Source: a virus. Taken from it: 36,898 bases of DNA. The translations under genes were made by a program, and so were the position numbers. A model generated the notes under the pieces. That model ran no database searches. It saw nothing but the letters and a program-made list of their open reading frames with translations, and was not told the DNA's origin. The DNA is taken from the IMG/VR virus record IMGVR_UViG_3300044846_001855, positions 1-36,898 of that record, one strand, 5' to 3'. Shown here piece by piece: positions 1 through 36,898 of the stretch; positions within the stretch are counted from its first letter, which is position 1; each line of letters opens with the position of its first letter.

Positions 1-120
1 CACAATATCGAGGTCTAGCAGCTTTGTTTGCGGTAGCTCTTGGCCCCGTAGGGCCATAGAACGAGCGCGAGAGAGATATTCCCCACGCTCTAACCGCTTG
101 TCAGGGCGGTGTTGTTTCAT
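1..120 (-). CDS. 5' fragment (40 codons) of the HTH gene, a duplicate of 36772-36891 created by the end overlap. It is not a separate gene.
   Basis: The ATG at 118-120 (minus) has the same sequence as the ATG at 36889-36891. The ORF runs off the window start. Confidence 0.8.
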   Translation of the reverse strand, partial: MKQHRPDKRLERGEYLSRARSMALRGQELPQTKLLDLDIV

Positions 121-127
121 GCAAATA
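1..127. repeat. Terminal direct repeat copy 1, identical to 36772-36898. This is an end overlap of a circular or circularly permuted genome assembly.
   Basis: Read directly: both copies run cacaatatcgaggtctagcagctttgtttgcgg...ggcggtgttgtttcatgcaaata, and I compared them base by base. Confidence 0.9.
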
Positions 128-2312
128 GTCCTTGCTGCTCTTTTTGTGCGTCGCTGATGTTCTGGTGCGCAAGTTCCCAATACGCAGGCTTCAGCTCAGT
201 CCCAATGAACTTGCGGCCCATCTTGACTGCGCAATAGCCCTCGGAGCCAATGCCGGTGAAGGGGGAAAACACGGTATCGCCTTTGTTTGTCCAAAGGTGG
301 ATGCATCGCTCAATAACATCAAGTTGAAGCGGGCACATATGCTTCAGGTCGTTATCGTCACGCGCTGGCAGCTTGTTCAATGTGCGCGACTGGTTAATGT
401 CGTCCCAGATCGGGCTTGCATATTTCTGCCACATCATCACCGGCAGATCATCGCCGTGCGTCACACGTTCTTCAATCTCGCCGGGCTTGCGCATTGTCAC
501 CACGTAATCAGGCAGACCCATGCGGCTCATTGTGGAGTTCTCGCGGATGGTCTTGTGCAGCAAACCGAGTGCCTTTGTGCGCTGCATTGCCACTACGGGG
601 TCTTTCCAGATGACCACCTCGGAGTGGTAGATAAATCCTGCGTCTTGGAAAGCGCGGATAAGGTCGCCCCGGAAGTCACGCAAGCCAATGAAGCCTTGGC
701 GCATCTTGGTGGTTGGCAGGTTCATGCAATGGAATGAAACATTGCGCCCCGGCTTGATGACTCGGAAAAGCTCGGAAATCAAGAATTTAAGCTGTTGCAC
801 AAACTCCTCATCGTTGCGGCAGTTGCCCATGTCGTGGTCGCTGTTGGAATAAACAAACAAGTCCGCGAACGGGGGAGAAAAAACCGAGTAATCAATGCTG
901 TTATCAGCCATGCGGCGTGTCCATTTCACGCAGTCGCCCATGTGGACGGTGAATCCGTCGCCCTCGTATGTATCCTCACGGTACTCGTCTACGATGTTCT
1001 CTTGGCCTGCTAATTCTTTATTCATAATGTCTTTCATGTGTTCAATCATGTTGGCGCTCATGTCGTGGTGGTTTGCTTCTTTGCGTTTGATGTTTGCCAG
1101 AATCTGGCCTTCGTTCTCGGCGGTGAAGATATGCACTTGCACTTCACGCTTTTGACCAAAACGATAGCAGCGGCGCACGGCTTGATAGAACTTTTCAAAT
1201 GAGTCATCCAGCCCCACAAAAGCCATCCGTGCGCAGTGTTGCCAATTCATCCCGTAGCCTGCGATCTTTGGCTTGCTAACCATTACCCGCACTTCACCAT
1301 GCGCGAAGCCAATCAAGTTCTTTGTCTTGACTTCGGGGCTATCGGAGCCTTGCACGTTGACAGAGCCGGGGATTAGGCTTTTCAGCAACTCAGCCTCATC
1401 GTTCAAGTGGCACCAGATAAGCCAAGGCTCATCAGGCTCACCATTCACAATGTCTGCAAGGGCTTTGCATCGGGCTTCGATGCTGTCTCGCTGGGCTTTG
1501 CGGCGCTCGGCCATAGACTGGGCAGGGCGAGAAAACAATTCATCTCCCAAAGCCTCAGTTTGGACAACATGCTCATGGTAGTGCAGCGTCGGCAGGTCAT
1601 AGCGTGAGCCATCAAATCCAATATCGGCAGGACTGCGCAGGACAACGGCCCATGTTCCCATCCATTCCCAAAAACGAGACTGTCCCCAGCCCTTGAGAAT
1701 CCAAGTGCCCGTATCGCCTGCATCGTTAATGAAGTAAGTCGCCAGCATTTCAGTGCGGGTCATCACGCCCAAAAACTCGCATTGATTGCCGAGTTCTTCA
1801 AAGTCGTTGGGGCTAGGCGTAGCTGTGCAGCTTAGGCGGTAAGGCACGGCCTGAGACTGTTCAATGATCTTTGATCGCGTCTTTCCGTCGTGAGACTTTA
1901 GGATAGACGACTCATCCAAAACGATACCGGCCAGCTCTGCGAAGTTGATCGCATCCATGCGCTCATAGTTGGTAATCCATACGCCGGGGCCGCTAGGGGC
2001 TTCGCCTTGCGGGATTCGCTTCACTTCAATACCGAAGGTAGCGCCCTGCTCAATTGTCTGCTCAGACACTGCCAGCGGAGCCAATACAACCACAATGCCA
2101 CCGGTATGGGATTGAACCTCATCAGCCCAAGAAAGCTGCATCAGCGTCTTGCCAAGACCGGTATCAGCAAAGATAGCAGCACGGCCACGGCGCACGGCCC
2201 ATGAAACGATGGCGTGTTGAAAGTCGAATAGATGCTCGTTCAGTTCGCCCGGTGCATGTCCGGTTGCGACTTCGGCGCGTCGTTTGCTTTTTACAAAATC
2301 TTCGTAGTTCAT
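117..2312 (-). CDS. SNF2-family helicase/ATPase fused to a beta-class N4/N6 DNA methyltransferase (731 aa)
   Basis: The track ORF is 117..2321, whose first codon is GTG; the first ATG is at 2312. N-terminal helicase motifs: ADTGLGKT (I), VLDESS (II) and QAVRRCYRFGQKREVQV (SNF2 motif VI). C-terminal methyltransferase motifs: motif IV FSPPF, followed by AdoMet motif I FSPFTGIGSEG. The stop TGA overlaps the next ATG (ATGA at 117-120). Confidence 0.85.
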   Translation of the reverse strand: MNYEDFVKSKRRAEVATGHAPGELNEHLFDFQHAIVSWAVRRGRAAIFADTGLGKTLMQLSWADEVQSHTGGIVVVLAPLAVSEQTIEQGATFGIEVKRIPQGEAPSGPGVWITNYERMDAINFAELAGIVLDESSILKSHDGKTRSKIIEQSQAVPYRLSCTATPSPNDFEELGNQCEFLGVMTRTEMLATYFINDAGDTGTWILKGWGQSRFWEWMGTWAVVLRSPADIGFDGSRYDLPTLHYHEHVVQTEALGDELFSRPAQSMAERRKAQRDSIEARCKALADIVNGEPDEPWLIWCHLNDEAELLKSLIPGSVNVQGSDSPEVKTKNLIGFAHGEVRVMVSKPKIAGYGMNWQHCARMAFVGLDDSFEKFYQAVRRCYRFGQKREVQVHIFTAENEGQILANIKRKEANHHDMSANMIEHMKDIMNKELAGQENIVDEYREDTYEGDGFTVHMGDCVKWTRRMADNSIDYSVFSPPFADLFVYSNSDHDMGNCRNDEEFVQQLKFLISELFRVIKPGRNVSFHCMNLPTTKMRQGFIGLRDFRGDLIRAFQDAGFIYHSEVVIWKDPVVAMQRTKALGLLHKTIRENSTMSRMGLPDYVVTMRKPGEIEERVTHGDDLPVMMWQKYASPIWDDINQSRTLNKLPARDDNDLKHMCPLQLDVIERCIHLWTNKGDTVFSPFTGIGSEGYCAVKMGRKFIGTELKPAYWELAHQNISDAQKEQQGLFA

Positions 2313-2314
2313 AT

Positions 2315-2659
2315 TTAGCACCGAATCCCTTTGCTCTTAATGTGTGAATGGTCAGACCCCGGACGGTAAAAAGTAGGCTGCGGGTCGCCATCACCTGTAA
2401 CATAACGGCCCCGCCCGATAACGTACTGCCTCACCCCTGCAAGGTCTTTCTGGTCTAGCTTATTGCGGCCCAGCGTCGTGATGTGGTAAGCCTGCTCTGC
2501 CTCGAAACAATAGCCAGCCTCGCACATTTGATCGAGCCACGTTTTCAGAATGTCGGGGTGGATCTGGCTTCGGCGGTCACCGTGCGTGAAGTAGTTGGCG
2601 CGGCGGGGTGATTGTGCGATTGCTGTGAGCATGGTTCGCAGGCGTTCGTTGAGTTTCAT
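2315..2659 (-). CDS. Hypothetical protein (114 aa), first gene of the leftward early operon; possible winged-helix regulator
   Basis: An internal ATG (M24 of track ORF 2315..2728) is preceded by SD GGAGAG. The stop is 2 nt before the helicase-methylase ATG. Confidence 0.6.
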   Translation of the reverse strand: MKLNERLRTMLTAIAQSPRRANYFTHGDRRSQIHPDILKTWLDQMCEAGYCFEAEQAYHITTLGRNKLDQKDLAGVRQYVIGRGRYVTGDGDPQPTFYRPGSDHSHIKSKGIRC

Positions 2660-2707
2660 GTTCTCTCCGTGGTTAATAAGGCTTGAATGATTACACGATT
2701 CGGCGGG

Positions 2708-2760
2708 TTGTCTACTTAGGGTTTTCACCTATGTTCAGGCGTTTATTTCTGCTAGACAAT
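2708..2760 (+). promoter_or_regulatory. Divergent early control region. It contains palindrome TAGGGTTTTCACCTA (2717-2731), a -35-like TGTTCA (2732-2737), a 17-nt spacer and a -10 GACAAT (2755-2760) for the rightward operon. The flanking inverted TTGTCTA (2708-2714) / TAGACAA (2753-2759) pair is also part of it.
   Basis: Read directly. The same palindrome/-35/-10 layout recurs at three minus-strand sites (27225-27268, 30539-30582, 33996-34038). Confidence 0.45.
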
Positions 2761-2789
2761 CCATCACATCAACTAACCGGAGCGAGTAA

Positions 2790-3083
2790 ATGTACCTAGA
2801 CATCATCAATCAAACCTTCGCCGCTATTGGCAAAGTTCCTTTCACATCCCTGAGCGTTCCCTATGTGAGCTATCACACTAGCATCAGTGGCCGTGTGGCT
2901 CAATACGAGATGCAAGCCGTGTTTAACGACTACCACGGCGAAACAGCAGCACAAAACGCTTTTGTCGCAATGCTGGAAAAGAGCGAGTGCCCACTGGTCA
3001 AGGCTTACAAAGAGACGGTGCAGGCTTGCTTTGTGGCGCAGAACTTGGAAGAGTTGGAAGTTTTTACGGAGGAATCGAAATGA
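2790..3083 (+). CDS. Hypothetical protein (97 aa), first gene of the rightward operon
   Basis: ATG preceded by SD GGAG. The stop overlaps the next ATG (ATGA). Confidence 0.65.
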   Translation: MYLDIINQTFAAIGKVPFTSLSVPYVSYHTSISGRVAQYEMQAVFNDYHGETAAQNAFVAMLEKSECPLVKAYKETVQACFVAQNLEELEVFTEESK

Positions 3084-3394
3084 GCGAGCATACAAAAGGG
3101 CCGTGGGTTGCATTGCCTGAAGAGCGCGACAAGCCATACATCCGAATCAGGGGAACTGTGCTCGGTGGGCGTTACAAGATAGCGAACGTCTTGACGCCTG
3201 TATATGATGGCGTCCACGAAAGGGAAGCAAAAGAGACACGCGCCAACGCCCGACTAATAGCCGCAGCGCCTGAGCTTCTGGAGGCCTTGAAAGAGGTCTT
3301 CATTATTGGCGACCGGCTAGTAAGCGATGTTTACGGCGATGAGTTTGTAGAGAAGGCTCGCGCCGCAATCGCAAAAGCAGAAGGCACAAAATGA
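3080..3394 (+). CDS. Ead/Ea22-like phage protein (104 aa)
   Basis: The start MSEHTKGPW has SD GGAGGA and an ATGA overlap. The motif ANARLIAAAPELLEALKE is the pattern I associate with Ead/Ea22-like proteins (from memory). Confidence 0.65.
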   Translation: MSEHTKGPWVALPEERDKPYIRIRGTVLGGRYKIANVLTPVYDGVHEREAKETRANARLIAAAPELLEALKEVFIIGDRLVSDVYGDEFVEKARAAIAKAEGTK

Positions 3395-3480
3395 AATACA
3401 TCCGCCAATATCTGATCTACCGCCGCGCCGGTTTCACGGTGATCAACTCTCTCAAACGTGCTTGGAAGGTGTGGAAATGA
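3391..3480 (+). CDS. Mini-ORF of 29 aa (MKYIRQYLIYRRAGFTVINSLKRAWKVWK), translationally coupled at both ends
   Basis: My own translation. Its ATG overlaps the upstream stop (ATGA at 3391-3394) and its TGA overlaps the downstream ATG (ATGA at 3477-3480). It is below the ORF-track size cutoff. Confidence 0.4.
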   Translation: MKYIRQYLIYRRAGFTVINSLKRAWKVWK

Positions 3481-4127
3481 GCAATAAAGCCCTATGGGAT
3501 AGCGTCAAGGTTACAGACCCAAGCGCGGTAAAGCCCATCACAGGCAAGAGCTACAAGGGCGACAGCCCTAAGCCTTACTGGCTGATTGAACGCGCTACAG
3601 ACGTGTTTGGCCCTATTGGAATCGGCTGGGGTGTTGTGGTGAAGTCTGAGCGCTTTGAGCGTATGAGCGATACAGACGTTTTGCACGTTGCTGTAGTGTC
3701 CGTCTGGTATGTGCATAACGGTGTGCGCTCGGAAACCTTCGATCAAATGGGCGGCACAAAAGCCGCTTACATGACAAGCAAGGGCGTGTTGATGGTGGAT
3801 GAAGACGCCGGTAAAAAATCAGTGACTGATGGCATGGTCAAATGTCTGTCAATGATTGGTTTTGCTGGTGACATTTTCAGCGGTTTGTGGAATGACTCAA
3901 AGTATGTTGATTGGGCGCGTGAGCAATACGAGCCACCACAAAAGAAAGATCAAAAACTACAAGAGCTGCAAGAGAAGGCAATCAGCATCATTGCGCACGT
4001 CAAGGGCGGCAATGCGCGAGATGAGGCGCAAGCCCTGTCTAAGCTGAATGAGAAGGCTCTAAACGCCATTTGGGAACTGCTTGACGCAGAGACACAAGAC
4101 AAGTTATCGGAGGCTTGGCCAGCATGA
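3477..4127 (+). CDS. Putative Rad52/Sak-like single-strand annealing protein (216 aa)
   Basis: The motif PYWLIERATDVFGPIGIGWG resembles the Rad52-family motif (..FG..GW). The later DEDAGKKSVTDGMVKCLSMIGFAGDI resembles the conserved C-terminal SSAP block. The gene sits in synteny with Gp157-like and SSB genes. Confidence 0.65.
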   Translation: MSNKALWDSVKVTDPSAVKPITGKSYKGDSPKPYWLIERATDVFGPIGIGWGVVVKSERFERMSDTDVLHVAVVSVWYVHNGVRSETFDQMGGTKAAYMTSKGVLMVDEDAGKKSVTDGMVKCLSMIGFAGDIFSGLWNDSKYVDWAREQYEPPQKKDQKLQELQEKAISIIAHVKGGNARDEAQALSKLNEKALNAIWELLDAETQDKLSEAWPA

Positions 4128-4627
4128 CCGCGCTTTACAACCTTGCCAATCAGTATCTAGAGCTTGCTAATACGCTTGCTAACGGCGATTTTGACGCCGA
4201 GACAGTGGCAGACACCATCGAGGCCAGTGGCATCACTGATGAGCTATCCACAAAGGCGCAAGCCTTGGAATATGTCGCCCGTAGCTCTGAGGCTCACAAT
4301 GATGCTATTGATGCGGAGATTGAACGACTCAAGGCACTCAAAGAGCAGCGCACCAAGATAGCCGCAAACGTGCGCAAGTACATCTACGACAATATGCAAC
4401 GGATGCAGATTGAAAAGATTACCTGCCCACTGTGCGAAATGTCGATTGTGAAGAACCCGCCAGCGGTGGAAATGTACGACGCCATGAGCATACCTGCGGA
4501 CTACATGCGACAGCCTGACACGCCGCCGCCACAGCCCGACAAGGTGAAGATTCTGAAAGCACTCAAAGCCGGTGAAGAAGTGACCGGCGCACGACTAACC
4601 CAAACCACGCGACTGCGTATTAAATAA
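4124..4627 (+). CDS. Siphovirus Gp157-like protein (167 aa)
   Basis: An N-terminal coiled coil is followed by the C-terminal block SIVKNPPAVEMYD..IPADYM...PDKVKILKALKAGEEVTGARLTQTTRLRIK, typical of the Gp157 family. There is an ATGA overlap and SD GGAGG. Confidence 0.75.
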   Translation: MTALYNLANQYLELANTLANGDFDAETVADTIEASGITDELSTKAQALEYVARSSEAHNDAIDAEIERLKALKEQRTKIAANVRKYIYDNMQRMQIEKITCPLCEMSIVKNPPAVEMYDAMSIPADYMRQPDTPPPQPDKVKILKALKAGEEVTGARLTQTTRLRIK

Positions 4628-4638
4628 AGGAAACCAGA

Positions 4639-5112
4639 ATGAACAACATCACAATAGCCGGTCAACTTGGACGCGATGCGGAAGTGCGATACCTTCCGAA
4701 TGGCGACGCAGTGGCTAACTTCAGCGTTGCTGATTCGCAGGGCAAAGACAAGACCACTATCTGGTGGCGTTGCCAGTTGTTTGGCAAACGCGCTGAGTCG
4801 CTGTCGCAATATCTGACTAAGGGTCAATCCGTCACCGTGTCTGGAAACATCACAGAGCGCACCTATCAAAAGGATGGCGTAGAAAAGACGGCGATGGAAA
4901 TTCGTGTATCTGACGTTGCGTTGCAGGGTGGTCGCAAGGATGATTCACAACCGGCACCGCGCCAAGCTGCACCAAGCCAAGCACCACGGCCAGCACCTAG
5001 CCGCCAAGCGCCTGCGCCTCGGGGGTCACAGGGCAGCGGGTTTTCGGATATGGATGACGACATCCCATTCCGCGACCCTATGGCATATCGCGGCCATCAC
5101 TGGATTATCTGA
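4639..5112 (+). CDS. ssb: Single-stranded DNA-binding protein (157 aa) whose acidic DDDIPF tip is internal
   Basis: OB-fold N-terminus (MNNITIAGQLGRDAEVRYLPNGDAVANFSVA...WWRCQLFGKRAE), a Pro/Gln/Ala-rich linker and FSDMDDDIPF followed by 13 extra residues. Confidence 0.9.
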   Translation: MNNITIAGQLGRDAEVRYLPNGDAVANFSVADSQGKDKTTIWWRCQLFGKRAESLSQYLTKGQSVTVSGNITERTYQKDGVEKTAMEIRVSDVALQGGRKDDSQPAPRQAAPSQAPRPAPSRQAPAPRGSQGSGFSDMDDDIPFRDPMAYRGHHWII

Positions 5113-5124
5113 GGGTAAACACCT

Positions 5125-5289
5125 ATGGAACCAATCGACCCTCGCCTATACACTTTCTTGGAGGACGTTAAAGCAAACGTTCTACAAGCCAAACCAATCG
5201 AGGCACTGAGGGCGATTGCCCTTGATGCCCTACTACTTGCACAGGAGTTAGAAAATGGACAAGAGCGATCTGATAGTGATGAGGGCTAG
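5125..5289 (+). CDS. Candidate small ORF (54 aa, MEPIDPRLYTFLEDVKANVLQAKPIEALRAIALDALLLAQELENGQERSDSDEG)
   Basis: My own translation. A GAGGG lies 9 nt upstream. The sequence looks helical, but third-position GC is low. Confidence 0.35.
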   Translation: MEPIDPRLYTFLEDVKANVLQAKPIEALRAIALDALLLAQELENGQERSDSDEG

Positions 5290-5338
5290 TTTCCTCGCGG
5301 GTGTGGTTACTGTTTTGCTTTTGGTTTGGGGGAAGTGA
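5255..5338 (+). CDS. Candidate 27-aa hydrophobic peptide (MDKSDLIVMRASFLAGVVTVLLLVWGK)
   Basis: Strong SD AGGAG 7 nt upstream. The stop TGA (5336-5338) shares its last base with the ATG of the next gene (5338). Confidence 0.4.
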   Translation: MDKSDLIVMRASFLAGVVTVLLLVWGK

Positions 5339-5733
5339 TGACTGATCGAGAGCTACTAGAGAAAGCGGCTAAGGCTGCGGGGGTTTTCCTTACTCCAGAG
5401 ACGCTAAAAGAAGCGCTACCAAATTTGGAGTGGGACGAAGATTTAGAGACTTATCACACCCCTGGCGGCATGTCCGGCGCAGTTTTTTGGCGCGGCTATT
5501 CAGGGGAAATCAGCGGAACAGAACGAGAAGAATGGAACCCACTCACAGACGACGGCGACGCGCTGCGGCTGGCTCATGGGCTGAATGTCCCTGTATCTAT
5601 AGATATATCCAATGGATTGACAACGGTGTCAGGCTGGACTTTTGATATAGACGAACCACATGGAAATGACCCACTCGCCGCCACCCGCCGCGCCATAGTG
5701 AGAGCAGCAGCGGCTATCGGTGAGGCAATGTGA
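5338..5733 (+). CDS. Conserved phage hypothetical protein (131 aa)
   Basis: The ATG is internal to track ORF 5326..5733, whose first codon is TTG. The motif WNPLTDDGDALRLA recurs in small phage early proteins (from memory). Confidence 0.7.
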   Translation: MTDRELLEKAAKAAGVFLTPETLKEALPNLEWDEDLETYHTPGGMSGAVFWRGYSGEISGTEREEWNPLTDDGDALRLAHGLNVPVSIDISNGLTTVSGWTFDIDEPHGNDPLAATRRAIVRAAAAIGEAM

Positions 5734-5900
5734 TTCGCTGGTGTGCCGTGTGCGGAAAGAAAACCGAAGGGCCGCACCAGATCAAATTCGTTCTGGGCGG
5801 TCGGGCTTTGGTGTGTAAGTGGCACGGCTTGGCAAGGTCTGCGAAGGCATTGGCTAAATCAGTGAGATCTCAGCCTCGCGCCGAATCGTCAGCCCTCTAA
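5730..5900 (+). CDS. Candidate GTG-initiated zinc-ribbon protein (56 aa, VIRWCAVCGKK...LVCKWH...)
   Basis: GTGA start-stop overlap with the upstream gene and SD GGTGAGG 4 nt upstream. It has a CxxC...CxxH pattern and third-position GC of about 60 percent, like bona fide genes here. Its 3' end overlaps the convergent endolysin gene by 47 nt. Confidence 0.4.
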   Translation: MIRWCAVCGKKTEGPHQIKFVLGGRALVCKWHGLARSAKALAKSVRSQPRAESSAL

Positions 5901-6294
5901 GCACACGCCCCCCCGCTTTGTTCCATTTACGGAGTTCAGTGGGCACAGACTCCCAATCGCCTGCGTTCACCCTGCGCCGAAGGGTTGACGCCTTGAGGTT
6001 GCCGCCTCCGAGGTTGAAAGTGAAGTCAATAAGCGCGGCGACTCTTTCCGGCGTGTCGATCTTCGGGCATAGGCGCATCACTGTCGGCAGGTACTTTGTC
6101 CGCACCATCCACAAAAGCAGCTCCTCGGCGCGTTCTTTTGTGATCTTCGGGTCAGTCATCTTTACAGGTGCGCCGCCTTCGTAGTAGGTAGCCCCGTAAC
6201 CAATCGTAGGCACTCCAGCGGGGCAAAGGTAGGGGGTAAGGTACAAGCCCTCAAACCTACGCGCTAGAGCGGCTGCAATTTCGATTGAAGTCAT
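5854..6294 (-). CDS. Endolysin, GH24 phage lysozyme family (146 aa)
   Basis: The motif RRFEGLYLTPYLCPAGVPTIGYGAT carries the catalytic Glu and the TIGYG signature of T4/lambda-R-type lysozymes. There is an ATGA overlap with the upstream gene. Confidence 0.9.
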   Translation of the reverse strand: MTSIEIAAALARRFEGLYLTPYLCPAGVPTIGYGATYYEGGAPVKMTDPKITKERAEELLLWMVRTKYLPTVMRLCPKIDTPERVAALIDFTFNLGGGNLKASTLRRRVNAGDWESVPTELRKWNKAGGRVLRGLTIRREAEISLI

Positions 6295-6755
6295 TTTCCG
6301 CGCTTAAACAATGAACGGTCTGCCAAGTAAATGCCGAGAGCCGCACCAGATAGCGCGATTGTGTTTTCGCTCATGGCTATCGCTCCGAACTCATGCAGGG
6401 TCATCATCACTACGGCCCATGTAGCCACGGCGGGGCGAATGACTGCGTTCCAAGCATCAACCCAGACTAGGCCGGTCTTGGTTGCTGTCGCCTTCACAGC
6501 CTCTAGCCATCCCTGCGCTTCAATCTCACCAATAGCCGCCTCTGCCTGCACTTGGATGGTCTTGACGCCTAGCTCTGCCTGCACCGTGATAGCCTTTAGG
6601 TTTCTCTCATGCTGCGCAGCCTCTAGCGCGTTTTGCAGCTTCATCCGGTCTATTTCTTGCGCGTGGTCTTGCTTTTTGTTGAGGTAGGCGATTACCTCCC
6701 CGAAGATCATGCGGAAGACATTGCCGCCAAGGAATGACAAAAGGGCTGTAATCAT
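6291..6755 (-). CDS. Putative holin, multi-TM (154 aa)
   Basis: Hydrophobic N-terminus, a central helical region and C-terminal hydrophobic segments (IRPAVATWAVVMMTL, IALSGAALGIYL). It lies immediately upstream of the endolysin and resembles 3TM GTA-type holins (from memory). Confidence 0.55.
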   Translation of the reverse strand: MITALLSFLGGNVFRMIFGEVIAYLNKKQDHAQEIDRMKLQNALEAAQHERNLKAITVQAELGVKTIQVQAEAAIGEIEAQGWLEAVKATATKTGLVWVDAWNAVIRPAVATWAVVMMTLHEFGAIAMSENTIALSGAALGIYLADRSLFKRGK

Positions 6756-7159
6756 TTGGATTCCTCAATTGTTACTAGCTTTGTTTCCTGCGTCCACAAC
6801 GCATGGCACTTGTGCAGAGAGTACAGGCTAAACACTTCATTCGCACCGCCTTTGATGACCCAAGGGCCAAACGGTTGACTAGCCCCACGAATGACAGGGC
6901 GCGAGACATAACCGGCGCTGCGGTCTAAAAACTCGACCTCTAGCGCTTCGCCATCGCGTGTAAACGCCTGAACGTCTTGCAACAATACGCAGGGCCGTGC
7001 CTTATCAATCGTGCCAGATACCACCAAATTAGCGCCATATCGTGTAATCTCTGTTACTGTAAATTTCTCCACTACGGGGAAAAATTGATTCTCGAGAAAC
7101 TGAGCGGCGAAAAATAAAACCGCTGCTACGATCAAAAAAGAGAGTTGTTTTGCAATCAT
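6752..7159 (-). CDS. Membrane-anchored protein (135 aa), lysis-cassette associated, function unknown
   Basis: N-terminal signal-anchor (LSFLIVAAVLFFAAQF) followed by a beta-rich ectodomain. ATGA overlaps occur at both ends. Confidence 0.7.
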   Translation of the reverse strand: MIAKQLSFLIVAAVLFFAAQFLENQFFPVVEKFTVTEITRYGANLVVSGTIDKARPCVLLQDVQAFTRDGEALEVEFLDRSAGYVSRPVIRGASQPFGPWVIKGGANEVFSLYSLHKCHALWTQETKLVTIEESK

Positions 7160-7398
7160 GGCTTGTACCCATGGTTAATGGCCCACTCCCTGAGCATGTA
7201 AAAGAGTCCAAGAATGAAGGCCCAAGCTAGACCGCCGAGCGACTTCTCGATCACGGCCTCCCATCTTTTTATTTTTTGGGCCTCTTTCTTAAGTGCAAGT
7301 TTTACGTATCGCACTTCGTCTTCAGTCAAAACAGGCTCTGACGCCTTAACGGCGGAAACCACCGCTGCGACTAACTCCGCTCGTTCTTCAGGTGTCAT
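7156..7398 (-). CDS. Small protein with a C-terminal TM segment (80 aa), lysis-cassette associated
   Basis: A charged helical N-terminus is followed by GGLAWAFILGLFYML. An ATGA overlap links it to the downstream gene. Confidence 0.7.
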   Translation of the reverse strand: MTPEERAELVAAVVSAVKASEPVLTEDEVRYVKLALKKEAQKIKRWEAVIEKSLGGLAWAFILGLFYMLREWAINHGYKP

Positions 7399-7422
7399 TT
7401 TGAAGCCTGTTTTTCTATTTGT

Positions 7423-9444
7423 TTACAAGTTACCTTCGGAAACCCAAGTGCCGGGGTTCCCTGAAACTGTGCATCGCCATCCTTTTGGCTGACCGACAAC
7501 TGGGACTGACTGAATAACGCGATCACCAGCCGCCCACAAGCCAGACCCAGACGGCCCAGAGTTTCCATATTTCGAGATTATGACCCCTGTACCTGCGTTA
7601 TTTTCCACGGTTCCTGCAAGGTCGTTTGATTCATCCGCAATGGTTCCGCTGTTGGAGCCAGCCGCGCCAGTAAACACAATGGATGACCCGCTGAGACTAG
7701 AGAAAAACCTGTTAGCAGTAAGTTTTACTCGGGTGCAGCTATCTTGGTAATAGACGGGGCCAGTAGAGGACAGGTTGTTATTGGATACAGATGCGCCAGT
7801 CAACTTGCTAAGGTACATGCCAATATTAGACAAGCCTGAGACGATGTTTCCAGTGATAACCACATCACTCATTGTTCCGCCTGTCACGGCTTGGATAATC
7901 ATTCCATTTACCGCGCCACGGATGCGGTTACCCACAACAGATACGCCGCTGATAGGCACCGAGGCAGCAATCTGGATTGCGTTGTAATTAGGGTTGACGT
8001 GTCGAATTAGATTGTTTTTCACCTGCAAGCCGTCTGCATTGGCGGCGTAAATAGCCTCTCCGCGCACGGCAGTGGTTCCGGTAGATTGGATGATGTTTCC
8101 CTCTACCAACACAGGAACGCCGCAAGTCTGCACGGAAATGCCGGGGCCACGTTGCGCGGTGATGTTGTTGTTGGCTACGATTACCTCACTAATCAGGCCG
8201 GTAGGGTATCCAGTTGTGTCGCCTGTCGCTACACCAATCGCTGCAACCGCCTGCGTTTCAAACGAGGTCGTAGAGATACAGCAATTACTGATGGTGTTGT
8301 TGGTGACGATTGCGCCGCCTGTTGACTGAATATAAATCCCATGACCGCTTTGTCCGCTTAGAGCGGTTCCGGTAATGTCAAACACACGATTGCCGGTGAT
8401 TGTGGTTTGCGTGTTGTAAGCGGTAGTTACGTAGGCAATGATTCCAGCATAACGAGCGTTTGCAACATAGTTATTCAACACCTTATTACCGGTCGGTGTC
8501 CCGCTTGTGTAGGGGTCTTGAATAAAAATACCGTGTTCAGAGTCTGCTATGCAGTAGTTGTTCTCAACCGTGTTGTTGTTTGACGTGTTTTGAATTGCAA
8601 CTTGCGCGCTGTCTTGCACTGTGCCAAACCAAGAAGAAAAGCGGCAACGGCGAACGACGCAATCCGAAGATTCAAAAATTGCAACGCCCCAATAGCCCAT
8701 GTTGAACATTCCCACGTTCTCTACGGTGCAGTTCCTGCACTCGTTTTCCATAAGCACCCCAGCCTTATATGCTGTTGCGTTGGTTTGAGAGACTGTCGAT
8801 ATTTTCAGGTCGCGAACCGTGACGCCGGAAACACCATTTAGATAAAAGCCGTTAATAGAGCCATCAACCATCTGAATATGGGAGGCCAAGCCATCCCCGA
8901 AAATCAGGGTATTGCTTCTAGGTGATACGCTTGAGTTAATGCGATACGACACATCAGGCGTCGGGAAATAAACGCTCAAGGACTCGTCTAGCGCTTTTTG
9001 AATGGCGGCAGTGTCGTCGGTGACGCCATCACCAACGGCTCCAAAGTCTTTAACACTTACAGACTCCCTGAGCTTTGTTTCCACAGTAGTAGTAACTGCA
9101 CCAGTTCCATCGGGAATGTACGTAACTCCGCTGGAATCCGAGCTAATTCCGCTTGCCTTCAGCGTTGACCAGATAAGCGATTGGGTTTTGCTTTTGACCA
9201 TTAACGAGTAGTCAACCGCATTGGCAAAAACCTGAGCGGGTGAGCCGTTGCGCGATATGTAGCCGTTAATAGTTCGCAGTGGCTGCAATGCCGGAATTGT
9301 TAGATCGCTATCCCAAAAAACGGCGATAGGATTGGATTCTGCGTTCATCCCAGCAACACCGACATAAACAAAACCGGATTGCAAAGGGGCACCTGAAACA
9401 TCGCTGTAAACTGGAAACGGAGGGGTAACGGTAATCGCGCTCAT
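7423..9444 (-). CDS. Tailspike: P22 gp9-like head-binding N-terminus plus a right-handed beta-helix depolymerase domain (673 aa)
   Basis: VSVKDFGAVGDGVTDDTAAIQKAL is the hallmark start of pectate-lyase-type beta-helix domains. The core is long and Gly/Asn/Val/Thr-rich and repetitive. The N-terminal pattern SGFVYVGVAGMNAESNPIAVFWDSDLTIPALQPL resembles the P22 tailspike N-domain. SD AAGGAG is present. Confidence 0.85.
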   Translation of the reverse strand: MSAITVTPPFPVYSDVSGAPLQSGFVYVGVAGMNAESNPIAVFWDSDLTIPALQPLRTINGYISRNGSPAQVFANAVDYSLMVKSKTQSLIWSTLKASGISSDSSGVTYIPDGTGAVTTTVETKLRESVSVKDFGAVGDGVTDDTAAIQKALDESLSVYFPTPDVSYRINSSVSPRSNTLIFGDGLASHIQMVDGSINGFYLNGVSGVTVRDLKISTVSQTNATAYKAGVLMENECRNCTVENVGMFNMGYWGVAIFESSDCVVRRCRFSSWFGTVQDSAQVAIQNTSNNNTVENNYCIADSEHGIFIQDPYTSGTPTGNKVLNNYVANARYAGIIAYVTTAYNTQTTITGNRVFDITGTALSGQSGHGIYIQSTGGAIVTNNTISNCCISTTSFETQAVAAIGVATGDTTGYPTGLISEVIVANNNITAQRGPGISVQTCGVPVLVEGNIIQSTGTTAVRGEAIYAANADGLQVKNNLIRHVNPNYNAIQIAASVPISGVSVVGNRIRGAVNGMIIQAVTGGTMSDVVITGNIVSGLSNIGMYLSKLTGASVSNNNLSSTGPVYYQDSCTRVKLTANRFFSSLSGSSIVFTGAAGSNSGTIADESNDLAGTVENNAGTGVIISKYGNSGPSGSGLWAAGDRVIQSVPVVGQPKGWRCTVSGNPGTWVSEGNL

Positions 9445-11360
9445 TCTTTAGCTCCTTGAGGTTTGTAATTCAGCGCTTGAGTAATCCGCGCTTTAATCTT
9501 TCGGTCTTTGACAGAATCTCGAATGGCTTTCATGCCTTGAATGATTGGCAAAGGTACGCCGGTAGCAGCGCCTGTTAGTCCAGCCTCGGTTATCAATGCC
9601 ATAACAGTCCGCGCCGTGCCTGAGTTATTAATCGAGGTCATCGGTGGATTGGTCTGGATATATTCCAAAACCCGCGCAAGGTTGCGGACTTGCTCTGCAC
9701 CCGATACACCTAGAACCATATTCAGTTTGCCGTTTTTGTCCATTGTGTCTACAGCCTTGCGGAGTTTCGCAGCAGATACCACGGGCAGGTTATCCGCGCC
9801 AATTCCAGACACTGCGGAATCATTCAAATGGCGAAGTGTTGCGCCTTGCAGCTCTTTCCAAGCCTGTTTGCCTTCGTCGCCACCAGCCACAAGCAAAACG
9901 CGCTTGATGTGCTGAATCTCGGAAGGTCGGGCAGAGAGAATCGTTTTCTGGAAAACATCCTCAATTGGAACCTTCGCATCACTCATGCCCTTTTTCTCGG
10001 CAAGCAAGTTAGCCACGATTGCGCGGTTTTCGTACTTCTGCGCCTGTCGTTGGCGTTGCGCCCTCATAGCGCGAGTGACTTGACCGCCCACGGGGTCTCC
10101 AACTTCATCAATCTGACGTTTGAGGATTGCCACAAGGCGGCGATCATTGGGAGTCGATGCACCGATAGCGGAGACGGATTGTCGAAACTCCTCCAGCTTT
10201 CCGAGCGTAGTGGGCGCAGGGATTAGGTTGCCAGCGTCATCCATTTGAGCGATACCCAATCGGACTGCGTTCTGTCGGGCTAGGTCGGTAACCCCAGTCA
10301 TTCCAGACACGCCCACAGGCTGCGAATTGAGAAACTCTAGTACCGGTGTCTGGTTGACCGGCATTTGAGCCTCTGGCGAGTTTCTGAAGCCTTCGTAAAG
10401 CGCGTTAGTCTTGGCTTTCTCCTGCGCGTAACCCTTCATCAAAGTATCTACAACCTTGATTCCAGTATTGGACATATCGCCAGTCTCTGCGCCGGTATCG
10501 TCTATCAGTTGGTCAAACTTGCTTAATGCTGCGCGGTTGTTTTCTTGTTGCCGCTCCAAAAACTGCGCTTGATATTCTGGCGTCTTGGCCTTTTCTTTTT
10601 CCCATGCCAGCATCTGAGGGCTGCGCTTTGTCTCGCCTTCAGTAAGACGCAGACCGGCCATTTCTGCCTCGGTTGCGCGTTGTAGCTCGATAGGCGTAGC
10701 AGCCGCACCGCCACTGCCTTTACGAGCCACCGATACACCTTCAGGCAGGCCAGAATCACCCATTACCATTTTGCCCATGCCTTCGGGCACGGCTTTTGCA
10801 GCTTGCGCGGCCTTTTGCACGATTGGTTTAGCGGCTGCTAGGCTTCGCATTGCGGTTGCCTCTGCCAATGGGGCTATCCCTTGCGCTGCGCGTCCTACGG
10901 CACCGATTGGGCCTGCCACGGGGATGACTGGGGGCAGAAACTCTAGCGCCTTGCCTACGGACTCCACCATCTCGCCGCCTGCTTTCGTTGCGGGGGTTCG
11001 CATACCTGCTTGCATACCTTCGGATGCGGCTTTTTCCACCATCTTGACGGCTTCAGGTGTGCCGAACTTGCCATCAAGAATCTGCTGCGCGAGTCCTTTG
11101 AGTGCGCCACCGATTGCGCCCACGGCACCAATGGGAGCGGTTGCAAGGGTTGCGGCTGCGTCTAGGCCTCCGATAACCTTTTCGCCCATTGTTGGCTCTG
11201 GTGGCCGCGTAATGGTTTCTGGAATAACCGAATCTGGAATCATGTTTGCAGGGTTTTTCCTTGCTTCAATGATTTGTTGCCCAAGAATCCGCGCATAGTC
11301 CAGCTTCCCAGCATCGCGAGCCCTGCGCATACCTTCTTCAAGCTGTGCAAGTGTCGCCAT
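9441..11360 (-). CDS. Ejection (internal virion) protein, P22 gp16-position (639 aa)
   Basis: Size and order match the P22 gp14-gp7-gp20-gp16-gp9 series. The sequence is Ala/Gly-rich and low complexity. Confidence 0.6.
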   Translation of the reverse strand: MATLAQLEEGMRRARDAGKLDYARILGQQIIEARKNPANMIPDSVIPETITRPPEPTMGEKVIGGLDAAATLATAPIGAVGAIGGALKGLAQQILDGKFGTPEAVKMVEKAASEGMQAGMRTPATKAGGEMVESVGKALEFLPPVIPVAGPIGAVGRAAQGIAPLAEATAMRSLAAAKPIVQKAAQAAKAVPEGMGKMVMGDSGLPEGVSVARKGSGGAAATPIELQRATEAEMAGLRLTEGETKRSPQMLAWEKEKAKTPEYQAQFLERQQENNRAALSKFDQLIDDTGAETGDMSNTGIKVVDTLMKGYAQEKAKTNALYEGFRNSPEAQMPVNQTPVLEFLNSQPVGVSGMTGVTDLARQNAVRLGIAQMDDAGNLIPAPTTLGKLEEFRQSVSAIGASTPNDRRLVAILKRQIDEVGDPVGGQVTRAMRAQRQRQAQKYENRAIVANLLAEKKGMSDAKVPIEDVFQKTILSARPSEIQHIKRVLLVAGGDEGKQAWKELQGATLRHLNDSAVSGIGADNLPVVSAAKLRKAVDTMDKNGKLNMVLGVSGAEQVRNLARVLEYIQTNPPMTSINNSGTARTVMALITEAGLTGAATGVPLPIIQGMKAIRDSVKDRKIKARITQALNYKPQGAKE

Positions 11361-12685
11361 TACATCACCCCTAGTTCTTTGAGAATGTCGTCAGTGGTTA
11401 GATTGGCGGGGGCTTTGTTTGCTGCCTTTTCATTGCCTTTGCTTGGTGCAATATCAGGCATGCCAAACTTTGCAGTGGTTCTGCTGCGCATTTCAAACAA
11501 GCCTTGGTCGATTCGCTTAATCTCTTTGATGAGAGCGTCTTCGCTTTGGAATCGGTCTAGGTTGGCGTCAATGCTTTTCAAAAACGCAATGTCTTTGTCG
11601 GATGTTGCGCCCTTTAGCAGGCCCATTTTTGTGGCAGCAATGGAGTTGCCAAGCTGATCTAGTTGACCTGCCGCAGTCCTAGCTTTGGTGCCGGGAATCC
11701 ACCCGCGAAACGCTGATGCGCCAGTGGCTGCGCGAAGCGTATCCTCATCATCCATTAACGATGAAATGAGGGTGCGCGTGTTGTCAATTCCATTAACGGC
11801 TTCTGTCGCCTCTGAAACCTTGGTGCGCACTTCGTCATCGCGCTTTCTCTCCATGTCGCCCAATTTAAGCTCTAGCTCTTTGCGCTTCAGGTCATTAGAC
11901 TCTCTCTCAATACCAACACGAGCGGCTGCAATTCGCGCATTTTGGTTGCTGATTCCAATATCAGATTGAATTTTCTTAATGTCCCATCCCGCCTTTTGCA
12001 GGCCCATCACAGCCTCAGATTCTGCAAACTTTGCGGCAATTGCGGCCTTCTCCGCTTTGGCTTCAGCATCTTTCAGTTCTGCTGGGGCTTTGGCCTCTGC
12101 GCGGGACTCTTGACCGATCTTGGTAACGCTTTCGATGACCTTATCACCGCCCGGCACCTGTGCAACCATGATGCCCATAGACTTCATTGCAGCCTGCGGG
12201 TTGGCCTCTGCGATCTGCGCCCATGTGTCGTAAGCCTTGGCTTGATCTTCTTGGCCTGCGTTGCGCTCTGCTTCGGCTCGGTCTTTCAAGAGTTGAACAC
12301 CAACTTGAGGGCTACCAGAGTTAAAGGCCGAGAGCACTTGGCCGGAAAATTTGAGGGTGTTTTCCTGCTTGTCCTTGTTCATCAAGTCCCAGTTAGCTCG
12401 CATCGAAGCGGCTTCTTTTTCGGGGAGCATGGAAGCCACGCGCACGAAGTCTTGCGCGGTTGGATTGGGGTTGCTGAACAATGCCCTTGTAGCGTCTCGC
12501 GCCTCGGCTTGTCGCAGGGCTTCTGCGCGCTCTGCGTCTGCTTTGGCTTGCGTTGCGTCACGCTGGGCCATTGTTGCCTCGCGCTGGGCTTGCATCTGGG
12601 CCATGTTCGCCCCAATGCCGTAGCCTTGGACAGCGGCCTCAAAGGGGCTTTTTACGTTTAGTGAGTAGTCAATCGGTGCAACCAT
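11360..12685 (-). CDS. Ejection protein, P22 gp20-position (441 aa)
   Basis: Synteny and size. The sequence is Ala/Glu/Lys-rich and coiled-coil-like. A TAATG overlap links it to the next gene. Confidence 0.6.
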   Translation of the reverse strand: MVAPIDYSLNVKSPFEAAVQGYGIGANMAQMQAQREATMAQRDATQAKADAERAEALRQAEARDATRALFSNPNPTAQDFVRVASMLPEKEAASMRANWDLMNKDKQENTLKFSGQVLSAFNSGSPQVGVQLLKDRAEAERNAGQEDQAKAYDTWAQIAEANPQAAMKSMGIMVAQVPGGDKVIESVTKIGQESRAEAKAPAELKDAEAKAEKAAIAAKFAESEAVMGLQKAGWDIKKIQSDIGISNQNARIAAARVGIERESNDLKRKELELKLGDMERKRDDEVRTKVSEATEAVNGIDNTRTLISSLMDDEDTLRAATGASAFRGWIPGTKARTAAGQLDQLGNSIAATKMGLLKGATSDKDIAFLKSIDANLDRFQSEDALIKEIKRIDQGLFEMRSRTTAKFGMPDIAPSKGNEKAANKAPANLTTDDILKELGVM

Positions 12686-12694
12686 AGCGCCCCC

Positions 12695-13333
12695 TTAAAA
12701 TATTTTCATGCCACCGGCACCGGCTTGCATGCCTAGTAGCTGCATAGGTGCGTTCAATAGGCCGCTGTAGGCGTTTGCTTGACCAAGTACACCACCGGCA
12801 GACGCTGCGCCTTGTTGAGCCAGTAGGCTTGCCACGTTGTTTGCCGAGGTCATCCCAGAGCTACCAACACCCGCAGCGGAGTTTTGCCCCATCTGAGTCA
12901 ACCCGCCGAGGTTTGCATATTGCTGGTTGATAGCGTTGGTCAGCATGGCGGGGCGGTATTGGGCTAGTGCGCCCTGAATGTTTCCACCACGTAGCCCACC
13001 AGTTGCCGAGGCGTTTTGCAGCATTGCGTTTTCGCCTTGCTGTACTTGAGCCTGAAACCCTGCGGAGTTTTCAATAGCTGAATAGGCATTGCGCTGTGCG
13101 TCTGCACCAGACAAGCCTAGAAGAGCCTGTTGCTGGCCGAGTGCGGTAGTTCCTGCGCTTACATATGGGGAAAGTAGCTTCTCCATTGCCAGACGTGCGG
13201 CGCGTTGTTCTGCAATGCCTGCGGCTGATGCGTCGCCCTGAATGCTTGCGGCTTCGCTTGCTGCGTCAGCCTGCATAACCCCACTAAGTAAGGTTGTGCC
13301 GCCCACTACTAGGCCGGTTACTGGATCAGGCAT
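12695..13333 (-). CDS. Ejection protein, P22 gp7-like (212 aa)
   Basis: Gly/Ala/Gln/Asn-rich composition (..GLRGGNIQGALAQY..QQYANLGGLTQMGQ..) typical of gp7-type DNA-transfer proteins, plus synteny. Confidence 0.65.
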   Translation of the reverse strand: MPDPVTGLVVGGTTLLSGVMQADAASEAASIQGDASAAGIAEQRAARLAMEKLLSPYVSAGTTALGQQQALLGLSGADAQRNAYSAIENSAGFQAQVQQGENAMLQNASATGGLRGGNIQGALAQYRPAMLTNAINQQYANLGGLTQMGQNSAAGVGSSGMTSANNVASLLAQQGAASAGGVLGQANAYSGLLNAPMQLLGMQAGAGGMKIF

Positions 13334-13760
13334 GATGAAACTCCTTCAAATAGTCCTCTAGGGATTCGCCGTAGAGACTTAAAACGATATGCGCGTTTTG
13401 TGTTGCAAACTCGGTGCCTCGCGTGAGTTGCACGGCCATCAACACAAGGTCGTAGAACCCTGCGCGCCAGTTGAATGATTTAGCGTCTGCGTTTCCTTCA
13501 CGCTCTACGGTGTCGGATGCTTGCCATTTGAGAATTGCCGAGCCGATTAGCGGGGCGAGTGTGCTGATGTTGTCCCGATAGAACGGGTTTTGACCCATAC
13601 ACACTAGGGTATTCCAGATAACCGCGTTTAGGTCGTCGCGCTTAACTTCGTCACCATCGGCAACGTCATCAAATAGCTGGATGGCTTGGAATAGCATCAA
13701 AAGCCAATCCACCGCATGGGGCGGGAGAATCTTCTCTAAATTGGCTTTGAGTGAGTCCAT
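13326..13760 (-). CDS. Hypothetical helical protein in the P22 gp14 position (144 aa)
   Basis: Clean ATG and synteny. It is preceded by the only 74-bp gap in this part of the late operon. Confidence 0.6.
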   Translation of the reverse strand: MDSLKANLEKILPPHAVDWLLMLFQAIQLFDDVADGDEVKRDDLNAVIWNTLVCMGQNPFYRDNISTLAPLIGSAILKWQASDTVEREGNADAKSFNWRAGFYDLVLMAVQLTRGTEFATQNAHIVLSLYGESLEDYLKEFHHA

Positions 13761-13833
13761 ATAAATCCTGTTTAGACCCGCTGGAAGGCTTGGACTCAGC
13801 TAGGCTGATATTAGCATGGGGGTCTATATACGA

Positions 13834-14166
13834 TCAAGTTATTTCACGGCCCGACGCGCTGATGGTCAAACCCGATGCGGAGGCGTTGGTGTGAATAGAC
13901 CCACCCACTTCAATTACTTGACCCACTAGCTCGGGGCATAGGTATGTCTCACCCGCTGCAATCTCGCGCACGTATAAAACGCAGTTACTTGCGGACGGAG
14001 CCGAACTAACGTCAGGCAGGTAGATTGAGATATTTGATTCACCCGCTCCGGTATTGGTCACGGTAAATTTATCAATGACCGTCTTTCGGCCAGATGCGAT
14101 GTATTGCGAAGCCATCCCCACGGGTGCGGCTTTGCGGGGGATGATGTTTGAAATGGTTACGGTCAT
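13834..14166 (-). CDS. Hypothetical virion-module protein (110 aa)
   Basis: The internal ATG (M11 of track ORF 13834..14196) overlaps the upstream stop (ATGA at 14163-14166). Confidence 0.65.
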   Translation of the reverse strand: MTVTISNIIPRKAAPVGMASQYIASGRKTVIDKFTVTNTGAGESNISIYLPDVSSAPSASNCVLYVREIAAGETYLCPELVGQVIEVGGSIHTNASASGLTISASGREIT

Positions 14167-15338
14167 TGTTGCACCTGATCGACGGAAACAATACAAGCGG
14201 GAGCGGCGGGGGCAAATGCCGTCGCAGCGAAGGGCGACAAGGTGACAGCCGTGCTATCAGCCGCCCACATCAATTCTATGTAGTCATTAGCAGCAAGCGA
14301 GAAAACCATGCTCCGCGATGGTGTCGCCAATGCGGAGTTGCTTTCTAGTGAAACTTTGAACGAGCTATTCGCAATATCTACACCGTTTTTACGAAACCAT
14401 AACCAGACGTTTTTAGTGCTTGCGCTCGTTGATGCAAGCTGAAACGCACAGTTGAACTCGTACAGGCCAGAGTGAGCCACGATTAAGCGTGAGCCGCTGC
14501 CAATGGTTACCCCGTTAGACACTGATGCAGAATCAAGCCCGATTGCATAGGCCGTGTTAATCGCTGCGGGTGTTTGCGATGTAGTCTTGTTGAACGTGCC
14601 GTAATACTTTTGCTGTTCAATTACCGGACGGACAAAAATAGAACCAGTCGCACCCACGGATAGAACCGCGCCCACCGGCACGGAAACGCTCGGGGCGGTT
14701 GGTTTGATGTTTGTTAACCCGCCTGCCGTTGTTGGGCTTGCGTAGAGAATGTCGCCAACTAGCCACGTTTCCCCATAAGGTATGCCTGTCGTGTTGATTT
14801 CACGCACAGCACCCAATACGGTAGCGCGGCCATTCCCTCCGGTTGGTATGTCTTGCGTGAGCACCCCAATCGCGTAAAGCGAAGGCATAGACCCGTCAGC
14901 AAGATATGGAGAGACTTCAATCAACCCAGACGCACCAGAGAAGCCCACCACGGAGCCATTGGGCAGAATCGAGCCGGTATTGTTGGTCACCCTGATGTAA
15001 GCCTCTAGGCCCACTTGCTGAGTAACGCCTCCGGTGTGGTGGATGTTGATGGTGTCGTCGTCATCATTCCACGCCACTCGCGCCACTTTGTTGACGTGCT
15101 TTGGTCGCTTGGTGAAGTCGATGTAATCCAATGCGGAGTGCATCGGGGTCGCCTCTGCACGGTTCTCAGCCACGCCTGCGGAGTAACCAGACTCAACGAT
15201 TAGCTGCGTAAGGTTCGCAACGTCATCAGGGGTTAGGTTCGCAGTGACGCGCAAAAGACGTTCAAACGCCTTAATAGTCTCATGGTCTGGAAGAAACTTT
15301 GCAAGCTGGTTGCGGGTTATTGGCTTGTCAGTGGTCAT
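14163..15338 (-). CDS. Tail needle-position fibre with a C-terminal C1q/TNF-like jelly-roll knob (391 aa)
   Basis: It directly follows the gp10-like gene, as gp26 does in P22. The C-terminal 130 aa (SGLYEFNCAFQLAS..NVWLWFRKNGVDIANS..MVFSLAANDYIELMW) shows the spacing pattern of C1q/TNF-like domains. Confidence 0.55.
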   Translation of the reverse strand: MTTDKPITRNQLAKFLPDHETIKAFERLLRVTANLTPDDVANLTQLIVESGYSAGVAENRAEATPMHSALDYIDFTKRPKHVNKVARVAWNDDDDTINIHHTGGVTQQVGLEAYIRVTNNTGSILPNGSVVGFSGASGLIEVSPYLADGSMPSLYAIGVLTQDIPTGGNGRATVLGAVREINTTGIPYGETWLVGDILYASPTTAGGLTNIKPTAPSVSVPVGAVLSVGATGSIFVRPVIEQQKYYGTFNKTTSQTPAAINTAYAIGLDSASVSNGVTIGSGSRLIVAHSGLYEFNCAFQLASTSASTKNVWLWFRKNGVDIANSSFKVSLESNSALATPSRSMVFSLAANDYIELMWAADSTAVTLSPFAATAFAPAAPACIVSVDQVQQ

Positions 15339-16738
15339 TACACCGCCAATGGCTCTACACGAGCCTCTAAACGTGCAATGGATATGAAGGCTTGGCTATC
15401 ACCGTTAAATCGCTGTATGCGCCAATTCCTCATTGCGCCTTGGCCTAGCCATACGATGCGTTTGGCACGGTCGCCCAGCTTTCCAGCCTTGACGTATTTG
15501 TCTTGGCTCCACTCCACCCCATCAAGTGAATATGATGTGCGGATAACAGGGTCTAGCCCAAAGGCAGTGCGGCCAGTCAGACAGACCAGCTCTAATTCAT
15601 GGATGATGGCTCCGCGCCCTTCGTTGTAGACAATGAGAGTCCCGAACTCCCACCGGACTATTGAACCGTAGTGAGATGAAACCTCATCGGTTAGGTAGCC
15701 TACGTTAGGGTTTACCGAGTCGCCAATAGTCCAGCGGTCATACGCATAAACCAAGTCTTTAGCGCGGTACTCACTAAATCCCTTAATCGTGCTTGTAAGC
15801 TGAAACCATACCGGCTGGCCTAGTTCTTGCGATGCTGATGCGTCATAGACAAGAGTGCGGTCAGGCAACCTTACCCACAAATGAACGTGGCTTTTGTCGG
15901 TCTTGGACTCAAAAATAGAGTTTGCAAGCTCGGCCTCTGTGTAGGCAGAAAGCAGCGTATCAATCTCGCGTGTGCTGATCTTGATTGCGTTGGCGTTCGC
16001 TGCGACATAGATAGCGGGGGATTCGTTGCGTCCACCGCCCAAAAATGCGATGGTGTCGGCAAACACGCATGAGCAGAAAGTGCCTAACGCGCCCTTTTGA
16101 ATCTGTGCGCCTTCAATCCGCTGGAATGGGAAGCCCTCACCGCCCACGTTATCGAACACTTCAATTGTGTTGCGGTTCAAAACGTAGATTTCGTTGCGCA
16201 GCTTCAGCAGTGCATTGATAGGGTCGGGGTCTGCTTCAGAGCTTCCGTACTTCAGCGGGTTTACTTGTGTCGGGTCTGTCAGTTCAGTGACTACCAAAAA
16301 CTCGCCATCAGTGGTCAGAAAGTATCCATCCACCCAGCAAAAGTCAATAACCGCTCCTAGATCAAGGTCAGTAACTTGACTAAGTGTTGACCCGTTCCAA
16401 TAAAACAACTTCCCGCCTGAATTGATGCCAAGACGATCAAATGAGTAATCAAACACCACTTGACCAGTTCCACCGACATCACCCAAAACAGATACGGCAC
16501 CAATATCGGAAACAGAGACTAGCTTCGTCCCCATTACCCGATAACATATGCCGTTCCAGTTGATGCCGCCACGACTAAGCCCCGGCCCCATGCCGTTAGA
16601 GACTAGCCCCTCAGCAGGGCGCAGGTAACCCTTGCTGATGCCGTTGTCCTTCGGTACTGGTACGAGATTGACCGGATATGACGTCCGAAAATCTGCGGCA
16701 CCATCCGAAAAAATCCCATTAAGTACCGGTATTTGCAT
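15338..16738 (-). CDS. Tail accessory factor, P22 gp10-like (466 aa)
   Basis: Length and colinear motifs, for example TLVYDASASQ versus VLVYDASSSQ in P22 gp10 as I recall it. Synteny supports this. Confidence 0.8.
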   Translation of the reverse strand: MQIPVLNGIFSDGAADFRTSYPVNLVPVPKDNGISKGYLRPAEGLVSNGMGPGLSRGGINWNGICYRVMGTKLVSVSDIGAVSVLGDVGGTGQVVFDYSFDRLGINSGGKLFYWNGSTLSQVTDLDLGAVIDFCWVDGYFLTTDGEFLVVTELTDPTQVNPLKYGSSEADPDPINALLKLRNEIYVLNRNTIEVFDNVGGEGFPFQRIEGAQIQKGALGTFCSCVFADTIAFLGGGRNESPAIYVAANANAIKISTREIDTLLSAYTEAELANSIFESKTDKSHVHLWVRLPDRTLVYDASASQELGQPVWFQLTSTIKGFSEYRAKDLVYAYDRWTIGDSVNPNVGYLTDEVSSHYGSIVRWEFGTLIVYNEGRGAIIHELELVCLTGRTAFGLDPVIRTSYSLDGVEWSQDKYVKAGKLGDRAKRIVWLGQGAMRNWRIQRFNGDSQAFISIARLEARVEPLAV

Positions 16739-17040
16739 TAGATACCGCCTTCGCCCGATTGAATGTTGAGGGTTGTGCCTGTTGCGGAGATGTACGACAC
16801 GGTGTTTTCGCCCTCTGCTTTGTCCAAGATGACAGCAGAATTAGGCAGTACCGGTGTATCAGCGGTTGTCGCAGGTGTACCGCTCACGGATGTGCCCATC
16901 CGCACATAGCAGATGTTTGCGCCTGAGTTGACAAAGCGCACGGACTGCGAAACAGGGTCGATGGTTGTAGATGCGGATGTAGCCGCAGGGGTTACAACTT
17001 TGTTGCCACCGCGCAGGGGTTGAAATGGGGAGCGAATCAT
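16738..17040 (-). CDS. Hypothetical virion-module protein (100 aa)
   Basis: Clean ATG, TAATG overlap with the next gene, and a beta-rich Ser/Thr-rich sequence. Confidence 0.65.
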   Translation of the reverse strand: MIRSPFQPLRGGNKVVTPAATSASTTIDPVSQSVRFVNSGANICYVRMGTSVSGTPATTADTPVLPNSAVILDKAEGENTVSYISATGTTLNIQSGEGGI

Positions 17041-17050
17041 GGTGTGTTCC

Positions 17051-17494
17051 TTATGCTACGCGATACCAGCTATTTGAGGCCAGTTCGTACTTGAGTTTAA
17101 AAAAGCCGTTAGCAGCGAGTGAGGTGGGTGCGCCGGTTACAGCAAGAGCGCCGTTCGGGGCGATTGTCAGAGTGCCTACGGACTGGGTGCAATTCACTGT
17201 CAACTCTTGCAGGTCAACAGGGCCAGCGGGAAGGGTGATCGTGCCAGCGGCATATCCTGCGGCGGGCTGCACAATCAACCATACAGACGCGCCCACGGAG
17301 TTCACGTAGATGTTGAATCCGGTAGCGCTAGGCGATGCGTTCTGCTTCACCTCGGGCAACAGGTTAGCCAGAATGAAAGCCTGCAACTGGCTGACAGACA
17401 TTCGCCGTGCATCGCCGTTATTGGGCGCATAGACGGGGATTTGATCGCCTGCGGATACTTCGCTTAGGGCTGAGAGTCGGTTAATGTCTGTCAT
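17051..17494 (-). CDS. Hypothetical virion-module protein (147 aa)
   Basis: Clean ATG. It lies between the gp4-like and gp10-like genes. Confidence 0.65.
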   Translation of the reverse strand: MTDINRLSALSEVSAGDQIPVYAPNNGDARRMSVSQLQAFILANLLPEVKQNASPSATGFNIYVNSVGASVWLIVQPAAGYAAGTITLPAGPVDLQELTVNCTQSVGTLTIAPNGALAVTGAPTSLAANGFFKLKYELASNSWYRVA

Positions 17495-17501
17495 GTTAGT
17501 C

Positions 17502-17969
17502 CTAGAAAGTAATCACGCTATCAGGGCCAGCGGTCAGCGGGTCAACAGGTGGCGGGGTAAATGGATTGTCGTACAAGCGGTTGCCTGCGCCTAGCGGCAT
17601 GGAGTCCGGCAATTGCATCTCAGGCGGTACAGCGGCGCGGGATAGCAGCGTATTGAACGCATCCTTTGCGATGGCCTTGGTGTCTTGTGATACCGTCTTG
17701 CCATAGCTCGGAGCCAAGCGAATCGCTAGGTTTGTCGTGATGGCCTCAAACGCAGAATCAGGCACGAAAGTGTCAGACTCAATATCGCTTTGATCGGGGT
17801 TTGACACAAGCGGGTAACCCAATCGGATGCCCTTTGCGTTCCATGTTGCCATCATGGAATCAAGCTTAGTCACTGCGCTTGTTAACTGCTCGGGGGTCAA
17901 GTCATAGACATAAGACGCCAGCCCGATCTCTTCAAAAGCCTGATTAACGAACTGGCGTTTTGTTGTCAT
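17502..17969 (-). CDS. Head-to-tail adaptor, P22 gp4-like (155 aa)
   Basis: Size, position and overall pattern (..EIGLAS....LTPEQL..AV..LD.MMA.W...G......) parallel P22 gp4 as recalled. Confidence 0.75.
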   Translation of the reverse strand: MTTKRQFVNQAFEEIGLASYVYDLTPEQLTSAVTKLDSMMATWNAKGIRLGYPLVSNPDQSDIESDTFVPDSAFEAITTNLAIRLAPSYGKTVSQDTKAIAKDAFNTLLSRAAVPPEMQLPDSMPLGAGNRLYDNPFTPPPVDPLTAGPDSVITF

Positions 17970-17971
17970 GG

Positions 17972-18220
17972 TTAGGCCTTTTCAGCGATCAATTTGCCAA
18001 GTTTAGCGTCAGTGGTGCGCCCGTCAAACTTGATGCCTAGCTCGGCTGCCTTGATCTCTAGCTCTTCGCGGGTAGGCGCGGAGTTGTCTTCCGCTTTTCC
18101 TGCGAGTGCCTCGGGAACTGTGAGAAACCAGCCAGCGGCAAGAGCTGCGTCTTTTTCTTCGTCGTTTGCCACGTTGACAAACAACTCAGCGGATTTGTAG
18201 AGGTTTAGAGGGTATTCCAT
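17972..18220 (-). CDS. Small protein with a C-terminal HeH/Rho-N-like motif (82 aa)
   Basis: TREELEIKAAELGIKFDGRTTDAKLGKLI resembles HeH/SAP-type helix-extension-helix motifs common in phage head modules. Confidence 0.6.
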   Translation of the reverse strand: MEYPLNLYKSAELFVNVANDEEKDAALAAGWFLTVPEALAGKAEDNSAPTREELEIKAAELGIKFDGRTTDAKLGKLIAEKA

Positions 18221-18240
18221 ATCGTTCCTATTTTAGGTTA

Positions 18241-18256
18241 ACCCGCCGAAGCGGGT
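18241..18256 (-). other. Stable hairpin ACCCGC-UUCG-GCGGGU downstream of the SGNH gene, with no U-tract
   Basis: Read directly (plus strand acccgccgaagcgggt). On the minus strand it is followed by UAACCUAAAAUAGG. Confidence 0.5.
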
Positions 18257-18277
18257 GTAATCTTCGTGCTGAGGGGA

Positions 18278-20062
18278 TTAGCCAACAACATTACGAACTA
18301 CTGCGCGGCCAACATCAAGGTTGCAGGCAGGTGCAGCGCCCGCAGCTTGGATAAACACCACCAGCGTTGCAGCGGTAGGCACTCCGGGCATCGTCACAGT
18401 CGGGGTGCGGAATACCCATGAGCCATCCTCTAACTGCAAGTTGTTGCTGATGGTTCCGTAGCCAATAGATGTGCTGTAAGAAACGCCGCCCACTGTGTAG
18501 TTGAGCGAGGCGTTCAAGCGCTTCAAGTTGGCTGGGGTGTTGGACAGTTTTAGTGCGCACTCTACATAGAGCTGGTCGCCAGCAGCCACGCGACTGCCCA
18601 AGGTGATCACGCTGTCAAGCTGTGCGCTGTCGTTGTTTGCGGAGAACGTCACGTTCATGCGCTGCCAGTTGCCCAGCGAGTCACCATCTGCTAAATCTGT
18701 TCGCGGCACCAAGGAAGCTACAACAGCAGCCGTGCCAAACTGTTGAACCCGCCACTTCTCACCCACGGTGCCCGTAGCACCACCCGCCAAAGTACCGCCA
18801 GCGCCTTGAATGAAACAAGGGTTCTCCGTGACGTTGGTGGACGCCGCAAAGGTCAGCAAGGTATCAGCCGGTGAACTGGCAAGCGTGTTGCCCTCTTTCA
18901 CAGCGTTGCGCATGGCGTTGAATAGCGCCTTGCCGATAGCGTAAGCACCACGGGGCGAGGGGTGAATTTGATCCTCCAGCTTTGCAGCCAAGGCAACGCC
19001 GGTCAGGGCCGTGTTGTCCACAATGGCTGCGTGAGCATCTACAAACACCAACCCGCTATTGGTTGCGCAGTAGGCCTTGATTCGCTCATTCAGCGCAGCC
19101 ACGTTTGAATTGCACTGGTTGACGGTAAGGCCGTTGGGCGGGGTGTCGCTGGTGCCCAAAGGAGGCACGGACATGGCGTAAACAATAGCGCCAGATGCTT
19201 GCAACTGCGCCCATATGGTGACCAGCGTGTCAAACATTTGCTGCACGGTATTGGCGCTGCTGCGAATGTCGTTGGTGCCGCCAAGCACTACTGCGTATTT
19301 CGGGCGCAATGCGGTAACAGCAGGAACGCGCGCAAGAATTTGGCTCAGTGTTTCGCCCGGCACACCTTCCACACTCAACAGCCGCAACCGACCGCCCAGC
19401 AGCGCATTGGCGTGCATGAAATAGCCGTTTGCTGCCATCAGCTTCTTGACGTAAACGCGCCCTGTACCTGTAGGGCTTGCAGTTGATGCCGTAGCTGGTA
19501 GGTTGTATGTGTAGCTATTCGCATTAATGCGCGTTGCTACCGTAAAGTCACCATTGAAGTCGGCTTGGTTCAGCGTAGTGACTCGGATAGGGTCACCAAC
19601 TGCCAAGCCGTGCGCCGTGCTGGCAACGGTAACTACATTGCCGGATGCGCTGAAGCCTGAAGGAGTGGCGTAGAAGTAGTTTTGTGCCGTGATCGAGTCG
19701 CCAAGCAGTGCGACGGTGTTTGCCAGCGAACCCAATAGGCTAAATGTGCCTTTAGTAGTGCTAATTTCTGTGGCCTCTCCGGTGAAAGGATTAGAACTCA
19801 TCCGCACATTACTCTCAAGAAATGGCGCAGAGCCAACATCGTAAGAAACGGGGTCTTGTGCGGCCTCGATGTTGACGGTGCGAACATCAGTCCAAGGGCC
19901 GAGAGTAACCTGCGCGTTATCGAGTCGCTGAATGAACTCTAGGTTATTGCCGCGCTTGAATGAGAGAGTTGCGTATTCGTTCCCGTAAGTTGCGATTGCG
20001 ATTTTTTGACCGGCGGGGACTAATACTTTAGCAGTCCCATTGGCGTAAATGATTTTTTCCAC
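18278..20062 (-). CDS. SGNH/GDSL-family esterase with an N-terminal beta domain and a C-terminal carbohydrate-binding-like jelly roll (594 aa)
   Basis: SGNH blocks are present: LLGDSITAQ (I), VVLGGTNDI (III) and DQIHPSPRG (V). The start codon is GTG (20060-20062) with a weak SD. Confidence 0.8.
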   Translation of the reverse strand: MEKIIYANGTAKVLVPAGQKIAIATYGNEYATLSFKRGNNLEFIQRLDNAQVTLGPWTDVRTVNIEAAQDPVSYDVGSAPFLESNVRMSSNPFTGEATEISTTKGTFSLLGSLANTVALLGDSITAQNYFYATPSGFSASGNVVTVASTAHGLAVGDPIRVTTLNQADFNGDFTVATRINANSYTYNLPATASTASPTGTGRVYVKKLMAANGYFMHANALLGGRLRLLSVEGVPGETLSQILARVPAVTALRPKYAVVLGGTNDIRSSANTVQQMFDTLVTIWAQLQASGAIVYAMSVPPLGTSDTPPNGLTVNQCNSNVAALNERIKAYCATNSGLVFVDAHAAIVDNTALTGVALAAKLEDQIHPSPRGAYAIGKALFNAMRNAVKEGNTLASSPADTLLTFAASTNVTENPCFIQGAGGTLAGGATGTVGEKWRVQQFGTAAVVASLVPRTDLADGDSLGNWQRMNVTFSANNDSAQLDSVITLGSRVAAGDQLYVECALKLSNTPANLKRLNASLNYTVGGVSYSTSIGYGTISNNLQLEDGSWVFRTPTVTMPGVPTAATLVVFIQAAGAAPACNLDVGRAVVRNVVG

Positions 20063-20117
20063 GGCAATACCCTGTAATTTCTGCCCCCGCTATTTCTAGC
20101 GGAGGTCTTTGGTTGAA

Positions 20118-20142
20118 TCAAAAAACAGGGGCCGAAGCCCCT
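20118..20142 (-). terminator. Rho-independent terminator directly after the coat gene
   Basis: The minus strand reads AGGGGC-UUCG-GCCCCU-G-UUUUUU, starting 5 nt after the coat stop codon. A second hairpin, CCGCUA-GAAA-UAGCGG (20087-20102), follows. Confidence 0.75.
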
Positions 20143-20147
20143 ATTAC

Positions 20148-21416
20148 TTAGGATTGCGAGAAGAGAACGATACCCGCCATCTGTGGCTGAGTCATCACCA
20201 CGCCAAAACGGGTATCCCAGCGATACTTGGTTTTCATGGTGTCAATGTCGTATTGTTTTTGCAACACGATCTCGATACCTTGGTCGGTGGTAGCGCGCAT
20301 CACAGCAGCACCCGCATCGGTTGGCACGGCATAGCGTCCGGGCAACAATTCGATGGCGTCCTTTTGCCAGAATGGGTTCACGTTGGCGCGCACAGTGTTC
20401 AACCACACGATAGCGCTGTTAGACGCCTTGGTGTTGATCTTGCAGTTTTGGTACTGAGCGGCGGCAGCGTTTGCCACTTGGTTAGTGATGATCGGGGGAG
20501 AGATCACCATAGTAGTGCCGTTGGTCACGGAGATGACGCGGAAGGTCTTGAGCTGGCCGGTATCGCCCTTGGTGATGTGATGCACAGCGTTCAAGCCAGC
20601 GATAGTGAAGCAGTCACCGGCAGCCACGTTAGTAGTGCTAGAAACGGTCACGGTCTGATAGCGGTTGTCAACGTTGGACACTTCGCCTGTTGCGGCTGTA
20701 GAAGTCGCTTTAGGTGTGTAGTGGTTGTTACCTGCGTCCAGTGTGTTGATGGTGATAGACGCACCACCGGCAGCGGCTGGCAAGCTGTTTGCGTAGTCCA
20801 GCTTGTAGGTGTCGAACGATGCCAACTGACCAATGTATGCCTTCTCGTAAGCTGTCAGGGCTTTGGGGGTCAAAGTCTGACGGCCTGCCAAGTTGGAAGC
20901 CATGCCGTTGTAGTCGCGTGTGGACAAAGCCATGTAACGGTCAAACGCTTGAACGCCTTGCTCGTTCATGATGGCTTCAGCTTGCGCGATGTCATCAAAA
21001 CCGGATGCGGCAGAGGTGCGCTTCACGACCAGAGTGCCTTGCTGTGCGGCCACATTCATGACGGCCACGTTCACATCAGACGCCAGCTTCTGCGCAGCAG
21101 CTTCGCCCAGTCGGCCTTCTTGCAGCAGGTCGCGCAATTGGGTTGCGGTCAGGATTGCAGTGGCGTGTTTAGCGAAACCAATGGTGGAGGGTACAGACAA
21201 TTGAGTCTGGTCGTTGAAGTTGGAGGTTGCGTCAGTGCCGTCGTAAGACTGGGCAATGTACGGCTGCGGACGCCAGATGGTGTCGTTTGTCCGCTCCATT
21301 GTCACGGAGTCGGTGTTGTACTTGTTGACGTTGCGGGAAAGAACGAGCTGGTCGTTGAACTTTTCGAGCACGTCCTCGAAGGCTACGCGCTCTTCTTTGC
21401 TGAATTGATTGGCCAT
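20148..21416 (-). CDS. Major capsid (coat) protein, P22 gp5-like (422 aa)
   Basis: Colinear motifs with P22 coat as recalled (NDTIWRPQPY vs SNTIWMPVEQ; AAQKLASDVNVAVMNVAAQQGTLVV vs [25 protein letters not shown]). It follows the scaffold gene. Confidence 0.88.
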   Translation of the reverse strand: MANQFSKEERVAFEDVLEKFNDQLVLSRNVNKYNTDSVTMERTNDTIWRPQPYIAQSYDGTDATSNFNDQTQLSVPSTIGFAKHATAILTATQLRDLLQEGRLGEAAAQKLASDVNVAVMNVAAQQGTLVVKRTSAASGFDDIAQAEAIMNEQGVQAFDRYMALSTRDYNGMASNLAGRQTLTPKALTAYEKAYIGQLASFDTYKLDYANSLPAAAGGASITINTLDAGNNHYTPKATSTAATGEVSNVDNRYQTVTVSSTTNVAAGDCFTIAGLNAVHHITKGDTGQLKTFRVISVTNGTTMVISPPIITNQVANAAAAQYQNCKINTKASNSAIVWLNTVRANVNPFWQKDAIELLPGRYAVPTDAGAAVMRATTDQGIEIVLQKQYDIDTMKTKYRWDTRFGVVMTQPQMAGIVLFSQS

Positions 21417-21464
21417 GATGAGTAATTCCTTAAAAATGAAATGATTGCAGTTACCTGCGCTTAT

Positions 21465-21517
21465 CTCACCATACGGAGGCGGTGCCGATATTACTCACCA
21501 TGACGGAGGCGGGGCCG
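21465..21517. repeat. Two imperfect direct repeats (21465-21487 ctcaccatacggaggcggtgccg; 21494-21517 ctcaccatgacggaggcggggccg) in the scaffold-coat intergenic region
   Basis: Read directly. On the mRNA strand each copy contains CCGCCUCCG (anti-SD-like). Confidence 0.6.
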
Positions 21518-21557
21518 TGTCTTAATTATCGCGCACCTTCAAAAAGTGCGCAATACA

Positions 21558-22415
21558 TTACTTTCGGTTGTTTCGTTTGTACGCGAGTACCTTGGACATA
21601 TCGCCGGTTTTCTCAGCTTCGGCGCGTAGTCGTTCAAGGGTTGAATCAATCGCACCAGAGGCTCGGCCTGTTCCTTGAATGACCTTCTCAGGCGGGGGCG
21701 GGGCTTTGCGGTTAGTTACTTTCAATTGTGTCTCCAGTTTTGCGATTGCAAAGGCGAACTTTACGGGGTCTTTGATTCCTGCGAGTTCTTTCGCCTTGGC
21801 GGGGTTCTTGCCTAGCGCGTAGATGATGAGCGCGGGATTGTCTGCGCCCTGCACAAGAATGCCTTGTTGTGTGACGTTCAGGGTTTCCTGTGCCACTGCC
21901 TCAGCGTCTTCGTAGTCCTTGACCTTCAGCGACTCTTTAGACTTCGCATAGGCGTCTAGGCGGTCTTTCCATGCCTGCTCTTGTGCATCGCGCTCGCGTT
22001 TCTGTTCGTTCTCTTGTTGCTCAATCTGGCGCTTGCGGTCGTGCCATTCCGTCAGGCGTTGCTCAAACACCTCGGCGTCATAGTCGATGCCATCATCAGA
22101 CAATGAAGGCTTCTTACCTAGCGTGATCGTCGGTTTATCGGCGGGTTTGCTGATTGCCGCTTTAAGTTCGCGGTTTTCCTTTTGCAGCTCACGATGAGAG
22201 CGGCGCAGTTCTCGCACCCACTCGGGGGCCTGCTCTTTGGCTTCTTCGATTGGCTCGTCACCAATGCTGATGACTACCTCGTCAGACTCTGCCGATTCTT
22301 CGGGCGCTTCGGTGACTTCCTCTACCGGCTCTGCCACTTCCTGCTCGACCTCCAGCACCTCAGTGCCGGATTCGTCTTGTGTTTCGTTTCGCAGTACAAA
22401 CTTCTTCAATCGCAT
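21558..22415 (-). CDS. Scaffolding protein (285 aa)
   Basis: It lies between portal and coat. The sequence is highly acidic and helical with a basic C-terminal tail, as in P22 gp8. SD GGAGAAG is present. Confidence 0.7.
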   Translation of the reverse strand: MRLKKFVLRNETQDESGTEVLEVEQEVAEPVEEVTEAPEESAESDEVVISIGDEPIEEAKEQAPEWVRELRRSHRELQKENRELKAAISKPADKPTITLGKKPSLSDDGIDYDAEVFEQRLTEWHDRKRQIEQQENEQKRERDAQEQAWKDRLDAYAKSKESLKVKDYEDAEAVAQETLNVTQQGILVQGADNPALIIYALGKNPAKAKELAGIKDPVKFAFAIAKLETQLKVTNRKAPPPPEKVIQGTGRASGAIDSTLERLRAEAEKTGDMSKVLAYKRNNRK

Positions 22416-22436
22416 TTACTTCTCCATACTCACGCA

Positions 22437-24524
22437 TTAAAGAGGCTGCGCGGATACCTCATTCGGGCTGACGACTACCGCATTAACCTCTGGGGGTTGC
22501 GGCGATTGCCCAAATTTATCAATGACCTCCATTGCGGTTCGCACTTCCGATGCGTCAATGTTGGTCATGGTTTCGATTGTCTTTGCCTCGGTCAATTCGG
22601 CATCTTTGATGGTCTTGACTGTCTGCGCGTTCTTCAATGCTGCGTTAGCGCTTGCTTCCTGCGCGGCGGCTTGCATGTAGATTGTATTGGCGTCAGGCTG
22701 AGCACTGTCCTTGGCTTCCTTGAGTTGCTTGGCTTCTTCCTCGGTAGGCTTCACAACGCCCATGTTCAGCAGCTTGCGGCGGAAATAGTCGCGTACTTCT
22801 TCGATGCCCTCGCCTTCCATGTTCATCATTGCCATCGCTCCCAAGACTTGTTTAGTCTCTTGGTCTTCAGTGATCGCGGCCATTCCAGTGAGTGCGCGGA
22901 CGGTAGACGCACGTTTAGAGCTAGACGACGGGCCTACATCCACAGTCACATCAAACTGAGCCGAGGATAGGTCATTTTCCATTTCCTGCTCACCGGACTC
23001 TGCCATCATGGGGCGCATTAGCTCTACGCTGGTCATCTCGCCTTGTGAGCCGATTGATTTCATCTTGCGGCCCTTCTCGACGTACACATCACGGGCCATA
23101 GATAACCAGATTTCACCGCAACGGCGCACGGCTTTGGACATATTGGACACGTAGATAAACGTCTGCATATCTAGGCGCTGCTGAATCATCTCAACGGCCT
23201 TGCCTGAGATGTTGCTCACCATCTTGTCACCTTGCTGCTGATTGCCTAAGACGTCCTGAATGTCTTGCTCTGTGATCTGCAACAGTGCGGCCATTGCTGG
23301 CGGGATTTGTGGCGGCTTGGTGTATCCGATTGGGCCTGCAACTGTCGGTTGCCCGTTGGCGTCAAGAATCGGGTTTACCAACAGATACGGATAGTTCTTC
23401 AGGTTGTCCTCGGACCACATGATCTGGTGCCCTGCTACCTGCTCAGGCGTCAGAATGGGCTTCTCCACGCTAGACAGTGCGCTGATTTCGCCCAGCTTGG
23501 AGAGTTGCATGTTCTTCAGGCGCTGAGAGTCCTTAGCCAGTCGCACATGGCCCATGCATCGCTCTACGTTGTCCACAAACCAGCGCTTACCGTAGACCGG
23601 CACGATAGGGATGCAGCGGCCTGCAATGTAGCCACAATCCTCCAATACGCCACCACCGGATAGGATGTACTTGTGAACTCGCTTGCGTTTGACCTTCTTC
23701 TGGCGGACTTCACGGCTACCAATAGCGGCCAGCGTTTCCTCTAGGTTGTCGTCATTCTCAAAGTCTGCGTCGGTGTAGCGTTCCTCGGTTCCGTCTAGCG
23801 CTTGGAAGATGCGGACAGTCTCGCCCACTTCCTCAACCTTGTAATACTCGGCAACATAAACCACGTCAGGCGTTGCCCAATCAAATTCGAGCTGCTGAAT
23901 GTCTTTCGGCCAGCTTGCGGGGTCGTCGTTGTACTGCTCTTTGTATGCCTCAATCGTCATCGAAGTGATGACAAAGCACTTTTTAGCGTCGGCCTTGTCT
24001 TGTCGCTTGGCGTTCAAGTCAAAGAAAACAGAGCTATCAGCGTCGAAGATTGGCTCGATGCGGATTCGCTGTTTTTCGTTCTCGTCGTCTTCCTCATCCT
24101 CATAGCATGTACGCAAGCGCCACGCACCAAAGCCACCGCCTACAGCTTCCTCAAAAGCGTTGTCGTAGGCTTCCTCGGCTCCTGAGTCCTGCTCGTCTGC
24201 GCGGTAGAGTCCGTCGCAAGTGTCGGCCAGTTTGTCGTACTCGTTACCCTCTTTGCTCAGGAAGTCAACGGTAATCCGGTTGTTGCGGTACTCGGAGATG
24301 ATGCGCAATACTGCAAGGTGAATCTTGTTGACCTCAAACTTAGGCTTATTGGCGAACTGCTCACCAAGAGCGCCTTCCCACTGTGCGCCTGCGAGTGAGT
24401 AAAACCGGCGGTCTTGCAATGCCTGCAAGCGCTCATCTCGCATAGCGCCTTGGATGTTGTCAAACTCTGCCACGGCTTCGGCATGAAGGTTTGATAAGCG
24501 CTGCTCTAGTGTTAAACGTGCCAT
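22437..24524 (-). CDS. Portal protein, P22 gp1-like (695 aa)
   Basis: Size, position after TerL and an N-terminal pattern similar to the P22 portal (..DRRFYSLAGAQWEG..). The long C-terminal helical region fits a barrel-type extension. Confidence 0.85.
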   Translation of the reverse strand: MARLTLEQRLSNLHAEAVAEFDNIQGAMRDERLQALQDRRFYSLAGAQWEGALGEQFANKPKFEVNKIHLAVLRIISEYRNNRITVDFLSKEGNEYDKLADTCDGLYRADEQDSGAEEAYDNAFEEAVGGGFGAWRLRTCYEDEEDDENEKQRIRIEPIFDADSSVFFDLNAKRQDKADAKKCFVITSMTIEAYKEQYNDDPASWPKDIQQLEFDWATPDVVYVAEYYKVEEVGETVRIFQALDGTEERYTDADFENDDNLEETLAAIGSREVRQKKVKRKRVHKYILSGGGVLEDCGYIAGRCIPIVPVYGKRWFVDNVERCMGHVRLAKDSQRLKNMQLSKLGEISALSSVEKPILTPEQVAGHQIMWSEDNLKNYPYLLVNPILDANGQPTVAGPIGYTKPPQIPPAMAALLQITEQDIQDVLGNQQQGDKMVSNISGKAVEMIQQRLDMQTFIYVSNMSKAVRRCGEIWLSMARDVYVEKGRKMKSIGSQGEMTSVELMRPMMAESGEQEMENDLSSAQFDVTVDVGPSSSSKRASTVRALTGMAAITEDQETKQVLGAMAMMNMEGEGIEEVRDYFRRKLLNMGVVKPTEEEAKQLKEAKDSAQPDANTIYMQAAAQEASANAALKNAQTVKTIKDAELTEAKTIETMTNIDASEVRTAMEVIDKFGQSPQPPEVNAVVVSPNEVSAQPL

Positions 24525-24546
24525 GATGTTTCCTTTTCCCCGATTA

Positions 24547-25776
24547 TCACCACCTATTAGCGGTAGGTAAAGCGTTTACAGTTTGGGTCTTGTTTAGGTT
24601 CTGTGCGCGTCTTGCGCCTTCGCAAGCGTATCGGAGCGCGTCGATAACGTGGTTTTTCTTATCCTCCAGCACTGGGAGAATCTTGCCCGTTAGCGGGTCT
24701 TGCTTGTAGCTGTATAGGGTTAGCTCGTCAATCGTATGTTTGCAGCGCGGGTGAACCACAATATCAAACGATTTCAGCCACTCTACGCCATCCTCTAGAG
24801 ACTTCGGCCCCTTCACTGCGGCCATGATCTTGGGGAATCCATGCTTGCGCATATGGCTGATTGTCTCGGGTCTGGCTGAGTCAGCAACAATCGGCCATTT
24901 CTCGGACTCTGGCACGGTCTGGAATAGCGCAGGCGTGTCCATGATCTCGCACCCCACCATATAAGCCTCGTAATCAATGTACAGTTTGCGGCCTTCGATG
25001 TGCGAACGGACTAGCGTTGTTGGGTCTGATGCAAAACCCCAGTCAGCGCCTAATCGGTGGATTGTGTTTGCCGGTGCTTCAAACTCCTCGATTCTCCAGT
25101 TCTTAAACACTCGCGCTTCTGAGTTTTGCAGGTAAGCCCCTAGCCATACGTGCGCGTATTTGTCTGGGTCGCGCCGCTTGTCGTACTCCATTTCCTCCTT
25201 GAGTACATCAGGAAACCAAGGGTTATCCGTGAAGTTGACCTCGAGAATACAAGAATCAGTCGGAGGCACATCGCCACGCAGCAGCGAATCAATCGGGTCG
25301 GTTTTCTCTCTCGGGTTCCATGTCGCCCATATCTCAGAGCCGGGCTTGCGAATTGTTGGGCGCAACAGGTCTAGACTTCGCTGGCTCACGCTCTGGGCTT
25401 CTTCAATCCATGCGCGGTCATAACCCTCTAGAGACTTGATCGAATCAGCCGTGTGATTCTGCATACCTTGGAAGGTAATCAGTCCTTTGCCCTTGGTGTT
25501 TTTGATTACAGCGTCTTGGACTTCAAAGTAAGCCCCTGCGTTCATCGCTTCAATCTTGCCTTCTAACAGTCGCTTTACAGACTGGTTCAGGGACTTTTGA
25601 ATCTCTCGGACGCAAACACTGGCGGAGTCTGGATTGAGGATGTGCTCCTCTATCATCATCTCCCCGAAGAAGTGAGACTTTCCAGAGCCGCGCCCACCGT
25701 GAGCGCCTTTGTATCGCGCTGGCTTCAGTAGCGGGAGCGCCCATTTAGGCGTCTCAATTCGGAGTGTGTTTGTCAA
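24547..25776 (-). CDS. Terminase large subunit (409 aa), TTG start
   Basis: Walker A HGGRGSGKSH, followed by ATPase and nuclease regions. The only in-frame start upstream of Walker A is TTG at 25776, 23 nt inside the TerS gene. Confidence 0.9.
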   Translation of the reverse strand: MTNTLRIETPKWALPLLKPARYKGAHGGRGSGKSHFFGEMMIEEHILNPDSASVCVREIQKSLNQSVKRLLEGKIEAMNAGAYFEVQDAVIKNTKGKGLITFQGMQNHTADSIKSLEGYDRAWIEEAQSVSQRSLDLLRPTIRKPGSEIWATWNPREKTDPIDSLLRGDVPPTDSCILEVNFTDNPWFPDVLKEEMEYDKRRDPDKYAHVWLGAYLQNSEARVFKNWRIEEFEAPANTIHRLGADWGFASDPTTLVRSHIEGRKLYIDYEAYMVGCEIMDTPALFQTVPESEKWPIVADSARPETISHMRKHGFPKIMAAVKGPKSLEDGVEWLKSFDIVVHPRCKHTIDELTLYSYKQDPLTGKILPVLEDKKNHVIDALRYACEGARRAQNLNKTQTVNALPTANRW

Positions 25777-26101
25777 TGATGACTCGCTCGATTCGCTCTA
25801 CCTTCACAGCCTCACCATCTGGGCCTGATACCTCGGTACGCGCCAATTTAGGGATGTGATATTCAACCACCGACTGAAACAGCTCAAACGCCTTTGCAGG
25901 GTTTGGCTTTACATCTTGGTCAGGGATTCCATGCGCCACTTGATCGAGCCATTCAGAGAGCCTATGAGCGTTTCCGTCTACGAATAGGGCTATGGCCTCA
26001 CGCGCCTGCGTTGTCGCCTTGTTGGGCGTTCCAGCTGGTCTGCCGTTGGGGTTATTGGTCTTTCCCTTCCGGCTTTGTTTCACTTTGTTGTTTTCAGGCA
26101 T
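25754..26101 (-). CDS. Putative terminase small subunit (115 aa)
   Basis: It is immediately upstream of and overlapping TerL. The basic N-terminus carries NPNGRPAGTPNK, an HTH-like motif common in TerS proteins. The ATG is at 26101, with SD GAGGGG. Confidence 0.5.
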   Translation of the reverse strand: MPENNKVKQSRKGKTNNPNGRPAGTPNKATTQAREAIALFVDGNAHRLSEWLDQVAHGIPDQDVKPNPAKAFELFQSVVEYHIPKLARTEVSGPDGEAVKVERIERVIIDKHTPN

Positions 26102-26220
26102 CACTTACCCCTCTGATCATCCTCAATCAACAGCTTTACCACTGCGATGTATCCGATACCCAGCAAAGGCAATCCGATTGCGCAGAGTCCAAGGCCCAAA
26201 CACCATTCGTAGAGTTTCAT
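26101..26220 (-). CDS. Candidate 39-aa membrane peptide (MKLYEWCLGLGLCAIGLPLLGIGYIAVVKLLIEDDQRGK)
   Basis: My own translation. The stop TGA shares a base with the TerS ATG (TGATG). It has one clear TM segment. Confidence 0.45.
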   Translation of the reverse strand: MKLYEWCLGLGLCAIGLPLLGIGYIAVVKLLIEDDQRGK

Positions 26221-26224
26221 GATT

Positions 26225-26350
26225 TCACCATACCATGAATTGAGCGAACCAAATCATAAACCGATATGCCGCATATCCTGCGACACATCCAGCGGCAATG
26301 ACTGCGATTGTGAGTGCGGCGCTTACTGCGTTGATTGCTGTGTTTGACAT
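26225..26350 (-). CDS. Candidate 41-aa membrane peptide (MSNTAINAVSAALTIAVIAAGCVAGYAAYRFMIWFAQFMVW), first ORF of the late operon
   Basis: My own translation. It has a near-perfect SD (AGGAGGAAAGA-ATG). Confidence 0.55.
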   Translation of the reverse strand: MSNTAINAVSAALTIAVIAAGCVAGYAAYRFMIWFAQFMVW

Positions 26351-26582
26351 TCTTTCCTCCTGTTGATTATTAGCCCTCGTCTTTCCGAGGCGTCACCGAG
26401 CGTCTATCCAGAATAACCCCGCAGCGGGAGGCCGTGTTAACTGATGGGTGCGCGAGTGATCTCAGCGCGGCTACTTTGTTTGTTTGGCAGAAGTGATTAA
26501 AAATCTAAGCCCGTTCCATCAATCAAACCGCCTGTCCTTTAGCTGCATCAACGTTAATTAATGCCAAGCGGCTTGATTCATG

Positions 26583-26737
26583 GTGTTATCAAAGCGGGCA
26601 GGGCTTGATACCTGCTTGGTCAACTGTCGGGCAACTTTTACAAGCCAGTCCCCAAGGTCGCATCCTTGGATCATACCTTCCCCTTTCGGGTACCCCGCAG
26701 GCTTGCGTGTCCTTCCACGCCGCCGCTTTGATAACAC
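26583..26737 (-). ncRNA. Candidate structured RNA domain in the late-operon leader: a 15-bp closing stem plus four internal helices
   Basis: P1 is 26583-26597 paired with 26723-26737 (a perfect 15 bp). Internal hairpins lie at 26598-26615, 26652-26669, 26681-26690 (GAAA loop on the minus strand) and 26705-26720. Helix 26641-26646/26700-26705 is also present. There is no convincing ORF or SD. Confidence 0.4.
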
Positions 26738-26832
26738 ATCCATTCTCAAAATTGCGCTATGTTTTCAGGCTCGGCGCTTTTGATGCTTGCACTGCCAAAA
26801 CAATCGGGCTGTCAGTGGTCGCACTTGAGAGA

Positions 26833-26861
26833 ATTGTCTAGTCTAGGATTGAGACTATCGG
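26833..26861 (-). promoter_or_regulatory. Candidate late promoter: -10 GACAAT (26838-26833, minus), with palindrome TAGTCT-N7-AGACTA (26839-26857) occupying the spacer and a weak -35
   Basis: Read directly. It shares CTAGACAAT with the promoters at 2752-2760 and 30539-30547. Confidence 0.25.
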
Positions 26862-26887
26862 AGGGAGATAATGAGCCGCCCTTTGTT

Positions 26888-27193
26888 CTATTTTAGCACT
26901 TCTGCTGCTTTTAAAGCGCCTGTTTCGCCATCAAAAGTCAGTTGAAGGTTGCGATTTTCATCGGTTCCAAAGCACCACGCAAATGAACAGTGACGTCCAT
27001 ACCCGTAAACCATTGCAAGCACCACAACATCAGGCTTAGGCTCTGGCTTGATGCGGTACTCGGTATTTAGGCTCCATTCTGGAGAGTAATCTCCAACGTC
27101 CATCCATTCCTCTTGTCCATTAGGTCTGAATTGAATTTGATGACCATCAGCCCAAGCCTTAATGATCTCTGCGTGTTTGTGTGGTGTTTTCAT
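26888..27193 (-). CDS. Hypothetical phage protein (101 aa), last gene before the late leader
   Basis: ATG with SD GGAGAG. The N-terminal HKHAEIIKAWADGHQIQ pattern recurs in phage early proteins (from memory). Confidence 0.7.
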   Translation of the reverse strand: MKTPHKHAEIIKAWADGHQIQFRPNGQEEWMDVGDYSPEWSLNTEYRIKPEPKPDVVVLAMVYGYGRHCSFAWCFGTDENRNLQLTFDGETGALKAAEVLK

Positions 27194-27224
27194 GTTTCTC
27201 TCCGGTTGCGTTGTTGATGGCTCA

Positions 27225-27268
27225 ATTATCGGGCCTGCTTTTGCGTCTGCGTATAGGGGTTTACCCTA
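27225..27268 (-). promoter_or_regulatory. Candidate promoter with an upstream palindrome. The minus strand reads TAGGGTAAACCCCTA (27268-27254), TACGCA (27253-27248), a 17-nt spacer, then GATAAT (27230-27225).
   Basis: Read directly. This is one of four sites with the same layout. Confidence 0.45.
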
Positions 27269-27377
27269 GGTTTAGCAAAATAATTGCACCAACCACAGCA
27301 AACGCCACAGTCACCACAAACAGCCCACCAGACACAAGCGCGTCTAGCTCTGCGTCTTGTAATTCTTCGTCGTTCAT
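27261..27377 (-). CDS. Candidate 38-aa membrane peptide (MNDEELQDAELDALVSGGLFVVTVAFAVVGAIILLNLG)
   Basis: My own translation. There is an ATGA overlap with the upstream gene (27374-27377) and one TM segment. Confidence 0.45.
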   Translation of the reverse strand: MNDEELQDAELDALVSGGLFVVTVAFAVVGAIILLNLG

Positions 27378-27625
27378 GCAGCCCCCACGTTAAAAATAGA
27401 GTTCACCCCGTCAAAAATGTGCTTCTTAAAGCACCCATTCACCTCGAACACATGAAAGGCCTGACCCCTCACGGTTAGCGTTTCCTTCACCTTGATGCGC
27501 TTGATCTTGTGTAGCTGGCCTAATGCGCCGTTTACCTGCTTTCGGGTCAGTCCCGTGCGCTTTTCCATCTCGCTACGGTCAACAATGCCACGCTTCAGGC
27601 AATCAAAAATTACTTCGATGTTCAT
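27374..27625 (-). CDS. Small winged-helix DNA-binding protein (83 aa)
   Basis: The pattern RSEMEKRTGLTRKQVNGALGQLHKIKRI, followed by a beta hairpin, is typical of a wHTH. There is an ATGA overlap with the upstream gene. Confidence 0.65.
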   Translation of the reverse strand: MNIEVIFDCLKRGIVDRSEMEKRTGLTRKQVNGALGQLHKIKRIKVKETLTVRGQAFHVFEVNGCFKKHIFDGVNSIFNVGAA

Positions 27626-28236
27626 GCTTCAAATACGCAGTCGTTAATGTTTTTCATTTTGCCCTTGTTCTTCAGGATTCGCGTGACGTTAGCATTTGTG
27701 TGCGCCGTAGCCCGTTGAAACTGCGCATGGGTTACCTCTTTGAGTAGATCGCCGTAAACGCCCACCACTTCCCGAAGTGTCGCCAGTTCCTCGGCCTTAA
27801 ATGACTGGGTCCCCATGCGCTTCTGGCGGTCTAGGGCGTGAACCATTGCCGACTGAGCTTGTTTGACAAACGGCATAGCGTCTACCCGATTCAAAACAAT
27901 CATGCTCTCAATTCGGTTCAGGCACTCAAACATAGGCTGCCAGCACTCCACCTTGTCCCAGTCGCCACGGCTTAGGCGGTCTAGGGCGGCGATAACTGGC
28001 GTCATCTGGTCATTCCACTCCGCATGGGTCAACAGGCTAGCCTGATACTTGGCGTGTTCAATGGGGTTGACCTTGAGCCACACCTTGCGATTGCACTTTT
28101 TACGCACTTGCAGCCTCCCGCTTTGCGCTGATGTATATGACTGTCTGGTCGGGGACTTTAGGGTATTCCGCTTTATTGTCAATGCGGATATTTTCATAAA
28201 ATCCGTCATTTGGCCCCGCTTGAAGGTATAGGCCAC
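27622..28236 (-). CDS. Hypothetical protein with an uncertain start (204 aa from GTG 28236; more likely GTG 28083 or ATG 28005)
   Basis: The first 137 nt overlap the 76-aa gene in another frame and encode a Ser/Thr/Arg/Lys-rich stretch. The sequence looks protein-like from about KVWLKVNPIEHAKY onward. Confidence 0.55.
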   Translation of the reverse strand: MAYTFKRGQMTDFMKISALTIKRNTLKSPTRQSYTSAQSGRLQVRKKCNRKVWLKVNPIEHAKYQASLLTHAEWNDQMTPVIAALDRLSRGDWDKVECWQPMFECLNRIESMIVLNRVDAMPFVKQAQSAMVHALDRQKRMGTQSFKAEELATLREVVGVYGDLLKEVTHAQFQRATAHTNANVTRILKNKGKMKNINDCVFEA

Positions 28237-28330
28237 GAGTCAACTTGAGATTTATTGCCACAGGTTTTCCTGCGGCCAATTTGATTAGCGCCCAATTTCG
28301 CAGTTTCCGTAAAAGAGATTTCATTCTCAT
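28100..28330 (-). CDS. Hypothetical protein (76 aa)
   Basis: The internal ATG (M8 of the track ORF) overlaps the upstream stop (ATGA at 28327-28330), with SD GGGGGA. Confidence 0.55.
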   Translation of the reverse strand: MRMKSLLRKLRNWALIKLAAGKPVAINLKLTRGLYLQAGPNDGFYENIRIDNKAEYPKVPDQTVIYISAKREAASA

Positions 28331-28584
28331 TCCCCCGCCTTGTATAGCCAATACATACCTTTGCCGACTTTAAAGTCGCTCATCATCTTGATGGTCACTT
28401 GCTGGCCGTTAAACGCTTCTACCGTGCATGGCATGGCGTCACGGTTTTCGATTGCCTTTTGCAGTCGTGCCACTTGTGCGCGGAGGTCTACAAGTTCCTT
28501 GTTTAGCGCGTCAATGTCATAAGTTTCGCGCAAGTGCTTTAGGTATTGCCTCTGCGCGTCTTCTCTAAGTTCATCGCTTACCAT
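28327..28584 (-). CDS. Hypothetical coiled-coil protein (85 aa)
   Basis: Clean ATG, overlapping the upstream stop region by 7 nt. Confidence 0.7.
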   Translation of the reverse strand: MVSDELREDAQRQYLKHLRETYDIDALNKELVDLRAQVARLQKAIENRDAMPCTVEAFNGQQVTIKMMSDFKVGKGMYWLYKAGE

Positions 28585-28886
28585 GTGTATAACCCTCGTT
28601 TTGTCAATTCATCTACAGTTTTCATGTGAGCGTTAACCCACATTTCCCGCTTCTCAAAATTGCTCATTGAGTAACCCTGATCAAGCAAACTATGGCATCT
28701 ACTGCAAAGACTCGCACACTTGTCGTCGCTTGCCTTGATAGACCTGCCTTTGCCCTCTGTCGCCCAGTTTGAATGTGCACCGCAAACCGTACCGTCATCC
28801 CGTCCGCAGTTCTGGCAAGGAATGGTACGGTAAGCCTCCATTAGCTTTTTGCTGCGGACGTATTGGAATTTAGGTCTAGCTGTCAT
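28578..28886 (-). CDS. DUF1364/YbcO-like zinc-binding (nuclease-like) protein (102 aa)
   Basis: The pattern PCQNCGR..GTVCGAHSNW...KG...KASD...ASLCSRCH..LD matches the YbcO/DUF1364 Cys/His arrangement as I recall it. The first ATG is at 28886. Confidence 0.65.
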   Translation of the reverse strand: MTARPKFQYVRSKKLMEAYRTIPCQNCGRDDGTVCGAHSNWATEGKGRSIKASDDKCASLCSRCHSLLDQGYSMSNFEKREMWVNAHMKTVDELTKRGLYTW

Positions 28887-29053
28887 TAGCAACTACCGTC
28901 ACAACCATATCCAAGCTGGCATTGTTGATTGCAATAGCCGGTGCTGTTGCCTCGCCCTCCGTCATGCTCATCGCAGAGCCATGCTTGTAATTGTTGGTCA
29001 TAAACAGTGGCGACTTTTTCACAATCGCAATATTCGCAAACATGCTGCTCCAT
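28876..29053 (-). CDS. Small gene with an ambiguous frame. Two 55-codon ORFs are possible: 28886-29053 (Cys-rich, MEQHVCEYCDCEKVATVYDQQLQAWLCDEHDGG...) or 28876-29043 (MFANIAIVKKSPLF...).
   Basis: The Cys-rich frame has an ideal SD (AAGGAG plus 6 nt) and a TAATG junction with the next gene. The other frame has higher third-position GC. See findings. Confidence 0.4.
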
Positions 29054-29056
29054 GCC

Positions 29057-29332
29057 TCACTCCTTAAAAACAATCCCATGCTCCGCGCCCCATGCGTGAA
29101 GCCAGTTACCGATAAAAATTGCGTCATACCTTGTTAGCTCGTCTGATTCGCATGTGCTGTTATTCAGCAAAACCAAGTATCTGTCGCGCTTCATCAGAAT
29201 CTGCCTAACTCTTTCTTTTGACAAGCCGCCGAACTTGCCTCCAATAAAATGAAGCGGTGCGCCTAACTGTCTGTACAAGTGCATTGCCTCGTACTTTTTG
29301 ACATATTCCTCAGCCTGTGCCCTGCTTGTCAT
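29057..29332 (-). CDS. Small protein with a sigma70 region-4-like HTH (91 aa)
   Basis: GGLSKERVRQILMK matches the region 4.2 recognition-helix signature (LS.eRvRQI). Confidence 0.65.
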   Translation of the reverse strand: MTSRAQAEEYVKKYEAMHLYRQLGAPLHFIGGKFGGLSKERVRQILMKRDRYLVLLNNSTCESDELTRYDAIFIGNWLHAWGAEHGIVFKE

Positions 29333-29655
29333 CGCGCCGCCCTGTCTTGGTTGCGGTTGTTAGCCTGCTCTGTGCGCCATATCTCAGGCACGATCTGAGC
29401 CGCTATCAGCTTCCACTTTAAAAGCTCCTCAATCTCCACGGCTTCGCGCAGTCCTTTGATTAGCTCGATGTAGTCAGGATGTGCATAGGCGTCCATTTCC
29501 TTAGCGGCTGCGCTTTTTTCTGCGCTTTCCTTCATCAGAATGGCCTTCTTGCTTTTCCTGAACTCTTCCAAGTAAATGCGGTCTGCCTTTGCACTGGCGA
29601 ACTTCTTAGCGTTGGCTAGTATGAAGTCAACCGCCTCTTCTGGGTCGCGTTTCAT
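29329..29655 (-). CDS. Conserved phage hypothetical protein (108 aa)
   Basis: The ATG (M8 of the track ORF) overlaps the upstream stop (ATGA at 29652-29655). The sequence is helical and Lys/Glu/Ala-rich. Confidence 0.7.
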   Translation of the reverse strand: MKRDPEEAVDFILANAKKFASAKADRIYLEEFRKSKKAILMKESAEKSAAAKEMDAYAHPDYIELIKGLREAVEIEELLKWKLIAAQIVPEIWRTEQANNRNQDRAAR

Positions 29656-29837
29656 TCTGCCAATGCCTGATTGCAAAGGCTATCCACCCGCGCCCAATGC
29701 TCGTCTGCGGTTGCGTTCATAGCTACGTCTTGAATAGCCCTCAAAGCCTCGCGCAGCGCTTCAATCTGCTGCTCACGCTCAACCGCCATGCGTTTGATGG
29801 TGTTTAGTGCGTCTTCGCTTACGTTGATTGTTTTCAT
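29652..29837 (-). CDS. Hypothetical protein (61 aa)
   Basis: Clean ATG, with ATGA overlaps at both ends. Confidence 0.65.
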   Translation of the reverse strand: MKTINVSEDALNTIKRMAVEREQQIEALREALRAIQDVAMNATADEHWARVDSLCNQALAE

Positions 29838-30511
29838 TCTGCATCCTTCCGTGCGCGTGTAATGCGGCTATGCGCGACTTCAATCAAAAGTCGATATTCA
29901 AGGTGCGTTTGCTCATCGTGCTTTGACTCGGAGGCAGACAAAAACTCATCAACGGAGCCTCTAAAACATCCGCGAGTTACTTCTAATTCGTTGTCTTTTG
30001 TGTTGTAGACGGTAATCGTCCCGTTTTCACTGCCTACTTTTGATGCCCAAAAAATCATGCCATCGCCGTACACCCACGCATCGCCGTACACCCGCGCATT
30101 GCCGTACACCCGCGCATCGCCGTACACCTGCACATTGCCGTACACCCGCGCATCGCCGTACACCCACGCATCGCCGTACACCTGCGCATTGCCGTACACC
30201 CACGCATTGCCGTACACCCACGCATCGCCGTACACCCGCGCATCGCCGTACACCCGCGCATCGCCGTACACCCACGCATTGCCGTACACCCACGCATCGC
30301 CGTACACCCGCGCATCGCCGTACACCCGCGCATCGCCGTACACCCACGCATTGCCGGACTCAGCAAGGCATTTTTCAGACTCGATATATCCACCCAATGA
30401 GCCGGGCGATGCAATCCAAGAAATAGCTACCAAGGCGCGAATTCGCTTTAAGGTGCGCCCCGGTGCAATCGTGATTACGTCGCCGTCTACAAACTCATAC
30501 TTTGCGTTCAT
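29834..30511 (-). CDS. Hexapeptide-repeat (left-handed beta-helix type) protein with 16 tandem A-x-V-Y-G-D/N units (225 aa)
   Basis: The start MNAKYEFVDGD has SD GGAGAG. The central region reads (VYGDAR/VYGDAW/VYGNAW...) x16. Both flanking domains are non-repetitive. Confidence 0.8.
   Translation of the reverse strand: MNAKYEFVDGDVITIAPGRTLKRIRALVAISWIASPGSLGGYIESEKCLAESGNAWVYGDARVYGDARVYGDAWVYGNAWVYGDARVYGDARVYGDAWVYGNAWVYGNAQVYGDAWVYGDARVYGNVQVYGDARVYGNARVYGDAWVYGDGMIFWASKVGSENGTITVYNTKDNELEVTRGCFRGSVDEFLSASESKHDEQTHLEYRLLIEVAHSRITRARKDAE
30062..30355. repeat. Tandem 18-nt repeat array: 16 full units plus a partial one, including a perfect 72-bp duplication (30206-30277 = 30278-30349)
   Basis: Read directly. 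The unit is atYgccgtacaccYRcRc, and variation is confined to 4 positions. Confidence 0.95.
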
Positions 30512-30538
30512 TTCTCTCTCCGTGTTGTTGATAGCTGA

Positions 30539-30582
30539 ATTGTCTAGCACTTTTTCACGCTTGCGAATTAGGGGAAACCCTA
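30539..30582 (-). promoter_or_regulatory. Candidate promoter with an upstream palindrome. The minus strand reads TAGGGTTTCCCCTA (30582-30569), TTCGCA (30567-30562), a 17-nt spacer, then GACAAT (30544-30539).
   Basis: Read directly. The stop codon TAG of the upstream gene forms the first 3 nt of the palindrome. Confidence 0.45.
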
Positions 30583-30852
30583 TGTTTGCAGAATTTTTAG
30601 CGCACTCAGCGCCGCATCCACGCTATCCACCATTGCAACAGGCAGTCCGTGCGCTTCCTCCGTTTGCTTTGCGTTCATTCCCTTGCGCCCGTAGCCTGTT
30701 TTTGGGTTTTTTACCTCAACATACATAGTCCGGTCACCAATCCACACTTGCAAGTCATACGGCTGATGCACCACTTTGACCTTAGCCCCCGCCTTTCGCA
30801 GTGCAGCCACGATCTCGGCTTGATTCGCGTCAACCCTTCTGGCGTATCTCAT
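30580..30852 (-). CDS. Putative PD-(D/E)XK (VRR-NUC-like) nuclease (90 aa)
   Basis: The pattern RRVDANQAEIVAALRKAGAKV...YDLQVW....MYVEVKNPK shows the D...E-V-K signature of small phage resolvase/nuclease proteins. Confidence 0.6.
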   Translation of the reverse strand: MRYARRVDANQAEIVAALRKAGAKVKVVHQPYDLQVWIGDRTMYVEVKNPKTGYGRKGMNAKQTEEAHGLPVAMVDSVDAALSALKILQT

Positions 30853-31009
30853 TCAATCGCTCCTTCACTCCCTTGATTAGCTCCAGCCAAGGCATCATTT
30901 CGTGATAGTTTCTCAGTGACCATTTAGCCAGCTCCTTGTCCGTTTCTTTCATCTCTAGGATGTGGTTTATCAGCTTCTCGCGGATGTTCGCTAACGGGTG
31001 GTTTGCCAA
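30830..31009 (-). CDS. Candidate ORF B (59 aa from TTG 31009: ANHPLANIREKLINHILEMKETDKELAKWSLRNYHEMMPWLELIKGVKERLNEIRQKG)
   Basis: My own translation. SD GGGAG lies 7 nt upstream of the TTG. Third-position GC is high in this frame downstream of 31008. Confidence 0.45.
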   Translation of the reverse strand: MANHPLANIREKLINHILEMKETDKELAKWSLRNYHEMMPWLELIKGVKERLNEIRQKG

Positions 31010-31085
31010 AAATGCGCTCCCAGTTCTTGCGGAATTCGTCCATATCTGTCGGGCGGGGGGTGTCGCCCTTGCCTGCTTCGCTCAT
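30924..31085 (-). CDS. Candidate ORF A (53 aa: MSEAGKGDTPRPTDMDEFRKNWERIFGK...)
   Basis: My own translation. There is an ATGA overlap with the upstream gene and SD AAGGAG. Third-position GC is coding-like only up to the T5 run (31008-31012), after which it collapses. Confidence 0.5.
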   Translation of the reverse strand: MSEAGKGDTPRPTDMDEFRKNWERIFGKPPVSEHPREADKPHPRDERNGQGAG

Positions 31086-31423
31086 GGTGTCTGCTCCTTT
31101 GCCCGTGCTTCATCGAACTTGTCAAACGCAGCGCGGTAAATGTTCTCTACCTGTTCGCTGCCCAGCGCGTCGGTGTGGTCTGCAATGCGCTGAAGCTCTG
31201 CAATGCTGAATGTCCGCGCCACGTCATCGCGGTGGCTGTCAAACAGCATCGTGATTGCCACATAGACGGCGTTTTTGAAGGCCTCCCGCTCCTGTGCGGC
31301 TACAAGCTCCGCAAAGCGCTCAATCTGCTCCACGTTGAATGTGTGCGTTGGGCGGTCTGGGTAGTGCCGGTTTGTGTATGGCGTTGCCCCAGCCTCTCTA
31401 GCCAGTTTGATGATGTCGGTCAT
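31082..31423 (-). CDS. Hypothetical protein (113 aa)
   Basis: The ATG is at M16 of track ORF 31082..31468, whose first codon is TTG and lies inside a repeat tract. Confidence 0.6.
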   Translation of the reverse strand: MTDIIKLAREAGATPYTNRHYPDRPTHTFNVEQIERFAELVAAQEREAFKNAVYVAITMLFDSHRDDVARTFSIAELQRIADHTDALGSEQVENIYRAAFDKFDEARAKEQTP

Positions 31424-31440
31424 GTCAAATCCAATCCAGT

Positions 31441-31476
31441 GAACAGAACTGAACCGAACTAGGGCCAAAGGGCCAA
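31441..31476. repeat. Short tandem repeats (GAACN)x4 (31441-31460), followed by (AGGGCCAA)x2 (31461-31476)
   Basis: Read directly: gaacagaactgaaccgaactagggccaaagggccaaggg. Confidence 0.6.
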
Positions 31477-31501
31477 GGGTTCGGCGTGTAGGTGTAGCGC
31501 T

Positions 31502-31678
31502 TCATTGGTCTTTCTCCCCCAAAACCTGCCAATGCCTGCGAAGGTTCACAACAATCTGCACCAATGCCAGAACCAGTAAAAACGCAGATGCCCACGTTTC
31601 ATCTAGAACTACTGCCAATATGATGAGGCCCCAAGATGCAATCTGTCCGCTGATGGATTGATATTGGTGGTGGGTCAT
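31502..31678 (-). CDS. Small two-TM membrane protein (58 aa)
   Basis: The internal ATG (M39 of the track ORF) overlaps the upstream stop (ATGA at 31675-31678). Hydrophobic segments are WGLIILAVVL and AFLLVLALVQIVV. Confidence 0.55.
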   Translation of the reverse strand: MTHHQYQSISGQIASWGLIILAVVLDETWASAFLLVLALVQIVVNLRRHWQVLGEKDQ

Positions 31679-32340
31679 GCCGCCTCCGGTGGAGTTGGCG
31701 AAGCCGTCCAGTCGTTGTAATCGTTGCCGGGGTTCTCGCAACAATCGCAGCTTGAGGGCTTTTCTTCGTGCAGATGGCCGCAGCCGGTGCATTCGTAGGG
31801 CTTGCGCTTTTCGGCTGGCTCCGCTTGCTTGGGTGCTGCGCAGCTACTGCACTTGTATGGCTTGTACCAACGCTTTGCTGTTTCGCTGTAGGAACGATAT
31901 TGCTTATCCGTCACATACTTGATGTACCCCGGCGTCGTTGCCTCCCATGCCACCGGCTCTTGCGCTTGCTGTGCTTGCGGCTTTGGTAGCTCTGGACAGC
32001 ACTGCTCGCACGCTTCGTCTGGGTGGCATCCGCACGGCGCTATGCGCTGATCCCTGTACTCAATAATCTTTACCGATTGCGCTTGATGTGCTTGCTTGAT
32101 GGCGGCTGCAATGCATTCCTGCACACCGGTTGGGCTGTCTGTTGGTGCTACGTCCTCGGCTTCGCACTCCACCGCAGCAGCCTCCAGCAAGTCGATCAGG
32201 GCTTGCTTGTCGTAGAGTGGCGCGGACACATAGCCCAGCGCCTTCAGGCTTGCGCTTGGCTCGGCTTGAAACGCCAGCTTTGCCAGTTCTGGCTTCTTTC
32301 GTGGTGCCCACACATAGGCTTTAGGCTCAGGCACCTTCAT
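31675..32340 (-). CDS. Hypothetical protein with a Cys-rich C-terminal half (221 aa)
   Basis: The start MKVPEPKAYVW has SD GGGAGG. The C-terminus carries CGCH, CEQCC, CSSC, CTGC and CDCC clusters, suggesting zinc knuckles. Confidence 0.7.
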   Translation of the reverse strand: MKVPEPKAYVWAPRKKPELAKLAFQAEPSASLKALGYVSAPLYDKQALIDLLEAAAVECEAEDVAPTDSPTGVQECIAAAIKQAHQAQSVKIIEYRDQRIAPCGCHPDEACEQCCPELPKPQAQQAQEPVAWEATTPGYIKYVTDKQYRSYSETAKRWYKPYKCSSCAAPKQAEPAEKRKPYECTGCGHLHEEKPSSCDCCENPGNDYNDWTASPTPPEAA

Positions 32341-33094
32341 GCTGGCCTCCCTTTGTGTGGATTCCGTGAGCGGCTTCCGTAGCTCGCACCACATGCGCCT
32401 CGATTCCGTCAAACTGGGTAATTTGCTGCCCTCGGATGCTGCCCAGACGGCGGCGCAATGATGCGTCTGCCGCTGAGATAACGGCATCAATCTGCTCATC
32501 CGTCAGCGGTGCCAGCGCCTTGGGTGCCGCGTAGAGTTGCGCATTGGTCATGCCCTTGCCTTCGTGCCATTTCAGCGTGTTGCCGACTGAGTAAGCCACC
32601 GCCTCCCCCTTGTCCATGGCGTCCAATCGGGATTGCAATTGATTGATTTCTGCCTGCTGCTTTACAGAAATTGAAATGCCCTCCTGTTGATCTGCGATGT
32701 AGCCGTCCACCTTGGCTTGCAACTCCGTGCATTGATGCTGCCAATGCGCAGATGATTGGATGGCTGTGTCTAGCTTGGATTGCAGGGCATCACGCTCGGC
32801 CCTGAATGACAATCGCCGCTCATTCTTCAGTTCTTGCGCCCAAGTGTTGCACTCGTCAATCAACGTTTGCGTCCGCGCCTTCAGCCGCTCGTTCTCTGCT
32901 TGCAACTGGTCACGCTCTGCTCGAAACGCTACTGCCTGCCGTGCATTGCGCATGGCGTTTTCTTTGTGCTCTGCGCACTCTGCTTGCAGCGCCTCAATAG
33001 CTGATTGCAGGTCGGCTCTGGCTGAAATTGTTGGCGCTGGCGTGGTTGCTGCTGATGCGGCATAGTCATCTGCCAATTTCATTAGGTCGGTCAT
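32327..33094 (-). CDS. Coiled-coil protein (255 aa)
   Basis: Long heptad-like Gln/Glu/Arg/Ala-rich region. There is an ATGA overlap with the upstream gene. Confidence 0.75.
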   Translation of the reverse strand: MTDLMKLADDYAASAATTPAPTISARADLQSAIEALQAECAEHKENAMRNARQAVAFRAERDQLQAENERLKARTQTLIDECNTWAQELKNERRLSFRAERDALQSKLDTAIQSSAHWQHQCTELQAKVDGYIADQQEGISISVKQQAEINQLQSRLDAMDKGEAVAYSVGNTLKWHEGKGMTNAQLYAAPKALAPLTDEQIDAVISAADASLRRRLGSIRGQQITQFDGIEAHVVRATEAAHGIHTKGGQHEGA

Positions 33095-33396
33095 TTGCTT
33101 GCCTCCATTGCGGCGCGTTGAAACGCCTCATATCTCTCCCATGCTTCTCCAATGTCTGAATTGGCACTGCCTTTACCTACTGCTCGCTCTGTCCAATAGA
33201 GCAAATCGCCATTCAAGAATGAAAGCTCTTTCTCTGCATTCTCCAGCCTGTCTAGCAGTTCAAGGATTGCGGCGGGGTTTGCTGCCTCTAGCCACGCTTC
33301 ATTTGCCTGCCAGTTGTTGTCATCAATTGGATGTGTGTAGATGTGGTGCCCGTGCATTGAAGCAGCCTCAGCCAGCTTTCGCAGTTCTTGTGTCAT
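33091..33396 (-). CDS. Ead/Ea22-like protein (101 aa)
   Basis: The ATG is at M29 of the track ORF, with SD GAAGGAAG. The motif ANPAAILELLDRLENAEKEL is characteristic. Confidence 0.7.
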   Translation of the reverse strand: MTQELRKLAEAASMHGHHIYTHPIDDNNWQANEAWLEAANPAAILELLDRLENAEKELSFLNGDLLYWTERAVGKGSANSDIGEAWERYEAFQRAAMEASK

Positions 33397-33406
33397 TTGG
33401 CTTCCT

Positions 33407-33589
33407 TCAAAGGTTGTACTTGGCGACAAAGGCAACGCGCCCAATAGAGTCATACTCTTCGACAAACTCCCAAACGTCATCGGCTAGAGATTCCTTGCCG
33501 TACAAGTCGTCGCTGTATTTCAGTTGCTCAAAGTCCCAGCGCTTGTTAATTGCGCGGAGTGCCAGCTTTTGCATTTCTTGGGGTGTCAT
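33407..33589 (-). CDS. Hypothetical protein (60 aa)
   Basis: The internal ATG overlaps the upstream stop (ATGA at 33586-33589), with SD GGAGGG. Confidence 0.6.
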   Translation of the reverse strand: MTPQEMQKLALRAINKRWDFEQLKYSDDLYGKESLADDVWEFVEEYDSIGRVAFVAKYNL

Positions 33590-33933
33590 GCTTCCCTCCG
33601 TGTGTAGAGTGGCCCACTGAAGCCCATTCCTGATAGGCCGTTCCAGCGGTTGATTTCTCCGTTCCGCACGTAGCACAACGGTTCATGTGAAAGCTGTGCC
33701 GCTGCTCCCTGTGCAAATCGGGCGTTCATCTGCTCAGTGGTGAACATTGGCCCCAGCGTGAAGGTCTTCATTGCAGGCTCCGGCAGCTCCATCGCCCCCA
33801 GCTTCGCCAGAATCGCCGCTTCGATGGCTCGGGCAAATTCAATTTCTCTTTGAGTGATTGGCTTGCTTGTGATTTCGCTCCACAAAGACCGGCACATCTC
33901 CCCAAATTCAATTTCATTGTCAGTCAGTAACAT
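33586..33933 (-). CDS. Hypothetical protein (115 aa)
   Basis: ATG at 33933 with SD AGGAGG 5 nt upstream. It is the first gene downstream of the 33996-34038 promoter candidate. Confidence 0.7.
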   Translation of the reverse strand: MLLTDNEIEFGEMCRSLWSEITSKPITQREIEFARAIEAAILAKLGAMELPEPAMKTFTLGPMFTTEQMNARFAQGAAAQLSHEPLCYVRNGEINRWNGLSGMGFSGPLYTRREA

Positions 33934-33995
33934 TCTCACCTCCTAAAAGTCTACCTATAAGCCTAGACAGTCCGTAAACCGCTAGGGATAGGCCA

Positions 33996-34038
33996 ATTAT
34001 CGTTAGTGCGGTCATTTTGTGAATTAGGGTTTACCCTA
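33996..34038 (-). promoter_or_regulatory. Candidate promoter with an upstream palindrome. The minus strand reads TAGGGTAAACCCTA (34038-34025), TTCACA (34023-34018), a 16-nt spacer, then GATAAT (34001-33996).
   Basis: Read directly. The helicase stop codon TAG forms the first 3 nt of the palindrome. Confidence 0.45.
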
Positions 34039-35016
34039 GATAGAGCGATGCGGCCACGGCTCGTAGAACATTTGCGGCTGGTCGCCTTGGTTTGCGACAA
34101 ACATTCCCGCATCAAAGTGACGCCAGAGCGCGATTGATGGCTCACCGTCTGCGCTTCCTTCGTAGTTGCGCTGCTTCCTGCACAACAGGTATTCGTCAGG
34201 CTCGGTAATCTTGTTTGATTGGGTTCCTTTGGCTTTGTAGTCATCCTCTTTCGGCTTGTTGCGCCATGCCATAAACACGTTATCCACTTGGTCAGTGATA
34301 GACCCGCTGCCCTTGGTGTCGTGCTTGTCGGGCATGTCGCCTTCCTTGCTTGGCTTTTTCAAGTGGTGGATTAGGTGGATGTGAACATTGCAATCCTTGG
34401 CAATGCTGCAAAGCTCGTCAACAAACGATTTTTGCCCGTTGTAGTCGTCCTCGGCCTTTACGCACTTCATCAGGCTATCAATGAAAATCTGACGCACTCC
34501 CAATTCGTTTGCGCAGTACTTCACCATCCCCAAAACCACGTTAGGCTGTGCCGTGCCGGTCTGGTCATAGAGCCACATTTTGCCGTCTGTCCAGTCTTTG
34601 AACTGGTCGTATAGACCTTCTAAAACCTGTATCCCTTCGCGGCTCATGTACTCTGGTGCCATTGGGTTAGTCCCGTTAAACATCCGCGCCATCCGCTGAA
34701 CTGTCTGCACCGGCTTCATCTCAAACGATGCGATACAAACCCGCTCACCCTGCCCCACAAGCGATAGGGCAACCTGAGTCGTAATGTCGGTTTTGCCGTG
34801 GCCGTTTTGCCCTGCGTAAAGCGAAACCTCGCCATATCGGTACTCGAAAGCGTCTCTGGTCTTTTCCCACGGCAGGTAAATCCTGTGCTTGCTTACGTTT
34901 TGTCGCAGGCGCTCCTTTGCCTCGTCAACAAAGTCGCCAGCGGGTTTAACCTTTGTCTGCGCGTCTGTGTCCTCAAGGTACGCAGCAAAATCAATCGAAT
35001 CAGTTAGATACTCCAT
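34036..35016 (-). CDS. DnaB-like replicative helicase, RecA-type C-terminal domain only (326 aa)
   Basis: Walker A AGQNGHGKT, Walker B QIFIDSLMK and the later HIHLIHHLKK / GSGSITDQVDNVF blocks are typical of DnaB_C or T7 gp4-type helicases. SD GGAGG is present. Confidence 0.85.
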   Translation of the reverse strand: MEYLTDSIDFAAYLEDTDAQTKVKPAGDFVDEAKERLRQNVSKHRIYLPWEKTRDAFEYRYGEVSLYAGQNGHGKTDITTQVALSLVGQGERVCIASFEMKPVQTVQRMARMFNGTNPMAPEYMSREGIQVLEGLYDQFKDWTDGKMWLYDQTGTAQPNVVLGMVKYCANELGVRQIFIDSLMKCVKAEDDYNGQKSFVDELCSIAKDCNVHIHLIHHLKKPSKEGDMPDKHDTKGSGSITDQVDNVFMAWRNKPKEDDYKAKGTQSNKITEPDEYLLCRKQRNYEGSADGEPSIALWRHFDAGMFVANQGDQPQMFYEPWPHRSI

Positions 35017-35371
35017 CTTTCCTCCAAATTTCAGCCCATCCGGTTTGTGTTCTAGATTCGTCTTGTGTGTGGCACCCCACTACAAGCGAAGCCCCTGCGC
35101 GTTTACAAGCCTCAAACAAGGCCTTAGCGCGTTTTTCATCGCTAGATGATGTGTAGACCTCAACCCCCACCAAAAAACGCAGGTCTAGGCTTTTGATGGC
35201 GTCTTTCGGCTCAATGGAAACGCTAGGGTAATGCGGCTTCATGGGTTTGCCAGAAAGCGTAACCGGTGCGCTCCAGTCTTTGCAGGTCGGGGTTAGGTAG
35301 TCGTGTACCCATACGGCGGGTGGTGTCACTCCGCGCATACGCAGCTTTATCAAGGGTAGGTGCCCGATCAT
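35000..35371 (-). CDS. Hypothetical replication-module protein (123 aa)
   Basis: Clean ATG. It overlaps both neighbours (ATGA upstream, 17 nt downstream). Confidence 0.7.
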   Translation of the reverse strand: MIGHLPLIKLRMRGVTPPAVWVHDYLTPTCKDWSAPVTLSGKPMKPHYPSVSIEPKDAIKSLDLRFLVGVEVYTSSSDEKRAKALFEACKRAGASLVVGCHTQDESRTQTGWAEIWRKDGVSN

Positions 35372-36006
35372 ATGGCTCCGGGCAACATGCCGTTATGTTG
35401 TTTTGCAGAATTTCGTTCTTCAGGTCGAAGCCATGAAGCCTCTAGGCCTTGCGAACCTCTACGGCACCAAACCTGCAAAAATTCTTCTAACCCCATACCC
35501 GCTTTTTCTGCCTCTTTCCTTGCTCCGTTTATCACGGTTTGCGTTACCGTTGCCTTCTTTGCTTTCCGAAGTTGGCACCAGTCATCCCATGTCTGTTTTT
35601 CAACGTCTGAGGGCTTATCAATGGAGTGTGAGCGCTTTGCGCGTTCTTGTTTACTCTCCTCTTTCTCTGCCTCTCCCTCTGTCTCTGGGATAGCAGTTTG
35701 CAAGCATGGTGCTAGCATCGTGCTAGCATCAAGGAAAAAGCCATTATCAATCAATGACTTAAGGCCGGTTTCTATATCTGATCTAGACAAACGAAGGCGA
35801 AACTCCAATTCATCTAAAGACGCATCAAACCGACCATCTTTGCTCTCAGACGCTAGCAGCCATAACAAAGGTGCAAGCGCTTTGCTAGCAAGCGGCAAGC
35901 GCATAAAAACCCTGTCATTCAATAAGTCGCTATGCAGCTTTATCCAAGGTGGGCAACGGTCTTTGTAGTGCTGAAAATCAGCCCATTTTTTAGGAACGAG
36001 AATCAC
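35368..36006 (-). CDS. Putative replication initiator / replisome organiser (212 aa), GTG start
   Basis: The N-terminal WADFQHYKDRCPPWIKLHSDLLND.. and the C-terminal WDDWCQLRKAKKATVTQTVINGARKEAEKAGMGLEEFLQVW resemble phage O/DnaT-type organiser proteins (from memory). It is positioned upstream of the helicase. GTGA overlap and SD GGAGG are present. Confidence 0.55.
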   Translation of the reverse strand: MILVPKKWADFQHYKDRCPPWIKLHSDLLNDRVFMRLPLASKALAPLLWLLASESKDGRFDASLDELEFRLRLSRSDIETGLKSLIDNGFFLDASTMLAPCLQTAIPETEGEAEKEESKQERAKRSHSIDKPSDVEKQTWDDWCQLRKAKKATVTQTVINGARKEAEKAGMGLEEFLQVWCRRGSQGLEASWLRPEERNSAKQHNGMLPGAI

Positions 36007-36122
36007 AATCCAAGCCTCCGCGCGATTGCCTTAAAAGCTCGCTCTACTTGGGCCGGTGTTGCATCAGGATGACGTCGAAGCCATGATTGCTTTTCGTACT
36101 CGTATAGCTGATAACTTGCCAT
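36003..36122 (-). CDS. Candidate 39-aa protein (MASYQLYEYEKQSWLRRHPDATPAQVERAFKAIARRLGL)
   Basis: My own translation. The stop overlaps the GTG of the replication gene. The Y..K..W....P.AT..E...A...IA..LG pattern is a recurrent small phage protein (from memory). Confidence 0.55.
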   Translation of the reverse strand: MASYQLYEYEKQSWLRRHPDATPAQVERAFKAIARRLGL

Positions 36123-36130
36123 TGGGAACC

Positions 36131-36182
36131 CCAAAAAGAAAACCCATGCAGCCTTGCGGGTCCAGCGCAAGAACTACATGGG
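36131..36182 (-). terminator. Rho-independent terminator between the early HTH genes and the replication module
   Basis: The minus strand reads CCCAUG-uaguu-CUUGCG-cuggacc-CGCAAG-gcug-CAUGGG, followed by UUUUCUUUUUGGGG. Confidence 0.7.
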
Positions 36183-36196
36183 TCAGCCATGACGGC

Positions 36197-36232
36197 TTAT
36201 GCATAACTGAATCTGGACCATTCAATGCATAA
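36197..36232. other. AT-rich imperfect palindrome (8 bp plus 5 bp arms with a 3-nt bulge) containing two ATGCAT cores
   Basis: Read directly: ttatgcat-aac-tgaat-ctggacc-attca-atgcataa. Confidence 0.5.
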
Positions 36233-36255
36233 ACCGACCACATGATTTTAACCGA

Positions 36256-36465
36256 TCACGCCTTTCGAGTCACTACCCGATAGACATAAAACCAGCGCCC
36301 GTTATCGGGGTATCGCTTGGTTTTGGTGAGTTCTTCGTCGGGGCGTAGCTGTTCCCGCGCCCTCTTGTGCCAGCATGAGGATATGCCGGTCATTTGCATG
36401 TCCATTGTTGACATGCCGCGCTTTTTAAGCAGGGCGATCAGTTTGCGGCCTTGGGTGGTTTTCAT
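36256..36465 (-). CDS. Small winged-helix-like protein (69 aa)
   Basis: The ATG at M5 of the track ORF has SD GGAG. The pattern GRKLIALLKKRGMSTMDMQMTGISS...R is HTH-like. Confidence 0.6.
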   Translation of the reverse strand: MKTTQGRKLIALLKKRGMSTMDMQMTGISSCWHKRAREQLRPDEELTKTKRYPDNGRWFYVYRVVTRKA

Positions 36466-36625
36466 CTTGATCTCCAAATAAATCAGGCTGTTCGCTCTTG
36501 ACTACTTTTGAATGAACGGCCAGCCGTTTACCGTCCATTTTCTCTAAGCACTTAGGCCCGATAGGGTAAGCGCCTACCCATGCGGCGGCTTTGTCCATTT
36601 CCTTACCGCATCGAACGCATTTCAT
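36425..36625 (-). CDS. Zinc-ribbon protein, DUF6011-like (66 aa)
   Basis: MKCVRCGKEM......IGPKCLEKM has the C..CG...GP.C pattern. There is an ATGA overlap with the upstream gene, and it overlaps the next gene by 41 nt. Confidence 0.55.
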   Translation of the reverse strand: MKCVRCGKEMDKAAAWVGAYPIGPKCLEKMDGKRLAVHSKVVKSEQPDLFGDQDENHPRPQTDRPA

Positions 36626-36891
36626 GGGATATGACTGCCTGTTTCATACGATAGGGCCTTTTCTATCGTGCGAACGTGAACCCCGTATTGCTTGGCCAGC
36701 GCTTCATTGCTTAGGTTCTCGCGGATGTGTTTGCGCAGGTTCTCGCGCTGTTTCGCGGCGCTGCGGATGGTCACAATATCGAGGTCTAGCAGCTTTGTTT
36801 GCGGTAGCTCTTGGCCCCGTAGGGCCATAGAACGAGCGCGAGAGAGATATTCCCCACGCTCTAACCGCTTGTCAGGGCGGTGTTGTTTCAT
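36622..36891 (-). CDS. HTH DNA-binding protein (89 aa), downstream of the helicase-methylase across the contig junction
   Basis: NEALAKQYGVHVRTIEKAL is a clear HTH. Its ATG overlaps the stop of the methylase gene in the duplicated copy (117-120). Confidence 0.7.
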   Translation of the reverse strand: MKQHRPDKRLERGEYLSRARSMALRGQELPQTKLLDLDIVTIRSAAKQRENLRKHIRENLSNEALAKQYGVHVRTIEKALSYETGSHIP

Positions 36892-36898
36892 GCAAATA
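36772..36898. repeat. Terminal direct repeat copy 2 (identical to 1-127)
   Basis: Read directly. Confidence 0.9.

Follow-up and report, generated by a model that had tools for sequence, protein, structure and literature searches.

The window, meaning the whole stretch of viral DNA analysed here (36,898 nt), has identical ends, with positions 1-127 repeated at 36772-36898 (127 nt), and this terminal identity indicates that the genome is circular and complete, with 36,771 bp. Scans against Pfam and PHROGs, in which 38 window ORFs were compared with Pfam and the structural genes with PHROGs only, identified the phage as a P22-like podovirus. The minus strand encodes the terminase large subunit (TerL, 24547-25776), the portal (22437-24524), the scaffold (21558-22415), the coat (20148-21416), ejection proteins, a tail spike and an endolysin (5854-6294). 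It also carries a replication block with an O-like protein (35368-36006) and a DnaB-like helicase (34036-35016), and many small genes. The plus strand holds a recombination operon for an exonuclease, Gp157 and SSB (2790-5900). A leftward series on the minus strand starts at 2659 with a 114-aa ORF (2315-2659), continues with a SNF2-helicase/N6-methylase fusion (117-2321) and crosses the circle junction into 36891; as the genome is circular, ORF 36622-36891 lies directly downstream of the helicase-methylase gene. The scans of the complete genome found no phage RNA polymerase, sigma factor, integrase or CI-type repressor, no CI/Cro pair is present in the window, and no endonuclease partner for the methylase was found in the genome. 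A megablast search with the first 20 kb gave no match to a cultured phage.

Four copies of a short palindrome, TAGGG-N4/5-CCCTA or a near variant of it, are located at gene boundaries, although only about 5% of the genome is non-coding by a rough count from the ORF list. Dyad i (TAGGGTTTTCACCTA, 2717-2731) is a 15-mer with one mismatch and is common to two divergent promoters. The other three are the exact matches in the window: dyad ii (TAGGGTAAACCCTA, 34025-34038), whose first three nucleotides are the TAG stop of the DnaB-like helicase gene (34036-34038); dyad iii (TAGGGTTTCCCCTA, 30569-30582), which opens in the same way with the TAG stop of ORF 30580-30852; and dyad iv (TAGGGTAAACCCCTA, 27254-27268), the centre of which holds the TAA stop of a 36-codon ORF. 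Shuffled sequences are expected to contain 0.02 exact palindromes, and none of 100 shuffles reached three; a chance origin of the dyads in the window is excluded. All four dyads are followed on the coding strand by a -10-like GAYAAT at a distance of 23-24 nt. When up to two mismatches were allowed throughout the window, a GAYAAT 22-25 nt downstream occurred essentially at these four sites only and always on the coding strand, each site being listed under overlapping registers with gaps of 3-5 nt; the sole other GAYAAT flagged lies 1 nt past a two-mismatch site at 5125-5111. Two further one-mismatch dyads lie within genes (13359-13373 and 36562-36576), neither of them with a correctly spaced -10, and about two one-mismatch dyads are expected by chance according to our own calculation. 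The original prediction of four sites sharing one layout (palindrome, -35-like hexamer and GAYAAT), of stop codons built into three of them and of a frequency above that of shuffled sequence is hereby confirmed, and all four sites were re-found at their positions.

The overlap of three dyads with stop codons at module junctions, as well as the occurrence of such cassettes at places where gene content differs between relatives, might be understood if the palindrome were not a protein site at all but served either as a hairpin in the RNA, terminating or processing transcripts at gene ends, or, at the boundaries of modules, as a linker for recombination. The dyad hairpins, however, have stems of 5 bp, folding energies of -6 to -8.4 kcal/mol and z-scores of -0.85 to -1.85, and they are followed by no U-tract. 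A 5-bp stem with no T-run falls short of an intrinsic terminator, the terminator scan does not list the dyads, and Rfam gave no match. A terminator or RNA role is unlikely because the hairpins are weak, are without U-tracts and match no Rfam family, and neither an RNA nor a linker function explains the exact phasing of 23-24 nt or the use of a dyad in two directions. We consider these functions very improbable in themselves, and they likewise take only a small share when the candidate readers of the dyad are set side by side.

The promoters linked to the dyads were then located at the heads of the operons. P(i) (TGTTCA, 17 nt, GACAAT; 2732-2760, plus strand) heads the recombination operon 2790-5900, and orthologous cassettes are found in the related contigs L026, L035, L150-L156 and L159. 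P(ii) (TTCACA, 16 nt, GATAAT; 33996-34023, minus strand) scored 10 of 12 in the promoter scan and is kept in L035, L068, L086, L110, L151, L152 and L156. P(iii) (TTCGCA, 17 nt, GACAAT; 30539-30567, minus strand) is followed by ATCAACAAC, a GGAG and an ATG. The first gene after it (29834-30511, minus strand) encodes a YdcK-type beta-solenoid protein with nine repeats, with homologues in phages whose hosts range widely, among them Streptococcus, Liberibacter, Curvibacter and Mycobacterium. The late promoter P(iv) (TACGCA, 17 nt, GATAAT; 27225-27253, minus strand) heads the packaging, structural and lysis operon of about 21 kb, from TerL, portal, scaffold and coat to the endolysin (5854-6294), and it has orthologous late cassettes in L003, L086, L110, L165, L168 and L169. 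A leader of the form ATCAAC(A/T)AC..(C)CGGAG precedes the ATG at three of these four promoters (2764-2785 on the plus strand, 30533-30512 and 27219-27196 on the minus strand). Most family cassettes have this leader too, as does MW202710 (L205, minus strand at about 31124 and plus strand at about 27973). Possibly it is a conserved element of the initial transcript or an enhancer of translation.

A fifth promoter shares dyad i. Reading the minus strand from this dyad, AG is followed by TAGACA (2714-2709), 16 nt, TG-extended AATCAT (2692-2687), GGAG and the ATG at 2659. This early promoter, P_E (2687-2714, minus strand), scored 9 of 12 with TG present and heads the long leftward operon, the first gene of which is ORF 2315-2659. 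The inverted TAGACAA that had been noticed beside the dyad thus proved to be the -35 element of a conserved leftward early promoter. The distance from dyad i is 23 nt to GACAAT on the rightward side and 24 nt to AATCAT on the leftward side, so that one dyad serves two divergent promoters with the same geometry. The equal geometry on both sides suggests the same regulatory sign and speaks against the earlier proposal of opposite effects of one protein on the two operons.

A candidate sixth site, with a dyad at 5111-5125 (GAGGGTAAACACCTA), 23 nt and TACACT (5111-5154, plus strand), lies where the SSB gene stops and ORF 5125-5289 starts. It is kept in L150-L152, L155, L156, L159, L026 and L035, with TACACT or TATGAT at the same offset of 23 nt; the stretch is coding, and its role as a promoter site is possible but uncertain. 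Within ORF 5125-5289 another palindrome, AGGGCGATTGCCCT (5209-5222, plus strand), has a 6-nt centre and a GAAAAT 28 nt on. This palindrome is kept in all relatives having the ORF, for which coding constraint may be the explanation.

All five promoters keep A2 and T6 of the -10 and a spacer of 16-17 nt, as sigma70-type promoters do, and two of the five, P(ii) and P_E, passed a 9-of-12 scan for sigma70 sites. The -35 hexamers of the GAYAAT promoters match TTGACA at only 3-5 of 6 positions, the best being the TTCACA of P(ii) (5/6), and none of these promoters has a TG. Compared with dinucleotide-preserving shuffles, consensus-like sigma70 sites are few, with 3 versus 8.0 in 26000-36898 and 1 versus 5.8 in 1-8000, and two of the four that were found are dyad-linked. 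With the fifth, leftward promoter on dyad i, every recognisable promoter carries the dyad; since consensus-like promoters are otherwise scarcer than in shuffles, the five dyad-linked promoters head every transcription block.

The conservation of this arrangement was evaluated in family loci gathered with helicase homologues, by a pattern scan and by searches with ORF 2315-2659 and ORF 27374-27625. Among 162 oriented dyad contexts with up to one mismatch, 69 have a -10-like hexamer at exactly 23 or 24 nt, compared with about 2.8 expected from a background of 0.0085 per position. The loci contain 72 distinct cassettes, 61 of a main class and 11 of an early class. At least five dyad-linked promoters in the window genome are accompanied by about 70 in related uncultured phages. 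In the main class, the -10 is mostly GAYAAT, with a few of TATGAT, TACCAT or TATCAT type, there is no TG, the -35 is a weak T..(A/G)CA, and the leader ATCAACAAC..CCGGAG often follows. In the early class, TG is always kept before AAT(C/G)AT, and the early promoters mostly have a 15-bp dyad with one mismatch (TAGGTG... or ...CTACCTA). Across promoter classes and orthologous groups the spacer sequences are unrelated, whereas the dyad, its distance and the -10 are kept, and several family dyads serve two divergent promoters. The prediction of a regulon-like set of sigma70-type promoters is thus supported, each promoter having a dyad near -43, and the expected conservation of the dyad in relatives was found in the form of a promoter set that is kept while the spacers differ.

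The dyad consensus is TAGGG(T/G)-WW(W)-(A/C)CCCTA. At its centre some sites have TTTC and others TAAA, which is TTTA on the opposite strand, so the same A/T-rich core occurs in either orientation. The presence of both orientations implies that the element is read without polarity, as by a homodimer, and points to a symmetric dimer as the probable binder.

The distribution of the dyad outside these cassettes was also evaluated. The strict cassette including the leader occurs in the family of the window only (17 stretches). A search with the helicase yielded 28 viral contigs, of which only the two closest (93-94% identity) have the dyad; helicase relatives of 75% identity or less are without the post-helicase intergenic region and without the dyad. 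The nearest portal relatives, MW202867 and MW202475, are also without it, and no other repeated palindrome of comparable kind was found in the dyad-free relatives. In MW202710, which has no homologue of either the 2315-2659 or the 27374-27625 protein, the GACAAT/GATAAT boxes and the ATCAACAAC leader are kept and the dyads are degenerate, indicating that the dyad is dispensable in at least one lineage.

If the -10 is assumed to cover -12 to -7, the dyad extends from about -50 to about -36, with its centre at -42.5 or -43.5. The dyad adjoins a weak -35, with a spacing that varies by no more than 1 nt, and this is the arrangement of activators making contact with sigma region 4 and alpha. The motif, its fixed spacing, its conservation and its symmetry are direct observations; the start sites, the binder, and activation as opposed to repression, we infer, the last from the position of the dyad. 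The reading that we prefer, and judge to be moderately probable, is that a dimer bound at about -43 activates these sigma70-type promoters. A symmetric dimer would sit on the dyad directly upstream of the -35 and recruit or stabilise the host sigma70-type RNA polymerase. The GAYAAT promoters would be weak alone and helped by the dyad-binding protein, one such promoter standing before each transcription block, namely the recombination, post-helicase, middle and late structural ones. The early promoter would probably fire unaided at the start of infection, and the others would wait for, or get a boost from, the dyad-binding protein. The early promoter is probably independent because of its extended -10 (TGnAATCAT); an extended -10 (TGn) is known to drive transcription without a -35 hexamer or an activator (PMC4390567).

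The same dyads could instead be operators of a repressor, in a genetic switch or a shut-off, with the bound protein lowering all promoters. A 14-bp dyad has the size and form of the operators of HTH repressors, even the earliest promoter, for which no phage product should be required, has the dyad, and in the lineage of L200 two perfect dyads and a partial repeat are clustered before the late genes like multipartite operators. Against this, the dyad never overlaps the -10 or the spacer and merely abuts the -35, and its distance from the -10 is constant within 1 nt over about 70 promoters, which is needed for activation contacts on one face of the helix but not for occlusion. The core promoters are apparently too weak to require repression, and no integrase or CI-like gene was found in the genome. 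Based on these points, repression appears unlikely.

The proposed activation from this position has several parallels, of which the closest is the Mor/C system of phage Mu. At the middle promoter of Mu, the -35 contact is replaced by a Mor dimer, which occupies a 16-bp element centred at -43.5 that contains two 5-bp inverted repeats (PMC4390567). Mor/C promoters have a usable -10 and a poor -35, are transcribed by the host sigma70 polymerase and carry one site type at several promoters (PMC4390567; PMC2582627), and Mor and C bind as tetramers according to a 2025 preprint. The present promoters are similar in that the dyad of 14-15 bp, 23-24 nt upstream of the -10, has an inferred centre at -42.5 or -43.5, and in that the -10 (GAYAAT) is recognisable and the -35 poor. 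They differ in half-site sequence, in that the earliest promoter also has a site and in that one site can serve two divergent promoters. Moreover, no Mor/C protein was detected in this genome, as the Pfam family Mor (PF08765) gave no match in the 38 window ORFs, which include almost all ORFs of the non-structural region. As no Mor/C protein is encoded, the dyad element is not a member of the Mor/C system.

Concerning class II activation by CRP/FNR proteins, the 5-N4/5-5 palindrome resembles the 5-N4-5 FNR box and likewise abuts or overlaps the -35 region, and the activator would here be host-encoded. The inferred centre, which is uncertain by about 1-2 bp, lies 1-2 bp upstream of the canonical -41.5, and the half-site TAGGG(T/G) does not match CRP/FNR consensus half-sites such as TTGAT and TGTGA; to our knowledge, TAGGG fits no consensus of the CRP/FNR family. 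Cyanophage promoters with NtcA sites are a precedent for a phage borrowing a member of this family from its host. In phage lambda, a CI dimer bound at OR2 near -42, beside a weak -35, contacts sigma region 4 and activates PRM. The dyad near -42 next to a weak -35 is similar here, but the lambda sites are also repressor operators that overlap a divergent promoter, whereas the present dyad overlaps neither core promoter. A literature search with the exact motif strings returned only unrelated eukaryotic papers. The cis-regulatory logic is known in kind (Mor/C-, CI/PRM- and class II-like), and this instance is new. What distinguishes it is the coverage of all promoters of the genome, the bidirectional single sites and the recurrence in lineages without a common regulator. 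The data also provide a promoter map for uncultured freshwater-type P22-like phages, with five to six promoters per genome and one motif.

The protein question raised by this map concerns the reader of TAGGGT-WW-ACCCTA. Of the five small HTH proteins originally proposed as binders, three are excluded or disfavoured by comparative genomics: ORF 36622-36891 is absent from the dyad-bearing relatives L026, L035 and L068, ORF 29057-29332 is present only in the window and L159, and L155 has a different ORF at the place of 36256-36465, to which tblastn detects no homology. The two that stand, 2315-2659 and 27374-27625, are kept across the family and missing in a second dyad-bearing lineage. The small candidate proteins received no assignment from PDB sequence searches or from Pfam at relaxed thresholds.

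The best phage-encoded candidate is the predicted product of ORF 2315-2659 (114 aa, minus strand), the first gene of the early operon. In its AlphaFold model, residues 1-70 form an N-terminal winged helix of good confidence (pLDDT about 80-88) and the tail, with the invariant C-terminal motif RPGSDHSHIKSxG, is disordered; the best structural matches are ArsR, PadR and MarR regulators. The gene adjoins the divergent control region, the family is present with adjoining dyads in every window-family contig covering the early region (down to 48% identity), and all five strict-cassette contigs of at least 37 kb encode a homologue, namely a perfect co-occurrence of dyad and protein within the family of the window. 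This protein might bind the dyads, activate the other promoters and autoregulate its own in a Mor-like or controller-protein-like cascade. Restriction-modification controller (C) proteins are small Xre-type HTH proteins encoded first in a methylase operon, with a palindromic box upstream of their own promoter, and they act on their own operon only. The 2315-2659 gene similarly precedes the helicase-methylase fusion and has a dyad upstream; unlike C proteins, its product has a winged helix with a disordered tail and no HTH_3 match, the genome has no endonuclease, and the dyad is genome-wide.

Several observations weaken this possibility. The Foldseek E-values of the structural matches are only about 0.03, the putative DNA-reading helix (residues 35-48) is the least conserved part of the domain, and the lineage of L200, L120 and L202 has perfect dyads at the same spacing without a 2315-2659 homologue. 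In addition, DNA methylase, helicase or ParB-type genes always follow the 2315-2659 gene, and the RPGSDHSHIKSxG motif also occurs on unrelated N-termini beside a DpdA-like gene; both hint at a role of the protein in DNA modification. Within the family, the co-occurrence of dyad and protein fits a phage binder and shared ancestry equally. Taken together, we consider it rather doubtful that the 2315-2659 product is the binder. If it were, an unannotated family of about 110 clusters would gain a function.

Clustered at 50% identity, this family comprises about 110 representatives (E up to 0.001), all without annotation, and tblastn gave no match in cultured phages. A profile search of genome contigs with the family returned matches to the C-terminal motif only, in two metagenome-assembled contigs. 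RPGSDHSHIKSxG ends proteins with a different N-terminus in the metagenome-assembled contigs L163 (156-452) and L164 (7815-8105); a LuxR-type HTH ORF precedes the motif protein in both, and a DpdA-like ORF follows it in L164. The tail may thus be a portable interaction motif linked to DNA modification.

The second candidate binder, ORF 27374-27625 (minus strand), encodes an 83-aa winged-helix protein, possibly a late-gene regulator, and always lies directly before the late promoter. All family contigs covering that promoter have it in synteny, and it shows a clear HTH pattern with a weak wHTH Pfam match, and the lineage of L200 has an unrelated 99-aa winged-helix-like ORF at the same place. Its identity is 66-99% in the closer family contigs but only 39-46% in the more distant members, where the start of the recognition helix varies, although the dyad is invariant. 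No homologue is detectable in L064, L200 and L120, a distant homologue in L175 has no dyads nearby, and the dyads of the early promoters would be unexplained by the product of a middle operon. That this protein binds the dyads is improbable when judged by itself, and hardly less so when the candidate binders are weighed together; some other phage protein is a little less unlikely, though still doubtful.

A further comparison concerned pattern-scan contigs with hardly any genes in common with the window; several of them have at least two perfect dyads of this kind. One lineage among them, the second lineage, comprises L064, L107, L200, L120, L201 and L202, where L064, L107 and L200 represent one phage, L107 and L200 being taken from one 35,953-bp contig and L064 being a near-identical contig of 10.9 kb. 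Its dyads lie 23-24 nt from GACAAT, CATAAT, GAGAAT or TAGAAT. The early promoter, at a Cro-like gene, reads TAGGGAAACTACCTA, g, TTGTAA, 17 nt and TAGAAT, and the 15-mer dyad variant ...CTACCTA is also found at the early promoter. L200 covers the entire non-structural part of this phage, starting where the lysis genes end and reaching the terminase, and shares only SSB, ORF 5326-5733, the N-terminus of Rep and TerL with the window. Family HMMs of 2315-2659 and of 27374-27625 gave no match in the non-structural region of the second lineage at E up to 10, and neither did an HMM of 106 sequences of 90-130 aa (2315-2659 homologues and representatives). Profile comparison detected no homology between the late winged-helix proteins of the two lineages, nor between the 2315-2659 family and a 113-aa ORF of L200.

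As the same dyad and spacing recur across lineages without a shared regulator, a host-encoded factor is the simplest and most economical binder, and we regard it as a serious possibility, though at somewhat below even chances. The alternative of a winged-helix phage protein with unchanged specificity but with a sequence too diverged to be detected is less likely than a host factor. With a host factor as the binder, the motif could help to connect these phages with their host and would show that their programme depends on one host activator. A broader and more tentative reading is that one factor, host-encoded or at least not derived from a shared phage gene, would be the master activator of all promoters from early to late in at least two lineages, with an off-consensus 15-bp site reserved for the early promoter and single sites driving divergent promoters. 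Should this be true, the whole temporal programme would hang on one borrowed protein, with core elements and site quality determining the strength of each promoter.

Two further arrangements of palindromes were observed in the contigs compared. In L200, a stretch of about 50 bp (14297-14347, equal to 4459-4509 of L107) contains two perfect dyads together with a partial TAGGGTTTAAAC repeat; it is located just after the 99-aa winged-helix-like ORF and just before the late genes, and this cluster resembles a multipartite operator. The unrelated viral contigs L043, L083, L092, L132 and L144 contain 4-9 copies of another 18-bp palindrome, GTTAGGGA-NN-TCCCTAAC, several of which lie about 15-35 nt upstream of start codons in L144 (2668-11376); they look like the sites of a phage regulon of their own, in which the half-site is similar.

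What the first reader, a model, noticed from the sequence alone, without database searches (positions are those of the whole stretch)
26351..26887. 537-bp ORF-poor late leader containing a multi-helix RNA-like domain closed by a perfect 15-bp stem
This is the only long stretch of the genome without a credible gene, and it separates the early/middle genes from the late operon. A perfect 15-bp inverted repeat (26583-26597 gtgttatcaaagcgg / 26723-26737 ccgctttgataacac) encloses 125 nt that are themselves densely self-complementary:
- hairpin 26598-26615 (GCAGG/CCTGC);
- helix 26641-26646 with 26700-26705 (CAAGCC/GGCTTG);
- inside that helix, hairpin 26652-26669 (CCAAGG/CCTTGG);
- also inside it, 26681-26690, which on the minus strand is CCC-GAAA-GGG (a GNRA tetraloop);
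- hairpin 26705-26720 (GCGTG/CACGC).
The GNRA loop and an extra G-U pair appear only in the minus-strand (late mRNA sense) reading. Further hairpins lie at 26374-26389 (just before the first late SD) and at 26449-26467. The architecture resembles a junction-type functional RNA rather than a simple terminator; no U-tract follows P1. Possible roles are a cis-acting processive antitermination element (as with HK022 put RNAs), a TerS recognition (pac) structure, a ribozyme or processing element, or a stable phage sRNA. I do not recognise it as any known RNA family.
Basis: partly seen in the sequence, partly recalled or inferred. Interest (0 to 1): 0.7.

Follow-up and report, generated by a model that had tools for sequence, protein, structure and literature searches.

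The report
Swappable tRNA-like RNA cassette in phage
The 155-base stem-closed fold is really there, but related phages lack it or carry a different one at the same spot, so it is an optional tRNA-like non-coding RNA module from a so far undescribed kind of variable cassette array, not an essential switch for the late genes.

Summary
The perfect 15-bp inverted repeat (26583-26597 / 26723-26737) and every listed hairpin are present. It is the only perfect inverted repeat of at least 13 bp, with arms up to 260 nt apart, in this complete 36.8-kb P22-like phage genome.

The interpretation needs revising. A relative about 95% identical lacks exactly 26583-26736 (empty site GGATG|CATGAATC). Other relatives carry, at the same junction, cassettes with the same ends but unrelated interiors, or a different cassette type. 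So the domain is dispensable and exchangeable. That argues against an antiterminator, a pac site or a required processing element.

Across six distinct versions, one in the unrelated Curvibacter phage P26059A, the terminal stem and the 3' hairpin covary. That hairpin is a tRNA T-arm stacked directly on the stem (GGTTCGAGCC in relatives). No version reaches Rfam's tRNA thresholds.

The cassette is one unit of a hypervariable array of stem-closed modules. G·U pairs far outnumber A·C, which indicates RNA in the gene-sense strand. The array occupies the slot where one related phage has true tRNA genes.

Best reading: an accessory tRNA-mimic small RNA, probably cut out at its long stem. Function is untested.

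The parts
26583..26737 (-). Cassette A: a 155-nt stem-closed tRNA-like RNA module. The segment absent from relatives is 26583-26736.
   Evidence: It is absent from L121/L001, L122, L123 and L126, where the empty site reads GGATG|CATGAATC. It is replaced by other alleles or cassette types in L087/97/98/101, L099, L102, L124, L120 and L125.
26723..26737 (-). 5' strand (RNA sense) of the 15-bp terminal stem, GUGUUAUCAAAGCGG.
   Evidence: The core ATCAAAGC/GCTTTGAT is shared with Curvibacter phage P26059A, and the outer and inner pairs covary.
26583..26597 (-). 3' strand of the terminal stem, CCGCUUUGAUAACAC.
26705..26720 (-). 5' hairpin GCGUG-GAAGGA-CACGC. It sits in the D-arm position and has GG in its loop.
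   Evidence: Identical in the L087 group and L099. Analogous hairpins with GG in the loop occur in L102, L124 and P26059A. The D-arm analogy is an inference.
26616..26704 (-). Allele-specific core. It contains the CAAGCC/GGCUUG helix, the CCAAGG hairpin and the CCC-GAAA-GGG hairpin.
   Evidence: The helices are present, but this interior is not homologous to the interiors of the other alleles. It shows no significant complementarity to the rest of the genome.
26598..26615 (-). T-arm-like hairpin GCAGG-UAUCAAGC-CCUGC, directly abutting the 3' strand of the terminal stem.
   Evidence: Relatives have ACAGG-TTCGAGC-CCTGT, GCAGG-TTCAATT-CCTGC, GTGGG-TTCAAGT-CCCAT, GCTGG/CCAGC and GTAGG/CCTGC. Three of the five pairs change on both sides, and the two pairs next to the loop are invariant G-C.
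26738..26870 (-). Highly conserved non-coding leader upstream of the cassette site. It ends in a -10-like hexamer GAGAAT followed by GGATG.
   Evidence: Identity to relatives is 88-98%, while the neighbouring genes are 70-81% identical. Covarying hairpins or dyads were found. Relatives read TGTGAGAAT, an extended -10-like motif. Its role as a promoter or regulatory site is inferred.
26516..26582 (-). Conserved hairpin H2, (C)CAUGAAUCAAGCCGCUUG ... CAGGCGGUUUGAUUGAUGG, immediately 3' of the cassette site.
   Evidence: Present in all relatives, including those with an empty site. It has 22 pairs, 98% of cells are paired, and 2 pairs change on both sides ((pair I1)).
26442..26521 (-). Module X, bounded by UGAUGG ... 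CCAUCA. It contains hairpin 26449-26467 (GCGCG-CUGAGAUCACU-CGCGC).
   Evidence: Conserved in the six closest relatives. The hairpin has counterparts GCCAG/CTGGC, GCCGG/CCGGC and GCCGG/CCGGT with an AGATCAG loop, each just before the CCATCAAC junction.
26370..26440 (-). Cassette F: a terminator-like hairpin (26417-26429, CCCGCUGCGGGG then UUAUUCU) plus hairpin 26374-26389 (CCUCG-GAAAGA-CGAGG).
   Evidence: Part of it (window 26393-26440) is about 90% identical to a 48-nt stretch of unrelated Curvibacter phage P26059A, where it follows the A-like cassette. It is also present in L126 and L123.
26348..26366 (-). Shine-Dalgarno GGAGG (26356-26360) and ATG (26348-26350) of the first late ORF, a 41-aa membrane peptide.
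   Evidence: The same ...CAACAGGAGGAAGAATG ending closes the array in L120, L123, L125 and L126.

Best explanation
Window 26583-26737 is an optional, exchangeable non-coding RNA cassette.

It is transcribed in gene sense within the leader of the late operon. The RNA folds as a tRNA-like module with four elements:
- a 15-bp terminal stem;
- a T-arm-like hairpin stacked directly on that stem;
- a 5' hairpin with a GG loop in the D-arm position;
- an allele-specific core where a tRNA would have its anticodon and variable arms.

It is one unit of a hypervariable array of stem-closed cassettes (A, B, D, G and 'C/X' modules) joined by short junction motifs (CYATCA.. / ..TGATGG / CCATCAAC). In this phage lineage the array fills the slot upstream of terminase where a related phage carries genuine tRNA genes.

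Proposed mechanism. This part is inferred, not shown:
1. The long terminal duplex is a processing signal. RNase III is the most likely enzyme. tRNA-processing enzymes might also recognise the T-arm/stem stack.
2. Processing releases a stable small RNA.
3. That RNA acts in trans as a tRNA mimic, for example a decoy for a host factor or defence nuclease that binds tRNA.
4. Alleles are gained, lost and swapped between co-infecting phages by recombination in the very conserved flanks (the 120-nt leader and hairpin H2).

Shown here: presence/absence and allele replacement; covariation of the stem and T-arm; a strand bias of wobble pairs; occurrence in unrelated phages; no match to a known family.
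Inferred: transcription, processing and the trans-acting decoy function.
For: 1. Dispensable and exchangeable.
- L121/L001 is 94.6% identical to the window over 6.6 kb and encodes an identical TerL protein. It lacks exactly 26583-26736. L122, L123 and L126 are also empty at this site.
- L087/97/98/101, L099, L102 and L124 have cassettes with the same ends but unrelated interiors.
- L120 and L125 have a different cassette type at the same junction.

2. RNA-type structural constraint.
- On six distinct versions, 98% of cells pair and 8 of 21 pairs change on both sides. None of 500 shuffles reached this, and partners slid by 1-3 columns pair in only 34-47% of cells.
- In the other cassettes the inner 12-15 bp of the closing stems differ completely in sequence yet stay paired.

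3. Strand. G·U outnumber A·C 22 to 3 in closing stems beyond the shared outer 6 bp (binomial p about 8e-5, though the stems are not fully independent).

4. tRNA likeness.
- The 3' hairpin is a canonical T-arm in L102, L124 and P26059A (GGTTCGAGCC, GGTTCAATTCC, GGTTCAAGTCC) and abuts the terminal stem.
- ARAGORN at default settings calls the P26059A copy a 99-nt tRNA.
- Sub-threshold Rfam matches: tRNA at 16.3 bits and tRNA-Sec at 17.6 bits.
- A search for a T-arm stacked on a terminal stem of at least 12 bp found only this family in 3.8 Mb of fetched DNA.

5. Context.
- L078, whose TerL is 79% identical, has tRNA-Thr and tRNA-Met in the same slot upstream of TerS.
- In P26059A the array directly follows tRNA-Arg and contains TGGTATAAT promoter-like motifs and a terminator-like hairpin. 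The published description of that phage reports a tRNA nucleotidyltransferase gene (PMC5964084).
- In L174 the array sits between genes of the opposite orientation. In L220 it follows a TTGACA-N17-GATATT motif. Both suggest the arrays are RNA loci in their own right.

6. No mobility or RNA enzyme is encoded in the phage.
Against: - There are no expression, end-mapping or processing data. Transcription and excision are inferred.
- The window's own allele has an 8-nt UAUCAAGC loop rather than a canonical 7-nt T-loop. It scores nothing against Rfam tRNA models, and ARAGORN finds it only with relaxed thresholds and a forced 48-nt 'intron'.
- Only six distinct versions are known, and most compensatory changes in the terminal stem come from one of them (P26059A). 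The alignment used for counting joined the two ends with an artificial linker.
- G·T mismatches are also tolerated in DNA hairpins, so a strand-specific single-stranded DNA role is not excluded.
- No target of the proposed decoy is identified, and no complementarity to the phage genome was found.
- High turnover is equally what a selfish or neutral insertion would show.
Confidence: 0.4

Rival explanations
1. A selfish or neutral palindromic insertion (MITE/ERIC/Correia-like) that landed in a permissive intergenic hotspot. Under this reading its fold is a by-product of its inverted ends and it does nothing for the phage.
For: - It has 14-15-bp perfect terminal inverted repeats and a presence/absence polymorphism with clean boundaries at the stem base.
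- Related pieces occur in unrelated phages.
- Cassette content turns over extremely fast among genomes about 95% identical.
Against: - There is no target-site duplication.
- No transposase, integrase or reverse transcriptase is encoded in the phage.
- A scan of 185,579 species' genomes with both arms found no other copy. The two Polynucleobacter matches lie in coding sequence whose translation resembles a HipA-like kinase (read by eye, no domain search), and the rest are scattered across unrelated taxa and have no similarity to the window. The window holds a single copy.
- Alleles keep the stem and T-arm by compensatory changes while their interiors diverge, and wobble pairs are strand-biased. 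That points to selection on an RNA fold, not on transposase-binding ends.
Confidence: 0.2
2. A cis-acting element of the late mRNA leader. It could be an RNase III processing site, a 5' stabiliser or an insulator that tunes stability or translation of the downstream late transcript. The different alleles would be equivalent 'structured spacers'.
For: - It lies between a conserved promoter-like leader (-10-like GAGAAT 7 nt upstream of the junction) and the first late gene.
- It has a long perfect duplex of the size RNase III recognises. The B cassettes carry a conserved 2x2 internal loop reminiscent of T7 RNase III sites (the comparison rests on my own knowledge).
Against: - Close relatives with the same late genes do without it.
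- In L174 the same kind of array lies antisense to both neighbouring genes. In L220 it runs into a convergent gene, so it is not a leader there.
- The tRNA-like T-arm is unnecessary for a simple duplex signal.
Confidence: 0.2
3. A decaying tRNA pseudogene left over from a tRNA island, with no present function.
For: - It occupies the tRNA slot.
- It has a T-arm and acceptor-like stem and gives sub-threshold tRNA scores.
- tRNA-like fragments lie elsewhere in the arrays, for example GTAGCTCAGTTGGTTAGAGC...GCAGGTTCGAGTCCTGC in L099.
Against: - A 15-bp stem that is perfect or compensated, together with a maintained T-arm, in six diverged versions is not what decay predicts.
- The terminal stem is twice the length of an acceptor stem, and no allele keeps an anticodon arm.
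Confidence: 0.08
4. A cis-acting processive antitermination RNA (like HK022 put) or part of a Q/qut-type late switch.
For: It lies in the late leader downstream of a conserved regulatory-looking region, and a weak terminator-like hairpin lies further downstream at 26417-26429.
Against: - It is absent or replaced in relatives that keep the same leader and late operon.
- No Q-like protein was detected upstream.
- If any part of the 537 bp has this role, it is the conserved leader at 26738-26870, not the stem-closed domain.
Confidence: 0.03
5. A DNA signal for packaging (pac/cos, TerS recognition) or a self-cleaving ribozyme.
For: It lies upstream of terS, and an HNH endonuclease gene sits about 2 kb upstream. 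It is a compact multi-helix fold.
Against: - It is dispensable in close relatives.
- Related arrays in P26059A lie in the replication module, far from terminase.
- Wobble pairs are strand-biased.
- No ribozyme family matches at permissive thresholds.
- The interiors are not conserved, so there is no catalytic core.
Confidence: 0.03
6. It encodes the 63-codon Arg-rich protein (26558-26749, minus strand).
For: An ORF exists.
Against: It has a TTG start and no Shine-Dalgarno sequence. In the L087 group the matching frame stops within the cassette, in L102 it continues with an unrelated sequence and is shorter, and it is missing from L099, L124 and all empty-site relatives.
Confidence: 0.01

Closest known systems
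Phage tRNA islands in late-gene leaders (for example the tRNA genes downstream of Q/pR' in Stx-converting lambdoid phages; from my own knowledge)
   Same: - Same genomic slot, between the regulatory region and the late or packaging genes.
- A related phage (L078) has tRNA-Thr and tRNA-Met there.
- The P26059A array starts with a real tRNA-Arg.
- It has a T-arm stacked on a terminal stem.
   Different: - No anticodon arm.
- The terminal stem is 15 bp rather than 7.
- Scores are below the tRNA model thresholds, or zero.
- The interior is allele-specific and up to 89 nt long.
Bacterial Y RNAs of the YrlA type (tRNA-like module plus a long stem formed by the 5' and 3' ends; Rfam YrlA; from my own knowledge)
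   Same: The overall architecture is similar: a long terminal duplex closing a module with T-arm-like and D-arm-like hairpins. Both are small non-coding RNAs, and YrlA-type RNAs are sometimes phage-borne.
   Different: - No Rfam match of any kind.
- No Ro60/Rsr gene among the window's annotated proteins.
- The stem is perfect and lacks the bulged Ro-binding site.
RNase P/PNPase-processed regulatory RNAs of phages (P1/P7 c4, P4 CI) and the T4 stable RNAs in its tRNA cluster (from my own knowledge)
   Same: These are small structured RNAs cut out of a longer phage transcript. They have tRNA-like features, and their variable loops differ between related phages.
   Different: - No match to the Rfam C4 family.
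- No complementary target sites were found in the genome.
- Processing is untested.
Miniature palindromic insertion elements (MITEs, ERIC, Correia/NEMIS)
   Same: About 150 bp, with perfect terminal inverted repeats, presence/absence between close genomes, an intergenic co-transcribed location, and a fold into a long RNA hairpin.
   Different: - No target duplication.
- Single copy, with no family in sequenced bacterial genomes.
- The ends covary rather than being sequence-conserved, and the interiors are unrelated.
RNase III processing hairpins of T7-type phages, and HK022 put RNAs
   Same: Structured elements within phage polycistronic transcripts. The duplex length is suited to RNase III. 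The position in the late leader resembles put.
   Different: Those elements are conserved and needed in cis. This one is optional and interchangeable, and it carries a tRNA-like T-arm.

Membership tests
tRNA (Rfam RF00005 / RF01852) | Score at or above the curated covariance-model threshold (full cloverleaf) | tested here: not met
   Window: no hit even at E<=10. P26059A copy: 16.3 bits against a threshold of 29. L124 copy: tRNA-Sec 17.6 bits against 47. L102: none. ARAGORN at default settings finds nothing in the window.
tRNA (Rfam RF00005 / RF01852) | T-arm (5-bp stem, 7-nt TTCRANN loop, two G-C pairs next to the loop) abutting the acceptor stem | tested here: met
   Canonical in L102, L124 and P26059A. 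The window, L099 and L087 have an 8-nt TATCAAGC loop. Three of five pairs covary and two G-C pairs are invariant.
tRNA (Rfam RF00005 / RF01852) | Conserved anticodon arm and a 7-bp acceptor stem followed by a discriminator base and CCA | tested here: not met
   The interiors are non-homologous. The stem is 15-17 bp. The stem is followed by CAUG or UAUG, not NCCA.
tmRNA | tRNA-like domain plus a tag reading frame and pseudoknots | tested here: not met
   ARAGORN and Rfam find none. One 'permuted tmRNA' call in L102 appeared only at relaxed thresholds and is judged spurious.
Bacterial Y RNA (YrlA) | Match to the family model, and association with an Rsr/Ro60 gene | tested here: not met
   No Rfam hit. 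The proteins scanned against PHROGs or Pfam show no TROVE/Ro-like hit. Several ORFs remain without any hit.
HK022 put-type antiterminator RNA | Conserved cis element required for read-through, located just downstream of the promoter | tested here: not met
   The element is absent or replaced in relatives that keep the leader and the late operon. The functional assay itself cannot be done with these tools.
MITE / palindromic insertion element | Terminal inverted repeats | tested here: met
   14-15-bp perfect terminal repeats.
MITE / palindromic insertion element | Target-site duplication, and multiple dispersed copies | tested here: not met
   Empty versus filled site shows no duplication. There is one copy in the window. 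No genuine copy was found in one genome from each of 185,579 species. In viral contigs it occurs only at this locus, plus one copy in P26059A-type phages.
Intrinsic terminator | GC-rich hairpin followed by a U-tract | tested here: not met
   The stem is followed by CAUGAAUC. The scan finds only a weak terminator-like site further downstream, at 26429-26417.
Self-cleaving ribozymes / group I or II introns | Conserved catalytic core; for introns, the characteristic boundary nucleotides | tested here: not met
   No Rfam hit at E<=10. The interiors are not conserved. The unique boundaries G|UGUU...ACAC|C do not fit group I (U before the 5' splice site, G at the intron's 3' end) or group II (GUGYG...AY) rules (the rules are from my own knowledge).
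Retron ncRNA / integron attC | Adjacent reverse transcriptase (retron) or integrase with R''/R' core sites (attC) | tested here: not met
   No reverse transcriptase or integrase among the window proteins scanned. The ends GTTATCA/TGATAAC do not fit GTTRRRY/RYYYAAC.

The most novel reading that the evidence does not exclude
Freshwater Burkholderiales phages of at least four unrelated lineages carry a previously undescribed class of hypervariable, horizontally exchanged arrays of stem-closed, tRNA-derived RNA cassettes ('RNA morons'). The lineages are this P22-like group, the 84-kb Curvibacter phage P26059A type, and the contigs behind L174 and L220. The cassettes would be excised into small tRNA-mimic RNAs that act as decoys or antidotes against host tRNA-directed defences or tRNA-binding factors. 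The window's 155-nt domain would be one allele of such a counter-defence RNA.
Probability: 0.25. Interest if true: 0.8.

Novelty: new variant of a known kind. Interest (0 to 1): 0.55.

Why it matters
Phage accessory ('moron') regions are normally read as protein-coding cargo. Here the variable cargo in a late-leader hotspot is non-coding: a set of interchangeable, stem-closed, tRNA-like RNA modules, shared between unrelated phages and maintained by compensatory substitutions.

If these RNAs are processed and active, they would add an RNA layer to phage-host conflict or to late-gene control. They would join phage tRNAs that rescue cleaved host tRNAs and RNA anti-CRISPRs. They would also offer a compact natural scaffold (long stem plus T-arm elbow) for expressing small RNAs.

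There is a practical point too. The 'tRNA-Pyl' reported for Curvibacter phage P26059A is most likely one of these cassettes rather than a pyrrolysine tRNA. Gene finders and tRNA finders will keep mis-annotating or ignoring such loci.

If the cassettes instead prove inert, the locus is still a clear example of a recombination hotspot held between two ultra-conserved non-coding anchors.

Tried and rejected
- Rfam: gathering threshold on the whole window and on 11 related loci; E<=10 on the window region, L121, L124, L102 and the P26059A region. Only noise and sub-threshold tRNA or tRNA-Sec matches came back.
- ARAGORN: nothing at default settings in the window or close relatives. Relaxed settings force an unconvincing cloverleaf with a 48-nt 'intron', which I rejected as evidence for a real tRNA.
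- Metagenome scan with a flank pattern: added only a duplicate of L125.
- Genome scan with both arms: 25 hits. The two Polynucleobacter hits fall in coding sequence that reads like a HipA-type kinase; the rest are in unrelated taxa and show no similarity to the window, so I treat all as chance. No chromosomal family exists.
- Extra viral scans:
  - Single arm: mostly chance matches, plus the six informative loci.
  - Both arms: the same six loci.
  - T-loop plus stem core: 120 hits, none with the architecture.
  - Junction 15-mer: mostly chance, but it yielded L171 and L174.
- BLAST of the P26059A array against cultured phages: only its tRNA-Arg finds relatives.
- Antisense-target idea: the longest match of the cassette interior elsewhere in the genome is 11 nt, which is chance level.
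- Sigma-70 promoter scan of the window region: no site. The -10-like GAGAAT reading is mine and remains an inference.
- Replication-slippage deletion: rejected, because there is no microhomology at the boundaries.
- Integron attC analogy and 8-bp 'target duplication' of CCATCAAC: considered and dropped. There is no integrase, the core sites do not fit, and the units lack inverted ends.
- Literature searches: no description of such arrays. One large survey of viral structured RNAs mentions tRNA-like candidates only in general terms (PMC10690425).
Full report
**Setting**

The window is a complete, circularly assembled phage genome with a 127-bp terminal repeat. Its morphogenesis gene order is P22-like: small membrane ORFs, TerS, TerL, portal, scaffold, coat, head-completion proteins, ejection proteins, tailspike and endolysin, running on the minus strand from 26350 down to 5854. 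Upstream, at 26888 and beyond, lie small unknown genes, an HNH endonuclease and the replication genes. The 537-bp gap therefore does precede the late block. A small plus-strand block at 3462-5733 (exonuclease, Gam-like, SSB) shows that not all genes share one strand.

- The 15/15 inverted repeat and all listed hairpins are at the stated coordinates.
- It is the only perfect inverted repeat of at least 13 nt, with arms up to 260 nt apart, in the genome. By my arithmetic about 0.01 would be expected by chance.
- The segment folds far better than shuffled controls on either strand (z = -4.3 and -4.8).
- Rfam finds nothing at curated or permissive thresholds. ARAGORN finds nothing at default settings.

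**The decisive result is comparative**

Scans of viral contigs with TerL, one stem arm and a conserved flank motif gave 13 loci that share the non-coding flanks.

- L121/L001 is 94.6% identical to the window over 6.6 kb and encodes an identical TerL protein. Its sequence runs ...GAGAATGGATG|CATGAATCAAGCC..., so window 26583-26736 (154 nt, the whole stem-loop bar one base) is missing. There is no target duplication and no microhomology.
- L122, L123 and L126 have the same empty junction.
- The L087 group, L099, L102 and L124 have a cassette at the same junction. It has the same ends (GTGTTATCAAAGCGG..., ...GGTATCAAGCCCTGCCCGCTTTGATAACAC or variants) but interiors that do not align.
- L120 and L125 carry a different cassette type (GTGTTACGCATGCGG...CCGCAGCCGCAACAC).

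The stem-closed domain is therefore optional and interchangeable among phages that keep the same leader and late genes. This is hard to reconcile with a cis-acting antiterminator, a pac site or an obligatory processing element. The 63-codon ORF is not conserved either.

**What is conserved within the cassette**

Six distinct versions are known. One lies in the unrelated 84-kb Curvibacter phage P26059A (CTATCATCAAAGCATCG...CGGTGCTTTGATGATGG). It came to light because window 26393-26440 matches that phage.

I joined the two ends of each version with an artificial linker, aligned them and counted pairs for the terminal stem and the 3' hairpin:
- 98% of cells pair;
- 8 of 21 pairs change on both sides;
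- none of 500 shuffles reaches this;
- partners slid by 1-3 columns pair in only 34-47% of cells.

The caveat is that there are only six sequences, and most of the stem's compensatory changes come from P26059A.

The 3' hairpin is a tRNA T-arm. It reads ACAGG-TTCGAGC-CCTGT in L102, GCAGG-TTCAATT-CCTGC in L124 and GTGGG-TTCAAGT-CCCAT in P26059A, with two invariant G-C pairs next to the loop. It abuts the 3' strand of the terminal stem as a T-arm abuts an acceptor stem. The window allele has GCAGG-UAUCAAGC-CCUGC, an 8-nt loop. All versions have a 5' hairpin with GG in its loop where a D-arm would be. The D-arm analogy is my inference.

A search for 'T-arm stacked on a terminal stem of at least 12 bp' over 3.8 Mb of fetched DNA finds only this family.

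**Is it a tRNA? No.**

- The P26059A copy is called a 99-nt 'tRNA-Pyl(cta)' by ARAGORN and was reported as such in the phage's description (PMC5964084). It scores only 16.3 bits against Rfam tRNA, where the threshold is 29.
- L124 scores 17.6 bits against tRNA-Sec, where the threshold is 47.
- The window and L102 score nothing.
- No anticodon arm is conserved. The stem is 15-17 bp. No CCA follows it.

It is tRNA-like, or tRNA-derived, rather than a decoding tRNA.

**The cassette is one unit of a larger, very plastic array**

Downstream of the junction every relative has hairpin H2 (window 26516-26582). H2 has 22 pairs, 98% paired cells and two pairs with changes on both sides.

After H2 comes a variable series of modules joined by the motifs CYATCA....TGATGG and CCATCAAC:
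- B cassettes (CCATCACGCATGCGGATTG...CAGTCCGCAGCCGTGATGG, with a conserved 2x2 internal loop);
- D cassettes (CTATCAAG, then a 12-15-bp stem of arbitrary but self-complementary sequence, then CTTGATGG);
- a G cassette;
- 'C/X' modules that end in a 5-bp hairpin with an AGATCAG loop. The window's 26449-26467 hairpin is one of these, with covarying counterparts GCCAG/CTGGC and GCCGG/CCGGC.

Genomes about 95% identical differ in which units they carry.

The same architecture occurs elsewhere:
- in P26059A, directly after a true tRNA-Arg, with TGGTATAAT promoter-like motifs and a terminator-like hairpin;
- in L174, antisense to both neighbouring genes;
- in L220, after a TTGACA-N17-GATATT motif.

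L078, whose TerL is 79% identical, has genuine tRNA-Thr and tRNA-Met in the same slot upstream of TerS.

**Strand and molecule**

In 16 closing stems, beyond the shared outer 6 bp, G·U pairs outnumber A·C 22 to 3 on the gene-sense strand. The stems are not all independent. This, together with stems that differ completely in sequence yet stay paired, indicates selection on an RNA fold in the sense strand. A strand-specific single-stranded DNA role is not formally excluded.

**Mobility**

- The phage encodes no integrase, transposase or reverse transcriptase.
- There is no target duplication.
- A scan of one genome from each of 185,579 bacterial and archaeal species with both arms gives no genuine copy.
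- The flanks are unusually conserved: the 120-nt leader is 88-98% identical where neighbouring genes are 70-81%.

I therefore infer that alleles are exchanged by homologous recombination in these anchors during co-infection, rather than by transposition.

**Mechanism (inferred)**

The most economical reading is an accessory small RNA. It would be transcribed with, or at the start of, the late transcript. The junction lies 7 nt after a -10-like GAGAAT, which reads TGTGAGAAT in most relatives, although the generic promoter scan finds no site. The RNA would be released by cleavage in its long duplex, most likely by RNase III, and would act in trans as a tRNA mimic.

Rival readings keep substantial weight because nothing about expression or phenotype is known. 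They are a selfish palindromic insertion, a cis-acting stabiliser or processing site, and a tRNA pseudogene.

If any part of the 537 bp is a late-gene control element, it is the conserved leader at 26738-26870. That leader has covarying hairpins or dyads that could equally be RNA helices or palindromic protein-binding sites.

**Novelty**

No Rfam family and no paper found in two literature searches describes these cassettes or arrays. The kind of thing, a phage-borne tRNA-like small RNA in a tRNA-island slot, is known. The stem-closed, interchangeable, arrayed form appears to be new.

Noticed in passing
window 26738-26870 (minus strand): The non-coding leader upstream of the cassette site is more conserved (88-98%) than the flanking genes (70-81%). 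It contains covarying hairpins or dyads: AGUCU..AGACU with C-G<->U-A, and GCGC..GCGC <-> GCCC..GGGC <-> GCAG..CUGC. It ends in a -10-like GAGAAT (TGTGAGAAT in relatives). It is probably the real late-gene control region. Whether it acts as RNA or as a protein-binding DNA site is unresolved.
   Followed up: partly
window 26516-26582 (minus strand): Conserved 19-bp-stem hairpin H2, immediately 3' of the cassette site. It is present in every relative, including those with an empty site. It keeps a conserved G·G mismatch and two G·U pairs, and two of its pairs are compensated.
   Followed up: yes
window 26393-26440; L128 (KY981271) 2501-2548; L126: A 48-nt piece containing a terminator-like hairpin (CCCGCUGCGGGG + UUAUUCU) is about 90% identical between this podovirus and the unrelated 84-kb Curvibacter siphovirus P26059A. 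In P26059A it directly follows the A-like cassette.
   Followed up: partly
L128 2570-2668 (Curvibacter phage P26059A, KY981271): The published 'Pyl-tRNA' of this phage is an A-type cassette with a 17-bp terminal stem, and it scores below the Rfam tRNA threshold. The annotation as a pyrrolysine tRNA is very likely an artefact of ARAGORN's naming of CTA anticodons. The phage is also reported to encode a tRNA nucleotidyltransferase (ORF59 in the publication).
   Followed up: partly
L102, L123, L125, L126, L087, L174 ('C' modules between TGATGG and CCATCAAC): The loops of the two hairpins in these modules are complementary (GGCUGA with AGAUCAGCA, 5 bp). In L174 both sides have changed (GAUUGA with AGAUCAGUA). 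This suggests a kissing-loop or elbow-like tertiary contact.
   Followed up: no
L087/L097/L098/L101, just 3' of their cassette (about 190 nt inserted within the 5' arm region of H2): A small ORF (MKPEDKKDLSQFLRISETPPKYRICALCLEEVERETYDQHMRDHGYEILEVTPMK, with a C..C...H...H pattern) sits where the window has only the 7-codon remnant ATGAATCAAGCCGCTTGGCATTAA.
   Followed up: no
L078 3176-3251 and 3450-3527: A phage whose TerL is 79% identical carries genuine tRNA-Thr(tgt) and tRNA-Met(cat) genes in the slot upstream of TerS that is occupied by the cassette array in the window.
   Followed up: yes
B-type cassettes in L087, L102, L120, L121, L125, L126: All B cassettes keep a 2x2 internal loop (CA opposite AG or CC) at the same depth in a 19-bp stem. 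This resembles the internal loops of T7 RNase III sites.
   Followed up: no
window 1-127 and 36772-36898: A 127-bp direct terminal repeat shows that the window is a circularly closed assembly of a complete genome of about 36.77 kb.
   Followed up: yes
window 3462-5733 (plus strand): An exonuclease, a Mu Gam-like protein, an SSB and one unknown gene are encoded on the plus strand, opposite to the rest of the genome.
   Followed up: partly
L121/L001 (contig IMGVR_UViG_3300020044_002642): The contig ends exactly at AGTCTCAATCC..., inside the conserved leader (window about 26856). This could be an assembly break or a physical genome end. It was not examined.
   Followed up: no
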